DNA from: Nageia nagi
Lineage: Eukaryota > Plantae > Pinophyta
Direction of reading: 5' to 3'
Length of the DNA stretch: 64,000 bases
Assembly: GCA_050084985.1 (NCBI GenBank)
Contig: JBITNC010000001.1
Span: 154,690,001 to 154,754,000 of the forward strand
Part shown: one piece after another, positions 1 to 64,000 of the stretch
Position numbering within the stretch: the stretch's first letter is position 1
How the letters are laid out: every line of letters begins with the position of its first letter
Program-made: the position numbers and the translations under genes
Notes under the pieces: model-generated
The model's database searches: none
The model's input: the letters and a program-made list of their open reading frames with translations, nothing else
Told to the model about the DNA's origin: nothing

Positions 1-399
1 ATGTGTATATGATCCAATGAATGCACTACAAATAAGTGCTTCTAGTATGCAAGTGTATAAAATATAGATAGTTTTTTTATGCCTAAAAATATGTATAAAA
101 ATAATTATTTTATTGCTAAAATAATGAAATTGAAATATTATGAATGTGAATAAAAGTTTCAAATAAATGAATATATTAATATATCTTGTTAAATTTCACC
201 TTTGCGTATGATATTTTTATTAATAATAATATCATCTTTCATGAATTTTATGACTATCATAATTTTTTCCTTTCATCTTTAAGGCATATTTTGAGGAATA
301 TATGCATGATGTAGACTTTGGAGAGGTGTATCAGAAGAGGAAATAATCATATACACCAAATTGTAAAGGTATATATGTATTTTACATGAAGGAAAGATT

Positions 400-1730
400 T
401 CTCTTCAATTATAATGCTTTGTGTATTCCTAAAAGGAGAGAGAATTCAATTGATTAGAGAGGATCATACATAAAAACATTCTCAACATTTGGGGTTGATA
501 AAATAATTGTAAATGTGCAAAGATATATATATTGGCAAAAGATGCAAGAGCAAGTTACCAAGTGTATAAGAGGGTATGTAATATATATTGCACTAGTAAA
601 CCTAGAAATAGGAAATTGTGTTTGTATCAACCACTTCCAATTCTTAATCATCCTTGGGAGCATGTTTCAAAGGATTTTGTATGAAGATTAAATATTTCCA
701 AGAAGGAATATGACTATTTATTAATGGACATTATTGATAAATTTAACAAGATGTGTGTGCTAATTCTATGTAAGAAGATTCAAATGGATCCAAAAGTTGT
801 AAAATATTTCTTTTCTCATGTGTGGGTTCTTTTTGGATTACCTAATTCTATTATTTTGGATATATAGCTTATAATATTTAGGTAAAATTTGGAATGTTTA
901 TGAGAGAAGATGGACACTAGGAAAAAAAAAGCACCATTTTTCATCCTCGAATGGATGGCAAACTAAAGTGGTAAAATTGAGAGGTTATCATAGAAAGCAT
1001 CCAAAGTCTTGGGATGAGCATCTTGTATTTAATCAGTATTTTACAATAGGAAAATTCACACCTCTATAAATAAAACTCAATTTGAAACCTGTTATGGATA
1101 TTTACTCCATATCTATTTGATTGTATTTTTGGATAAAAATAGGATAATGGTGTTTGAGTTGTGAATGAAGAGAAGTAAGATAAATAATTCATTAATAAAA
1201 TAAGGTAAATTCATTTGAAATTCCAATAAAAACTCTAAGTAACCTACTCCAAATACAAATTAAGGTATGAAAAGTATAGGTTTAACCAAAAGTTCCATGT
1301 GGGAGATCCATTTTGGTTCCATCTCAATAAGGATAGGTTACAAGGATAGTTATCTAAAAACATTAAACCAATTAAGTATGGACCATTTTGTATTATGGAA
1401 CAAGTAAGTGATAATGCATTCAAATTGGATCTACCTACTTATATGAATATGTATTTAGTTGTTAATGTGAAGACCTTAAAGTTATTTGAACCATCCATGC
1501 TAACTATAGAAGAATAAGAAATAGATCAATTTTTTCCATCAATTGATGACTTATCTCCAAATATAATTTATAATCTTATGGAAGATTCAATTTTGCAAAA
1601 AAAGGTTTGTACTACTAGAAGGGGTGAGAAAGAAAAAGGGTTGGTTGGGTTGAAGGGCCAAATGTGTACTAAAGATAAATGGTATGAAAAAGTTAAGGTT
1701 GGGGGATTATTTCCTTATATTATTCATACG
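400..1730 (+). pseudogene. Degenerate Ty3/gypsy integrase (Zn-binding region, core, GPY/F and C-terminal tail)
   Basis: Manual translation across stops and frameshifts gives LCIPK..ERIQLIREDH..HFGVDK..QRYIYW..LYQPLPILNHPWEHVSKDFV, DKFNKMCVLILCKK, FHPRMDG and PIKYGPFCIMEQVSDNAFKLDLPTYM. Confidence 0.88.
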
Positions 1731-1762
1731 TAAGCATTTATGGGATAAAATTCCTTCCCCAT

Positions 1763-2450
1763 GAGGGAGGCATTATCTGAAATAGGTCAATTCAAAAGTT
1801 TTATCATCCATGAATAAAGGTTTGGGTACGAAGAATCATCTCTATATTTAAAATCAAATATACTCTAGTAGAATGATGTATTGTATCAATAGAAATTAAA
1901 ATATAGATACTATAGAAGCCTAATGATAGGGCACTGATACTATTCTTAAAATGCTAATGCCATTCCTTCAAATGACTAGTGTGGGAAAATTAAACATTCA
2001 AGTTTGTTTCAATTTCCATATCTATTTGTAGAGTAATTTTGATGGTTTGGGAGGTTGATCAGTTACTTATGGTTGCATATCTCTTATTACAATCCATTTT
2101 CTAGGGTTGTTAAAGTTTTGATATAGTTACTACTTTTATTAACAAATTGATGAATCCATTGAATCTAGTCTAAATGTTGTAAGATTATAGAAGTAGAAAG
2201 GAGGAATAAATCTTTGATAATAATATTCTCCATATTCTTACCTTAATATAATGTTCATTGGCCAATAAAATATTCGAAGCACCCATTAAACTAGATGTAG
2301 TCTTCCACTAATAGGAACCTATATAAATTCTTATTATCTTATAGATTTTGTGTGTGTATGCATTTGAAGTACTATATTTTCTTTCTAATTTTCAATATTG
2401 TGAATTATTATATATGCAAGATTAAATGAGATGATAAAATTATTAAAATT
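1763..2450 (+). mobile_element. PPT (GAGGGAGGCA) followed by the probable 3' LTR of the gypsy element; right boundary approximate
   Basis: Purine tract directly after the integrase tail. The same AGGGAGGCA-TGAT junction occurs in a related copy on the minus strand at about 24987-24996. Confidence 0.5.
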
Positions 2451-5400
2451 TGTATTAGAGGATCCACATAAGCCATAGGCTTTTGATGATTACAAATCAT
2501 AAGCTAAAAGGGAAAAACACATCACACATGACATATTTCCCCCTTCAAGCTAAAAAGATTCATTACAAATACATTGGAAAATTATTTTATTATATAAAAA
2601 CCACCTTTTCCCTTTTACCTTTTACTTCTTCATTTTATTAGAATGATGAATTAGAATCATAAGGCTATCACAAAATTGATCATACCTTATTTCATGTGCA
2701 TGATAGATTCAAAGTATTTGGTGATCCATTAGAATATGATTAGGGTTACAACATTTTTAGTAATATATACTTCTTTCATATTTATTTATTATATATATTT
2801 CAATTTGATGGAGTATAATTATTTTTTTATATATTTTATATCTCTATTATATTTCTATCATAAACTTTATACTATTTATACCTTTTTTTGTTGCATGTGT
2901 TAGTAAAGTCATTGTTACCTTAGGTATACTCTTTTTTCCTAAAAATACCTTATGATATAATTATTAAAGTATTTTAATAAGGTTTTTGAAACCTCACCTT
3001 TTATACATTTAGGTCTCTTGTGATATGTATCTTTGTTCATTATAGATCACAGTACATATAGATGAGACTACCCTCATTTAATATAACAAATGCCTTTTTA
3101 GAATCATGTTACATGATAAATTCTTATATATATAAAATGATGATACTATGTTCTTAGGTATTATTGAGACTCTACACATGATAGTGTTGATAATATATTA
3201 TTTCCAAAATAATTGATTTGTATATTATTTATCACAAATAGCTAAGCCTATAAGAAAGTTTTCATTATCTATATTAAGTTTAGCTCTATTATCAAGCATG
3301 ATATTATTACTTAATCATTCATTCAATATGATTCTATGAAAATTTGTAGCGTGTCTATATATAAAAAACTTTCAATTGCAATCAAATACAATGTCTATAT
3401 ATGATGAGTGATTTGTTGATTATTTATATATTATTTCAACAATTGATTTATATTCTTCAATATGAATATGTGATTGACTTGATGCTTAGGAAAAGGATTA
3501 TTAAATTTTTAAAAGTTTTAGTTTAGAGGTATTAAATATGTATTTTATTTTTATCATCAAATATGATGATTCTTTTCTCTTTTCTCATGATATCCATAAT
3601 ACTATTTTTTTAAGCATAACAATAATTCAATAGTAATTTCTTTGGGTCCATGGAACTCACAAAATTTAGTATCACTATACAATGTGGGTTTTACATAGAA
3701 AAGTTAATCCATTATATCTTTGATTTTATCATCAAACTTTATAAAATTATTTACTTTCTTCTAATTCTAGTCAAATTTATATATTGATGTATGTTAATAA
3801 CAATATTTATTATGTTAAATTGGTCTCACATCAAAAAAGCTTCTTATTTTCTATTCCTTTAAAAACACTTGCAACATATTATAAGTATTTTTATTGCATT
3901 TATAACCTAAATCATCTAATTATAATATTATATTTTCTTAATGTAAAGCTTCATTACATTTCACCACAAGAATTACTTTTAAGAGAAGACATAAATTTCG
4001 TTTACCATGGAAGGAAACATGCATAACAAGTTTTATGAATCTTTAAATTGATATAATAAAGGATTTGATTTTTTAGCATATAAGTGAGCAAGAGTTACTT
4101 TTTTGGTAATATTGATTTTGAAATAGTCTAGAACAAGGTCTAAAATAAAGGGAATTTGTTATTTGTATAACCATTCAAGTGTATCACTAGAAAGACATCT
4201 TGGGAATCAAAACTATCATAATATAAAAAATAAATTCATAATTCCTTAAGTTATTGAATATGAAATGTAAGATATTGATTAAATATGAAGATATAATTAT
4301 TTTATATTTCAAGGAAAAATGAAATAGGGCAGCTAGAAATGACATGGTGTAACCTGGAGAAGTCATAAAAGTTAAAAATAAATGTGTCGATGTTCATTTA
4401 TAAAATATACTTAAGGTTCAATTTAAGTTTATTAATTTCTTATTTATGTTAAATCTCCATCTATTAAAGTAATACCATTTCAAAGAGTTCAAGATTTTGA
4501 GATCTAGGTATAGCAAAACTTCTAACAAAATTAGTAGAAATGAAATGTTGAAAGAGATATAGGATGAGGTCATGCAATAAATTGTATGAAAAAAATATAA
4601 TTGAAGAGAGTAGAATTTTGAATAATAGGTATTGTAGGAATCTTGTATCATTTTTATAAAATATTATAATATTTCTTGAAAAAGTTAAAAGATAACAAAT
4701 ATAGAGATATGGATTGGAGGTAGTTAAATGAGCTATTACTAGACTAAGGTATACTAAAACTAGGCATAAGTCTACTCGAGGGTTGATGATATTATGGGGA
4801 ATAAGGATTATAATTAATTATTTGGCTATCTCAACATGGTATTTTAAGAGGTTAAGTAGAAATATAAGGTTTATAAAGATGTTGAAGTCTTATAATTAAG
4901 ATAATCTTGTTCCTTCATTATCAATAAAGAGAGACAATGTTATTAAGTAACATGATATCTTAAAAAATATAAGATATTGTAAGAGGTAATTCTTAATATC
5001 CTTATTAACATTATAATTATAGACAACTTAAAATTAGGTTTTGGATCAAAATATGATCACTAATTAAAAATTATATGTAATTTGTAGATTCTAGATTATT
5101 ATCTTCTTCAATAATCTAAAGCTTAGGGTTCACATACTCATCCTAACCATGGTTTAACTTGTGTTCATTTAGAAAAATCATTTTAATTTTTTAACCTAAC
5201 ACTTTTTCTAAGAGGCATAAGAGCTCTTTGTTTTTTGGGTATAAAAATTACTTAAGTTTTATAAAAAAAGGGTTTACAAATTTAAGCAAAATATAAAATT
5301 TATTGTTTCAAATTTATTATGATAAAGTCTAGTTTATCAAAATTATATTTAATTAAAAATTACTAAGTAATAACACTAAGCTTATTAATGCTATATATTA

Positions 5401-6164
5401 TGATAACCAAAAGGATAAAATGCTAGATAATTGATTGGTAGTATAATAGAAATATAAAATATAGTAAGGTACATGTTACTATCATATAGAATGTGTACTT
5501 ATGGAACATGGTAGATATATTTTGTGAGTAACATTATAATGATATTTGATATTAATTTTCAAACCTTTCAGACCTAAATAGATATTTTTTCAAGCTTTAT
5601 TATATCTTTATCATAAACATCTTACAAAATTATGACTTGAATTTTAATATTAATCTTTGTAGAAGGAGGGTTTTCTTTCATGAATAATATTTTTTTTATA
5701 GTAGTCAAATCTCACATTAAAAATGCTTTAAATGATGGACAATATTATGTGATTTTGAATTGCAAACAATAAGAGAAATCATATATTTAAGAGCAAAAAT
5801 TTTATAAAAAAAATTGAATACTTAAAATTTAATCTTTTAAATGAAATAGCAATAATTTTTAAAATATGATCTAGTTTTCTTTGATATATGTGGTAAACAA
5901 TATAATTTGAGTAAAAAATAAATGCTAAAACAATTCAATGAAATGAGAAGATCAATTAAAATCTTCTAAAAATTTAAACTTAAATCGACAAATAACATTA
6001 TAATATTCCTAAACTCAATAAGAAATATAATAGCATTCCTAGAAACACATGATTTAATGTGCAAGGCTGTGCATTTATACCATAAGATGCTAAGATGCTT
6101 TAGGTTTAAAACAAAAATTTTAAGATGCTTCTGGCTTAATCGGCTCTTCATTTCACCAAAAGGA

Positions 6165-6480
6165 ATGCATGCAAAAAGAGAGGAATCCACTTCCCCAGAT
6201 TCTAACATCAATAGTTTTTCATATTCAAATCTTTTTGACTTGGGTTCCATCAAGAGTTTTAATCTGCTGGAGATAGACGATGAGGATCAAGACTCTCCCA
6301 CTGCCACGTTTCAACGTCCAAATTTAAATGAAGGTATAGGCCCATCTAATTCTCTGTCTCTTGAAGCCCATAATTCAATGGAGGAAGATGAGGAAGAAAA
6401 GTACGAGATAAAGGATAAGCAATCCTGGGAAATGCTCACCGACCATGCAACTAAGTATGTGCGAAAACGGTGTAGGCAAG
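6165..6480 (+). CDS. INO80: Probable host exon encoding an INO80-like N-terminal segment (105 codons)
   Basis: Open frame MHAKREES..FSYSNLFDLGSIKSFNLLEIDDED..MEEDEEEKYEIKDKQSWEMLTDHATKYVRKRCRQ. It resembles the plant INO80 N-terminus as I recall it (YxNLFxL..F....DD, acidic run, then ML.EH..KY.RR). About 8 CpGs in 340 bp against a CpG-poor background. Upstream pyrimidine tract plus AG at 6161-6162; candidate GC donor AAG|GCAAG at 6481. Confidence 0.6.
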
Positions 6481-9400
6481 GCAAGATTGTAGAATTTAAA
6501 ATAAAGATTGTAGAATTTAAAATTAGTATATTTAGACATTTTGAAAACATCACAATGTTCTACATGATTATTTGAGTGCTATCATGGAGTTTTTGCATTA
6601 GTAAGAAAAATGGTATGATGGTTTTTGAAAATATTAGAATTATTCTTATAGATTATTATGATTAGGATAGTTCTTTGTAAGGTTATTATGGCTGGGTGTG
6701 ATTTATATGATCTACTAACCATAAGAAAATCTAATGTAGTAAATACTTAGTGGAAGTCAAAGCCTTATATTTGATTTTGTGACAAGCTAAGAAGAGTGAT
6801 AATATGATAAGATAGCAAGAATGAAGAATAAAGTTTCTTCAATTTGATGATATCTTCATCACTTTCCATATGCTTTGTGTTCAAATGTGATGATTTTAGT
6901 AGTCTAATAATGCAAAAGAAATATAAATTACATATCTTCCCTTTAAGAATATAAATAATTATTGTTGCAATGAATCCAAATACCAAAACACCTAAAGTTG
7001 ATGTTGGTAGAAATTAAAATCTTTACATTTGAAATTTATAATATTAAATAAAAGAATATTATTTAATATAAACAATATGATGATTACAATTTACTCTTTT
7101 ATATATATATAAGAGCAAGTGATACTAATAAGGAAAGGATGTTGTCATAGGGAGGTTCAAAGAAGGATGAGAAACCTTCGAAGGACAAGGACCCTTAGTA
7201 TATTTTTGGAAATAATGCACTACTCCTTCTAAGAAGTTTTCTACTCCAAAGGAATTAGCCCAAAGAGTAATAGATATGTCCTTAGAAGTTGAAGTCGATG
7301 TAGTACTAGAAAGAGGAGCCAAAGATCCAAGACCCAAAAACAAGACATCACAAAGGCTTATAAACAAGACAAAGGTATTGATGATAATCAAAGTGAAAAA
7401 AATATAATCTCATAGACTTAGAGGAGGAGATGCAAGATGAGAATGATGTTTTAGGGTCTTCCCATTTAAAGGAGATATATCAAGAAGCACCTCTTCTGGT
7501 TGAGGATTAATGGAAACATTTGAATCATTAAAACTAAAAATTAAATTTTAATATTAAGCTAAATCTATTAGTTATTTCACTAATTATAATATATAAAATA
7601 AAATTTTGAACAATTTTATTTCACAAAATAATTCATGGTTCTTATCTATTCCACTTTGATCTATAATAATTTGCACTTTTCTTTGTAATATTTCAGACTA
7701 TAACAACTTGGTAATTGGCATAAATTATAATTTGGACCTTGATAGAGAACTCATATATTATATGCATTATGTTCTACAAAATTGGATTTGAAGTCTCATT
7801 TACACCCTCATTACTCACTACATTACTTATTTCATAATATTGTAGTTAAGGTCTAACATCTTAGTAGGAATCCTTAATGATGAACTCAATTTTGAAGGAG
7901 CTATTCAGGGATCAACATGCATTAACACACAAAATTTGGTAGACACATTACATCTTTGAGGAATTGAAGTTCAATCTTTGAAATTGATTCATCTTGATCG
8001 TATTGGGTATAAATATAGGTTGTGATCTACTTAGAATAGGTAAATGAGAAGTTTGTAGTGTATTAATATTTAGGTTTGATTAGGTCTTAACCATATAAGA
8101 AACTAGATATTTGAAATTATAATTGTTGGATTCAACCATTTATTTATTTATTTATTATAAATAATATTATTAATTAAGTTAAATTAATTTTTAGTATTAA
8201 CAAATTAGAGAGCCCAACCTGTTTTATATCGCATTGATCTTCCCATTAGTTGTGGAAAAAGTCCAAGCAATTTTGGATAGGAATAATATTCAAATTTAAG
8301 CATATTATAAATGGAAAATATTGATATATAAACTCTCATTGATTACCTTAGTGTAGAAAATATTAAATAAATCCTAAAGAAGGATGATGAAAATTATCAA
8401 GGAGAGAATTTGTAATGGAAGTGGGCAATCTTATTTTTCCTTAGATGATTTGGCAAAGAAAATTAATGAGATCAAATAGATATCATAAAATCTCTAAAGA
8501 TGTAAAACATTTCATTCCTATAATTAGCAAGATCTATAATACTATCCCATTAGACAATCAAGTAGAGATAATAATTGATATTTTTAATGAAAATGAAGAT
8601 GCAACGTAACATATTCAATTCTTTGAGATGATTTTTAAGCTAAAATTTGGTATTAATAATAATCCAATGGATCAATTTTTATAACTACATTAATAGGTGA
8701 TGCATTGAAGTTGTACTTTAATCATCCATAAATATTTATCACTTCATATAAGAAGTTTATGATTATATTTCAAAAGTAATTTAAAGTACAATGTTGCTAG
8801 ATCAACAATAATTTTGGATCTCATGAGTACAAAGAAATGTTCTAATAAAAGGTTAGTAAATTTCCTCATAAGATTTTAAAATATTTAGTGTAGATAAAAA
8901 AGGATATTATCTTAATGTTCATGGATAACATCATCCTTACCTTGAAGCAACAAGTAATGGAATTCATGGATTTACCTGTTGTAGATATGTACAAATTACT
9001 TTATAAGAAGAATGTCATCTTAGAGATCAAAATATTGAAATGTGAATTTACTTCCAAGGATATAAGAAAATACTATCATATGAAGGAAGAGAATCAAGAT
9101 AATGTAATTTAATAACCAAAGGATCAACCTAAAGAAGCATCTAAGAGAGAATTTTTTACATTGCCCATTGCTTCATGTAAAATGTTCAAGGGATGTTCAA
9201 AAAGGGGCCTAATGCATACTCATTTGTAGAAATAATTGGGAGAGAATCGAAATAAAACTTCATGGTATATTGCATATGCATTTTGCATTTATCAAAGTGT
9301 TCATAGTCATATAACTAATATTTGTACCTATTTAAGGAAAATGTTACATAAATTACTCAATGATGGAAAGGTAGTCTATCTTGTAAAAGAGAAAAATAAA

Positions 9401-12400
9401 TCAGATCCAATTGAGGGATTAGTGAATGGGATTTTTAGTGAAGTTTTTTACATCAATATATGATATGTAATACTAAAAGCATCTATATACCCTACAACTA
9501 GGACCTTTGTGTTTATAATATAAAGAGATCATCTTCAAGCCACTACAAAAAAGATAATTCTTTTTTAGTTATTAAATATTTTTCTGGCTCATAAAGATAT
9601 TTTTTTGATGCATTAAAAGGAACTTACATGGATAGAACCTTTTAAATTACTATATTCTCTAAGACAAAAAATTTATGGGATTAAGTGAATTATGATTAGC
9701 TTTGATGATGAGGAGAGTCTTAGTAAGGATATTGTGGAAAATCATTTAGCTTACACATCAAAGTTAATATTTTTGATAGACTAAATGAGAGACCTCTAGT
9801 TATTATGAGATCCAAAGTGCATGAATGCTTCATTGATTTTTTGTAAAATTTTCCACATAAACTTTATAAGATTCAAAGTCTACCATTATGATAAAGGGAT
9901 TGATAATATGGAAAAAAATATGTTGGAACAATATACATTCCCATTTTAGTAGTGACTAATATTGTGATAATGAAGTGTTAGGTGTTTCATGGAGATATCC
10001 CTTACAATTTATTATTGGGATACCATGGATTCATGTAATGAAGGCTATTCTATTAACCCTTTATAAATCTTTAAATTTAAAGCATACAAGAAATATTTGA
10101 GCATGAAGTCACCATACTCCAAAGATGGTGAACAAGGCACAAAGGCTCTATTACCAATTAAAGATTTGATATTCCCAAATACCAAACATTAATGCAAAGA
10201 GAATTTGGACCTAAGATAACCTTTTTGAATGCAAAATAGTGTAGAATTGAAAATATTAGAGTTTTGGGAATTTCTAGTTAGTTGTAACTTATCAAAACTT
10301 TGAGAAAGTTAAAACTTAGTGTAATGTGAAAATGCTGAGATTCTAACTATGTTTAGTTGGCTAGAATTTTTTGAACCTCCAAGAAATTAAAACATCCAAT
10401 ATCGATTGTACTTTACATGTTGAACTCCATTGAAATTTTAAGAAAGTTAAAATTTTTAAAAAATTTTGAGGTCGACTTTAGAGGGTTGTAACTTGGCCTG
10501 ATTTGAAGGTTCACCAACCACTAATTGATGAACTCAAGTAACAACTCTAAACAAGAGGTTCACTAACCACTAGTTAATGAAATCATCTAGTATAATGCCT
10601 AGATGGATTCAATATAAGAGCTTTATATCTCTTGGAGTGTCATTTTACCAAATCTAAACCATTCTAGGAAATGAACATGTATATTTCCATAGTCCAAAGG
10701 AGCTAAGTTAGCAAGGCAAGTATTAGAGTGCATATTTAAGCTAAAAACATAAATTTTAGACTTTTAAAGTCAAATTTTACATATATTTCCATAATTTAGA
10801 GGTTGATGAAACCAACAAGGTAGATATGGAATGCAAAATTGAGCAAAAAATATGAAATATGGAGTCCAAAGGGTGATGACATTAGCAGGTAGATCCTGAG
10901 AGGTAACTTCATGAGATCGTAAATTTTGAGATTCTTAATAAAACATAATATTATCACCAATTAAAATGATAAACATGAAATTTTCTATCCAATGTTTAAT
11001 GTATAAAAGAATTTGGAGAAATCTAAACAGATTAAAACTTGTATACAAGAAAGAGACTCAATGGGGTTCAAGAGTAAGACTACAAAATAATGCAGGTCTG
11101 AAGATGTGGTTTTTGAGTGTGTTTTGACAACAAATTATAGATAGATAGGTGTTGAAATTAGGAGTCTAAAATAAAAGGAATCACATGCAAAGGAGGTCTA
11201 GAATGAAAGATATAGTCTCTAAAAGAAAATTGGTCCCATATAAAGGTAGTTTGGGATAACTATGAATGACTTCAAATCCAATGCTAAAATTGAAAAACTA
11301 ATAGATACTAACATGGTTAAAATGATCCCAAATAGCTAACAATCATTTCTATAAAGAGACTCACTCAATCCTATAAAGATCTTAAAGTATTTTATTATAC
11401 ATACTATCCTTGAAAGAGAAAACACACTACGCAGCCATAAAGAAAGGAAAACTCCATGAATATACACCATGAAATGGATAAAGTATTCTTTGTATTGACT
11501 CAAATACATGATAAAAATATTATATTCATGGATTTTAATTAATATACTCTTTCACATACATAATATGATGGTTCAACATAATAGAGACACCCATCACCAC
11601 CTAGCATAATACAAAGTGCAATGGTCTTCATATAACTAATTGGTACCATATATATGTATATGGACAAGGTAGATAATCATATACTACTTAAGGAATAAGG
11701 TAAAAATCATGGACTACTTAAGGTAAGGTTGTAAGCCATACATAGTGGTACCATCAACACACACAGGTCTACTTATGGACAAAGCATACAATTAGACTTC
11801 TATAAATATCAACTAAATACACATTCCTGTCTATAATGCAATATGTGGAGGAGTCTAAGACATTAGTGAGTTAAAATAGAATCATCATGAATCTATAATA
11901 ATTAAGCCTTAAATGAATGAATATAAATAATCCATTTATAGAATATAAACTCTATGAGCTAGGTGGAGGCATGTTAGAGAAGCTTGTCGGGGAGTTGTTG
12001 GACTAGTAATGGCACTTATTAAGTTCTCCAAGAGGTGGAGAATTAGTGAAGTAGTGAAGGTGTTGTAGAGAGTACTACATATAGTGGAGTGCTGTATTGG
12101 ATAAGGGATGGAACACCATGCTTATCCATACAATAAGTATATCAAATCATATATGATCAAATGCCATCGAAGGGAGAATTCAAAGAATACATAAGTGTCT
12201 TCACCAAAAAAATATTGCAAGTTGCAATTTGAAGGGAGATACTAGCCATATTTTTGTTGAAATTCTATTCTCTAAGGTTGGGGAATAAAATTTCTCAACT
12301 TAAGGATAAAATATTACAACATTACAATACAATGAAATAAATATCCTTCATTATCCCCTTTAATGTAAAATATTTTATACTCCACAATTGAATAAGTATT

Positions 12401-14894
12401 GGTTAAGTTCATTTGAAGGCACCCAACATAAGCCTACTCTCCTCCTCTAATATCAAGTTTTGGTCTAATGTATATCAAGGCATACAACACATCCAATTCT
12501 AGTGCACTTGAAGTACCAATTTTGAAGTCACCATTCTCCAATGATGGTAAATAAGGCATAAAGGCTCAAATGCCAATTAAAGATTTGATATTCCTATTTG
12601 ATATTCCTAGACATCAAACACTGATGAAAAGAGAATTTGGACCTAAGAAAACCTTTTTGAATGCAAAATAATGTAGAACTAAAAATACCAAAGTTTCAAA
12701 AGTTTCTAGTTAGTTGGAACTTATCAAAACTCCTAGAAAGTTAAAACTTAGTACAATGTAGGAATATCAAGATTTTGACACTTTTTGATTGACTAGAATT
12801 TACCAGACCTCTAGAAAAATAAAACTTTCAATATCAATTGTACTTCACATGTTGAACTCCACTAGAATTTAGGGAAAATTAAAATTTCTAAAAAAACTAA
12901 AAATTCTTAAAAAAATAAGAGGCCAACTTTGGAGGGTTGTAACTTGTCCCTATTTGAAGGTTGACAAATCACCAGTTGATGAACTCAAGTAGCAGCTTTG
13001 AAGAAGAGAGGTTCACTAACCACTAATTACTAAAATCATCCAAAATAATGCTTTGATAGGATCAAGATAAGATATTTCAAGCTCTTGGAGTGTCAATTTT
13101 AAGTTTCAAACTAAATCTGTACCATTTTAGGTCATACATGTATATATTTCCAAAGTTTAGAGGAGTTGAGACAATAAGGCAAGTTTTGAAGTACAAATTC
13201 AAGCCAAAAACATAAATTTTAAACTTTTAAAGTTAAATTTTGCATATATTTCCATAGTTTGGAGGATGATAACATTATTAGGGTGGATTTTGAGTTCATA
13301 ATTGATCCAAAAATACATAATTCAATGTTTGGAGGGTGATTATATCAATAGGCACCTCCAAAATGCAGATTTTAACTAGTTTTTACGAGGTAACTTACAT
13401 AGCCTATAAATTTTATGCTTCTTAATGAAACCTAGTACTATCACTAATAAAAATGATTAGCATGAAATTATCTATCCAATGGTAATGTTTCATAATAATT
13501 TAAAGAAATATGAATGGGTAAAAACTTGTCTACAAGAAAGAGACTCCATGAGGTGCAAGACCAAGACTAGGAAACAATGCATGTTCAAAGATGTGGTTTT
13601 TGAGTATGTTTTGACAACAAAGTATGGGTAGAAAGGTGTTGAAACATGAATCCAAAATAAAATGAATCACACAAAAAGGATGTATATAATGAAAGATACG
13701 TCCTCCAAAAGCAAATTGGTCTTGTATAAAGGTAGTTTGGGATAACCACAAATACTCTGAATCTAATGCTCAAATTGAAAAACTAAAAAATACCTATATG
13801 GTTAAAATGATACCAATAGATAACAATCATCATGGAAGAGACTCAAATTAATCCTATAAGGATCCTAAAGTGTTTTCTTATGCATATTTGTATTGAAAAA
13901 CAAAAACACACCACAAACCCATAAAGAAAGGAAAGGTCTATGAATATACACCATGAGATGGATAAAATATTCTATGTATTGGCTCAAATACATAATACAA
14001 ATATCATATTCATGGATTACAATTAATGAACTTTTTCACATGCAAAATATGATGGTTCAGTATAATAGAGATATCCATCATCCTCATTCATAACACAAAA
14101 TGCAATAATCTTCATATAACTAAGTGGTGCCACCAGCACTCATAGATCTACTTATGGATAAGGTAGATAACTATATACTACTTAAGGATTAAGGTAGAAA
14201 CTATGGAATCCTTTAAGGAAAGGTATTAAGTCATATAAAGTGGTACTGCTAGCACACATAGGTATTCTTATAGATAAGGTAGATAATTGAGCTTTTATGA
14301 ATATCAATTGAATACACTTTGCTCTCTATAATGCAATAAGCAGAGGAGGCTAAGGTATAAGTAAGTTACAATAGAAGTAGCATGATGTTTCAATAGATAT
14401 GCCTTCAATGATTAAATACAAATCAACCATTTATAGAAGATTCAAACTTCATGAGCTAGGCAAGGGCATGTTGGAGAAGCTTACCAAGGAGTTGTTGGAG
14501 CAGTAATGGCACTTATTGACTTAAGTATTCTAGATGGTGGAGAAAAGGTGCAGTGAAGGTGCTGAAAAGAGTGTTACAAAAATTGAAGTGTTGCAACATC
14601 TAAGGGATGACACACCATGTTTACATGTAGAAGAATTATATCAAACCAAATTTGATCAAATATTATCAGAGGGAGAAGTCAAAAGAAGACATAAATATCT
14701 TCACCAAACAATGTTGTAAGTTACAATTTAAAGGGGAATACTAGGCATATTTTTTATAAAACTCCATGCTCTAAGGTTGATGAATAAAATTCCTTAACCC
14801 AAGTATAAAACATTGCAAAATTACAATACAAGCAAATGAATTTCCTTCATTCTCCTCCTTAGTGTAAAATATTTTATACTCCATAGTTGAATAA

Positions 14895-15395
14895 GTGTTA
14901 GTTCAGTGCATCTGAAGGCATCTAACATAAGCCTACTCTCCTCCTTTGATGTTAAGTATTTGGTTAGTGCATCTTAAGGCACCCAACATATTTAGTTATA
15001 GTCCACTTGAAGCACTTAACATAATCTCACTTTGCATAGAATTTGAAGGCAGTCGATAGTAACTTGCTTTGCTCCATGTGAAGTGTGTTAGTTTAGTGTA
15101 TTATGAAGCACCCAACATAGGTAGTTCTAGTGTAATTAAGGTACCCAAAAATATTTGTAACCTCCTTGTAAGAAATATTATTGGTTTAATGCTATTGAAG
15201 CACCCAACATGACTAGATTAGTGCAATCTAAGCACCCAAAAAAAGTGCACACTCCAGTTTTACTAAAAAGTGTTACATTAGTGTAACATAACACACCCAA
15301 TACATTTTTTATTCTTCTCATGATGAAAAATATTGGATTAGTGCAAAATAATGCACTAAACATTGCCATATTAATTCAATCAAAGCACTCAATAG
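14895..15395. repeat. Array of ~11 degenerate TTAGTGCAnnnnAAGGCACCCAACA motifs with variable spacers (again at ~17910-18345; remnant at 12400-12515)
   Basis: Seen directly; the array fills the non-coding internal domain of the tandem LTR element. Confidence 0.8.
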
Positions 15396-15559
15396 GAGAC
15401 AAATGAAATTAATGGCATAGGTGGAGTGCATATAGAAGGTCAAGATGAATACAAGGAGAAGCTAAGCTAAGCTGAAGATGATATTACTCCCCCTTAATAT
15501 CATAACATCATTGAAATAGGATCACTAAACCCAACTAGATAGAACAATCTTTGATACCA

Positions 15560-17860
15560 TGTTAGAATTTTGAAGTCAGCATACTCCAAGGCTGGTGAAC
15601 AAGGCATAAAGGCTCTAATACTAATTGAAGATTTGATATTACCAGATACCAAGCACTAATAAAAAGTGAATTTTGACCCAAGATAACCTTTTTAGATGCA
15701 AAATAATGTAGAAATAAAAATTCTATAGTTTTAAGAGTTTTTGGTCACTTGGAACTTGCTAGAACTTTGAGAAAGTCAAAACTCAATGCAATGTGGAAAT
15801 GCTAGGGTTCTAATAGTTTTGGGTTGGCTAGAATTTGTTAGACCTTTAGGAAATAAAATTTCAATATTTGTCATGCTTTGCATTTCAAATTTTTCAAGAA
15901 TTATAGGAAAGTTAAAATTTTTGAAAAGTTAAAAATTCTAGAAAAATTAAGAGTGTGACTTTTGAGGGCTATAACATGGCCTAATTTGAAGGTTCATTAA
16001 CCACCAATTGATGAATTTAAGTAGTAGCTTTGAAGAAGAGAGGTTCATTAACCATTAGTTAATCAACTCATATAGCATAATGCTTTGATAAGTTCAATAT
16101 AAGAGCTATATATATCCAAGAGTGTCAATTTAAAGTTCCAAACCAAATTGGACCATTCCAAGCCATGCACATATATTTTTGCAATTCAAAGGAACTAAGT
16201 TAGCAAGGCAAGTTTTAAAGTGTGGATTCAAACCAAAAACATAAATTATAGAATTCAAAGTTTAAATTCCACATATATTTCTATATTTAAAAGGATAATG
16301 ATAATAACAAGGTGGATCTAGAGTGCAAAATTGAGCTAAAAATATAGAATTCAAAAGACATTAGTAGGCATATCTGAAATGTAGATTTTAGTTAGGTTTT
16401 GAGATGCAATTTTCAAGGCCCATAACTTTTTTACTTCTCAATTAAACCTAGCATCACCCATCAAAATGATCAACATGAAATTATCTATACAACAGTGAGG
16501 GTCCAAAAGAATTTGAAAATTTTGGAGGTGTATAAAGTTATCTACAAGAAAGAGACTTCATCGGGTTTAGGATCAAGATTATGAAAAAAAAACAAGTATG
16601 AAGATGTATTTTTTGAGTGTATTATACCAAAAATGTATGAATATAAATATGTTTAAATTAGGAATCCAAAATAAAAGGAATCACATAAAAAGGAGGTCTA
16701 GAATGAAAGATACAACCTTTAGAAGTAAATTGGTCCTGTATAAAGGTAGTTTGGGACAACAATGAATAACCTTGAATCTAATGCTCAAAATAAAAAACTA
16801 ACAGATTTCCACATGGTTAAAATGACCCCAAATAGCTAACAATTAATATGGAAGAGACTTAGATCACTCCTATAAAATATGAAAATGTTTTAGTATGCAC
16901 ACTAGCCTTGAAAAGAGAAAATAAACTACACAACCATAACGAAAAAAAAAGCTCTATGAATATACACCATGAGATGGATAAAATATTCTCTGTATTGACT
17001 CAAATACATGATAAAAATATCATCTTCATGGGTAACAATTAATGGACTCTTTCACATACAAAATATGATGGTTCAATGTAATAGAGACACCCACCACCTC
17101 CATACACAACATAAACTGCAATGGTCTTCATACAACTAAGTGGTACCACCAACACTCATAGATATGCATATGGATAAGGAAGATAACCATATAATACTTA
17201 AGGAAATAAAGAAACAACCATGAACTACTTAAGGTAAGGTAGTAATCCATACAAAGTGGTACCACCAACACATACGGGTCCTCTTATGGACAAGGCAAAC
17301 AATCGAGATTCTACAAATATCAACTGAATGCACTTTCCTCTCTATAATGCAATAAGAGGAGGATAAGGGATCAATGAGTTACAATATAAGCATCATGAAA
17401 TTGCAACAGCTAATCCTTCAATGAATGAAGAAAAATAGTCTATTTATAGAAGAACTCCATGAGCTAGGTAGGGAAATGTTGGAGAAGCTTACTATGGAGC
17501 TGTTCAAGTAGTAATGGTACTTGTTGACTTAAATACTCTAGGTGGTAAATATTTAATGAAGGAGTGAAGGTTTTTAGAGAGTAGTACAAAAAGTGGAGTA
17601 TTGCAGTGACTATGGGATGGCACATCATGCTTACTTGTAGAAGAATTCTATCAAACTAGATCTGATTTGATGTCATCAAATGGAGAAGTCAAAAGAAGAT
17701 ATAAATGTCTTCACTAAATAATGTTGTAAGTTACAATTTGGAGGGGGCTGACAAATATATTTTTAATAAACCTACATGCTCTAAGGTTAGCAAATAAAAT
17801 TCCTCAATCCATGGATAAAACCATTGCAACATTAAAATATAAGGAAATAAATTTCCTTCA
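15560..17860 (-). repeat. Complete ~2.3-kb LTR copy (others at ~10104-12350, ~12516-14849, partial 18509-19175)
   Basis: TG...CA termini, bounded by a PBS on one side and a PPT on the other. Minus-strand TATA-like CTATAAAT at ~17445. Confidence 0.7.
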
Positions 17861-20279
17861 TTTTGCCCCTTAATGTAAAATGTTTTATACTCTATAGCTA
17901 AATAAGTGGTTATTAAGTGCATTTGAAGGAACACAACATAATCCATTTATAGTGCACTTGAAGTGCCCAATACAAGCTCATGCTATGTAGAATTTGAAGG
18001 TTCCCAATAATAACTCACTTTGCTCCATGTGAAGTGTGTTGGCTTGATGCATTATGAAGCATCCAACACAACTTATCATAGTGCAATCAAGGAACCTAAT
18101 AGAATTTGTAACTTACTTCGATGAAAAAGTATTGGTTTAGTTCTACTAAAGCATCCAACATGGTCAAATTAGTGCAATTTGAGCACCCAACAAAAGTGAA
18201 CACTTCATTTTTGCTAAAAAGTGTTGGATCAATGCAACACAAGGCACCCAACATAGCTTTTTGTTCTCCTCCTGATGTAAATGTCAGTTTAGTGCAATGC
18301 AAGGTACCCAACATGACTAAATTAATGCAATCAAAGCACAATAGAAGGAAAACAACATGAATGATATAAGCATAGTGCATATAGGATGTCAAGATGAATA
18401 CAAGGAGAAGTTCAGGTAAGCTAAAGAGTATATTACTCCCCCTTAAAATCATCACAATATCAAAACATGATCATTAAACTTATCCATATCAAACATACTT
18501 TGATACCATGTTAAAATTTTGAAATCACCATAGTCCAAGGATGGTGAACAACACACAAAGGCTTTATACCAATTGAAGATTTGATATTCCCAAACACAAA
18601 GAACTAATGAAAAAAGAATCAAAACCTAAGATAACCTTTCCATATACAAAATATTGTAGAATTGAAAATGAAAACATTTTAGGAGTTTCTAGTCATTTGG
18701 AACTTACTAGAACTCTAGGAAAGTCAAACCTTAGTGGAATGTGAAAATGCCAAAGTTTTGATGGTTTTTGATCAACTAGAATTTATTGTACCTTTAAGAA
18801 AATCAAATGTTCAATATCAATTATACTTTGCATGTTGAACTTTTCCAAAATTATAGGAAAGTTAAAATTTCCAAAAAAGTTAAAAATTCTAAAAAAAATT
18901 TAGAGGCTAAGTTTGGAGGGTTGTAACTTGGCTTAATTTGAAGGTTCATCAACCACTAGTTGATGAACTCAAGTAGTAGCTTTGAAGAAGAGAGGTTCAC
19001 TAACCACTAGTTAATGAATTCATCTAACATAATCTTTCATAGGATTACTACAAGTGTTTTGGATCTCCTAGAGTATCAATTTGAAGTTTTAAAGCAAATA
19101 CAAACCATTCCAAGCCATGCACACATATGTTTTTGCAATCTAGAGGAGCTAAGTCAGCAAGTAAAGATTTAGAGATTGAAGATAAACAAAATCTAAAATT
19201 TATTAAAGAGGTTAGTTTAGGAACATATAAATTTGATAATATTAATATATTTTAATCCTTCAAGGATCTTGGAAAACTATTATCTTCAAAAGAACATGCA
19301 TGCCAATGTAGAAAGGTACATCAATGTATATAAACTTTTAAAAATTATAAGCTAGAAAAAATAGTTAGCTTTTATATCAAGAGAAATTCAAAAAATAGCT
19401 TTAGTTGTTAAGATATCAGAGATATTAGATATAAAATCATCTCAACAAGGAGCAACATAAAAGAGAAAGTAAGTTTACACTTGGATGGTATGAAAATGAA
19501 TTTTGATTTCATTATAAATTACTTAATTGGTATGATTATAAAGGAAAAATATTAGGGAAGAATAATAAAGGAATTCAATCTTTCCACCTCATGAATTGGG
19601 ATAACCAAATAGGAATATCAAACTAGAGTATAATGAGACTTTGATTAAGTAAGAATGATATGCATGTCGATGAAATTTTAGATTGGTTTTTGGATGCAAG
19701 AAAGCTATTTTTTATTAATATGTTCTAATAGTACCATGCTTTCTTTGAATTTAGTGGTGCTATAACCAAATTCTTGAAATAAATTGAAAGTGAGATTCTA
19801 ATATTTTCTTGAACCCCCATGGTTATTTTAAATATAAAAAGGAAATATAAAGGATTTAATAAGCTTTCCCCTATGATATTCTTCCTAGTTTATGTAGAGT
19901 AGAAGTAGCACTATGTAGATAGAGGGCCTGTATTTACTAAAAGTAATATGATACATATTTTCTAAGAAAATTAATGCTTGAAGTTTGATGTGTAGGGTTG
20001 GGAGTGTTGCCTATCCCTGCCTAGTTATTGAAATAATGATATATATTTTTTGAATGAATAAATAATAGTAATGCTCAAACTTTAAGATGTATTTAATTGC
20101 TTTTATGAAGATATGTATGGTTTGTATCTAAATTTTGTGACTCTAAGTTTTATTTTAAACAAAGATGTCAAGCTAAGTTAGTAAAAGCAAAGAAGTATTC
20201 ATCATAGAAATTCCATATTATTAAAGATAAAATTTGAAAAATACTTTAAGATTAGTTTTAAAAGACTAATTTATTATTC

Positions 20280-21100
20280 TCCATGGTTTCAAATATTTTA
20301 CCTACGACAAAACTAGATGGTGAGATAAGATGTTGCACTAATTTTAGTAATATGATAATCATATTTTATGATTCAATTTATTTGTTATTTTGAAGTTTAT
20401 GTAGATGATATATTGGCAAAATCCAAGAGGAAGAAGGACTACCTTAGAAATTTGAGAATGATATTTGAAAGATTGAGGATGTATAAATTGGGATCAAAGC
20501 CCCAAAAGTGTGCTATTGAAGTTTTTAGTAATATTAAGCTTCACTTCATTTTTCAAGAATAGGTATTGAAGTAGATCCCAAGTAGGTAAAATCTATTAAA
20601 GACATACCTCCTAGAAATTTAAAAGAACTAACAATTACTTAAGGTAAAGCACTAGAAATTAGAATATTTATTACTTAACTGGATAATAGAACTATGATAG
20701 TATGTTATTTATTGAAAACAAATGTAAAATTTATTTAAGATAAAAAATGACATAAAGACTTTGAAGATATAAAGAATTACCTTTATAATGCTCCCATTTA
20801 AGTTTCTCTTCATGGAGAAAAGTCTCTTTTATTGCATATCTAATTTGAAATCCTTAGATGCAATGCTTGTCTAAAATGATTTGAGTATAGAGAAAGAACA
20901 ATATATTATATTAATAAAATACAAATAGATTATGAGATAAGGTAAACTCTCATTGAGAAATAATATTTTGATGAGAAATTAATACATTATTTATTGAATA
21001 ATATAACTTATATTATTTCTTGTGTTGATACTCTTATATATTTTATGCCTAAACCTCAACTTTTCAGAAAGGAATATGAAATTGGTAATGTTGTTTAGAG
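20280..21100 (+). pseudogene. RT / RNase H relic of the Tat-like element, with an internal deletion
   Basis: YVDD motif in ORF 20368..20562. The segment normally between the DFRDLN-like motif and YVDD (including MPFGL) is missing. Confidence 0.8.
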
Positions 21101-21142
21101 AATTTGAATTAGTAGTATGAAAATGTAATATTTTATTATAGA

Positions 21143-21415
21143 ATGGAAGATCTTAGCAGTAGTAATGGAGGGTGTGTAGCTCAAAGAGAAGAACAAGGGG
21201 AGAAGATATATGAGAATTTGAATTTGTTTGATTCACATAAGGGCTATGGATTCATAACCCTTAATGATGGCAATAAAGATTTGTTTATGCATAAAATATC
21301 CATCATTTCTAGTGGTTACAAATCCATAGTAAAAAGGGATTTTGTAGAATTTTTTATGGAGTAAGATATTGATGATAGAACTAAGGCATAGGATGTAGCA
21401 ATAACAAATGGGGGT
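21143..21415 (+). pseudogene. Cold-shock domain at the N-terminus of the retroposon ORF
   Basis: LFDSHKGYGFITLNDGNKDLFMHKISIISSGYKSIVKRDFVEFFME*DIDDRTKA*DV contains the CSD RNP1 (KGYGFI) and RNP2 (LFMH) motifs and the plant CSP-type ending R.KA.DV. Confidence 0.9.
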
Positions 21416-21699
21416 AGTAGCTTGAAATCCTTGTACAAATATGATAATGGTCATAACATTATAGTGTTTGAAAATGGATGATAGGGAAAAAAAGGTGGGA
21501 ACAAAGTAGCATTTAAAAATGAACAACAAAGAAATAAGGATGTGAGTAGACATTCCCTAGCCCCCTAGGTAGTAAATTCCTTACCTTAGAATAAATATCT
21601 CTTTCACATATGCAATCCTCAAAAGAACAATCAACCAAAATCATGGCCATGTCCACTTATTCAAAACTAATCCATTCAAAAATGAGTTTTTATGTAGGC

Positions 21700-22330
21700 T
21701 TGCATCTAAGGATATCCCTCTCATTCAACTAGATATCTTAGATATTAATAATGAAATAACTCTACTAGAATCCATGATACTAATATGCAAATTCCTTATC
21801 TCCCTTATGTCACTAAAAGTAGTAGAAACATGGGTGACATCCCATTAGAACACTAGGGGGAATACTCCATCAAATACTATGCCTAGAATTTTTACTTCAT
21901 GATTACCTTCACCTTTGAGGAGGATTATGATGTTACATTTCAAAATGGTCCTTGATTTCATGGAAGAATGTATCTATTCATGAAACCATGATATATTACT
22001 TTCAAAGCCAAAAATGAAGCAACAAAAACTGCTCTAGTTTAGGTAAGACTTCTTTCCTTTCCATGTGACTTTTAGAAAGAGTCTACACTCTCTATTATTG
22101 GAAATTTCATAGGATAATACATGAAATCCTAATACCTCATACATGAATGTACAAACCTAACCTATGCATACATCAATATATACATCAACATGTAATCTCC
22201 TCTTTTGGAGAAAATTCAAATTCAAAATAATGGGACTATTAGTACCCAACTCATTGATTATGAAAATATTACTTTTTGATATTAAATATGCAATGAATAT
22301 AAGAATTTTATATGCAAATACCCCAATTCC
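21700..22330 (+). pseudogene. Plant L1 ORF1 core: DUF4283 plus CX2CX4HX4C zinc knuckle, degenerate
   Basis: ILICKF..SLKVVETW, NGP*FHGRMYLFMKP*, ALV*VRLLSFPCDF*, LSIIGNFIG, QLIDYENITF*Y*ICNEYKNFICKYP. Several of the stops fall at conserved Trp positions. Confidence 0.85.
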
Positions 22331-24149
22331 CCTCATGAGGATCCATAATCTTATTTATAACCAACCCTACAACATAACCCACCAATAGTCCAAGAGCATA
22401 GAGAACACCTTACCTAAGCAAATGACTAAAACTTCCTAAAGAAGGAAATCTAAACCATTGAAATCCCCATGCCCATAGCTGATTCAAATTATATTATAGT
22501 TGTAAAAAATCCCAACCAAAGTACATGGGTAAATGAACTATAAGTACAAGAAAAAGTATAAAAACAAAGAATGAAGCAAAGAAGGAAGAGAAGGAAGAAG
22601 AAGACAAAATAGAGAATCAAGAAGAAGAAGATGAAAGAAAAGATGAAAAAAATGAGGATGAAGGGATAATGAAGAAGATAATAAATAATAAGTGGACACA
22701 AAGGAATAAGAGGAAGAAATAAATGAAAAACTAAAAAAATAAATTATAAAGAGCTGCAAACTAAAGTGAAAAGGGTAGGAAACAAAAAATGGTAGTAGTG
22801 AAGGTCTATTCCATAATGGAGGAACTATTAGAAAAATATCTAAATGAAAGTGAAATAAAAATGCTTAAAATGTATGATAAAATCTATGAGAAAATATGGG
22901 AAAATATTTTCAATTATGCATAGGAAAGGAACTAGGAGATGTAAAACATGCTTACTCCTATGAAAAGTACATGATACCAAAGGAAAAAATGTTACCACAC
23001 ATGATAAATAACAAAAGAGGAAATTAAAATAGTGGATAAAGAATAAAAGAGATAACTTGTTTCTTGTTATTGTAGTTGGTATTTATGAGGTTTGTTTATG
23101 TTCAAGGCTAGCAAAATAGAGCAACAAGGAAGGCTTAAGTAGACTAGAATAGGTAGCTTTATTATGGTAATTTGGAGTTTAATTCATATTTTTGTGGATG
23201 CTCAATAATTTTTTAAAATAAAAAACTATAGTTTTATAAAATAATTATTTTTAGTCCTACCCTTTTACTGTATGTAAGTATGTTGTAATAGCATATGATC
23301 TTGATCAGAAAGCCTATGGATGTTCTATATGTGAACAATAGAGTATAATGCAACATGATAGGAAAAATAGGCTTCTTGATTAATAAAATTGAAGGTAAAA
23401 TATTGTAAATGTTTTTGGAGATCCTCTAAAAATCCAAATTTTTTTATTAATAAAAAGTAACCCTGTTAATAAAAGAGAGAATTTGACTTGGTAATGATTT
23501 CATAAAATTCTATCAAAGGGTAATCTATAGTAGATTTCATGGAAACTCATCCTAAATATGATTCTTCCTTGATCAATAAAGAAATTCTAGATGGATTTGC
23601 AAGAAGTACAAACAAGTTATAGGATGTGAAGGTACAAGCAATGAATCAACACTCAATACCCAAAGAAGAGTTCCCAAAGGTATTCATTTGGTTTATAAAA
23701 TATGATGAAAAAATACTTTATTTTAATGGTTCATTATTCAATAGTAAAGGATTATAAATTATTGTTGTGAACCATAATGGTGATTTGATCCCCAATATAT
23801 ATTGAGGTTTGAATCTATGGACAACATGATGAAATATGAAGCCTTGATTTTGGGAATAAAAGCTACAATTCTCCTGAATGTGAAAGAGATAAAGGTGTTT
23901 AAACATTATTAATTAGTTTGCAAGAAAGTGGATGAGGTTTACAACACCAAAAATGAGAAACTACAACAATTTAAGAAGATGGTATCTAACCTCCTTATGT
24001 ATTTGTAGGAGTATGACATTAAAAACATTCATAGAGAAAAAAAAAAGATATGTATATGTAGTGGTGATTTGTAAATATTTTAAAGTTATTCTATTCTAGA
24101 TATCATCAAATAGAAATTTATTTACTTAATCCTTTTATGTCTAGTTTTA

Positions 24150-25236
24150 TGAATTCATATGATTATCCACAAACATTAATAAACAATAAAAATAAAATAA
24201 TAGTAAATGAAATATAAATCATATCCACAAAATTAAGATATCAAGATTTATTATGGTTCACCCAATATTGGTTACTTTAGCATGGCTTATCATGATTAAT
24301 ATCTTAGATCAATAAAGAATTTTAATTATAATAGGAATATGGAGATTCAATTACATCCAACAATCATACATCCCATTATTTTGTTAGAAAAATTCCATCT
24401 CAACTCTCTAATAGTTTTAAATGGATTTCTTTATTAGAAAGAAATCAAGAAAGGTCCATAAAATGGTTATTACATCAATCAATCTTAACCAATCCCAACT
24501 AAATATGACTAGAAAGATTAAATAATAAATATGGATAGAAAAATTGAATAGGTAAAATGGACTTCTCCTGGAAGAAAAATAGTTAACTTCCCAAAATACT
24601 AAGAACTACCCAAAACTTATTCAACTTCCTTTGCAACTACTCTATTGTCTCATCATTGATACTAGCAAACATGTTTAAGTAACTAAAATGATACATATCC
24701 CTTGGTTAGGTAATAGATTGTTACAAGACTAGTTCATAGTCTTGTTTATGATAAAAACCTCAAGACTACTCCTAAATGCTTTTTATACTAAAAAATCTAA
24801 TCCTTGATAATCACATAATGAGAACATGAAGCTCAATGTTGGTGTTGCTTGTAGCATTGGTAATGTTTAAAGTAATGGTACTAAGTTATATTATACAAAA
24901 TATCATAAAATGAAAAGCACATATTAGAAATAAGTATGAATACCCCTTCCAATAATATTCACTCCTTGAATTTGATCTTAATATCATGCCTCCCTAATGA
25001 CAAGGCTTTTTACCCCTAAAGGATTTTATCATTGTAAAATACAAGGAAATAAATCCTCTCCTATAGGTTTCTTATACCATTTTTCTAAGTTAGAATCATG
25101 TTCTTTCAACATAATTAACCAAAGTTCCTATTTTTCTTTTCCATGTTGTATGAACCTTTTTATTATAAAATTGTATCCTCCCCAAGTTCATTCATAGTTA
25201 TTGGAGATAAATCATCAATTGATGGAAAAAATTAAC
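24150..25236 (-). mobile_element. Gypsy 3' fragment (integrase tail, PPT, LTR), same family as the element at 400-2450
   Basis: The reverse complement of ~24987-25236 aligns by eye with ~1525-1772. PPT at 24987-24996; LTR edge CA at 24986. Left boundary approximate. Confidence 0.7.
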
Positions 25237-25804
25237 TAGAGAAAATTTTAAAACATCATATAAAAAAGATTTTCATATGATTGATGAATTTATTTTTCTC
25301 AAGATTCAGTAATTAGTGATTTTCTTGCAAAGATGCATGAAGGAATGGTTAATATAATTTTGAGGAAAATACAAGGTATTTTTTTGTGAATTTATCTGGC
25401 ATGCATTATTATTGATTGAAAGTGCCATTGGATGGTGATGTAATAGCCACTATATGGTTGCATTTGTAACCATATGGTGGTTCTTATCATTGTTTAGTAT
25501 CACTTATCACTATTTGGTTGTAACTTTTTCCATCCTTACATTTTGTATTGCAACCAACCAGTTGCACCCTAATGTCAATCAATAGGAGTTCCAAGGTATA
25601 ATGAAATTAATGTAGAATGTGTGGGGCTTTATAAATATCTATGAAAAGTCAATTTTGTGTACATTTTAAAATCCTTCTTCTCTTATAGCTCTTCCCTTAT
25701 TATAATTCCTTCCAAGTTACCTCCCACCCTATTCATTCTATTCATACCTTGAAATAATCAACCACCATCTATGTGTTTCCAATTATTTTGTTATAAGTTC
25801 AATC

Positions 25805-28535
25805 ATGGCTTCTTCTGCTAAAGTTTTCTTCAAAAATATTATTTTCCCTAATATACTCATTGATCTTGCAGAACTAGATACATACATGGATTGGGTGGAT
25901 AAGGCTCATCTTTGAGGACTTATTTACATGCCCTAGTTTAAGACTAACTCAAGTATTTTTAACCTCTTGTTATCAAGGTATGAAAAAGGAAAATGGTATT
26001 TTTACTATCAAATTATCTCCCAAGACATTGGTGTATGGCATGTTCGTATTAGATGTGAATGCCTAATTGATCTTCTAGATAATGAAGGGGATACTCTTGT
26101 CATAATGTCAAAGGCTATTTTTGGGGACAATGAGAAGTACCTTGAGTCCCATTATAATATATCCTATATACTTTAATGAACCTAGTGAACTTCTAACATT
26201 TCTATATTCATGAATCATTTCAATTTAATTTTTAACTTATTGTGAATTTGTGATTTTTGTCTAGCAATTTTCAAAATTATGATTGAGTAGAAGTATTCTT
26301 TACAATAATTTGATCAAAAAATACCTCAATTTCATGATGGGGTTATTCATCATGCATGTTGTTCTATAATAGTGACTAGGGGATCTTCCACAATGGGATT
26401 GCACATACATTATTTGTATGCTTAGTGAATCTAGATTTGATTTTTGTAGTTATATTTCTAAAAGAATTTTAAAAGATTTAAGTGATGAGTTTACTAACAA
26501 CACTAATGTTATCATGAAAATAAATCTATTAATAGAGCTTTAATTTGAAGCTTTTTATGATTTAATGAATGCACCATCATCAACATATTTGGTACAATGT
26601 ATGAACTAGACATCTCTATCTTTTGACCAATTTTAGGTTTGTATTCCCTTTAGTATTTATTATTATATCTAGGTTACATAGTATTTTTCATCTTAATCAA
26701 TTGTTGTATCATATATAGAGTTAAGCATTTGTACATGTAAAGAAGAGGGAGGAAGCATTGAAAGTTCATAGAGATGAAGGTGAAGCAGAATCTAACATGT
26801 ATAATGAGGAAACATAACCCCTCATCAAACTAAAGAAATAAAAAATGAAGAGATCAATTGCATCGACAACAACTTAGTTTCGTATAATTTCAATTTTAGG
26901 TAAAGAGACTAAATGCAATAGATAAAGATTCTGATTATTTTCTATTACAATACAAAATTTCATTTTTGTATTCTAAAAACACAAGTAGAAGATATTTGGA
27001 ATAAAAGTTTTACATAAAACCCACATAGGAAACCACACATGCAAGAAGTCACATCACCATACAATCAATCATTCAAGCACCCACATAACAAACCATTGCT
27101 ATAACAAACCATTTCTGGTACATCCTCCTATGTAACCTTAGGGATACCCACCTAGGGAACCACTTAGATACCCACACATGCCATATCATAAGGTAAACAT
27201 AAATGTTATCTCATGGGTGCACCCAACCGAGTTGACTTTTCTTTGTATCGAGTGCATCTTGCTACTAGATGGATGCACCTTGTTACCAACAATTTTGTTG
27301 GACTTATTTTTTAAATTTAGATGGATTATAATATATATATATATATATTTATTTATTTATTTATTTATTTATTGAACAATTTTGATAAGAATAAATTACA
27401 TGACAACACCATCAATGCCATCATTGGGACAAGTTCAAAGGATAGGAAAGAGAATTTTCAAAATCGATGTTAAGGCTTAACCAACCTAGATAGTAGACAT
27501 TTTGTGTTCAAAGTTTCCAAGTCTAAATCTTGAGAATATTTGAAGTGCAAATGAGGATGGATTGCAATATATTGATTTATATGAAGATTATTTAGAAATT
27601 GAAAATACTCCCACTCCTTGTGAACTCTTTCAACTACATGATATCATTCATAGTATTGGGATGGGTACTCAGATTGCTATAATGAATATGTATCCTCGAC
27701 CTTCTTAAGTTCAACCCTAAAATGTTGCCCAAAATAAGGAGAAGGATAACAATGTAAAAATAATTTATTAATCATTTGATTGGGGAAACATACCTCAAAA
27801 GTATTTAAAATACATTGATGTCATAATTGGAAAGGTTAGGATAGTGGGAGTACAAGGCTAAGGTCATAGTGAATAAAATAAAGGCTATATATGAAAACTA
27901 CTCCCAATGTCAATCATTATATGGCAAAGTTCAAAATAAACTAATGAACATTGAGACTCTTTTGGCTCATGTTGAGGCTATTTGGATTTAGTTTTTGAAT
28001 TAATACAATGATGTTGTTTTTTATTAATATTTGGATAAACTAGAGAATCTGAATGGAGAAGCACATGCCTTTTTTAAGTAATGTACTTGTGATAAGTAGG
28101 TTAAATTGTTATTATAAAAAAAATAAAGAAAAGGTATTTTGTATTTTATTTACACCAATACAAAATATGACTAGTAATTTTTTAGGTATTTTCTATTTCA
28201 TTTATATTGAATTTTACAAGGGAAATATGAAAAAAAAATAATGTTGAAGTTTTAAATTTTCATTTGAAGAAGGTGAAAAAATGTGATCAATGCTACTGAA
28301 TTGAAAGAAGACATAGTGAAGTTGAATAAGAAAAATAGCACATTGAGGGAAATTATAAAAGAGCACAAGTGGGGCCTCAAAATATTATGGCACAAAAAAG
28401 TTGCATTTGATCCATCATTATCCTTGATGAGTGACACCACAAAGAGAAGAGAGGAAAACATTACAAAATCTCTTCTCCATGACATATAATTTGATTCAAT
28501 CTAAAATTTTAAGTGAGGAAATTGAGGTTGAGTAG
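25805..28535 (+). pseudogene. hAT accessory gene copy A (PMD/DUF1985-like N-terminus, coiled-coil-like C-terminus)
   Basis: MASSAKVFFKNIIFPNILIDLAELDTYMDWVDKA..; RFDFCSYISKRI; C-terminal INATELKEDIVKLNKKNSTLREIIKEHKWGLKILWHKKVAFDPSL. Contains stops and frameshifts. Confidence 0.7.
27328..27373. repeat. (AT)n(TTTA)n microsatellite
   Basis: Seen directly; not expanded in units B and C. Confidence 0.85.
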
Positions 28536-30008
28536 AAGTTACCACCATGGAACTTGGAAGTTGATTACTTTAAAGATTATTTAAATTTGTAAATTTGCTT
28601 TCTATGTTGAATCTTAAGACTTCAAATGGTTTAAAACTGATACTTTAAATTTAATTTCTAGTAATCTGTATTGAGTGGTAAAAAACTTGAAATTTTGATT
28701 TCAATATTTTTATACTTTTGTATGTTTGAATATAAAACAAGGTTAGTAATTTTCATTAGCTATTTTACAAATTGCATTTGAATGTTAAGAGAGAGTTTTG
28801 TAATTTTCACTTTGATGCAACTAGACAGTAGTATCTTACAACTGGATGGTAGAATCCTACTACCATATGGTAGAATCTTGCTACCGAATTATAGCATTTT
28901 GCAACTAGATGGTAGCATCGTAAAACTACATGCTTAGGTCATTTTTGCACAATTAAAACTATACAATAGATTACTAAAAGTTTTTAATCTTGTAATTGAT
29001 AATAGTTTTATGTCAATCTTATACAATTTTTTTTATTTTATGAATTGGTATGTATATTAAAAGCTAGATAACTAAAACAACTACCTAATATTTCCATCCT
29101 AAAATATGTTAATTATGTTTTATTGAACAACATTATCTATTTGAACATTTTTCACCTCACCCTTGATGTTACATAAACCTCTTCATTCTACTAAAGATCT
29201 CCATGTGAACATAGCCTTGTTGACTAGAAAATTATCCATAAAATAATGTGAAACATACAAGCATAAATAAGCATCCAAGTTATTTTCCAATTTGTTATGT
29301 AGTTTTGAATTAATAAAATAAAGATAACTTAATACACTTTCATATTCTACTAAAGCAAGTATGATTTTATGACATAATTCTAGGGAAAAGTTTAAGATAT
29401 TATATAGAAAATATTTTTCATATGACCATCGAATTTATTTTTCTTGAGATTCGATGGTTGGTGATTTCCTATGAAGGTGCATGAAAGAAATGGTGGATAT
29501 AATTTTGAGCAAAATATAAGGAATTTTTTTTGGTGAATTTATCTACCATGTGCTACCATTGGTTGAATGTGCAACCAGATAATGACAAGTGCTACTAGAT
29601 AGTTGCACTTGGAATCAGATGTTGCATTTGTAATTGGATAGTTTAAAATACAATCAAAAGATTGTACTTATAATTGTATAATTGTACTTATCATCATCTA
29701 GTGGTACTTACCACCATTTGGTTATAATTATTATAGATCTTGCATTTTGAATTATAAACAACTAGTTGCACCTTGCTGTTGGTTGATAGGAGTTCCAAGG
29801 TATAATGCAATTAATATGGTAAGTATGAGGGTTTATAAATATCTATGAATAATTATTTTTATACATATTTAAAAATCCTTCTTCTCTCAGATCTCTTCCC
29901 TTCTATTATTCCTTCCATGTTACCTCCCACCCTATCTGTTCTATTCATACCTTGACCTATTCCACCACCATTTTGTGTGTTTCCAACTATTTTATTGTAA
30001 GTTCAATC

Positions 30009-33000
30009 ATGTCCTCTTTTGCTAAGGTTTCCTTTAAAAATATTATATGCCCTAATATACTCATTGATCTTGCAAAATTAGACATGTACATGGATTGGGT
30101 GGATAACGCAAGTTTTTGAGGACTTATTGAGTAATGACTAAGAAAAAGGTATTTTCATTATTAAATTATCTTCTAATACATTGGTGTATGGCACATAGAG
30201 ATTATATGTGAAATTATTGACTTGTATTCTAGATAAATAAGGAGAAATTTATGCAAAAAATATCAAAATATATTTTTGGGGATGATGAAAAGATGTACTT
30301 TGAGTCCCATTACAATGTCTCGTTTGATGAACTCAATAAAATTTTGATATTTTTATATTTATGAATAATTTTAATTTAGTTTTTGAATTATTATGAATAT
30401 GTGATTACTGTCTTGAAATTTTTAGGATTGAAATTGAGTGGAGGTGTTATTTAAAATAATTTTATCAATAACTACCTCAAGTTTATGATGGACTTATTTT
30501 CCACACATGTTGTTCTGCAAGGGAAACTAGGGGAGCTTTCGTAATGGGCTTGCACGACATTGATTGTGTGCTTAGTAGAGATAGATTTAATTTTTGTACT
30601 TATATTTCTAAAATAATCTAAAAAATTTTAAGCATGTATTTGCTAATAACACCAATGTTATCATCACAATAATGTTTTGATTAAGTTTTTACTTTGAAGC
30701 CCTTTATGATTTAATGAATGCACAACCACCAACATATTTGGAACAATGAATGAACTAGATATCTCCATCATTATATAAAATTTATATTTGTATTCCCTTC
30801 AAATTTATTGTTATGTCTAGGTTGTGTAATAATTTTCATCTTAACCAACAATTATGTCATATACAGAGTTGAGCATTTGCAAGTGCAGATAAGTGGGAAG
30901 TAGCCTTGAAAGGTCACAAAGTTGAAGGAGGGGTGGACTTTAAAATCCATAATGAGGAAACATATCCCCTCATTAGATTTAAGAAATAAATAATGAAGAT
31001 TTAAATTGCACCAACAACAACTCAATTTTAGTTAAAGAGATTAAACATGAAAACCAAGGCTTATAATTATTTTCTATTACAATGTGAAATTTCACTTTGT
31101 ATTTTGAATACAAAGGAAAGGGATCTTTGGAATAAGATTTTGACACAACAACCACATAGGAAATCACACATTTAATATCTCAAATCACCACACAATCAAT
31201 CAATCAAGCACCCACATAATAAACCACTAGTATTTTGTTCCATACAATATATATATTTTGTTCCATTGAATAATTTTAACAAGAAAATATTCTAATGATA
31301 TTACCATCAATACCATCATTGGGATAACTTTAGAGGAGAGGAAAGATAATTTCTATGATCAACACAAGGCTCGATCAACCCAAATAGTGGACATTTTGCA
31401 TTCAAAGTTTAGAAGTCTAAATATTTAGAACATCCAAAGTGCAAGTGGAGCTAGATTGTAACAAATTGATTTAGATGAAAATTATTTAGGAATTTACAAC
31501 ACTACCACTCCTTATGAACTCTTTCAACCATATGAGATCATTCAAAATATTGGGATGACTACTTAGACTACTATAGCAAAGATGTATCTTAGACCTTGTG
31601 AGGTTCATCCCCAAAATGTTGCTCAAAATGAGGAGGGAATTGACAATATAAAATTTTTGATTGGTCATTTGATTGGGAAAAATTACCTCAAAATTATTCA
31701 AAACACATTGATGTCATATGTGGAAATGTTAAGATAGTGGGAATACAAGGCTAAGGTCATGGTGAAATAAATAAAGGTAGATATAAAAACTACTCCCAAT
31801 GTTGCCCATTATATGAAAAAGTACAAAATCAATGAAAAATAATTGAGGCTCTTTTGGTTGACACTAAGGTTGGTTTGATTTCTTTTTCAAATCAATAAAA
31901 TGATGTTATTTTTAATTATTTTTGGATGAACTAAAAAATATGAATGGAGAAGAACAAGAATTTTTTATTAAATAGACTTGAAATAAGTAAGCTCTTGAAA
32001 TTATTATTATAGAAAAAGATAAAGCAAATGTATTTTCCATTTTGTTTACAAAAATATAAAATATGACTAGTAATGTTTTAGATATGTGTCACGACCCACC
32101 TCAAGACACTATTTGACCTTGAGTAATTATGTTTGCATAATACTATGGTAATGATAAGTTTCATATGGGAATATGTATCATTTGTGACAATTTGATGTTG
32201 GCTTCAAGATGTTTTGACACAAGTCATAAGTGGAGAAGTAACCCAAAGACCCTAAAGACCAAAGGTGAATTGATGATGGGAATGAAAGGACAAGAGGAGG
32301 AAATGATTGACATTGATTTGCTAACACACCCTATGACCATTGTAAATCATATAGATGCATAATTGTTGTGATTGTTGATTTATTGATGAAAATATATTTG
32401 CAAAACTATGTGGATTAACCTTACTCTATAGGATGAGGTGACTATTGTAGGTAAAGATGTGTTTTCCCTTGTTTGGTATTTTTAAAATTCAAATTTTGAA
32501 ATGGAGGAAAAAAGGGGATATACCTTTAGTTAAATTTAAAAATTATTATAATGCTAGAAAAATAAATTTAATGGGGTAAAAATTGAATATAAGTGTCCAT
32601 ATTATTGCCACATAGGGCTAATAGTAAAAACACTATTAGATAGAGACTAAAGTCTCCTTATGGTATGACATGATATTTAATAGCTAGGAAAATAATAGAG
32701 TAATGACCCTACTTAATTTTGTATTTTTGTGTTAGATGTGGATAAGAGTTGGCACTAAATTGTCAACTAATGAAAAAGATTTCAAAGTATTAAATGCCAT
32801 TACCATCATATCCAGCTTTAAGCAAACCTAACCAAAAATTATTGAGGTAGTGAGGAGACATCCATTTGGACATATTTGAGCCCCTTTAGCTATAAATAAA
32901 GAAGTAAAGCATTGGAAAAAATACCAACAACTACCTATCTATCTTTTGCCATTTTGTTTTTCAAGCTTGGATTACGTGAAGCAAAGAAGTCTCTCTTTTC

Positions 33001-36000
33001 CTTCTCCAATTCAAGGTGCATTCTTTACATTTTTAATATACCTAAGATAAAGTAGTTATATTTTATTGTTTTTAAAGAGTTGTATGAAAAGATTATTTTT
33101 CTAAAGACTTTTGTAATGAATTATTGATAAAGGACTTATACTAAGTGAAAGGATATATTGATTGATTTAATTGTTGTATTGCATATGGAGGTTATTATGA
33201 TGTCTTTTCATTTAAAAGGAAAGAAGTGGGATCTTAGTTTTTTTCTTAATTATTCCCTTTTATTTAATTTAATGGAAGTCCCAAGTACAATTTGAGTCTA
33301 GTTAATTAATTCATTATGACTAGTTCTTTCCCTCACTTGTTTTGATTTTAATACCTTCCTCCTTGAAAATTACTTTGGTTTTCCTATTTAAGCTTGAATA
33401 TAAGATAAGATTTCATAAAGATAATTATTATGATATAGCTATCTCCTAACACATGCTATGTCGTAAAGTTCTAGAGACCTCTTTTGTTTGGTAAGAGATA
33501 TTATTTTGTTTTTACTAGTGTGTTATATTCTTTTATTCCTAAAAACATAATATGTTGGAAAATGATTAGATAGACTCCAAAATCTTTCTATGAGCATAAT
33601 AAGTCTTATTTTCAATTCATACATGTGCTACCCAATTTTTATTGATTTTTGAAAATTCCTTCTTTAACAATTCTCCTACCAAAAGAGCATAGGTAAGTGA
33701 AAAAGTTGAATTCTTTGCCTTAAGCCATACATGTTGTTGAATTTCATTACCATCAAATGTGTTTTTCCCCAATGTACACTATTAGAAATTCTTGTAATGC
33801 CTTACATTGTGCAAAGTAGCACTCAAACTTAAAGCATAGGGAAACAAATGAGTATCTATTGTCTCCATGTTATGAACTAATGTTGCATAGTTAAATGAAA
33901 GCTTTTCTCAAAATACTAATAGAGGAATAGGTTACATGAATAAGGAGAGATTTGTATGCAATATCAATCCCAAACCATCCTTAATTTCCCATCATTGCTT
34001 GTCCAATACTTTAGAAATCTGTTCCAAGGGCATTTACTAGTTAAGAATGTAGAGATAGAATCAAATTTTGTAGGTAGGCAACTAAATACTTGATTTCAAT
34101 GAGAGTTTTTGCATTCACTATGGAAAATTCATGTATCCAATCAATGTGTTTTGAATTATACTATTTCATTGTTATATATTGAATGTTCATGACCCTTGAA
34201 TAGATGCTAGTATCACATTAATTTTAACTTGCTAGAAGATAAGCACTCACCATGTTTTCATGTTCAATGAAAGCATTAACAAGTTTTAGTTTACAATTTG
34301 AGAAGGGGTGACATAAATAAATTAGATGTCTTTGTGGGCTTAAGAAAAGGAATTAAATTTTAAAGAATCCTACTACAAGTGTATATATAAGTAAGACTGA
34401 ATATTGTATTTAGTAATTTATTATTGAGTAATAATTGTATAGTAATGAGGGATTCTCTTTTATAAAAATATTTTAGCATTGAAATCTAATTGCATTATTG
34501 AGTTTTGAAAGATACTTAGTAGAGTAATTCAAATACATTTCATCATTCTAAATTATATGAGAAACATGGTGAAAGATAATGTGACCAAGGAAAAAGGAGG
34601 TATTCCATAAAGGATCTAAAATCCTCCCGAGGTCTTAAATAAATGAATGCATTACATTATGGTCAATTAAAAAAAAGGATGTCTTAATTCACCTCCTTCC
34701 TAATACTCAATCCACTTACCAAGTACCAAGGGATGTTCAATGCTCATTACATGAAGAATAATGGAGATGCTCAATGCTCATTGCTTGAAGATCATTAGGT
34801 GCATCCCATGAAAAGCCAAAGAATGATTTACTCAATAGCATGTTATACTATATTTGTATTATGAAAGGATTATAAATTACCAAAGTCATTAAATTGTATT
34901 AATCTTATGATGTATTAATATTCTTGTAATAAGTTATGAAATTTTTGATTTTATAAGGATTATTTTGTACTTATCTTTTGTTAATATATTACAAAATGAA
35001 TGTAAGATAGATGATTTTACTTTCTATTTATGAATAACATTATGAGTATTACATGATTAATTCTTGGTGAAATAGAGTAAGGATTAATACTTGTTATATA
35101 ATAGTTGTAGATGAATTATGTTTGTAATCCTAACAAGTCCAAAATTATCCTATCAACTTAGAATCAAACCTAAACTAGAGTTAAGGTTCCAAATGACAAT
35201 TTGTGAGCATTTGGGATATCTTAGGGACCCTTGGAATCAAATTGGATATCAATGGTACCCCATGAGATAAATTGAATCATTTGAAATTCTTTTTGTATAG
35301 ATGCAAGAAATGAAATGAAGAACCTTTGCCAAGTAAACCTACCTTGGTAGATGATAAACAAAAGGAATATTTTTTGCATGAGGACCACATAGCACTACAT
35401 TACTTTTGTTGCAATAGTGGTGATATCCTTCCTCACAACTTATTACTTTATGTATTCAAGAGATATTTTAAAAAGTGGATCCATATACGTGATACAATGC
35501 GTATGGGATAAAATAAGAAAAATTGTGTCTTTCTACGTAAGTCATAACTAAGAATTTTGAGGTATTCCTTGTGGGTAAGGATGAATGGTGTTAAACCTTA
35601 GAACATGTCTTATACCCACTTCACTATTTGAAAATATTTGTATATGGTTAGTAGGACATATGTGGTTTTTTTGTCAACACATTTAAAAATATATTAGACT
35701 AAAAAACCACTTGAGGATATTGTTTAATATCCATGGCTCTTCAAGTTATGGGCATGGAGATGTCAAACCACATGGTGGGACTAACCAATAGTTATGGTCA
35801 TGTTAGTACTCATATTCCTCAATAGGTGAGTCAGGTGGGATAGCAATTGGAAAAACTACTATTACTAGGTGAGGGTAATTAGTAGTCATATCACTTACAG
35901 TTAGCAGATAGGGATATGATAATTGTTCCATAGGTGATGCTACCCACTAATAAGGAAGCTTGCCTAGGACAAGTTAACTGCTCCTATGAGATGGAGAGTT

Positions 36001-36726
36001 ATCATTAGGAGATGATAACTAACTTAGTGGAAGTGCAATCTTTCAAGTGTTATGGGCCCCGAGTAGAAAACCATTATGTTGTAATCAAAAAACCTATTAC
36101 ACACAAGACATGGAATAGAAATGGTGAGTTTACTTTTGAGGCATCTTTTCAATAGGGTGAGTGTTGAAAAGTGAACACTAGAAAACTTTATTAGGATTGG
36201 TTACCCTAGGTTCTTGGCCAATCTTGCCATGTGAGTGCTAAACTAGCTAGCAACATGTCAAACTCATGTGGGATCACCTTGTTCATTCCTAGTTCATTTG
36301 AGTGTTACAAAAAAAAAAGGTTAAAAATTAGGGCTTTGGTTGATGATAATTAGTGGATGCATTACAATATGCAAATGTTTAATGATATTTATGTTGAATT
36401 TTACAAGCAAAATACAAAAAAATTAAAAAAATAATGTTCAAGTTTTAAATTTGCATTTGAAGAAGGTGAATAACTATGATTAATGCTATTGAATTAAAAG
36501 AAGATATGATGAATTTTAATTAGAAGAACAAGAAATTAAGGGAAATTATTAAAAAGAATAGGTGGGAGCCCAAATATTATGGTACAAAAAAGTTTCAATT
36601 GATCCATCATTGTAATTGATAGATAATTTCAAAAGAGAAGAGATGAAACCATTGCAAAATCTCTCCTCCATAGTAGGTAATTTTATTCAATATAGAATTT
36701 TAAGTGATGATACTAAGTTTGAGTAC
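30009..36726 (+). pseudogene. hAT accessory gene copy B, split by the solo LTR
   Basis: MSSFAKVSFKNIICPNILIDLAKLDMYMDWVDNA; homologous to copy A on both sides of the LTR. Confidence 0.7.
32087..36366 (+). mobile_element. Ty3/gypsy solo LTR (4280 bp) with 5-bp TSD ATATG
   Basis: TGTCACGACCC...GGATGCATTACA, with ATATG at 32082-32086 and 36367-36371. Both ends match the LTR at 56110-59541. Confidence 0.93.
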
Positions 36727-38153
36727 AAGTTATCACCATGGAACTTGAAATTTGATGACTTTTAAGACTATTTAAATTTAGAAATTTGATTTCTATGTTC
36801 ATTCTCAAGATTTTGAATGCTTTAAAACTCATGCTTTGAATTTAATTCCTAGTAATTTGTATTGAATGGTAAAAAACAAAAATTTTGATTTCAATATTTT
36901 TAAACTTGTAGATGTTTGAATAAAAAAAGGGCTAGGAATTTGCCTTGGCTATTTTGCAAGTTAAATTTGAATGTTAAAAGAGAGTTTAATAATTTTTACT
37001 TGTATTCAACTGAATGGTAGCATCTTGCTACTAGATGATAACATCTTAAAATTGCATGCTTGGGTCATTTTTACATAGTTCAAACTATACAATTGATTAC
37101 TAAAAGTGTTCAACCTTACAATTGATAGTATTTTATGTCAATCTTATAGAATTTTTTTTTTTGAAATATTGCTAAGTGTATTAAAAGCTAGATAATTGAA
37201 ATAGTTGCCCATCATTTCCATTCTTATATATGTTAATTATGAATGATTGAAGAATATTATTTTTCTAAATATTTATCACTTCAACCTTGATGTTACTTAA
37301 ACTTCTTCATTCTACTAAAGACCTCCATGTGGCCATAGCCTTATTAATTGGAAAATTATACATAGAATAATTTGGAACATACAATCACAAATAAGCATCC
37401 AAGTTATTTCTAATATGTTATGTAGTTTCACCTTAATAAAAGAAATATCACTGAAGACTCTTTCATCTTATACTAAACTGAGTATGATTATCCAACATAA
37501 TTTAAGGGAAAAATTTAAGATTTCATATAAAAATAAATTCATATGAATGGTGAATTTATTTTTCTTGAGAAATAGCGAGTAGCAATTTTCCTATGAAGGT
37601 GCATGAAAGAAATGAAAAATATAATTTTGAGAAAAATACAAGGTGTTTTTTTTGTGAATTTATATATCATGCACTACTATTGGTTGAATGTGCCACCAAA
37701 TGGTAATAAGTTCCATTGGATGGTTACACTTGCCATCAAATAATTATATATAATCGGATGGTTACACTTACAAATGGATAATTGAATTTGCAACCATATG
37801 CTTACACTTACAACTGTATGGTTGCACTTATCATTATTTAGTGGCACTTATCACTATTCAATGGCAATTATCACCATCCAGTTGTAATTACCATCACCCT
37901 TACATTCTACATTATAACCAATTAGTTGCACCCTGCTACTGATTGATAGGAGTTCTAAGGTATAATGGTATTAATGCAATAATGTATCTATGAATAATTA
38001 TTTTTGAACTAATTTTGAAAGCATTCTTCTCTTAGAGCTTTTCTCTTCTATTAAGTGCTTCCTAGTTCCCTCCCATTATGTCTATTCTATTCATACCTTT
38101 AGCTAGTGCATCATTATTTGTGTGTTTCTAACTGTTCTATTGTAAATTCAATC

Positions 38154-40832
38154 ATGATTTCTTCTACTAAGGTTTCCTTCAAAACCATTTTATACCCTAA
38201 TAGAATCATTGATCTTGCAAAACTATATGCATATATGGATTTAGTGGATAAGGTAGGTCTTCGAGGATTTACTTACATGTTGCAGTTTGATGTTGACTCA
38301 AGGCTCCTAAACCTCCTATTATCAAGTTATGACAAGGAAAAAGGTATTTTTACTATCAAATTATCTTTTAAGATATTGGTGTATGGCACAGCGATATCAG
38401 ATGTGAAATGTCTAACTAGTCTTCTAAACAAAGAAGGGGATACTCTTACCATAACATCAAAGGCTATTTTCAAGAAAGATACGAAGAATTACCTTGAGTC
38501 CCATTACAATATATCATTTTATGACCCAATAAACTTATGATATTTCTATATTTGTGAATCATTTCAATTTAGTTTTTGAACTATTGTTAATCTATGATTT
38601 CTATCTAGCAATTTTTAAGATTATGGTTGAGTAGAGGTGTTATTTATAATAATTTCACCAATAATTACCTCAAGTCTATGATAAAGTTATTCTTTGCATG
38701 TGTTATTTTGCAAGGGTGATTAGGGAAGATTCTATAATGGGCTTACACATACATTGTGTTCACTAATAATACCAATGTTATCACCATAATAAAAAATTTA
38801 TTAGGGTTTTTCTTTGAAGTATTTTATGATTTAATTAATGAACAACCACTAACATGTTTGACAAAATGCATGAACCAAATATCTCTATCTTTATATCAAA
38901 TTTATGTATGTATTCCCTTCAGTATTTATTATTATGTCTAGGTTGTGTAATATTTTTTACCTAAACCAACAATTATATCATATACAAAGTTAAGCATATG
39001 CAAGTGCAAAGAAGAGGGGGCCAATATTCAAAGATCACCAAGATGAAGGTGGGATGGAATCTAACATGTATAGTAAGGAAACATAGCCCCTTAATATACT
39101 ATAAAAAAAAAATAAAGAGTTCAATTACATCAAGAATATCTCAATTTCCTAAAATTTTAGTTTACGGTAAAGAGGCTAAATGCAATAGATAAGGAATATG
39201 ATTGTTTTCTATTATAATGTCAAATTTCACTCTGTATTCTAAATACAGACATAGAAGATCTTTGTAACAAGAGTTTGATATAATAACCACATAGGAAACC
39301 ATACATGCAACAACTCACAACATCTCATAGTTAATCAATCAAGCACCCATATAATAAACTAGTTGTATTTTCATTCATGCAACTACTAGCACATCCTCCC
39401 ATGCAACCACATGGATACCCACCTAGGGAACCACTCATATACCTACACATGCCATCTAATAAGGCTAAGGTGATTATATACTCATGGGTGCACCTAAAAA
39501 GTAGCATGATTCACTCAATTTGTATAAGGGTGCACCCAAATAGGTGCACATTGCTTCAAGTTGGGTGCATCTTGCTACTAACTAGGTGCACCTTGCTACC
39601 AATAATATTTTTGAACTTATTTTTTAAATTCATATGGCTTACAATATACATTTTTTAATTGAACAATTTTGATAAGAAGGACTTACAGACATCACCATTA
39701 ATTCCATTACTAGGACAAGTTCAAAGGAGAGGAAAGCAAATTTTCATAATCACTGCTAAGGCTTGATCATTTTAGACATTGAACATTTCATGTTCATACT
39801 TTTCAATTCTAAATCTTGAGAATGTTTGAAGCACAAGTGGGGCCAAATTGCAATAAATTTATTTATATGAAGATTATTTTGGAATTGATAGCACTCCCAC
39901 TCCTTATGAACTCTTTCAACTATATGACATCATTAAGAGTATTTAGATGGGTACTTAGACTACTTCATAATAGATTTTTCCTAAATATTCTCAATTTCAA
40001 ATCCAAAATATTACGAAGAATGAGTAGAGAACTAATAATGAAGAATTTTTGATTGATCATTTGATTGAGAAAACTTCCCTCAAAAGTATACAAAATACAT
40101 TAATATTAGATATGGAAAGATTAATATAGTGGGAGTATAGGGCTAAGGTCATGGTGAATGAAATAAAGGCTAGATATGAAAACTACTCCCAATGTCACTA
40201 GTTGTATGTTCAAGTGCAAAATCAACCAACAAAAATTGATCTCTTTTGGCTTACGCTAAGGATGGTTTGATTTCTTTTCTAAATCAATACAATGATGTTA
40301 TTTTTAGTTATTATTTAGACAAAGTGGAGAATCTAAATAGAGAAGTTCATGCCTTTTTAACAAATGGACTCAAGATAAGAAGGCTATTGAAATTGCTATT
40401 GCAAAAAGAGATAAAGCAATAGTATTTTCCATTTTGTTTACACTAGTGAAAAATATGACTAATAATATTTTAGATATGAAAAGGTTTAATGATATTTATA
40501 TTGAATTTTATAGGAAAAATATGAAAATTTAAAAAATAATTTTCAATTTTTAATTTTCCATTTGAAGAAGGTGAAAGACATGTGATCAATGCTATTGAAT
40601 GAAAGAAGATATGGTGAAGTTGAATTTAAAGAATAACACATTAAGGTAAATTATTGAAGAGCATGGGTGGGACCCTAAAATAATATGGCACAAAAAAGTT
40701 GTAGTTGATCCATCATCAACCTCAGTGGGAAACACCATGAGAGAAGAGAGAAAAATATTACAAAATTTCTCCTCTACGATGGACAATTTGATTCAATCTA
40801 AAATTTAGAGTGAGGACACTAAGGTTAAGTAG
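38154..40832 (+). pseudogene. hAT accessory gene copy C (best-preserved first exon)
   Basis: ORF 38106..38540 from MISSTKVSFKTILYPNRIIDLAKLYAYMDLVDKVGLRGFTYMLQFDVDSRLLNLLLSSYDKEKGIF; ORFs 38756, 38998 and 39816 are further fragments. Confidence 0.72.
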
Positions 40833-41939
40833 AAGTTACCACCATGGAATTTAGAAGTTGGTTACATTTAAGACTATTTAAATTTATTAATTTGCTTTCT
40901 CTATTAAATATCAAGACTTTGAATGTTTTAAAAATGATGCTTTGAATTTAATTGCTAGTAATTTGCATTGAATGGTAAAAAAGTTAAAATTTTAATTTCA
41001 ACATTTTTAAAATTTTGCATGTTTGAATTTTAAAAAAGGTTTGGAATATTCCATGGCTATTATACAAATTGCATTTGAATGTTAAATGAGAGTTTTATAA
41101 TTTTCACTTTGATGTAATCAAAAGGTAGTATCCTTCAACTGGATGATAGAATCCTATAGCTAGATGCCAATATCTTGCAACCAAATGGTAGCATCTTGCT
41201 ACTAGATGGTAGCATCCTACAACTAGATGGTGACATCTTGAAACTACATGCTTGGTTCATTGTTACACAATTCAAACTATACAATTGATTACTAATTTAA
41301 TCTTGTAATTAATAGTATTTTTGTGTCAATCTTATACAATTTTTTAATTTGAAGAATTTCTGTGTATTAAAAGGCAAATAACATAAATAATTGCCCAACA
41401 TTTCCATCCTCAAATATGTTAATTATATTTTTTTAAAGAACATTATCTATTTGAATATATATAAGGATCATTTTAGCCATAAATATTAGCTAATAAGCAA
41501 ATTTTTGGAATTGTAAAATTGAAAAAAGGTGAATTTTTATATTTAGAACAATACCCAATTCACCAAAATGTTTATTAATTTTTTTTGGGGCCTGATTTGT
41601 CAAGTCAAAAATAAATTTTAAATTAAATTTTTATTAATTCACTAATATTTTGAAATAATAACTAGCTAACTTCACCTTGAAATTACAAATTATTATTTTT
41701 ATTTTATTAAATTGCCCCATATATATACCTTAATTAAAAAAATAAATTTGATATATCCATTTTTATTTTCTTCTAGATGAATCTGCTTTGTGCAAGCATG
41801 TTAACAAAGCCTACAAAATCTAAAGAGTTACAAAACTATGATAATTGGTATGATCATATTTTGAATTTTATTATGTTTCATCATTTGAATTTCATATCTA
41901 CCTCCAAATGATAGTAGATGTATCTAAACAATCCATGGT

Positions 41940-42310
41940 GCTTCCGAATGATGGCATATGCTTCCACATAGTGGCATGTGCTTTCATATGGTAGCAAGCT
42001 ACCAAATGATTGCAAGTTATTACCAAACAATAGCAAGTTACTACCATATGGTTGCAGGGTGCTACCAGAGGGTTACAAGTTGCTACTAGATGATTGTAGG
42101 TTGCTACCTTTTGATAGCAATATGCTACCTTAGGTTATCATTCAGTAGTAACCTACAACCATTTAGTAGCATCCTGTAATCATTTGGTAGAAAGTTGTAG
42201 TAACTATCTAGTAAAGGTTGCTATCATGTGATCGCATTTGGTTCTAAACTACACCAAGTGGTAGTAGAAAATGCAACCATGCAGTAGCAACCTTTACCAG
42301 ATAGTAGCTG
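41940..42310. repeat. ~21-bp palindromic motif array (GGTAGCAAGTTGCTACC core)
   Basis: Related arrays at 47500-47660, 49310-49530, 28815-28930, 41110-41240, 52455-52580 and 55800-56109. A GGTTGCACTTGCAACC variant occurs at 25420-25570, 29545-29770 and 37670-37930. Confidence 0.8.
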
Positions 42311-42387
42311 ATTATTCAACATGTTTATATTTTTATCTATTTTCTATTGTATTAAATTTTTTAATTTAACTATTAATTACAAATTCT

Positions 42388-45165
42388 ATGCAATCTAAGA
42401 ATACTAGTAAAGCGATATGAAAAAAAGATATATTATCTTATTTTGCTAATGAACATTCACAAAATGAAGGAACTCATCAAGCATCTTCAATTGATATAGG
42501 TACTTTTCTTAGTTATTATTTTTAATGTAAGACTTCAAATTCTAAATTTATTAATTTCAATATATGGAAATACATTGTGATTATAATGATATACCACCTA
42601 ATAATAATTATGTCCAACTAATTTTGGTCTAATTAATAATAATGATAATTTTTAATTTCAATATGCAAAAAACCCTAATAATGATGTACCACTTGATTTT
42701 GCTCCAATTGATGTACAACCACTTTTAGTTGAGTACCCTACATATGGACCACCTTTACATTATGATAATCCTCCTAACCTATCTACAAATAAAAGTTCAC
42801 AAAAATGTATGGATAAATCTATAGACAAATCTATAAATAGATCTACGAAAAATGATAATGAAAATTAGAAAAGAAAATGTAGTGCAAAATGAATAATTGG
42901 AAGAGTATTTTAGGTCAATTGGGAAGCAAAATATATGTTCATTGAACCAATTGATCCTTGTAATGGAAATGATCCAACAAAGTGCAAATGTAAGATATGT
43001 TTTTGGGAACAAAAAAAGAACATCAAATGCAACTAAAAATAGATACAATACAAAAACTTTGTGGTAACTTATATTAAAACAAAATAGATAAGAATGGATA
43101 GACAATTAAGTGTTACAGGGATAAAATTGAAGATGAGTGTAATCACTTATGATATAAAGTAGAATATGAAAGGTACATGAAAGAAAAATGAGATCTATAA
43201 GAAAACAATGGAACACTAGAAACGCATTTTGGAAAAATTACTGATACAAAAAGGTAAGCAAAATTTACTCAATTTTGTACTATATTTCATATTCTTAAAT
43301 AGGGTAGGCCTATTGTAGATTTTATAAATTTTAAAATTTTATATCAAAGAGTTGAATTATAGAATGTACCGTAAAAATATTGGTCAAATACAAGTGCTTG
43401 GGAAATGGTAAAATGTTTGTCAATGGTTGAGATTGAAATTTTAAAAGACAAAGTTAAAAAATCATAACTTATTTCACTATCACTTGATGAAGTTACAATA
43501 GTGGATAATACTTCATGGGTTTGTGTGCATGTATACACTTTTCAAAATAATTGTAGGACATCACATCCATTGAATGTTCATAAGTTTGATGAAAATTGTA
43601 ATGTACAAAATCTTTACAAGTTAGTTATTTCTAACTTAAAAATATTTTGTTGGAATGGATGATTATGAAATTGCTACCAAATTGATATGTGTTGGAGCAG
43701 ATGGTGTATCAGTAATGCAAGGTAATAGAAATGGTATTTATGTTAGATTATAGAATTTAGTAGGTCCTTATATGATTCTCATTCATTATATGGTACATAG
43801 AATGAACCTTGCATATAGAATTGTTAGCACTTTTATAAGCGTATCAAAAGTGGAAGAGCTTATTCATGATTTGCATGCATATATCATAAGAAGCCCAAAA
43901 AGATATAAAGAGGTCAAAAATATCTCTATTGGAATAACTAATGGAAATAAACTTTTAAAAGATAATGATACAATATGGATTTCATTGTATGAACCAACAA
44001 AAAAGATTTTTTTATTGAATATCCATCTTTTACTAGTTATATGTATGAACACCATAATGCAATTGATAAAGCAAAAGATTTACTATTCCATTTAACAACT
44101 TTTTAAATATTAATAACTTTATGCAAAATTCTTCCAATGTTAGATGAAATCAATACTTTAGTGAAACATGCTCAAGAAAGATGTATATACATATCTAATT
44201 TCATGTCTTTGAGGAAATAGGTATCTTTATCTTTGGATATGCTTTATACATGTGTAGACAATTTTAAAGATCCTTTATTTCAAAGATGGGAAATTTTGAC
44301 AAATGTTAAACTTCCAAATATTTTTTTGAAATTTAACATCAATAATCATCTTTTTATAGAGGTGAAAGAAAAGTTGATACCATTACATGTTCAAAATATG
44401 AGAAGGGATTTGGTTGGAGTAGAATATGAAGATGAACTTATAAATCATCTTCTTTTTAATAATTATTTTTTTGAAACACATGTTAATTTAAAATATATTT
44501 ATACAAATTTAACTAATGAAATCTATGAACAATTTCAAAGAGATGATTTACTTAAATCTATGATAATTGTGAATCCAAAATTTTGGAATACAGATAATGG
44601 TGAATAGTTAATTCATGATTTGTTTCATAAATAAATGGTAATTCTTGGAACACATTTTCATAAAAAAGTAGAAATAAATGCACAAAATATTAATGGTATT
44701 TTGAGTAAAGAATTGTTGATAACACAATCCAACCATTTTGGACTTGCTATGATTAAACAATACTCTCTATTATCAGAACCAATAGAAAATGGTGCCATTA
44801 AATGTCTTTGGGTGAAACTTTATCCAAGTTCTTATCTTCAAGGTAATATTAGTGAGTATTTTAAATTATATGAATTGTGTCAAACAATGATTATGGATTC
44901 CATTGAAGATGAAAAGGTATTCAACACTTTATCTTTTATTAAATCCAAGCTACAAAATAAATTGGACAAAAACTTGGATACATGTAATAGATTATATGTT
45001 TCCTCTTATGATATGGATTCTTTTCCAATAGAAAGGGAATGGATCTTTTATTTTCTTCTACACAAAGGAGAGGTGTAAACAATTGTGAAGAGAATGCTCC
45101 AATAGAAAAGTACACACCAACAACAAAACAAATCATAATAAAACAAGTTGTCGAAGGGTTTTAAT
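42388..45165 (+). pseudogene. hAT transposase, ZNF862/Tip100-like, degenerate
   Basis: MQSKNTSKAI*KKDILSYF; ISLSLDEVTIVDNTSW; CVGADGVSVMQG; IHYMVHRMNLA; RSPKR; NDTIWIS; dimerisation-like ELCQTMIMDSIEDEKVFNTLSFIKSKLQNKL. Probable intron from ~42500. Confidence 0.9.
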
Positions 45166-45409
45166 TTGAAATACCTAAATAAAACATTTCGAATACTTGT
45201 AATTTTGGATCTTAGATTCTAAAATTTGCTTTACTAATCAAATTCATTTCATGTTATTGTTGACTAATATTTTTAATTAGTATATTTCTTTTTTCTATGT
45301 ATGTTATTGTTTACTTATGAATTCAATTAGTATATTTGTATTTTTTGTCTAAAATATTTCTAACTTGTTATTATTTCCAAATCAACATAGATGTGAATAA
45401 CTATATAAA

Positions 45410-45990
45410 TTTTAACAAATATAACATTCAACCATAACATTTCAAAGAATAAAATATAACATAACCATAATATTTTAAATATAAAGTAAACATAACATTT
45501 CAAATAAACATAACCATAACATTAAAAAAAAAACCTAAAATATTTCAAATAAGCATAACCATAACATTCAACTAGAAAATTCAATTACAATATAAATTTT
45601 AAATATAAGATAACCATCACATAAATTTCAAAGATAATCAAACATAACCATAAAAACTATCAATGTAATCTAAACCAAACTAGTCTTAACAATAACATAA
45701 CCATATAACATTTCAAATAAGTATAACCAACATTCAACTATGAAATTGAATAACAACATAAATTTGAAATATAAGATAACCATATCAATAATTTCAAAGA
45801 TAGTATAACCATCAAAGTATTTTAAATCAAACATAACATAAAATAACCATAAAAGTATTCTAAATCAAACATAACCATAAAAATTATCAATGTAGTCTCA
45901 ACCAAAGTAGTCTTAATAATAACCATAGAAACCATCAAAATAGTACAATAGAAACCATCAAAGTAGTCCAATACAAACCATAAAAGTACT
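45410..45990. repeat. Degenerate (ACATAACCATA)-type simple repeats between the convergent genes
   Basis: Many ATAACCATAA / AACATTTCAAA copies. Confidence 0.75.
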
Positions 45991-46037
45991 AAAGAGTGTC
46001 AAATTATACTAATATCCCTCCCTTATTCTCTTCCTCC

Positions 46038-49023
46038 CTAAGCCTCTGGCTCATCCGATGAAAGATCAATAATATCAGTAGCTTTAGTAAGATTGCATAA
46101 TATATTCTTATCTAAGGTAGATACATTGTTTGATGAAAGCAAACTTGGATCCATAGCAATTTTCTCTTTCCATAAGATATATAGATTGAGTTGATGCTCA
46201 TTAATTATTATTATATAAGAATTATTCACTTTCTTCAAGTAGGCCATTTCATCCTTCATTTGAATGGCTATTGTGATACTTTTTTTTACAGTTTTCAAAT
46301 GAATTTTAAACATTTGAATATATTTTAACATTTTATCATACCTAGCCTACAATCAAATAACAATATAAAAATCATAAACATGAATATAAATATATTTTCA
46401 AAACATAAACATAAAATATGTAAACATTGAAATTAAAAAAGTTAATTGTTACCTTATCTTGTTCCTTTTGCACCTTCGTAATCTTTACCAAATTTTAATC
46501 TCTAGACCAAAGATCATAGTAAACTTGGGCCTCTACATTTAAATTTTCTAAATGGTTACACATAATACCCATTATCTTATCATTGTATTTGCATTGAACA
46601 TTGATTGAACTCACTTGTGCTTGATTATTCAAACTTTCTATTTGAATAGGTTCATTCTTAATTAATTTGTACAAAGAATCACATTGAAAATGATTATGAT
46701 AATGAGTATTAATTTACTTTATCAATGATTTTTCACATACTTCCCATGCATTTAAATTATTGATGTTATCCAAGAAAACATGATTTATCTATGCCATGTA
46801 TCATCTAAAATAAGTGCATTCAATGGAAAGTAGGTGACTTGATCATATATTTTACCAACAGTGTCCTACATGTTTTATGAAGGTGATGTAGTACTTGTAT
46901 ATTATAGATGAGAATCTTGAACTTGAATCTAAATGATATCATGGGTGCTCAATTGTGAATTTGAACAAATATCCATCCCTAAAAAAATCCACATCTAAAG
47001 GGATGTTTTGTAAACCTAAAATACCAACATAATGTATATCATCCAATTGTAGATTAGGAAAAGAAAACATTCTTGATAAGTTCACCATTTGGTGGCTCAT
47101 GGAAGGAGCATCCTATTGTAAATTTAGGCATTTTTCTACTCTTCTTATGGATAATGGATGTGCAATAGGAGGAGAAGGAAGAGGCATGGGTGACAGTGAC
47201 TTTCATTTTGGAGAACTAGATCTATCACTTGTATCAATTTTTTTTTTATTATGAAATATGAATTCATTTCTATTGGATAACAAGTTTAAATAAAACAAAA
47301 TCCAAAACTAGATACCTAAAGGAGGTGTAGTGTATGTAGTTTGAAATTGTTGATTATATGAATCTAACATATCTTGATCTCAACTATGATGATTGGAATA
47401 GAAATTGAATGAAAATTTTAAAAGATTTAGCATATATTTATAGACTAAAAGTCAATGTTAGAAATATATAAATGAGGCATTAAATTTCTTATCCATACAC
47501 TAGCAAAATGCTACCATATGAAAGCAAGATGCAATCAGATGGTTGCAAGATGCTATCTTACAATCGTGTAGTAGTATGTTGCTACTAGAATGCTACTATA
47601 CGATAGTAGAATGATACTATATCATTCCATCCTTCTACCATATGGTTGCATCCTCCTACAATACTTAGCAGAGTTGAACAAAAAAGATTAAAATAACAAA
47701 GTTACTATATTACCTCCTTATGTTTGTTTTTTTAGCAAAAGGAATTTCTTCTACAACCTCAAATTTGAAGGCATATCAAGAAAGGTTGTTCTATTAATAA
47801 CAACATTTCCTTCTCCTACAACTATAATAATATGTTAAAAATTTAAGATAATATATATAATTTAATTAAAAAATATCAATTAAAATGTAAAATACCTATA
47901 TTCATTAATCATTCACCAACAATAGGAGGTGATACATTCCTTGTCCTCCTTATAGAGGATCATCTGAATAATAATGGACTTGAAGTGTCAATAGACTCAT
48001 TGTCACCATTGGCTTCTAGATGAGCTCCTCTTAGTGATGCTTCCCTTTTCTTTGATGTTTGTTTAGAAAGATGTTGAAATAATATAATTTGGTTAATATT
48101 ATTAAAATTTTAAACATTCAAACATGTCAAGTTAAAATAAAAAATAAATTTGATTTTTAAATACCTAAATTTCCTCAATTGATAAAGTTAGAGCTATCAT
48201 TTGTGAATCTAATGCCATTAAAGTTGACATTGTATTTATAACATTATAAAAATTTCATAATAAAGAGTGAAAATGTAATTTGTACATAATATAAAACTAC
48301 TATCATTATGAATGGAAAAAGACATATCATATTTTATTCTATCTGAAATATATAAACACCAGTCAAATTTTTAACCACTAAATGAATGAAGGATGTAAAC
48401 TATAGACCATAATGGAATGTTGAATGTTCTACCTTGAAAAATAATTCTTGAAAGAAAAAATTAATAGATTGCTTTGAAGTAGTCACGAGGGAAGTTTTTA
48501 TAAACTATCCCTCTTTTGCTTCGATATTCTACACAAAATGATGAAAGTGATTAATCAATTAACTTTTAGTTATACATAAATAGAAAAAATTAATTAAAAT
48601 GAAATTTGAAAAACAACTTACCAATGTTGTTAATTTGAATGTGGTAAGTTTCCTCTAAATAAGTTTTAACTTCTCAAGATAATAGAGCTATAGAGGAAAC
48701 TTGGCATACATCATCACCATGATGTGGTAAACTAGACAAATGACTAATGTCTATAGCTGAAACTCCAAAGGAAAAGCTTCTTGATTCTGTAACCACATAA
48801 AACCTTGATTGCTTGATATCATAAATGGATATAAGATAGTCTAGTAAATTTTAATCTATTTCAAATTGGGGCATAAAAATGAGCCCTCTAAACCTTGTTT
48901 GGTCCACCCATTCTAAGTAACATTATGGGATAAAGTAAGATAAAATACTAGAAGATAAAATACTAGGACATGATATATTCCTATAGGAAAATTGATGGTT
49001 AGTGGATGATGAAGGGTGGACAT
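46038..49023 (-). pseudogene. Spliced accessory gene of the inner hAT, convergent with the transposase
   Basis: YLEWVDQTRFRGLIFMPQFE..LLDYLISIYD; KFDWCLYISDRI; last exon ..INEHQLNLYILWKEKIAMDPSL..DLSSDEPEA*. Minus-strand donors at 48621, 48164, ~47895, ~47714, ~47315 and ~46452; acceptors at 48529 and ~46348. Confidence 0.75.
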
Positions 49024-49723
49024 GGTTCTAAAAAAGTAAAAATTAATGTTGAGGTAAAATATTATAGGAAAAAGCAACAAAAATGACATCTTTTATAAGT
49101 CATAACTATCTAAAACTACCACTAAAGTATTACTTAATGAAAAACAAGAGCACATGGAACCTTGATTTGGCATGAAAAGAGAGCTCTATATAGGTGGGGA
49201 AAATGATAGAATGAATAAAATAAGTCATCTAATACACATATATAGTTAATTCATACATGGTACCATGATTTTAGGGTTGACATGTGGGACATTTTGCAAC
49301 ATTGTATGGGCTTGCTACCAATGGGATCTTTCTACAGTTGTAGACTCCAATCATGTGACAAGAAGCTACTACCATGTGGTAGTAGCTTACTATCGTGTGA
49401 TATCAAACAAGCTGCTATCATGTGGTAGCAAATTGCTACCATGTGATACTATACTACTATCATGTATTAGCAAGCTAGCTACTATTTTGCAATAGAAAGA
49501 TACTACCATGTGGTAGCACAAACTTATCTACTATAGCTTGAAGGCATGTTGTTACCCCTTTCATCTTATTCATCAAAAAAATCTATATTTTTTTCAGTAA
49601 GTTCAAATTCATCTTCATGTTTTTGAATTTTTTTTTAAATCCCCTTTATTATGAATCTAATTTGCCTTTAATTTTCCATGTTAGTTTTTATAAAAGGATC
49701 TTAAAATGATCCCTAAATATATG

Positions 49724-52330
49724 TCACCTTACCCTCGATGTTACCTAAACCTCTTTTTCTTGCTAAAGACCTCCTTGTGGCCATAACCTCATCAATTAGA
49801 AAATTATTCATAGAATAATGTGAAACATACAATCATAAATAAGCATCCAAGTTCTTTTACAACTTATGACATTGTTTTGATTTAATAAAAGAAAGAGCAT
49901 TGAAGACTCTTTCATCTTTTACTAAACTAAGTATGATTGTCTGATATAATTCATACAATCAAAAGTATTCACTAATATTATCTTGTAACATGGTATTTGG
50001 GTGTATTCCATAAATGATTAATAGTGCCTATTTTCAATGGCTATAGTAAAAATGGATATTGATCACCTGTTGTAATTGTGAAATGAGTAGACTATTTCAC
50101 TAGAAAATCCTTTTAGAGAATGCCATCTAGTTTAGTTCTGTTAATGTCAATAGTTTGGTAAAAATATTTGATCAAAATTTTCATGTATTTATGAAATAAA
50201 TAAGCTATTTATCTTTTATCATTGATTGGATTCCAAAAATGTGAGTTTACAATAGCCATTGCCTCAATTAGATCATCTCTTAGGTACTAATCTTGAATTT
50301 TTGATGATAATTTTTGAGCAACTTTTATTGGTTTAATCATTGTATCTAATATTAGTCGATCAAAAACTATTCTACTATAGAAACTTTCTCATTCTCATAT
50401 ATAACTAAATCAAGTATGAAATCATAAACATACAAAGGTATATCAACAATATCTACATGGATACAAAGATGGTCATATATGATGAATTTTAAGTAATTTT
50501 TAGGATTCTTAATATTTTTTAATATTCACCATTTTGCAAAATGAGTTTCATTAAATCTATCCTCTAAAACATAAAACATATATAAGGATTGACATAATTT
50601 TTTTCTCAAATATATAAAATCAAATACATATATTGATCTTTGTTGTGCATTTTTCACTAGTAAATAAATCTCTTATAATATTGATATTAGTCCATAAAAA
50701 CTCAACAAAGTTTCTAAATCTATTAAATGTTCTAGTAGATCTTTTGCTTTGTTAACTTGTAGTCTTTTTTTAAACATAAAACCAGTGAAACCCATCTATT
50801 TTCAACATATGTTAAGAATTTTTTTTCATTTGCTATGCATTCAGTAAAGTCTTGAAATTCTTTGTACATCATTTAGGACTATTTGATATATAAGTATACA
50901 ACTCTTGAATAAGATCTTCAACATTTGCAATGTGATCATCAGTGCTAAGAATTTTATTTGCTAGATTCATTATGTGATACATACAATGTATAGTAATCAT
51001 ATAAGGAGTAGTTATTATTTTTATTCTAACACAAAGATATTTTTGACTTCCTAGCATTATGGTTGCACCATCAGTGCCTACACATATTAGCTTTGATGCA
51101 ATCAAAAAATCATTCATTTCTATAATATTTTTTAAATTAGAAATGATTAATTTGTATAAGTTTTTTGTATTACAATTTTCTTTTATTTTATATATAGAAA
51201 GCAAATATCTTTATCTTGTATGACTATGAAATGTGTAAACATGCATACAAACCCATGATGTGTTATCTACTTTTGTAACCTCATCAATAGAAATTGAAAT
51301 AAATTTTACTTTTTAACATTTTGTTTTAAATCTTCCTTCTTAATTATTTCTAAATAATTTGCAATTTCACAAGTGCTTGATTATGGAATATTTTTAACAT
51401 CAATTTACCAATATAGAATTATATAGTATGAATAATTTACCATCAGTTTTCCATTTTTCAATATATGTAGCATAGGCAAAAATTTCACTCTTTTGGCTAT
51501 CCACTGAGTGTCCATTAATTTTTCAATTTGGGTAGAAAAAGTTTCATGTTTGTCATGAATTCATTCTTGTTCTTTGGAAAAACTATTATACTCAATTTTA
51601 TACTATAAATGATTACACTCCTTAATTTTTATCCTCATTTTCTTCACACCATTTCCATCTTTATCTTTTTTGTGTAGTAAACTTTTTTGTAATGTTTATC
51701 AATGGTGTCTATCTTTAATTGCATTTGGTGCTCACTTTAAAGTTTCCAAGTACATATTTTGCACCTACATTCAATTGGATCACTACCATACTCTTTCATT
51801 TTGGGTTCAATGAAAGGATATTTTGCATCCCAATCAATGTGAAAACTTCTTCCTAATGTCCATATACTTATTTTTTGATGTTTTGTTTCTCAACTATACT
51901 CTTCATTGAGATCAATAACTTTAAAATTATGTAAAGTATCAGTTATTATTAGTGCTGAATTTTATGATGTATAGACCTTTGGACCTGAAGCATCAAGTTA
52001 ATCATTGGAATCTATAATTTCTTCCTCACCATGAACATACTCTCATGGTGGAATTTTCAAAGCATCATCAATGCCATCTTCTTTATATGCCACATTATGT
52101 TTTATAAGGATGGAAAATATTTGGGGATTTTATAATTTGCAAGTGGAACAAAAATACAATTAATGAATAAAAATGGAAATACTAAATACAAAACATTCAC
52201 TGTTCAACCTAAACATAGGATGGTGTATCTACAATTTTCATATCCGATGATAATTGAAGATTGTTTTATTTCATTTAGATGAAATATGATAATATATTTT
52301 TATTTGATTTTTTGTAAATATGATTTTTAA
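49724..52330 (-). pseudogene. hAT transposase of the outer element, degenerate; its C-terminus is split by the inner hAT
   Basis: ORF 50869..51204: LICVGTDGATIMLG..PYMITIHCMYHIMNLA..NSPK. Also ISISIDEVTKVDNTSWVCMHV (~51250-51300) and a dimerisation region at 49730-49960. Confidence 0.9.
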
Positions 52331-53290
52331 ATTTATTTTATTCTATTAAAGTTATTAAGAATTTAATTTTTTTATGCACCTTCAAAATGATAATCTTACA
52401 TTAAATCATAATAGTTTCATCAAAGTTCAAATTTAATAGATTCCAGAGGTTGAAACATGCAACTGTTCAGTTGCATGATGCAATCAAATGATTATAGTAT
52501 GTAAAAAAATGGTTGTAATATGCCTTAAAATGGTTGTAATATGAAACCAAAAGATTACAATATGCCACCAAATGCATCCAACGGTTTATATATAACCAAT
52601 ATCAAAATGATAAAAGTTATTGAGTGTATCACTATCACATCGATGTTTGGTGATTTCATTTTAGGTTACATATAAGGGTATAAATATTTGATAATTATTT
52701 CTATAATTTTAGTCATCCTATCAATGAATTAATATTATAATCTATTCACAGCATATAATTATTTAGCATTACAACCTCAATAATTTTAAAAATTTGTAAT
52801 TTTTGGGTGACTAAGTGGCAGCTTGTAGTTTAAGAATTCATTAAAAATATGTTTTGATAATTTTAGGATTCACTTATAAGAGAATATTCATGGTTAAATT
52901 TTTCAATAATTTTTAATTTACAAATTTGTCATGAACTATGTTTGAATTTATGGCTTCTCTAGTCCATATTTTACTTGGTGGGAAAATAGGTGAATAGTAA
53001 AAACCATAAATGGACCTCAATAGCTTCCTTCATAGTAGTAACATGTGATTAGTTAGGAGGGAATAATGACTTGAGTAATTAATAGGGGATATTAGGTTAG
53101 TTAATCTTGCTATTTCTTCCATCTTCGACTAAGTCCTTTTTTATCTTTCTTTTAGAAGCTCTCTTGGAAATTCAATCTCAAATAAAATAATATATTACCA
53201 ATTTGTGTAATAATATATTGAGGGTTTTATTTTGGAAAAAATATAAATATATGTATTTTGATCAAGCTTCAACCTGAAATCATCACTTCC

Positions 53291-53405
53291 TTCATTTTGT
53301 GAATCTTAACTTAAAAGAGATCCTCTTAACATTATAATCATTTTGTGAACCTTAACTTGAAAGAAACCCTCTTCACATTAAACCTTAACTTGAAAGAAAC
53401 CTTAA
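53291..53405. repeat. Short ~46-bp tandem duplication plus a partial third copy
   Basis: TCATTTTGTGAAYCTTAACTTRAAAGA..CCTCTT.ACATTA repeated. Confidence 0.8.
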
Positions 53406-54199
53406 ATTATAAATTGTTTATCTTCTTGCTCATGTGATTTACTTAAGGAAGCTTGAACATAATTTTCAAGATTCCCATGAAATATAAAAGGGTTACATGG
53501 AGTATTTTCTTATTTTGTGAAAAATAATTATTTTTATGGGAATAACAATTATTTTCTTATTTTTGATAACAATTGTTTTTATATTGGAGCCTAAATATGA
53601 TCCATATTATGTTCTTTCTAATATCAATGTTGAAGTGGGTATTTGGGATAATTTCCTATGAGATTTAATTAGTGAAGAAACAACTTATATATTTGTTATA
53701 TACTACATAATTAACTTGTAATATTTATGGATTAACATACAGCTAAATACATAAACCATCCATATGATGTCTCCATTTATGATACATCTTATTGTTTGTT
53801 GTTAATAGACAAATCTGCTTATAAAAAAAGAAATATACTTATTCTCAAATAAACATGTTATACCCTAAAAGGATTCTACATAAAATATGAAATAAATATT
53901 ATTATAAATTAAATATAATGGTTTTGAATGCCCTAATAAATATGAACATAAAATATAAAAGAATATACAAGGCCTAATAATTTCAAGATATGTGCATATC
54001 TTAGGGTCCATAATGATTGTAGGATATGCATAAAATTGATCTTCAAAAAAAGGACCTAGGATATGTATGTAAAATTTAGAAGAATACATAAGTCATGATA
54101 ATTATTTGAGAGCATGTATGATGTAAATTCATATTTTTATGGTCTATAATAATTGTAGGATGTGTAAAATAGGTTTTCTTAAAAATACACTAGATACTT

Positions 54200-54910
54200 T
54201 TATGCCAAATGTAATTGTTAGTTGTTAAACCTTATTTTTAAAAAAAATGGAACAATATAAGGAACAATAATTATTTGATAAGATTGTATGTAAATGTTTG
54301 AAAGAATACCTACCAAATAATCTTCTTACCACACCTAGTCCTAAAATATTTGAAAAGGAATGTGTGTTTCTAATTTGGCCCTTCACTAAGGAATTTTTCA
54401 AATCCTTTTCAATTATGTATCTCAATTGGGTCTAATTATGGTCCCTTCCCATTTACCCTTAACATGAACTTGTTGGTTATGTGTTCCTCATAGAACCTTC
54501 TCTATGTCATCACTCCTCTTCCCCTCACTCTATATCCTTACCCCATCCCTTCCCTCCTCCTTAATCCCACCCTCTCTACCACATATTTATACTTTAAAAA
54601 ATTAAATAGGAACACTATCCCCCCCTAGAAGCATTGAACCTCTTTATTAGGTGAATTATTCTCTTTGATTTTGAATCATATGACTATGTTATGGTTATAT
54701 AAATATAATCCATAATTCCTTACCTATTCCCCCTTATTGTAATCCTTCTTACTCCCTCATCTCTCTCTTTCTTTCCCCTCCCAATCCCTAACCTATTGAA
54801 GGTAAACTCTTATATACTTTGTTGTTTATTCTCCCTCCTCTTTATATATTTCAAAGTGGGAATATGTACAAATTGATTGTAAATAGCTTTGTAAGAATAT
54901 ATTTTTAAAA
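54200..54910 (+). mobile_element. Possible LINE 3'-end fragment with a CT-rich 3' UTR
   Basis: Weak RNN..F-like remnant, pyrimidine-rich tract at 54440-54840 and an A-rich end. Low certainty. Confidence 0.25.
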
Positions 54911-55512
54911 ATAGAAGGTAAATTAGGCAAAGTAATCCAACAAATTACATATAACATGTCCTAAAGAGAATAATATAAATTGAACTCAAAATTGATGAAT
55001 CCATTTCAACACATTTGAAATTGAGGAGATTAATTTTACTATCCTCAAAAAGGGTATAAAGAATACTCAAAGAAATTTTTGGGGAATCCTCACCATGAAC
55101 AAAATGGTATAGATCAATATTGACCTAGGATTTGAATTGGTGGAACTACTTTTAGACCCAAAGAAAATTTGTTTAATTTTTCCATATAATAGATAAGAAG
55201 ATATGATAGAGTTGGAGATTTAAGAGTTGTATATATTTTGGGAGATGATATATAATATAAGCCTTACCCCCTTAAATCAATAAATAAATTTGGATGACTT
55301 AGTGAAAATTATTGAGTTTGGAATTCTAATTGAGAATACTATAGTTTATAAGTTTATATATAATAATGTTTCTATGATAACCCTAATAAGTTTTATGCCC
55401 CTATCTAAAAAACCCTTTCAATTTACTTTAGGAAAATAATAATACTAATAATAATAATACATTTAAAATACAATAATATGTATATAAAAACTTATATTAC
55501 AATAATCTAGTT

Positions 55513-56109
55513 TAGGGTTTATTTTACCCAGGAATATTCGTTAATAAGCAAATTTTAAATTTTACTAAAATTGAAATTGGTGAATGTTTTGAGTTACACA
55601 AATAACCTTATTGCTAATTTTTTTATTTTTAATTTTTATCCAGACTAGGCCAATAAGTCAAATCAATATTTTAAATTAATTTTTTATTTTTCATCGATAT
55701 TTGGAAATAATAAATAGCCAACTTCACCTTGAAATTATAAATTTCTATGTATATTTCAACTAAGCTGCATAATATAAATACCTTAATCTAAATTTGATAT
55801 CTCATGGTAGTAATCTGCTACTTCCCAATAGCATCTTGTTATCTCTTGATAGCATTCTACCTCCTAGTAGGAATCTAATACCACCTAGTAGCATACTATT
55901 GCCTCTCGATAGCAGATTCCTATCACCTGATAGTAGATTGCTACTACCTAGTAGCAACCACCTAGTAGCAAACTACTACCACTTGGTATCAGATTACTAC
56001 CATCTAGTAGAATACTTCTACCACTTGGTATTAGACTACTACCACCTAGTAGTAGTCACCTAATAACAAATTGCTACCACTCGATATCAAGTTTCTACCA
56101 CTTGGTAAC
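55513..56109 (+). mobile_element. Left end of a third hAT related to the inner element, interrupted by the gypsy LTR
   Basis: TAGGGTTTATTTTA..TAATAAGCAAATTTT..AACTTCACCTTGAAATTA is colinear with 41462-41760 and is followed by the 21-bp motif array. Confidence 0.82.
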
Positions 56110-59100
56110 TATCACGACCCACCTCAAGACACTGTTTGACCTTAAGTACCATCAAGGATTTGACTGGATTATATATGAATAATGCTATAGTAATGATAAT
56201 TTTGATAAGGAAATATGTACCATTTATGAAAATTTGATGCTATCTTCAATATGGTTTTACACAAGTCACCTTAAGATGGAGAAGAGATCCAAAGACCCTA
56301 GGGACCAAAGGTGAATTGGATGGGAATGAGAGGGTATGAGGAGGAAATGATTGGCAATGATTTGCTAAAAAATCCTATGACCATCATAAATCATGTAGTT
56401 GCATGTAGAATAATCACTATGATTTTCAATTTCTTGATGAAAATATGTTTTCAAAAATGTGTGGATTAATCTTACTTTGCAAGATAAGGTGACTATCGTA
56501 GGTAAAGGTGTGTTTCCCTTGTTTGGTATTTTTGAAATTCAAAATTGAAATAGAGGTAAAAAGGAATATACCTTCTCCAAATTTGAAAATTTATATAAGA
56601 TAATATAAATAAATTAAATGGGTTAAAAGTTGAATATGAGAACCCATACTATTGCCACATGGGTCTAATAGTAAAATAGTTTCAGAAAAAGACTAAGGTC
56701 TCCTTGTGGTGTTACAAGATATTTAATGGATAGAAAAATAATGAATTAATGACCCTACTTAGTTTTGTTTTATTGTGCTACATATGGATAAAATTTAGCA
56801 CTAATTATTTATTTTATAAATATGGCTCCAAGGTATTTAATACCATTTCAATCATCAACAACTTTAAGCAAACTTACCCCAAAAACTATTAAAATGAGAG
56901 GAGACATTCATTTGGACACACTTGAACCTCTTTAGTTATAAATAGGAGGGGTGGAACATTAGAAAAACACCTACTCATCTATCTATCTTTTATTATTTCA
57001 TTTTTATTATTCTCAAGTTTGGGTGTAGAGTTATGTAAAGAAAAGAAGTCTTTTTTCCCTCTCCAAGCTCAAGTGCATTCTAATACATTTCTAAAATATC
57101 TAGTTAAAAGAGTCATATATTCAAAATATATATTTTTTAATTGCAATAAAGTGTTGTTGGTAAAAATAATTGTACCATTGGAAGATACATATTATTATTT
57201 TTGTCAGATATAATGCATATGGTGGTTGGAGCCTTATCTTGTCATTTAAAAGAGCAATGGGAAGGTATCTTATTATTTTAAAGTTTTATCAAAAATATCA
57301 AGTAAAAATGTGTATTATAGTATAATAAATTAATTTTATTATGTACATTTCATGTAAACTTATTCCTATTAAAATAATTCAATCTTACTTTCAATCTATG
57401 TATCCTCCCACATTTTCTATATGGTAATTCATAGCTACAATATTTGAAGTCAAACCATTTCTACTGCTCTTTGGTAGTATTCCAACCTTTATATTCCTAT
57501 AATTAATTAATAAATTTGTTTTAAAATCCATAGCCTTCCCTTTCTACAAACATTTAATATCCATTTGTGTACTCTTTCTCATTTTACTTACTCAAGGGCA
57601 CATGATCCATACATAATAAGGCAATATCGTTCACTAATTCTTGTCACTTTTTCAAGCTTCCTTTGTGGTGTTCTATGTCAAAATAATACTAAAAAATGGT
57701 TGTAGAGTATGGATTTAATTATATAAATGTGTAAAAATCTCTAGTATCCTAGTAGAAACCAAAATTTGCTTATCTTGCCACAATTACTATCCATAAAATT
57801 TATTAACATCTTGATTGCTTTCAAATAATTCCTGGGTATGGTGTATTCCTACACATTTTACCTACATGGATATCTAGGTATTCATGACCACATATTTATA
57901 AAAATAATAATATTGACTACTCTTTAATGAATACTAATACCTTCTTCTAAATATTTCATGATAGAACATGTTGAAAAGAATGTTAGTTAGCCCTATCCAT
58001 TATAGTTGAATCACCTATGCTCACATCCATGGAACTCTATCTACATCATCAAACAATCCCTAGGCCTTGAAGTTGAATATAATCATGACATAAACCTTTT
58101 TGTTTACATTCCTATGGTACAAAACTCCATATCTTCCCCATGATCTTGGATTAGGGCATATATAGTTAAAATTTATAGAAATTGGTTTCACTTTAATCCA
58201 AAAACTTATGTTATTTGCAAACTTTGCTTTTGATCTCAATGAAAATCCCCATTTAATTAGCATGATATCCTTTCAATAATTTAGGTTTTATTTCAACATA
58301 ACTTAAAAAATGCAAGGAAATCATCAATGTGATGAGTAAAAGATATGGTGAATCAAGGAAGGACTTTGGTATTTCATAGATAGGACTTACATTTAATTTA
58401 ATTTCCCTTTTACTTTTAACACCTACTCCACTTTGATTAGTACCTTTTGGTTTTAAAATCTTATTGAGTATTTTTATGATTAAATTCAATCTTAATATGT
58501 ATGATGGATTAATGAATAATAAATAAGAAATATGAATATTATACTAGAAGGGATATAAAGGGTGACTATAAATTAATAAGATGTAGTTGACAATAAATTT
58601 ATTATTGCTATAGATGAAAAACTATATTTGTTTGAGATAGTAAGAAATTAATATTAAATTTGGGAAGGTTGAAACCTAAAACTATCAGATAATAGTAATA
58701 TCCATGGTTAGTTTATGAAAGAAAATTTATTGTGATCAAGTAAGAGAGGTGATAAAAATCCTCCTGAGGTCCATATAGGTGAATGCGAATAGGATTACAT
58801 GTAATGAAGAATGCATTTGCATAATGGTCAAGTTTAAAATGGGGTTATCCTAATCCTTCTCCCTCTTAGTACTCTATCCATACACCAAAAGTCTACAAAG
58901 ATGCTCATTGAACAAAGATCCATGGATATGTTCAATGCTTGATGCTTATTATTGATAGATCAAAGGATTTATATTAGCCTTATGATGTATTAATGTCCTT
59001 TGTAATAAGTTTATGATGGCTTGTAATTATCTTAGATGTTGATAAATGAATTTATGAAGTGTATTAAATCTTCTTGTAATTAATTATTGACTTAGAAATG

Positions 59101-59541
59101 ATCAATAAGGAATGTTTTATATTTATAGATTATTAGTGTAATGAATGGTAAATGAAAAGTAGGTGATTTTGTGTTTGGAAAATGCTAACTTAGTGGAAGT
59201 GTAATCTTTCAGGTGGTATGGGCCTCAAGTAGAAAACCACTACATTATGACCAGAAAGCCTATTGCACATGGGACATGGAATAGAAATTATGAGGTTACT
59301 TTTAAGGTGTCTTCTCAATAGGATGAATGTTGAGAAGTGAACACCAAAAATTTTTATTAGGGTTGGTTACATCAAATTTCTTTACCAATCTTTCCATGTG
59401 AGTGTTGAACTAACAAGAAACATTATTAAACTCATTTGGGTTTACTTGGTTCATTCCTATAATATTGAGTGCTAAACTAAATAAAAAGAATTAACTATAA
59501 ACTCTAGGGTTATGGTTGATAAGAATAGTGGATGCATTACA
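56110..59541 (+). repeat. 5' LTR (3432 bp)
   Basis: TATCACGACCC...GGATGCATTACA; homologous to the solo LTR at 32087-36366; TATA-like TATAAATA at ~56937. Confidence 0.9.
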
Positions 59542-59542
59542 T

Positions 59543-59554
59543 TGGTATTAGAGC
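59543..59554 (+). promoter_or_regulatory. Primer binding site (tRNA-iMet)
   Basis: TGGTATTAGAGC, one mismatch from the canonical TGGTATCAGAGC, directly after the LTR. Confidence 0.9.
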
Positions 59555-60059
59555 GTTAAGTTCAAAACCTTGGGCCTATGGTCCATGTCTATTTTTGTAT
59601 AAAATTTTATGAAGTTAAGATGAGTATGCATGAGCCTAATAACAATACCATTTGGTTAACTCAAATTATGGAAATCCCAAGACATCTAACTAGAGCTTCA
59701 GACAAGCTACAACAAGGTGTTGCAAATAGCCTTCCCATGAATGCTAATGCTAGTGAAAACCAAAGAAATGGTAGGAGCCCAAATGCAAATGTTAGGGGGT
59801 GAAATGATAGAAGGGGAATAATGATGAATGCCAATTGGTAGGTTCTTGAAAATAATACTTAGAGTTATTCTAACCATTCCAATTAGAATAATAGAGGAGA
59901 AGAAGGCATCACAAGACTCCAAAAGTAGGTGGTAGAGCAACAAGAATTGATAAATAATATGCTAAGTTAGAGAGTTGATCTTCCAATATAAGAACCTAAT
60001 CCAATCCTTCCAACTCAAGTAAGATTGGGTGGAATAAATAACTAGATTTAGGAAAGGAT

Positions 60060-63000
60060 CGAACCAAAACTTGAATCTGATCTAAAGAAAGCCTAGATAC
60101 CTAAATTTAATGGAAATCATGAAGGTGAGCATGCAAAAGTGTGGTTAGAAGAGGCTAAAAATATTTTTCAATTAAAATTCTATCACCAAAAACCAAGACC
60201 ATCTAGGCTACCTATAACTTTCAAGATGTTGCTCTAGAATGGTCATCCAGTACTTGAAGTTGTCAAAATTTATTATAACATTCCAAAAATGATTCATTCC
60301 TTAGGTATATTATGATAAAAAGTATTAAGAGTACTATAATTTTTATTAAGGGTAAATGAGTGTCCAAATTTATCACCAAAACTTTGTTAAACTTCTTAAG
60401 TACATCCCAAAAAATTAGAATCATATGAAGGTACATAGATTCCTTGAAGGGTTAGATCCTAAGATCAAAACTAAAGTAAATGTATTGAATCCCAAGACAC
60501 TTGAATAAGCTTATGATCTTGCAAAAAGGGAAGAAAATAATTTGGGTATCAAAATGACCTTTTTAAACTAAAAAATTCCAAATGAAAAAGATAAGGAAAT
60601 CCACCAAAAGAATCATAGTGCAAAGCATCAAGCATAGTTGACAAGAAATAAGAAAACTAATCATGATTTCAAGGATGTAAATAATTCTAGATTTGAAAAA
60701 AGATCATTTGGGAACAAAGGATTTAAGAACAAGAAATTTTAGAGGAAGAATTGGTAGTTTCATAAACAACAACAAAATCCTAGAAATAAAACCCAACATT
60801 TCAAGAACCAAGATCAAGGGTTTCCAAAGCTAAGAGGTAATCAGAATACGTCAAAAGTTAAGATTCCTTAATAGAAGAAAGCTCCTTGAGATGGATGTTG
60901 GAACTATGGTGGAGCTCATTATCCAAATCAATGTCCCTTGAAAATAGATCCACTCAAAGAATAACAAATCTTTGTAGCCATTAAAGTAGGATAACTTCTA
61001 GGATAAGCTACACCTCTCCAAATCTTGGGTAAAATTTCTATCAAATATTTTATAGTTTTGATAGATTATGGTGCAATGGATAATTTCATTTCAAATTATT
61101 TAGTTAAATATACGATTAAGGTACTAATATTTTTGACAAAAGGGTGGCAAGTGGAGTTTTGATTTGGCTAGAAATACCCTATTAGATAATGTTTTATGGA
61201 TATTGAAATAGAATTACCTAAGGGATCCATAGTGTGGGATTTATATATGGTTACCCTAGATTCTTATGATATTATTTTAGTCATGGATTGGTTGATGAAC
61301 CATAAAGCTTTGATTGAATTTAAGGAGATATTGGTAGAATACACTAATGTATTTCAAAACTGATATAGGGTGTTTAGTGATCAAGGATCATTTGAACCCT
61401 ACTTGATCATAACCACACAAATTATAAGAAGTATTAGAAAAAGGGAAATTATCTTTGTAGTTAAGGTCAAAGAAATGGAAGAAGAGGATAAAGATGTAGA
61501 AATGTTAAATAAGTATCTAGTGTTGAGATAATATAAGGATGTATTTCCTAAGGAACTACCAGATATACCCCCAAAATGAGAATTTGACTTCTCAATAGAT
61601 CTAATGCTAGGAGCTAAACATATATTTAGAAATCCCTATAGAATGAACACCATTGATATGTAGGAGTTAAAAGTGCAAATATAAGATCTTTTGGAGAAAG
61701 GGTTGATAAAGCCTAGTGTATCAACATAGGAAGCTCTTGTACTATTTTTCAAAAAGAAGGATGGAACACTAAGATTATGTATTGACTATAGGATGTTGAA
61801 TAAGGTCATCATCAAGAATAGGTATCTGCTATCTAATATTGATAACTTGTTTGACCAACTCAAAGATGCTACTATAATTTCCAAGATAGACTCAAGATTA
61901 GGTTACCATCAATTGAGGACAAAAGAATTAGATACCCATAAGACATCATTCAAGACTTGGTATGGAAATTATGAATTTGTAGGCTTACCATTTGGGCTAA
62001 CAAATGCTCCTATATAAATCATGAATCTAATGAGTAATATTTAACAAGAATACTTAGATAAATTTATGCTAGTCTTTTTAGATGATATCCTCATATACTC
62101 AAGGAATGATGAGGAGCATAACCATAATTTGAGATTAGAAATAGAGGTTTTGAGATGAAATAAACTATATGGTAAATTATATAAGTGTGATTTTTATGTT
62201 TTCTACATTCAGTACTTAGGTCACATTATTTCTATCAAAGAAATCTTAGTTGACCCTAAAAAGGTAGAAGCAATAATGAGTTGTCTTGCGCAAACAAATG
62301 TGATTGAGGTAAGAAGTTTCATGGGATTAGCTAGATATTATAGAAGATTTGTTAAGGAATTTTCAAAGACATCAAATCCTATCACCATTATATAAAAGAA
62401 AAATAAAGTGTTTGAATGGACTGAGAAGTGTTAAAAAACATTTGCAACTCTTAAGGAAAAAGTTACCTCTGCACGAGTTCTCATTATCCTTGACCCCCAT
62501 AGTGACTTTGTAATGTGTACAAATGCATCATTAAAGGTTTTGGGTGGAGTGTTATCACAAAATGGAAATATCATAGCACATGAATCCAGATTGTTAAAGC
62601 CACATGAGTTGAATTATGCTACACATGATCTTGAGTTAGCAGTTGTAGTGCATGCATTGAAGATGTGGAGGTATTACTTTATAGGAAAACCTTTCAAATT
62701 TGAAATAGATCATTAGAGTTTTAAATAGTTTTTCACTCATACTAACTTAAATGCTAGACAAAGGAGGTGTATGGAGTTCCTTGCAAAATATGATTTTAGT
62801 ATTGAGTATATCAAGGGTATGGAAAATAAGGTAACCAATGCATTAATGTAAATGCCATGACAAGAAGCTAGTTTGACTCATTTGATCAAGTGAGAATCTT
62901 ACTACAAGAGGATTTGTAATATAAATCCATCAAGTAAATGATAAAAAAAGGTAATATTTCATCTCAATACTTTTCTAAAAAATATATAATTTTGTATTTT

Positions 63001-64000
63001 AGAGAAAAATTAGTTATCTTAGAAAAAGGAGATTTAAGAAGTTCAATCCTACAAGAATCCCATCATCCTCCATATGCAACACATATGGGAGAAATGAAGA
63101 TGAGATAAGATTGGAAAAAGAACTTCTATTGGGATGGAATGAAGAAGGATATAGCATAGTTTGTGGTAAAAAACTTTAAATGTTAGAAAGTAAAAGCAAA
63201 ACATCAGCATCTAGGTGGATATTTATATCCCCATGATATTCTGACACAAAAATGGTAAGTAAACTAGATTCCATCATGACTCCATATTCATTATGGTTGA
63301 TAGGTTAACAAAGGTTGAACATATTATACCTGGTAACACCACAAATTATGGCCCTATAGTAGACAATAAGTTTGCACATGATATCTCTAGATTGCATGGA
63401 TTTCTTAAAGTGACAATCTCAAATAAGGATTCTAAGTTCACTTTCATATTTTGAAAATCATTACATAAGACATTGGGTATAAAGTTAAATATGAGCTCAG
63501 CTTATCAACCTAAGAAATATGTGTATAAGGAATGTATGAACAAATTCCTCGAGGACATACTTAGAATGTATTACATGGAACAAAAGACCTAATGGGAAGA
63601 TTATCTTTATATGGTTGAGTTCGCATACAATAATGGTTGTCATTCATATTTAGGAATGGCTCCTTTTGAGGAACTATATAAAAGGAGATGCAAAATTCCT
63701 TTGAAATGGGATAATTGAGAGGATCTAGTGATGATCCAACAAAAAATGTTAAAGTAAATGGAGGAGAAACTCAATTCTATTTGATGAAATTTGAAGGAAG
63801 CTACCAATGGATAGAAGAGGTATGCCAATATTAAGAGAACTCCTTGAGAATTTGCTATAGGTGATAAGGTTTTTTTATAAATTTGACCCATGAAAAGTGC
63901 CATAAAATCAACTAAATTGGATCCCCAATTTGTTGGTCCTTTTGAAATTATGGAAAAGAAGAGTCCTATAGCTTACAAACTTGCCTTGCCACCAAGTTTG
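60060..64000 (+). pseudogene. Degenerate gag-pol polyprotein
   Basis: Gag IPKFNG..AKVWLEE; protease VLIDYGAMDNFIS; [40 protein letters not shown]; RNase [23 protein letters not shown]; integrase SSAYQP..EFAYNN; KLDPQFVGPF..AYKLALP. Confidence 0.93.

Follow-up and report, generated by a model that had tools for sequence, protein, structure and literature searches.

Does the 2.36-kb insert at positions 21115-23475 hold an L1-type element whose ORF1 protein (ORF1p) gained a host cold-shock domain (CSD), or a joining of separate RNAs that were copied together? The insert lies on the plus strand and interrupts an LTR-retrotransposon pol gene within the window, the 64-kb stretch of DNA that was analysed. 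The sequence-only reading of this stretch had taken the CSD to be fused to ORF1, as a captured host RNA-chaperone domain that serves retroposon RNP assembly. In our analysis the insert looks like a one-off RNA chimera and not like a new CSD-carrying transposon family.

The borders of the insert agree with the target-site duplication (TSD) of ~18 bp described earlier. The two copies, AGAGAATTTGAATTAGTA (21097-21114) and AGAGAATTTGACTTGGTA (23476-23493), are identical at 16 of 18 positions, and the same host codons occur on both sides, reading '...KLVMLFREFELVV*' 5' of the insert and 'REFDLVMIS*NSIKG*SIVDFMETHP' 3' of it. Allowing one 2-nt indel extends the match to ATGA and gives an overall length of 18-22 bp. 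With up to three mismatches, the TSD 18-mer was found at three sites (21097, 21211 and 23476) in the whole window on both strands (128 kb), against 0.57 expected. Since TTT precedes the 5' TSD, the target site reads TTT|A. One TSD pair encloses every part of the insert; no inner TSD pair or poly(A) was found around the cold-shock protein (CSP) piece or at the internal junctions, apart from the third TSD-like 18-mer at 21211-21228, and no second copy of the insert was found in the 64-kb window. The interrupted host pol gene was recognised through its reverse transcriptase (Pfam RVT_1, E 3.5e-6), whose 27.3 bits fall under Pfam's own 29.6-bit cut-off; a separate Pfam run on pieces of the host pol gave no match. 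The features of the locus are collected in the table.

Table. Features of the insert, its target site and the interrupted host element (window coordinates)
Feature	Positions	Strand	Basis or remark
Reverse transcriptase (YVDD) of interrupted host LTR-retrotransposon pol	20368..20559	+	Pfam RVT_1
5' TSD	21097..21114	+	perhaps up to 21120; host codons REFELV duplicated
5' leader	21115..21169	+	holds ATG 21143, fortuitous or native
Candidate tRNA-derived head	21170..21235	+	decay-tolerant PWMs
CSD fragment, beta2 to end plus plant-type DDGRTKA.DV extension, without beta1, two in-frame stops	21226..21418	+	Pfam, local profile
Decayed Gly/Arg-rich tract of CSP, in CSD frame, without zinc knuckle	21413..21565	+	RRN codons
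Linker, or 5' leader of ORF1 unit	21566..21642	+	RRN codon share falls to 22%
L1 ORF1 remnant	21643..22345	+	at least 10 stops, at least 2 frameshifts
Purine-rich, K/E-rich tail, frame ambiguous	22537..22719	+	charged in two frames
3' UTR-like region, ~750 bp, no EN/RT remnant	22720..23475	+	direct reading, searches
3' TSD	23476..23493	+	perhaps up to 23497

The evidence supports a plant L1 ORF1 (DUF4283/zf-CCHC_4) as the only recognisable element gene in the insert. We built a profile from 44 plant L1 ORF1s, which are true L1 ORF1s as judged by an EN/RT ORF2 directly downstream; all 10 that were checked in Pfam carry DUF4283 and zf-CCHC_4. This profile gave a single match in the window, at 21893-22267 on the plus strand (E 1.3e-7), which agrees with the earlier placement of DUF4283 downstream of the CSD on the same strand. 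A read-through composite with X at each stop and frameshift, a device used in local profile searches only, improved the match to E 4.6e-10. Pfam made no match to the fragments into which stops divide the DUF4283 region, and a tblastn search of the window with the ORF1 and ORF2 references stayed empty, since stops interrupt the HSPs. The remnant is spread over three frames: frame 1 holds ATG 21643, frame 0 the N-terminal third (to ~21856) and frame 2 the DUF4283 core. Stops occupy the Trp positions conserved in GPW and VWV. ATG 21643 has A at -3 and G at +4 and lies 48 codons ahead of the GK(L/V)L-type motif, a distance with a median of 43 (IQR 39-57) in the reference L1 ORF1s. A stop-free stretch of 90 codons in frame 0 (21576-21845) begins upstream of this ATG; the 90-aa ORF1 N-terminal piece gave no match as a query and only noise in the ESM Atlas (PCNA/Hus1, recognition below threshold).

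The profile alignment reaches the 'YE' of the YE.LP.F motif, and direct reading places a putative zf-CCHC_4 remnant immediately after it in exact register, at 22280-22321. The zinc knuckle named by the sequence-only reading would correspond to this remnant, in which three of the four ligands are mutated: the CX2CX4HX4C positions read Y, C, N and Y, by two Cys>Tyr changes of the G>A type and a His>Asn transversion. The charged tail was found as described. Beyond it, AATAAA occurs at 23449-23454 and 23468-23473, the insert ends in AAAAG, and this end lies 21-26 nt past AATAAA. No ORF2 was found with a profile of four EN/RT ORF2s, whose best hit in the window had E 6, and Pfam found no match in pieces of the 3' region. 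Such an ORF1-only derivative, or 'half-L1', would depend on L1 enzymes in trans. The description of the locus as a LINE-derived retroposon holds, with an L1-type unit, a plant L1 ORF1 and, ahead of it on the plus strand, a CSD of host type, all inside one TSD pair; its nature as an L1-type retroposed unit is supported. This copy is long dead and has accumulated C>T/G>A changes and indels.

Plant CSPs of the AtCSP/GRP2 and WCSP1 type consist of a CSD, a Gly-rich region and CCHC knuckles. The CSD of the insert is real, with PF00313 matching the ORF at 21143-21361 over profile positions 7-50 of 66 (E 8.1e-11, 42 bits, cut-off 27), and a local CSD profile run across the stops, written as X, reached E 2e-17 to 4e-20 at 21182-21418. 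The insert had been said to start with this domain, which is not literally so because conserved CSD residues begin only after ~110 nt. In the local profile, CSD identity starts at F (21226) and G.VKW, strand beta1 with the invariant Trp, is absent; with beta1 missing, the insert does not contain a complete five-stranded CSD. Downstream, RRN codons make up 55% of 21413-21565 against a background of 29% +/- 9%, in the top 0.5% of the window. Pfam detected no CSP CCHC knuckle in pieces of 21392-21565, and a by-eye candidate for a CSP zinc knuckle at 21510-21550 was ruled out on codon reasoning. The CSP-derived portion breaks off within the Gly-rich tract, before any CSP knuckle. In the ESM Atlas the CSD ORF was recognised as a generic CSD only, and the 73-aa CSD ORF used as a query returned no candidate with common words.

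Ahead of the CSP piece, decay-tolerant PWMs made from 108 real tRNAs (decay setting d) pointed to a tRNA-like head. Its box A, TGTAGCTCA, has T8 at 21177 and a D-arm of GCTC/GAAC, its T-arm (GAGAA-TTTGAAT-TTGTT) lies at 21212-21228, and the anticodon arm is ~6 nt short. The combined box A and T-arm score ranks first among ~128,000 positions (d = 0.3-0.7); separately, box A ranks 5-18 (d = 0-0.5) or 174-187 (d = 0.7), and the T-arm 5-21 (d = 0.3-0.7). The T-arm also resembles the TSD at 15 of 18 positions. No tRNA cloverleaf was found by ARAGORN, and Rfam gave no tRNA match on 151 nt even at E <= 10. The head is probably genuine. A second tRNA-like head, seen by eye at 21551-21630, was rejected at a PWM rank of 21%. 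Neither the leader nor the 96-nt 5' piece has significant similarity to the host flanks, which ruled out that piece as a derivative of the flanks.

Between the CSP tract and the ORF1 ATG lie ~90 nt with stops, and ATG 21643 and the CSD are in different frames. Today one frame holds both the CSD and the DUF4283 core, with the ORF1 N-terminal third (21576-21845) and ATG 21643 in the other two, and all stops between CSD and ORF1 can be derived from CAA, CAG or TGG. The common frame, the 90-codon stretch and the derivable stops together mean that an ancestral continuous ORF may have existed. The insert could belong to a non-autonomous L1-derived family in which a CSD of the host became an RNA-chaperone domain at the N-terminus of ORF1p, which we consider unlikely. 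The two domains on one strand, the reach of the stop-free stretch upstream of the ATG, the 55-nt leader as a hint of an earlier source copy and the tRNA-like head as a possible promoter are in keeping with such a family, and host RNA-binding domains have reportedly been recruited by plant L1s (PMC5203782, citing Heitkam 2014). Against this, beta1 with its invariant Trp is gone, ORF1 has its own canonical ATG and stops intervene; the evidence does not support a family that propagated with the CSD at the N-terminus of its ORF1p. The window holds no second copy, and no related ORFs or proteins were found. The architecture search that had been proposed found no protein with CSD and DUF4283 among the best 150 CSD representatives (mostly multi-CSD proteins, none ORF1-like), 36 long plant-like CSD proteins and 120 L1-ORF1 loci, and a literature search found no paper combining CSD and LINE ORF1 terms. 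The more specific version, a small tRNA-headed, ORF1-only L1 subfamily propagated with the host CSD fused in frame to ORF1p, appears improbable; if true, it would be the first case of a CSD added to a LINE ORF1 protein as an RNA-chaperone module. Least probable in our judgement is that the insert is a processed pseudogene, derived either from a domesticated, ORF1-like DUF4283 gene whose N-terminus carried a CSD or from a read-through transcript of two neighbouring genes. The unit is mRNA-like, with an ATG near its 5' end, AATAAA 21-26 nt before its end and a short A tail, and gene models joining a CSD to another module exist (Ranunculus P0151 with zf-RVT, orchid CSD-F-box proteins); however, the matches include no protein with both CSD and DUF4283, and a tRNA-like head precedes the CSD.

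The remaining alternatives concern the 5' end. Two successive insertions at one endonuclease site, with a 5'-truncated CSP/half-L1 chimera (21229-23475) followed by a later 96-nt piece (21115-21210), would explain the three copies of the 18-mer, as a later piece entering the 5' TSD would duplicate the target again, and position 12 is A in copies 1 and 2 but C in copy 3. Yet as a T-arm copy 2 ranks 5-21 of 128,000, compared with 300-1,255 for the host copies, it lies at the right distance from a top-ranked box A, and the 96-nt piece has neither an A tail nor similarity to the flanks; there is little probability in this sequence of events. The tRNA-like signal might instead be chance, and 21121-21555 would be the original 5' portion of a CSP mRNA, with a short leader, ATG 21143 and a diverged beta1, leaving a bipartite CSP/half-L1 chimera. 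From this ATG, which has G at -3 and +4, the ORF stays open for 73 codons through the CSD, its N-terminus is Ser/Gly-rich, as is typical of plant CSPs, and tRNA covariance models find nothing. We regard it as rather unlikely, given that box A and T-arm form the top combined score of the window at every decay setting (d = 0.3-0.7) and that, on direct reading, deriving 'ENLNLF' from the canonical 'G.VKWF' requires ~4 transversions in five codons. We also rejected a CSP retrocopy nested within the insert, as the CSP piece neither ends in poly(A) nor has a TSD of its own.

On balance, and with some reserve, we favour the insert as a bi- or tripartite chimeric retrocopy, in which a CSP mRNA piece, probably a tRNA-like stretch, and a half-L1 were placed in the genome by one retroposition. 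A single L1-type event would have carried a composite RNA into the LTR retrotransposon pol, with endonuclease cutting at the TTT|A site to yield the 18-22-bp TSD. The 3' 1.92 kb (~21556-23475) would be a complete half-L1, with a short leader, its own ATG, DUF4283, CCHC knuckle, charged tail and a 3' UTR with AATAAA but no ORF2, mobilised by enzymes that full L1s supplied in trans. It would be preceded by ~330 nt of a host CSP mRNA, from CSD beta2 into the Gly-rich tract, and these in turn by ~120 nt with the tRNA-like box A/T-arm pair. The joining most likely occurred at the RNA or cDNA level, either through template switching, once or twice, by the L1 reverse transcriptase at the 5' end of the half-L1 RNA, or through copying of a read-through (5'-transduced) transcript. 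The CSD would accordingly be a passenger fragment rather than a functional part of the ORF1p N-terminus. The chimera probably had a low copy number; the 55-nt leader ahead of the head misfits a Pol III start and could point to a source copy that already contained the CSP piece, which would mean at least two copies.

For Magnaporthe MGL, LINE chimeras of two or three parts inside a single TSD pair are documented (PMC2104539), as are L1 chimeras with small RNAs (U6/L1) and with mRNA fragments, and also 5' transductions (bioRxiv 10.1101/2025.02.02.635956). If the chimera reading is correct, the insert would be a plant case in which L1 machinery linked a piece of host coding sequence, and probably also a tRNA-like RNA, to a half-L1 in one insertion. 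Such chimeras, documented mainly in mammals and fungi, are raw material for exon shuffling and the birth of SINE/LINE hybrids; the insert alone does not establish a new ORF1 architecture.

With template-switch chimeras of LINEs the insert shares transcripts fused head to tail on one strand in one TSD pair, a poly(A) signal in the 3' part only and a LINE part on the 3' side. It differs in having an ORF1-only derivative in place of a 5'-truncated full LINE as its 3' partner, a plant host and a CSP coding fragment in the middle, and in that the switching is presumed. HAL1 elements are ORF1-only, non-autonomous mammalian elements (Smit 1999; Bao and Jurka 2010). Like HAL1 ('half-L1'), the insert keeps an L1 ORF1 and 3' region without ORF2 and is bounded by a TSD, but its ORF1 is of plant type I (DUF4283 and zf-CCHC_4), not Transposase_22, in the one copy examined here. 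Domain order, spacing and start-codon distance are those of plant L1 type I ORF1p (PMC5203782), whereas the ORF1 of the insert is broken and has no ORF2 behind it. Plant CSPs (AtCSP/GRP2 and WCSP1 type; P0068/P0153) have the same DDGRTKA.DV...GG extension followed by a Gly-rich tract of RRN codons, but the part in the insert, without beta1 and zinc knuckles, is a fragment and not a gene. As in tRNA-derived SINE heads, a box A/T-arm (box B) pair ~35 nt apart lies near the 5' end of the retroposed unit, here with no detectable cloverleaf, ~55 nt ahead of it and a protein-coding body of ~2.2 kb.

The 2.36-kb insert interrupts an LTR retrotransposon within its pol gene, whose reverse transcriptase (RT) carries the YVDD motif (Pfam RVT_1, E 3.5e-6, slightly below the Pfam cut-off). 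G+C is 24-32% across the whole window and stop-riddled repeat genes are abundant; the DNA looks like that of a large plant-type genome decayed through C>T/G>A change. The host reading 5' of the insert, '...KLVMLFREFELVV*', extends to 21120 and picks up again at 23476 as 'REFDLVMIS*NSIKG*SIVDFMETHP', so the duplicated 18-22 bp represent the same host codons. The 18-mer has three sites in the window at three or fewer mismatches versus 0.57 expected, and the target-site duplication (TSD) proposed in the sequence-only reading was borne out. GTTGTTT stands directly 5' of the upstream copy and the cut site is TTT|A, which is favoured by L1-type endonucleases. The insert ends in ...AATAAAAAGTAACCCTGTTAATAAAAG, with AATAAA 21-26 nt upstream of the end and 4 nt left of the A run. 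No further copy of the insert, or of the adjoining part of the host element, was found within the window. An RNase H-like reading follows the RT in the host pol gene, and 'MMKYEALILGIKA' in the downstream host part shows likeness to the archaeal-type RNase H motif of Tat-lineage Ty3/gypsy elements; Pfam gave no confirmation of this likeness on the short pieces.

Features of the insert and of its host element
Feature	Position	Strand
Host element, 5' part	20368-21096	
Host YVDD reverse transcriptase	20368-20559	
TSD, 5' copy	21097-21114	
Insert	21115-23475	+
ORF with Pfam CSD match	21143-21361	
Putative tRNA-derived head	21170-21235	
Local CSD profile match	21182-21418	
Third TSD-like 18-mer	21211-21228	
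T-arm of tRNA-like head	21212-21228	
ORF1 profile match	21893-22267	+
CX2CX4HX4C register	22280-22321	
Purine-rich K/E tail, 3' of ORF1 remnant	22537-22719	+
TSD, 3' copy	23476-23493	
Host element, 3' part	23494-23910	
RNase H-like host reading	23784-23909	

Since Pfam is blind to short inter-stop pieces, L1 references were gathered with a degenerate YE.LP.FC..CG pattern, giving 120 plant-derived metagenome contigs. DUF4283 and zf-CCHC_4 were present in 10 of 10 reference ORFs tested and RT in six of six downstream ORFs tested (EN and RT in one, RT only in two); the three longest downstream ORFs read Exo_endo_phos/RVT_1/zf-RVT/RVT_3. The reference ORFs are therefore L1 ORF1s, in agreement with plant L1 ORF1 bearing these two domains (PMC5203782). 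A profile of 44 ORF1s gave a single match in the six-frame, X-masked window (E 1.3e-7), on the strand of the cold-shock domain (CSD) as the sequence-only reading had it, and a composite translation (frame 0 to 21854, X, then frame 2) gave E 4.6e-10. The conserved Trp residues of GPW and VWV are now stops, as TGG>TGA/TAG changes. On direct reading, a zinc-knuckle remnant follows 'YE' in exact register, but with Y, C, N and Y at the ligand positions. The charged tail is present, and no domain was found in the ~750 bp 3' of it. A profile of four EN/RT ORF2s had no match anywhere in the window, so the insert is an ORF1-only unit, an L1-derived retroposon. Three metagenome contigs, L035, L042 and L072 (Ga0105139 / ERZ780677 / Ga0182185), which are host-plant DNA within environmental assemblies, carry apparently intact plant L1 elements in which ORF1 (DUF4283 + zf-CCHC_4) is followed, 17-132 bp on, by an ORF2 of 1,331-1,389 aa with EN, RT, zf-RVT and RNase H-like content.

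The CSD is of plant type, but it lacks beta1. The Pfam match has E 8.1e-11 (42 bits vs cut-off 27), and a local profile, made from CSD segments of retrieved proteins and applied to the read-through translation with X, gave E 2e-17 to 4e-20. The match runs on beyond two stops as 'DIDDRTKA*DVAITNGG', an extension of plant cold-shock proteins (CSPs) also present in the retrieved CSD proteins P0153 ('EGDDGRTKAVDVTGPDG') and P0124. RRN makes up 55% of the 51 codons that follow in this frame, versus 29% +/- 9% for the window (top 0.5%), as would a Gly/Arg-rich tract after G>A decay; past 21565 the RRN share is down to 22%, and Pfam found no CCHC knuckle 3' of the CSD (21392-21565). Residue identity with CSDs begins at F (21226), not earlier, and 'ENLNL' stands where beta1 G.VKW, with its invariant Trp, would be.

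ARAGORN and Rfam found no tRNA in the insert head, and this region could possibly be the native CSP 5' end. We also scanned both window strands (about 128,000 positions) with matrices from 108 real tRNAs, covering positions 7-16 and the T-arm and allowing C>T and G>A with probability d. Box A TGTAGCTCA (T8 = 21177) with T-arm GAGAA-TTTGAAT-TTGTT scored best at d = 0.3, 0.5 and 0.7, and its rank was unchanged after leaving out tRNAs with the search pattern. The D-stem (GCTC/GAAC) and 4/5 T-stem pairs are intact, the anticodon arm lacks about 6 nt, and the T-arm end is the exact start of CSD homology. From this rank, the retained stems and the junction, we take the region to be a tRNA-derived head that has decayed, and regard the 'N-terminal extension' of the CSD ORF as fortuitous. 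Within the window, the sites that come next in box A/T-arm score (about 17 bits) lie at 14378-14386 (+) and 7561 (-); they may mark decayed tRNA-derived SINEs or be chance. The third 18-mer sits where CSD beta1 should be and agrees with the TSD at 15 of 18 positions, 13 of them consecutive. A TSD-like copy inside the insert would suit a two-step insertion into one same site, but this 18-mer ranks 5-21 as a T-arm versus 300-1,255 for the two host copies and so was read as element sequence; the two-step route stays as an improbable rival. Chance may account for part of the likeness, as the host codons for E-F-D/E give a core resembling GTTCGA.

The sequence-only reading made the CSD a fused N-terminal domain of ORF1. 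However, ORF1 has its own ATG at 21643 (CAAAATCATGGCC; A at -3, G at +4), off the CSD frame, and that frame has three stops between 21566 and 21670. The ATG lies 48 codons upstream of 'ICKFL', which corresponds to the (A/L)(V/I)GK(L/V)L motif of reference ORF1s; there the first Met precedes the motif by a median of 43 codons (IQR 39-57, n=34), so ORF1 keeps its start codon in the normal place. The ORF1 body has at least two frame changes (ATG in frame 1, 21576-21845 in frame 0, core in frame 2 after the G5 run at 21856-21860), making the common frame of CSD and core weak evidence. An ancestral continuous ORF spanning both is possible, as every stop between them is derivable from CAA, CAG or TGG and frame 0 is open for 90 codons over the ORF1 N-terminus, starting 22 codons upstream of the ATG; random frames in window DNA average ~12 codons and neighbouring true frames have one stop per 16-35 codons. 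The CSD + DUF4283 architecture was absent from both protein sets searched: ORF1-like sequence matching the insert from the best 150 CSD representatives of 1.84 billion proteins, and PF14111 from 36 proteins of 357-1,137 aa matched by a plant-type CSD query. No CSD was found within 456 kb of L1-ORF1 loci. A literature search found 'DUF4283' together with 'cold shock domain' in no paper, and the four papers that combine 'cold shock domain' with 'ORF1' and 'non-LTR retrotransposon' concerned, by title and abstract, other topics. We consider a true CSD-ORF1 family very doubtful. In annotated models, CSD + zf-CCHC is joined to other modules in P0151, P0068 (Ranunculus cassubicifolius), P0155 and P0157 (Platanthera), the partners being a LINE zf-RVT piece (P0151), F-box/LRR (Platanthera orchids) and a PF27679 N-terminal domain. 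None of the four has DUF4283. Merging of models or recent fusion probably explains them, with merging the probable case for the Ranunculus CSP/zf-RVT model.

The L1-derived, ORF1-only retroposon of the sequence-only reading thus stands, but its CSD is most likely a fragment carried along as a passenger in a chimera that arose once. L1 reverse transcriptase copying the RNA of an ORF1-only unit would have reached the 5' end and jumped to a CSP mRNA, in the Gly-rich region, with a second template switch about 330 nt on to a tRNA-like RNA. The stretch 21556-23475 is 1,920 nt, and the whole insert minus a 55-nt leader and a 327-nt CSP piece is about 1,980 nt. Alternatively, a read-through transcript from an older composite copy may have been retroposed. 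LINEs are documented to make 5' transductions (bioRxiv 10.1101/2025.02.02.635956) and bi- and tripartite chimeras enclosed by one TSD pair (PMC2104539). The insert resembles these chimeras in holding several parts inside one TSD pair.

Follow-up and report, generated by a model that had tools for sequence, protein, structure and literature searches.

hAT elements are the textbook single-gene transposons, and terminal inverted repeats (TIRs) of the YAGGG/YAGAG type are typical of them. Among Mutator, CACTA and PIF/Harbinger elements accessory genes do occur. MuDR (mudrA/mudrB), En/Spm (TnpA/TnpD) and PIF/Harbinger (ORF1 plus transposase) are two-protein cut-and-paste elements, and in En/Spm the TnpA protein binds subterminal repeats. 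VANDAL21/Hiun is a MULE with TIRs. In addition to the transposase VANA it encodes a fast-evolving extra protein, the anti-silencer VANC (DUF1985 plus DUF287), and its own non-coding DNA contains arrays of a short motif. Another domain associated with plant transposable elements is the PMD, present in MAIN/MAIL1, in Gypsy elements (PMD-A) and, fused to the transposase, in MULEs (PMD-C). It has been reported that VANC contains DUF1985 (PMC5735166), that the PMD-C of MAIL1 is structurally similar to the DUF1985 of VANC and that PMDs encoded by transposable elements could serve as anti-silencers (bioRxiv 10.1101/2024.09.27.615353; PMC5418596).

The present study deals with hAT-type elements in a window of 64,000 nucleotides, which is the whole stretch of DNA analysed. 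These elements resemble Ac, Tam3, hobo and Hermes in their 8-bp target site duplication (TSD), short YAGGG/YAGAG TIRs, subterminal arrays of short repeats and predicted RNase-H-like transposase core. They differ in carrying a second, spliced, convergent gene (gene2), and a limited search of the literature found no description of such a gene in a hAT. With MuDR they share the convergent layout of the genes, but layout only; MuDR, En/Spm and PIF/Harbinger belong to other superfamilies, and Pfam scans did not relate gene2 to MURB, TnpA or the Harbinger Myb-like protein. Element A (41462-49715) is probably a dead, once-autonomous two-gene hAT in which gene2 was a selected component, a putative accessory factor whose target would be the DNA or chromatin of the element itself.

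The host genome is AT-rich, and element A, 8,254 bp in length, is an old hAT-type copy. Its 14-bp TIRs, TAAGGATCATTTTA at 41462-41475 on the + strand and the reverse complement of TAGGGATCATTTTA at 49702-49715 on the - strand, match at 13 of 14 positions, and the 8-bp TSD (aatatata at 41454-41461, aatatatg at 49716-49723) matches at seven of eight. The insertion site of element A lies within a copy of a diverged sister family, B. Excision of A together with one TSD copy makes this B copy (B3) colinear with B1 at 29060-29240 and with the tail of B2 at 37190-37370. Two paralogous uninterrupted (empty) sites are thus found within the same window, and this colinearity fixes the borders of A. The comparison also reveals that A, including gene2, arrived as one piece.

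Family B is represented by three colinear tandem copies on the + strand with left ends at 25237, 29381 and 37503. B1 (25237-29380) is truncated; it holds the left end and gene2 (+ strand, about 25800-28490), and its transposase is reduced to the final ~65 codons (- strand, 29186-29380). B2 (29381-37502) is interrupted by unrelated DNA at 32087-36424, which leaves 29381-32086 and 36425-37502 as its own sequence; its transposase breaks off at the same point as that of B1. The left part of B3 (37503-41461) carries gene2 on the + strand and a 21-bp array at 41119-41250; exon 1 of this gene2 is open for 145 codons (38103-38537) and its last block lies at 40650-40805. The right part of B3 (49716-52961, - strand) carries a transposase remnant running from 51889 to 49788 on the - strand. 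The right end at 52961 is uncertain, being placed by a 7-bp TIR match only, and a search for a right TIR and target duplication of family B found nothing convincing. An earlier note on this DNA had taken 25237-52961 as a single relative of A. The homologous gene and the same layout are indeed there, but the interval is not one element; it comprises three B copies, the third of which has A nested within it. The description of a TIR- and TSD-bounded hAT likewise holds for A, where the empty sites agree with it, and not for 25237-52961. The four copies mentioned in that note are A, B1, B2 and B3, and every copy seen is broken. Both genes claimed for A, a transposase and a convergent multi-exon gene, are present, each broken by many stops.

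An independent A-family element of ~9.0 kb, also with both genes convergent, was found in public metagenome contigs (L002). In L002 a 4.5-kb segment has an exact 107-nt inverted repeat at its borders; with this segment flipped, the TIRs of the element read CAGGGATCATTTTA / TAGGGATCATTTTA and the flanking 8-bp duplication, ATTAAAAT, is perfect. The left ends of A and of L002, the latter starting with CAGGGATCATTTTA, are 79% identical. The 8-bp duplications and short YAGGG/YAGAG-type TIRs of both elements are those of hAT transposons.

The transposase remnant of A (42880-45075, + strand), with frames broken by many stops, shows 82% nucleotide identity to L002 2367-5487. It has a zinc-finger-like N-terminus and a predicted RNase-H-like catalytic core with DE.T, DGAS and H..H.(M/L)NLA motifs. 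It ends in a C-terminal block, ..EDE(K/R)VFN.LSFIKSKLQNKL.., which by eye we take to resemble the hAT dimerisation motif. The predicted model of a transposase relative (P0016), which bears a precomputed PF27073.1 annotation, was closest to the Hermes hAT transposase. In Pfam scans the decayed transposase pieces were unmatched, hAT models included, and the 144-147-aa C-terminal pieces of L002 and A gave no match to the hAT dimerisation domain PF05699 at E<=1. PDB sequence searches with the C-terminal profile and with P0016 gave nothing useful, and a word-indexed protein search with the catalytic piece retrieved same-family fragments only.

In A, gene2 lies on the - strand from ~49024 to 46041, convergent with the transposase and interrupted by many stops. 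It is a spliced gene of at least five predicted exons, encoding a predicted protein of roughly 600 residues. Exons 1-2 are predicted to encode a conserved N-terminal domain of ~250 residues; a basic NLS-like linker and a coiled-coil-like region are predicted to follow, and the protein would end in an acidic tail. Exon 1 (48622-49024), which has lost its start codon and has two internal stops, encodes the beginning of the N-terminal domain and is 62.6% identical in amino acids to an intact 136-codon ORF, exon 1 of gene2 in L002 (10001-10408). Intron 1 (48529-48621; 93 nt, phase 1, G|GTAAGT ... TGTAG|) was placed by splice consensus and frame, as is the splicing of gene2 generally, and is to be read as a prediction. 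Exon 2 (48165-48528) encodes ..RGIVYKNF.., ..KFDWCLYISDRI.. and ..LDSQMIALTL.. and contains stops and a frameshift; the single stop in exon 2 of L002 is a TAA that corresponds to CAA in A. The exon 3 region (47963-48109) encodes a basic and then acidic linker, ..SKKREASLRGAHLEANGDNES.., with approximate splice sites, and at the intron 2/exon 3 junction the L002 frames fail to close with a visible GT..AG pair. A middle conserved block (46978-47163, ..FPNLQLDDIHYVGILGLQNIPLDVDF..) is followed by the coiled-coil-like exon (46399-46856), homologous to L002 6591-7106 and to B 27767-28075 and 40046-40240. The last exon (46041-46346) encodes ..ILWKEKIAMDPSLL.. and the acidic tail ..DLSSDEPEA.

In all of A, B1-B3 and L002, gene2 and the transposase are arranged in the same order and orientation, with gene2 starting ~650-700 bp from one terminus in A, family B and L002. 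Since a distantly related hAT family keeps gene2 in the same layout, gene2 belongs to the transposon lineage. By tblastn (E 1e-14 to 1e-3), homology of gene2 between A and B is confined to a single frame, with 33-51% amino acid identity over six blocks and about 36% overall, and the neighbouring non-coding DNA of the two families is unalignable. The three motifs quoted earlier were all recovered: Y..WVD....RG...M.QF as CYLEWVDQTRFRGLIFMPQF / AYMDLVDKVGLRGFTYMLQF, FD[WF]C.YIS.RI as KFDWCLYISDRI / RFDFCSYISKRI and ILW..K.A.DPSL as ILWKEKIAMDPSL / ILWHKKVAFDPSL. The claim of a shared first-intron position stands in part; A and L002 have the intron in the homologous place and B has a donor after '..D[EN]P' plus 1 nt, but the acceptor in B is not fixed. 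Codon-position identity between A-family and B-family gene2 was ~50-78, 53-80 and 24-47% at positions 1, 2 and 3, with ~30% expected at random for the third. Conservation of the first two positions, with the third near random, points to past purifying selection on gene2. Between the two A-family copies exons were 77% conserved as against 79-82% for introns, so that exons are no better kept than introns; such a pattern is as expected if the inserted copies decayed neutrally, and the case for selection gains nothing from it. The comparison of the copies shows that gene2 is part of the element, inherited with it and, judging from its coding positions, kept by protein-level selection during the divergence of the families. 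The earlier reading of gene2 as a family component and not a one-off capture is borne out by its convergent position in A, B1-B3 and L002, its conservation at the protein level and the lack of a host-gene relative in the 1.84 billion representative proteins searched. A hAT lineage keeping a second gene across deep family divergence would mean that hATs too can evolve multi-component systems.

The non-coding DNA of these elements contains arrays of a ~21-bp unit with GCWACCA-N5-TTGCAA. In A, such arrays are present near the left end (41939-42310) and the right end (49408-49465), and a further cluster (47510-47651) lies inside a gene2 intron; in B the motif also occurs between the genes. Arrays of 21-bp period were detected by TRF. 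The unit is imperfectly palindromic and common to families A and B. With up to 2 mismatches, GCTACCANNNNNTTGCAA matched 27 times as against 1.12 expected, and all matches except one (26/27) lie either in the interior of hAT copies of the two families or no more than ~0.7 kb from the ends of such copies. Short-motif arrays in the element's own non-coding DNA, here at 27 matches against 1.12, are a likeness to VANDAL21/Hiun, but the motif core is common to two families here and does not differ between them.

On the preferred reading, the gene2 protein would act as an accessory factor on the element's own DNA or chromatin. In the most likely mode, a dimeric nuclear gene2 protein would bind the ~21-bp GCWACCA-N5-TTGCAA arrays of both families. 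The bound protein might help to assemble the element ends; alternatively, it might counteract silencing so that transcription of the element continues, in the way that VANC acts on VANDAL elements. The earlier note's suggestion that the second protein may regulate transposition or counter silencing is an inference, and so is any role as anti-silencer or transposition cofactor. The arrays could equally be transposase-binding sites. Gene2 and the arrays in any case form a concrete pair of protein and cis-motif that is testable at the bench.

The earlier note had called gene2 PMD/DUF1985-like, and this is not established. Pfam, PDB and fold searches were blank and only weak ESM Atlas neighbours were obtained, gene2 exons having been searched and folded singly from individual copies. 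Pfam hmmscan of 13 gene2 family members at E<=10 gave nothing, PMD (PF10536) and DUF1985 (PF09331) included, and neither did scans of single exons. Profile searches returned no protein annotated as PMD or DUF1985; the PDB sequence search with the exon-1 profile and the PDB fold searches were blank (a separately built gene2 model for fold comparison had pLDDT 60), and a regex hunt within the window detected no PMD-like gene. In the ESM Atlas, PMD and DUF1985 clusters were among the nearest neighbours of both a decayed B exon and the intact A-family exon, with feature scores of 0.87-0.88 for PMD and 0.86-0.88 for DUF1985, under the tool's 0.9 reliability line. The best structure neighbour of exon 1 was a MAIN-LIKE 1/PMD 99% cluster (TM 0.57 by query, 120 of 136 residues), and a DUF1985 cluster gave TM 0.50 over 127 residues, both for an exon-1 model with pLDDT 0.54. 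By eye, gene2 carries what we take to be a PMD-like pattern, '..F.FG....DI..L.GLP..GD.V' and later '..FDWC.fIS..'. The chance that the N-terminal domain is a very remote relative of the PMD/DUF1985 fold is about even. If it is, the link between this fold and counter-silencing would reach a third superfamily of transposable elements, and gymnosperms, and would bear on the open origin of the host PMD genes (MAIN/MAIL).

The alternative that survives best, although we consider it rather unlikely, is that gene2 is an accessory gene unrelated to PMD/DUF1985, a new-fold architectural cofactor, comparable to TnpA or MURB, that would bind the subterminal palindromes and aid end pairing or integration, and not an anti-silencer. 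No sequence-level or solved-structure link of gene2 to PMD/DUF1985 was found, and a palindromic motif in subterminal arrays is like the cis-elements of transposition. The coiled-coil-like region suggests dimers, and MURB, which binds MURA, is required for new Mu insertions (PMC12973397). However, both Atlas comparisons put PMD and DUF1985 clusters among the closest neighbours, the best structural neighbour being the MAIN-LIKE 1 cluster with most of exon 1 aligned, and the motif is internal as well as at the ends.

A more specific version of the preferred reading, namely that a gymnosperm hAT lineage independently gained a VANC-like module (a fast-evolving protein of PMD/DUF1985 fold binding the element's own arrays and blocking silencing), is unlikely as it stands. 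DUF1985 clusters near exon 1 in the Atlas are a further likeness to VANDAL21/Hiun. The differences are that VANDAL21/Hiun belongs to another superfamily and plant lineage and that gene2 has no Pfam match to DUF1985 or DUF287. In comparison with PMD proteins, gene2 has a plant TE-associated structure neighbour, but sequence and profile comparisons gave no significant match; it stands as a gene of its own and not as a transposase fusion, it is tied to hAT and not to MULE or Gypsy, and it has extra coiled-coil and acidic regions. If such a module were real, the same fold would have been recruited as counter-defence by MULE, Gypsy and hAT, and the PMD/DUF1985 superfamily would predate angiosperms.

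A single capture (transduplication) of a host gene or gene fragment by an ancestral hAT, with gene2 persisting since then as a passenger without a role for the element, is improbable. DNA transposons are able to capture host genes, as documented for PMD-C in MULEs (PMC5418596). Between the families, amino acid identity is 36% for gene2 versus 52% for the transposase, so gene2 evolves the faster of the two, and its synonymous sites look older. Third-position identity at identical residues was 41% for gene2 and 57% for the transposase between L002 and B (Fisher p=0.008), and 46% and 57% between A and B (p=0.11); with synonymous sites more diverged in gene2, the histories of the two genes may differ, a hint of module exchange. 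Against this, no host parent was found. An exhaustive profile search of 1.84 billion representative proteins returned 12 relatives, all fragments of 59-156 aa, and no longer or named host protein, nor any longer protein from annotated plant proteomes; the only named relative was KAH9291728.1 of the conifer Taxus chinensis. Word-indexed searches with exon 2 and the exon-1 profile (E<=10) gave same-family fragments only. A further locus, L004, was rejected as a chance match (GC 67%, 25 residues matched). The codon-position pattern and the kept position and phase of intron 1 point to long-term selection while gene2 rode in the element, and a functionless passenger would not outlast the A/B divergence, which erased all other non-coding similarity.

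That gene2 is part of another nested element or an unrelated neighbour is hardly credible, even though nested and tandem repeats abound in the window (A lies within B3, and B2 is interrupted by unrelated DNA), since order, orientation and distance to the terminus recur in L002 and in two families without alignable non-coding DNA, gene2 has no separate TIR or target duplication around it, and the empty sites indicate that A arrived whole.

Tandem repeats with units of 25-38 bp, of the AACCATAACATTT type, occupy 45394-45990 of element A between the 3' ends of both genes, and L002 holds tandem repeats of the same kind at 5356-6065.

The window is AT-rich (GC 23-32%) and is made up of decayed repeats, and all the local copies of the elements described here are dead. 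The borders of element A, a hAT transposon at 41462-49715, were read from the window sequence. At the left end tttgaatata is followed by TAAGGATCATTTTAGCC and at the right end TAAAATGATCCCTA is followed by aatatatg; the terminal inverted repeats (TIRs) are 14 bp long and match at 13 of 14 positions, and the flanking 8-bp duplication matches at 7 of 8. The strongest check on these borders is an empty-site comparison internal to the window. The host site of A is B3, a copy of the related family B, two further copies of which (B1 and B2) are present. When A and one copy of the duplication are removed, B3 aligns gap-free with B1 (29060-29240) and with the tail of B2 (37190-37370). Thus, A arrived as a single 8,254-bp unit.

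Six-frame self-comparison of A revealed two sets of coding remnants. The transposase remnant (about 42880-45075, forward strand) has a zinc-finger-like N-terminus, the core motifs ..SLSLDEVT.., ..VGADGVSVMQG.. and ..H..H.(M/L)NLA.. and a C-terminal block, ..IEDEKVFNTLSFIKSKLQNKL... Pfam gave no match for these pieces or for the better-preserved ones of L002 (a public metagenome contig with an independent A-family element), and the test for the hAT dimerisation domain was negative for both. The AlphaFold model of P0016, a 170-aa database relative of the transposase core, reached a pLDDT of only 53, and the first five Foldseek ranks all went to the Hermes hAT transposase (E 5e-3 to 2e-2, prob 0.80-1.0). 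Given termini of the YAGGG type and a duplication of 8 bp as well as this Hermes-like model, the hAT assignment is accepted despite the failed dimerisation-domain test. P0016 carries the precomputed Pfam accession PF27073.1, which may be a recently defined family for this type of transposase.

The other set of remnants belongs to a second gene, gene2 (about 49024 to 46041, reverse strand). In every B copy gene2 lies on the forward strand, convergent with the transposase, and its start is some 650 bp inside the left end; A has the mirror layout, with a distance of some 690 bp between the gene2 start and the right end. Over this region the DNA of A and B shows nothing alignable, yet six gene2 protein blocks match in a single frame, and all three motifs quoted in the earlier note are found among them. 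Judged from its sequence, gene2 is a real, conserved and putatively spliced gene. Its predicted first intron is of 93 nt and phase 1 both in A (48621-48529, G/GTAAGT...TGTAG/) and in L002 (10389-10481), where the donor is mutated to AT, and the gap between exons 1 and 2 contains stops in all copies. In B the donor falls after the homologous ..D(E/N)P plus one nucleotide, and B1 retains A/GTGAAC; the B acceptor is blurred by indels. In L002, exon 1 is an intact ORF of 136 codons with an ATG start, and exon 2 has a single TAA at the position of a CAA in A. Exon 2 is followed by a basic/acidic linker (SKPKKREAALRG.. in L002) and this by a middle block. Next come an exon that is coiled-coil-like and some 170 residues long and the final exon, which carries the ILW..K.A.DPSL motif together with an acidic tail; for L002 intron 2, no junction closing the gene2 frame was found. 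In A, the interval separating the 3' ends of the convergent genes (45394-45990) is occupied by AACCATAACATTT-type tandem arrays with units of 25-38 bp; such arrays also occur at L002 5356-6065, filling this interval in both A-family copies.

In a search of 1.84 billion representative proteins, a profile built from the exon-1 pieces of gene2 matched 12 (E 1e-43 to 6e-4), all of 59-156 aa. They comprise ORFs the size of an exon, drawn from Logan, ENA and JGI assemblies, and one hypothetical protein from Taxus chinensis; no other named relative turned up for any part of the finding. One of them led to the metagenome contigs L001-L003, which represent a single locus (GC 30%). The L002 element shows 73-82% identity with A, and its TIRs (1676 and 9240) lie in the same orientation, with ATTAAAAT in the 8 bp outside one and the reverse complement outside the other. 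An exact 107-nt inverted repeat (7581-7687 and 12213-12319) flanks a 4.5-kb segment; only when this segment is flipped is a perfect 8-bp duplication of ATTAAAAT seen, around a single element of about 9.0 kb with the layout of A. The unflipped configuration is common to the three metagenome assemblies, and the orientation is either an assembly artefact or a genuine inversion.

The borders of A, the empty sites and the presence of gene2 in A, B1-B3 and L002 show that the two-gene hAT reported in the earlier note is real, and retention of gene2 in all these copies supports its reading as a family component. The find is a multi-gene TIR transposon, here within the hAT superfamily. A limited literature search found no description of a two-gene hAT, which does not prove absence.

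Between L002 and family B, gene2 codon positions 1, 2 and 3 are identical at about 50-78, 53-80 and 24-47%, the third-position identity expected from composition being about 30%. Since positions 1 and 2 are kept and the third is nearly random, the pattern is the one that purifying selection on a protein leaves when silent sites have become saturated. It should be noted here that choosing alignments at the protein level biases such counts towards positions 1 and 2, and the tblastn E-values (down to 3e-14) are the safer statistic. Between two A-family copies exons are not better conserved than introns (77% vs 79-82% identity), a result consistent with neutral decay once the elements had inserted. 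The faster-evolving gene of the two is gene2 (36% amino acid identity between A and B, vs 52% for the transposase), and it is also more diverged at silent third positions (gene2 of A, 46041-49024, vs B gene2; transposases, 42880-45075 vs 49788-51889). At identical residues, third positions are identical in 53/129 gene2 codons (41%) and 84/147 transposase codons (57%) for L002 vs B (Fisher p 0.008), and in 43/94 (46%) and 83/146 (57%) for A vs B (p 0.11). This hints that the two genes may not have identical histories; module exchange between element families may be one cause of the difference.

The relative of A described earlier as one element at 25237-52961 resolves, by colinear matches and three left ends (TAGAGAAAATTTTAAAAC, TAGGGAAAAGTTTAAGAT and TAAGGGAAAAATTTAAGA at 25237, 29381 and 37503), into the three B copies, arranged head to tail (25237-41461). 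B1 and B2 share a breakpoint some 65 codons from the transposase C-terminus (29380 and 37502), where the next left end abuts directly. The B1/B2 junction is itself duplicated (29186-29619 matches 37310-37740). The arrangement suggests a tandem array derived from a nested or truncated unit and later amplified. Only B3 continues past the A insertion, with its transposase at 51889..49788 on the reverse strand; its right end (52961) has only TAGAGAA in common with the B left ends, and a target duplication around B3 was looked for and not found. B2 is interrupted by unrelated repeat DNA (32087-36424), parts of which recur at 56320-56883 and 59184-59366 (50-64% identity, translated, both strands).

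The description of gene2 as PMD/DUF1985-like is not established. A Pfam scan of 13 family members (E<=10) matched zero families, a PDB sequence search gave no match, PMD- or DUF1985-annotated proteins were absent from all gene2 protein searches, and a PDB fold search with the exon-1 model (pLDDT 60) returned no neighbour. The only indications in its favour are two ESM Atlas results, obtained with single exons (one decayed B exon, one intact L002 exon). For both queries PMD and DUF1985 clusters were among the nearest by features (0.86-0.88). For the Atlas's own model a MAIN-LIKE 1/PMD cluster was nearest (TM 0.57, 120 residues), followed by a DUF1985 cluster (TM 0.50). Because all these scores lie below the tool's reliability line, the link is only a lead, and the chances that the gene2 N-terminus is related to PMD/DUF1985 seem evenly balanced. 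PMD is present in Gypsy elements and is also fused to MULE transposases (PMC5418596; PMC12973397), while VANC of VANDAL MULEs, with DUF1985 and DUF287, is a sequence-specific anti-silencer that targets tandem motifs (PMC5735166). Structural similarity of the MAIL1 PMD-C to VANC DUF1985 has been reported (bioRxiv 10.1101/2024.09.27.615353). None of these papers mentions hAT elements.

Arrays with a 21-bp period were detected by TRF close to both ends of A and also in B. In the window, GCTACCANNNNNTTGCAA is matched 27 times with <=2 mismatches, against 1.1 expected, and 26 of these matches fall within A, one of the three B copies or a fragment resembling A (55.9-56.1 kb). The motif core is common to both families, and since the remaining non-coding DNA has diverged past alignment, it is a conserved candidate protein-binding site, whose binder would be either the transposase or the gene2 product. 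The A-like fragment (55513-56090) has a left terminus, TAGGGTTTATTTTACCC, with 71% identity to 41462-41757, followed by a cluster of the same GCWACCA-N5-TTGCAA motif (55938-56090). Matches to transposase or gene2 are absent downstream, and the fragment may be a non-autonomous or truncated relative. A TIR-like string similar to the A terminus, CAAGGATCATTTGAACC, lies at 61382.
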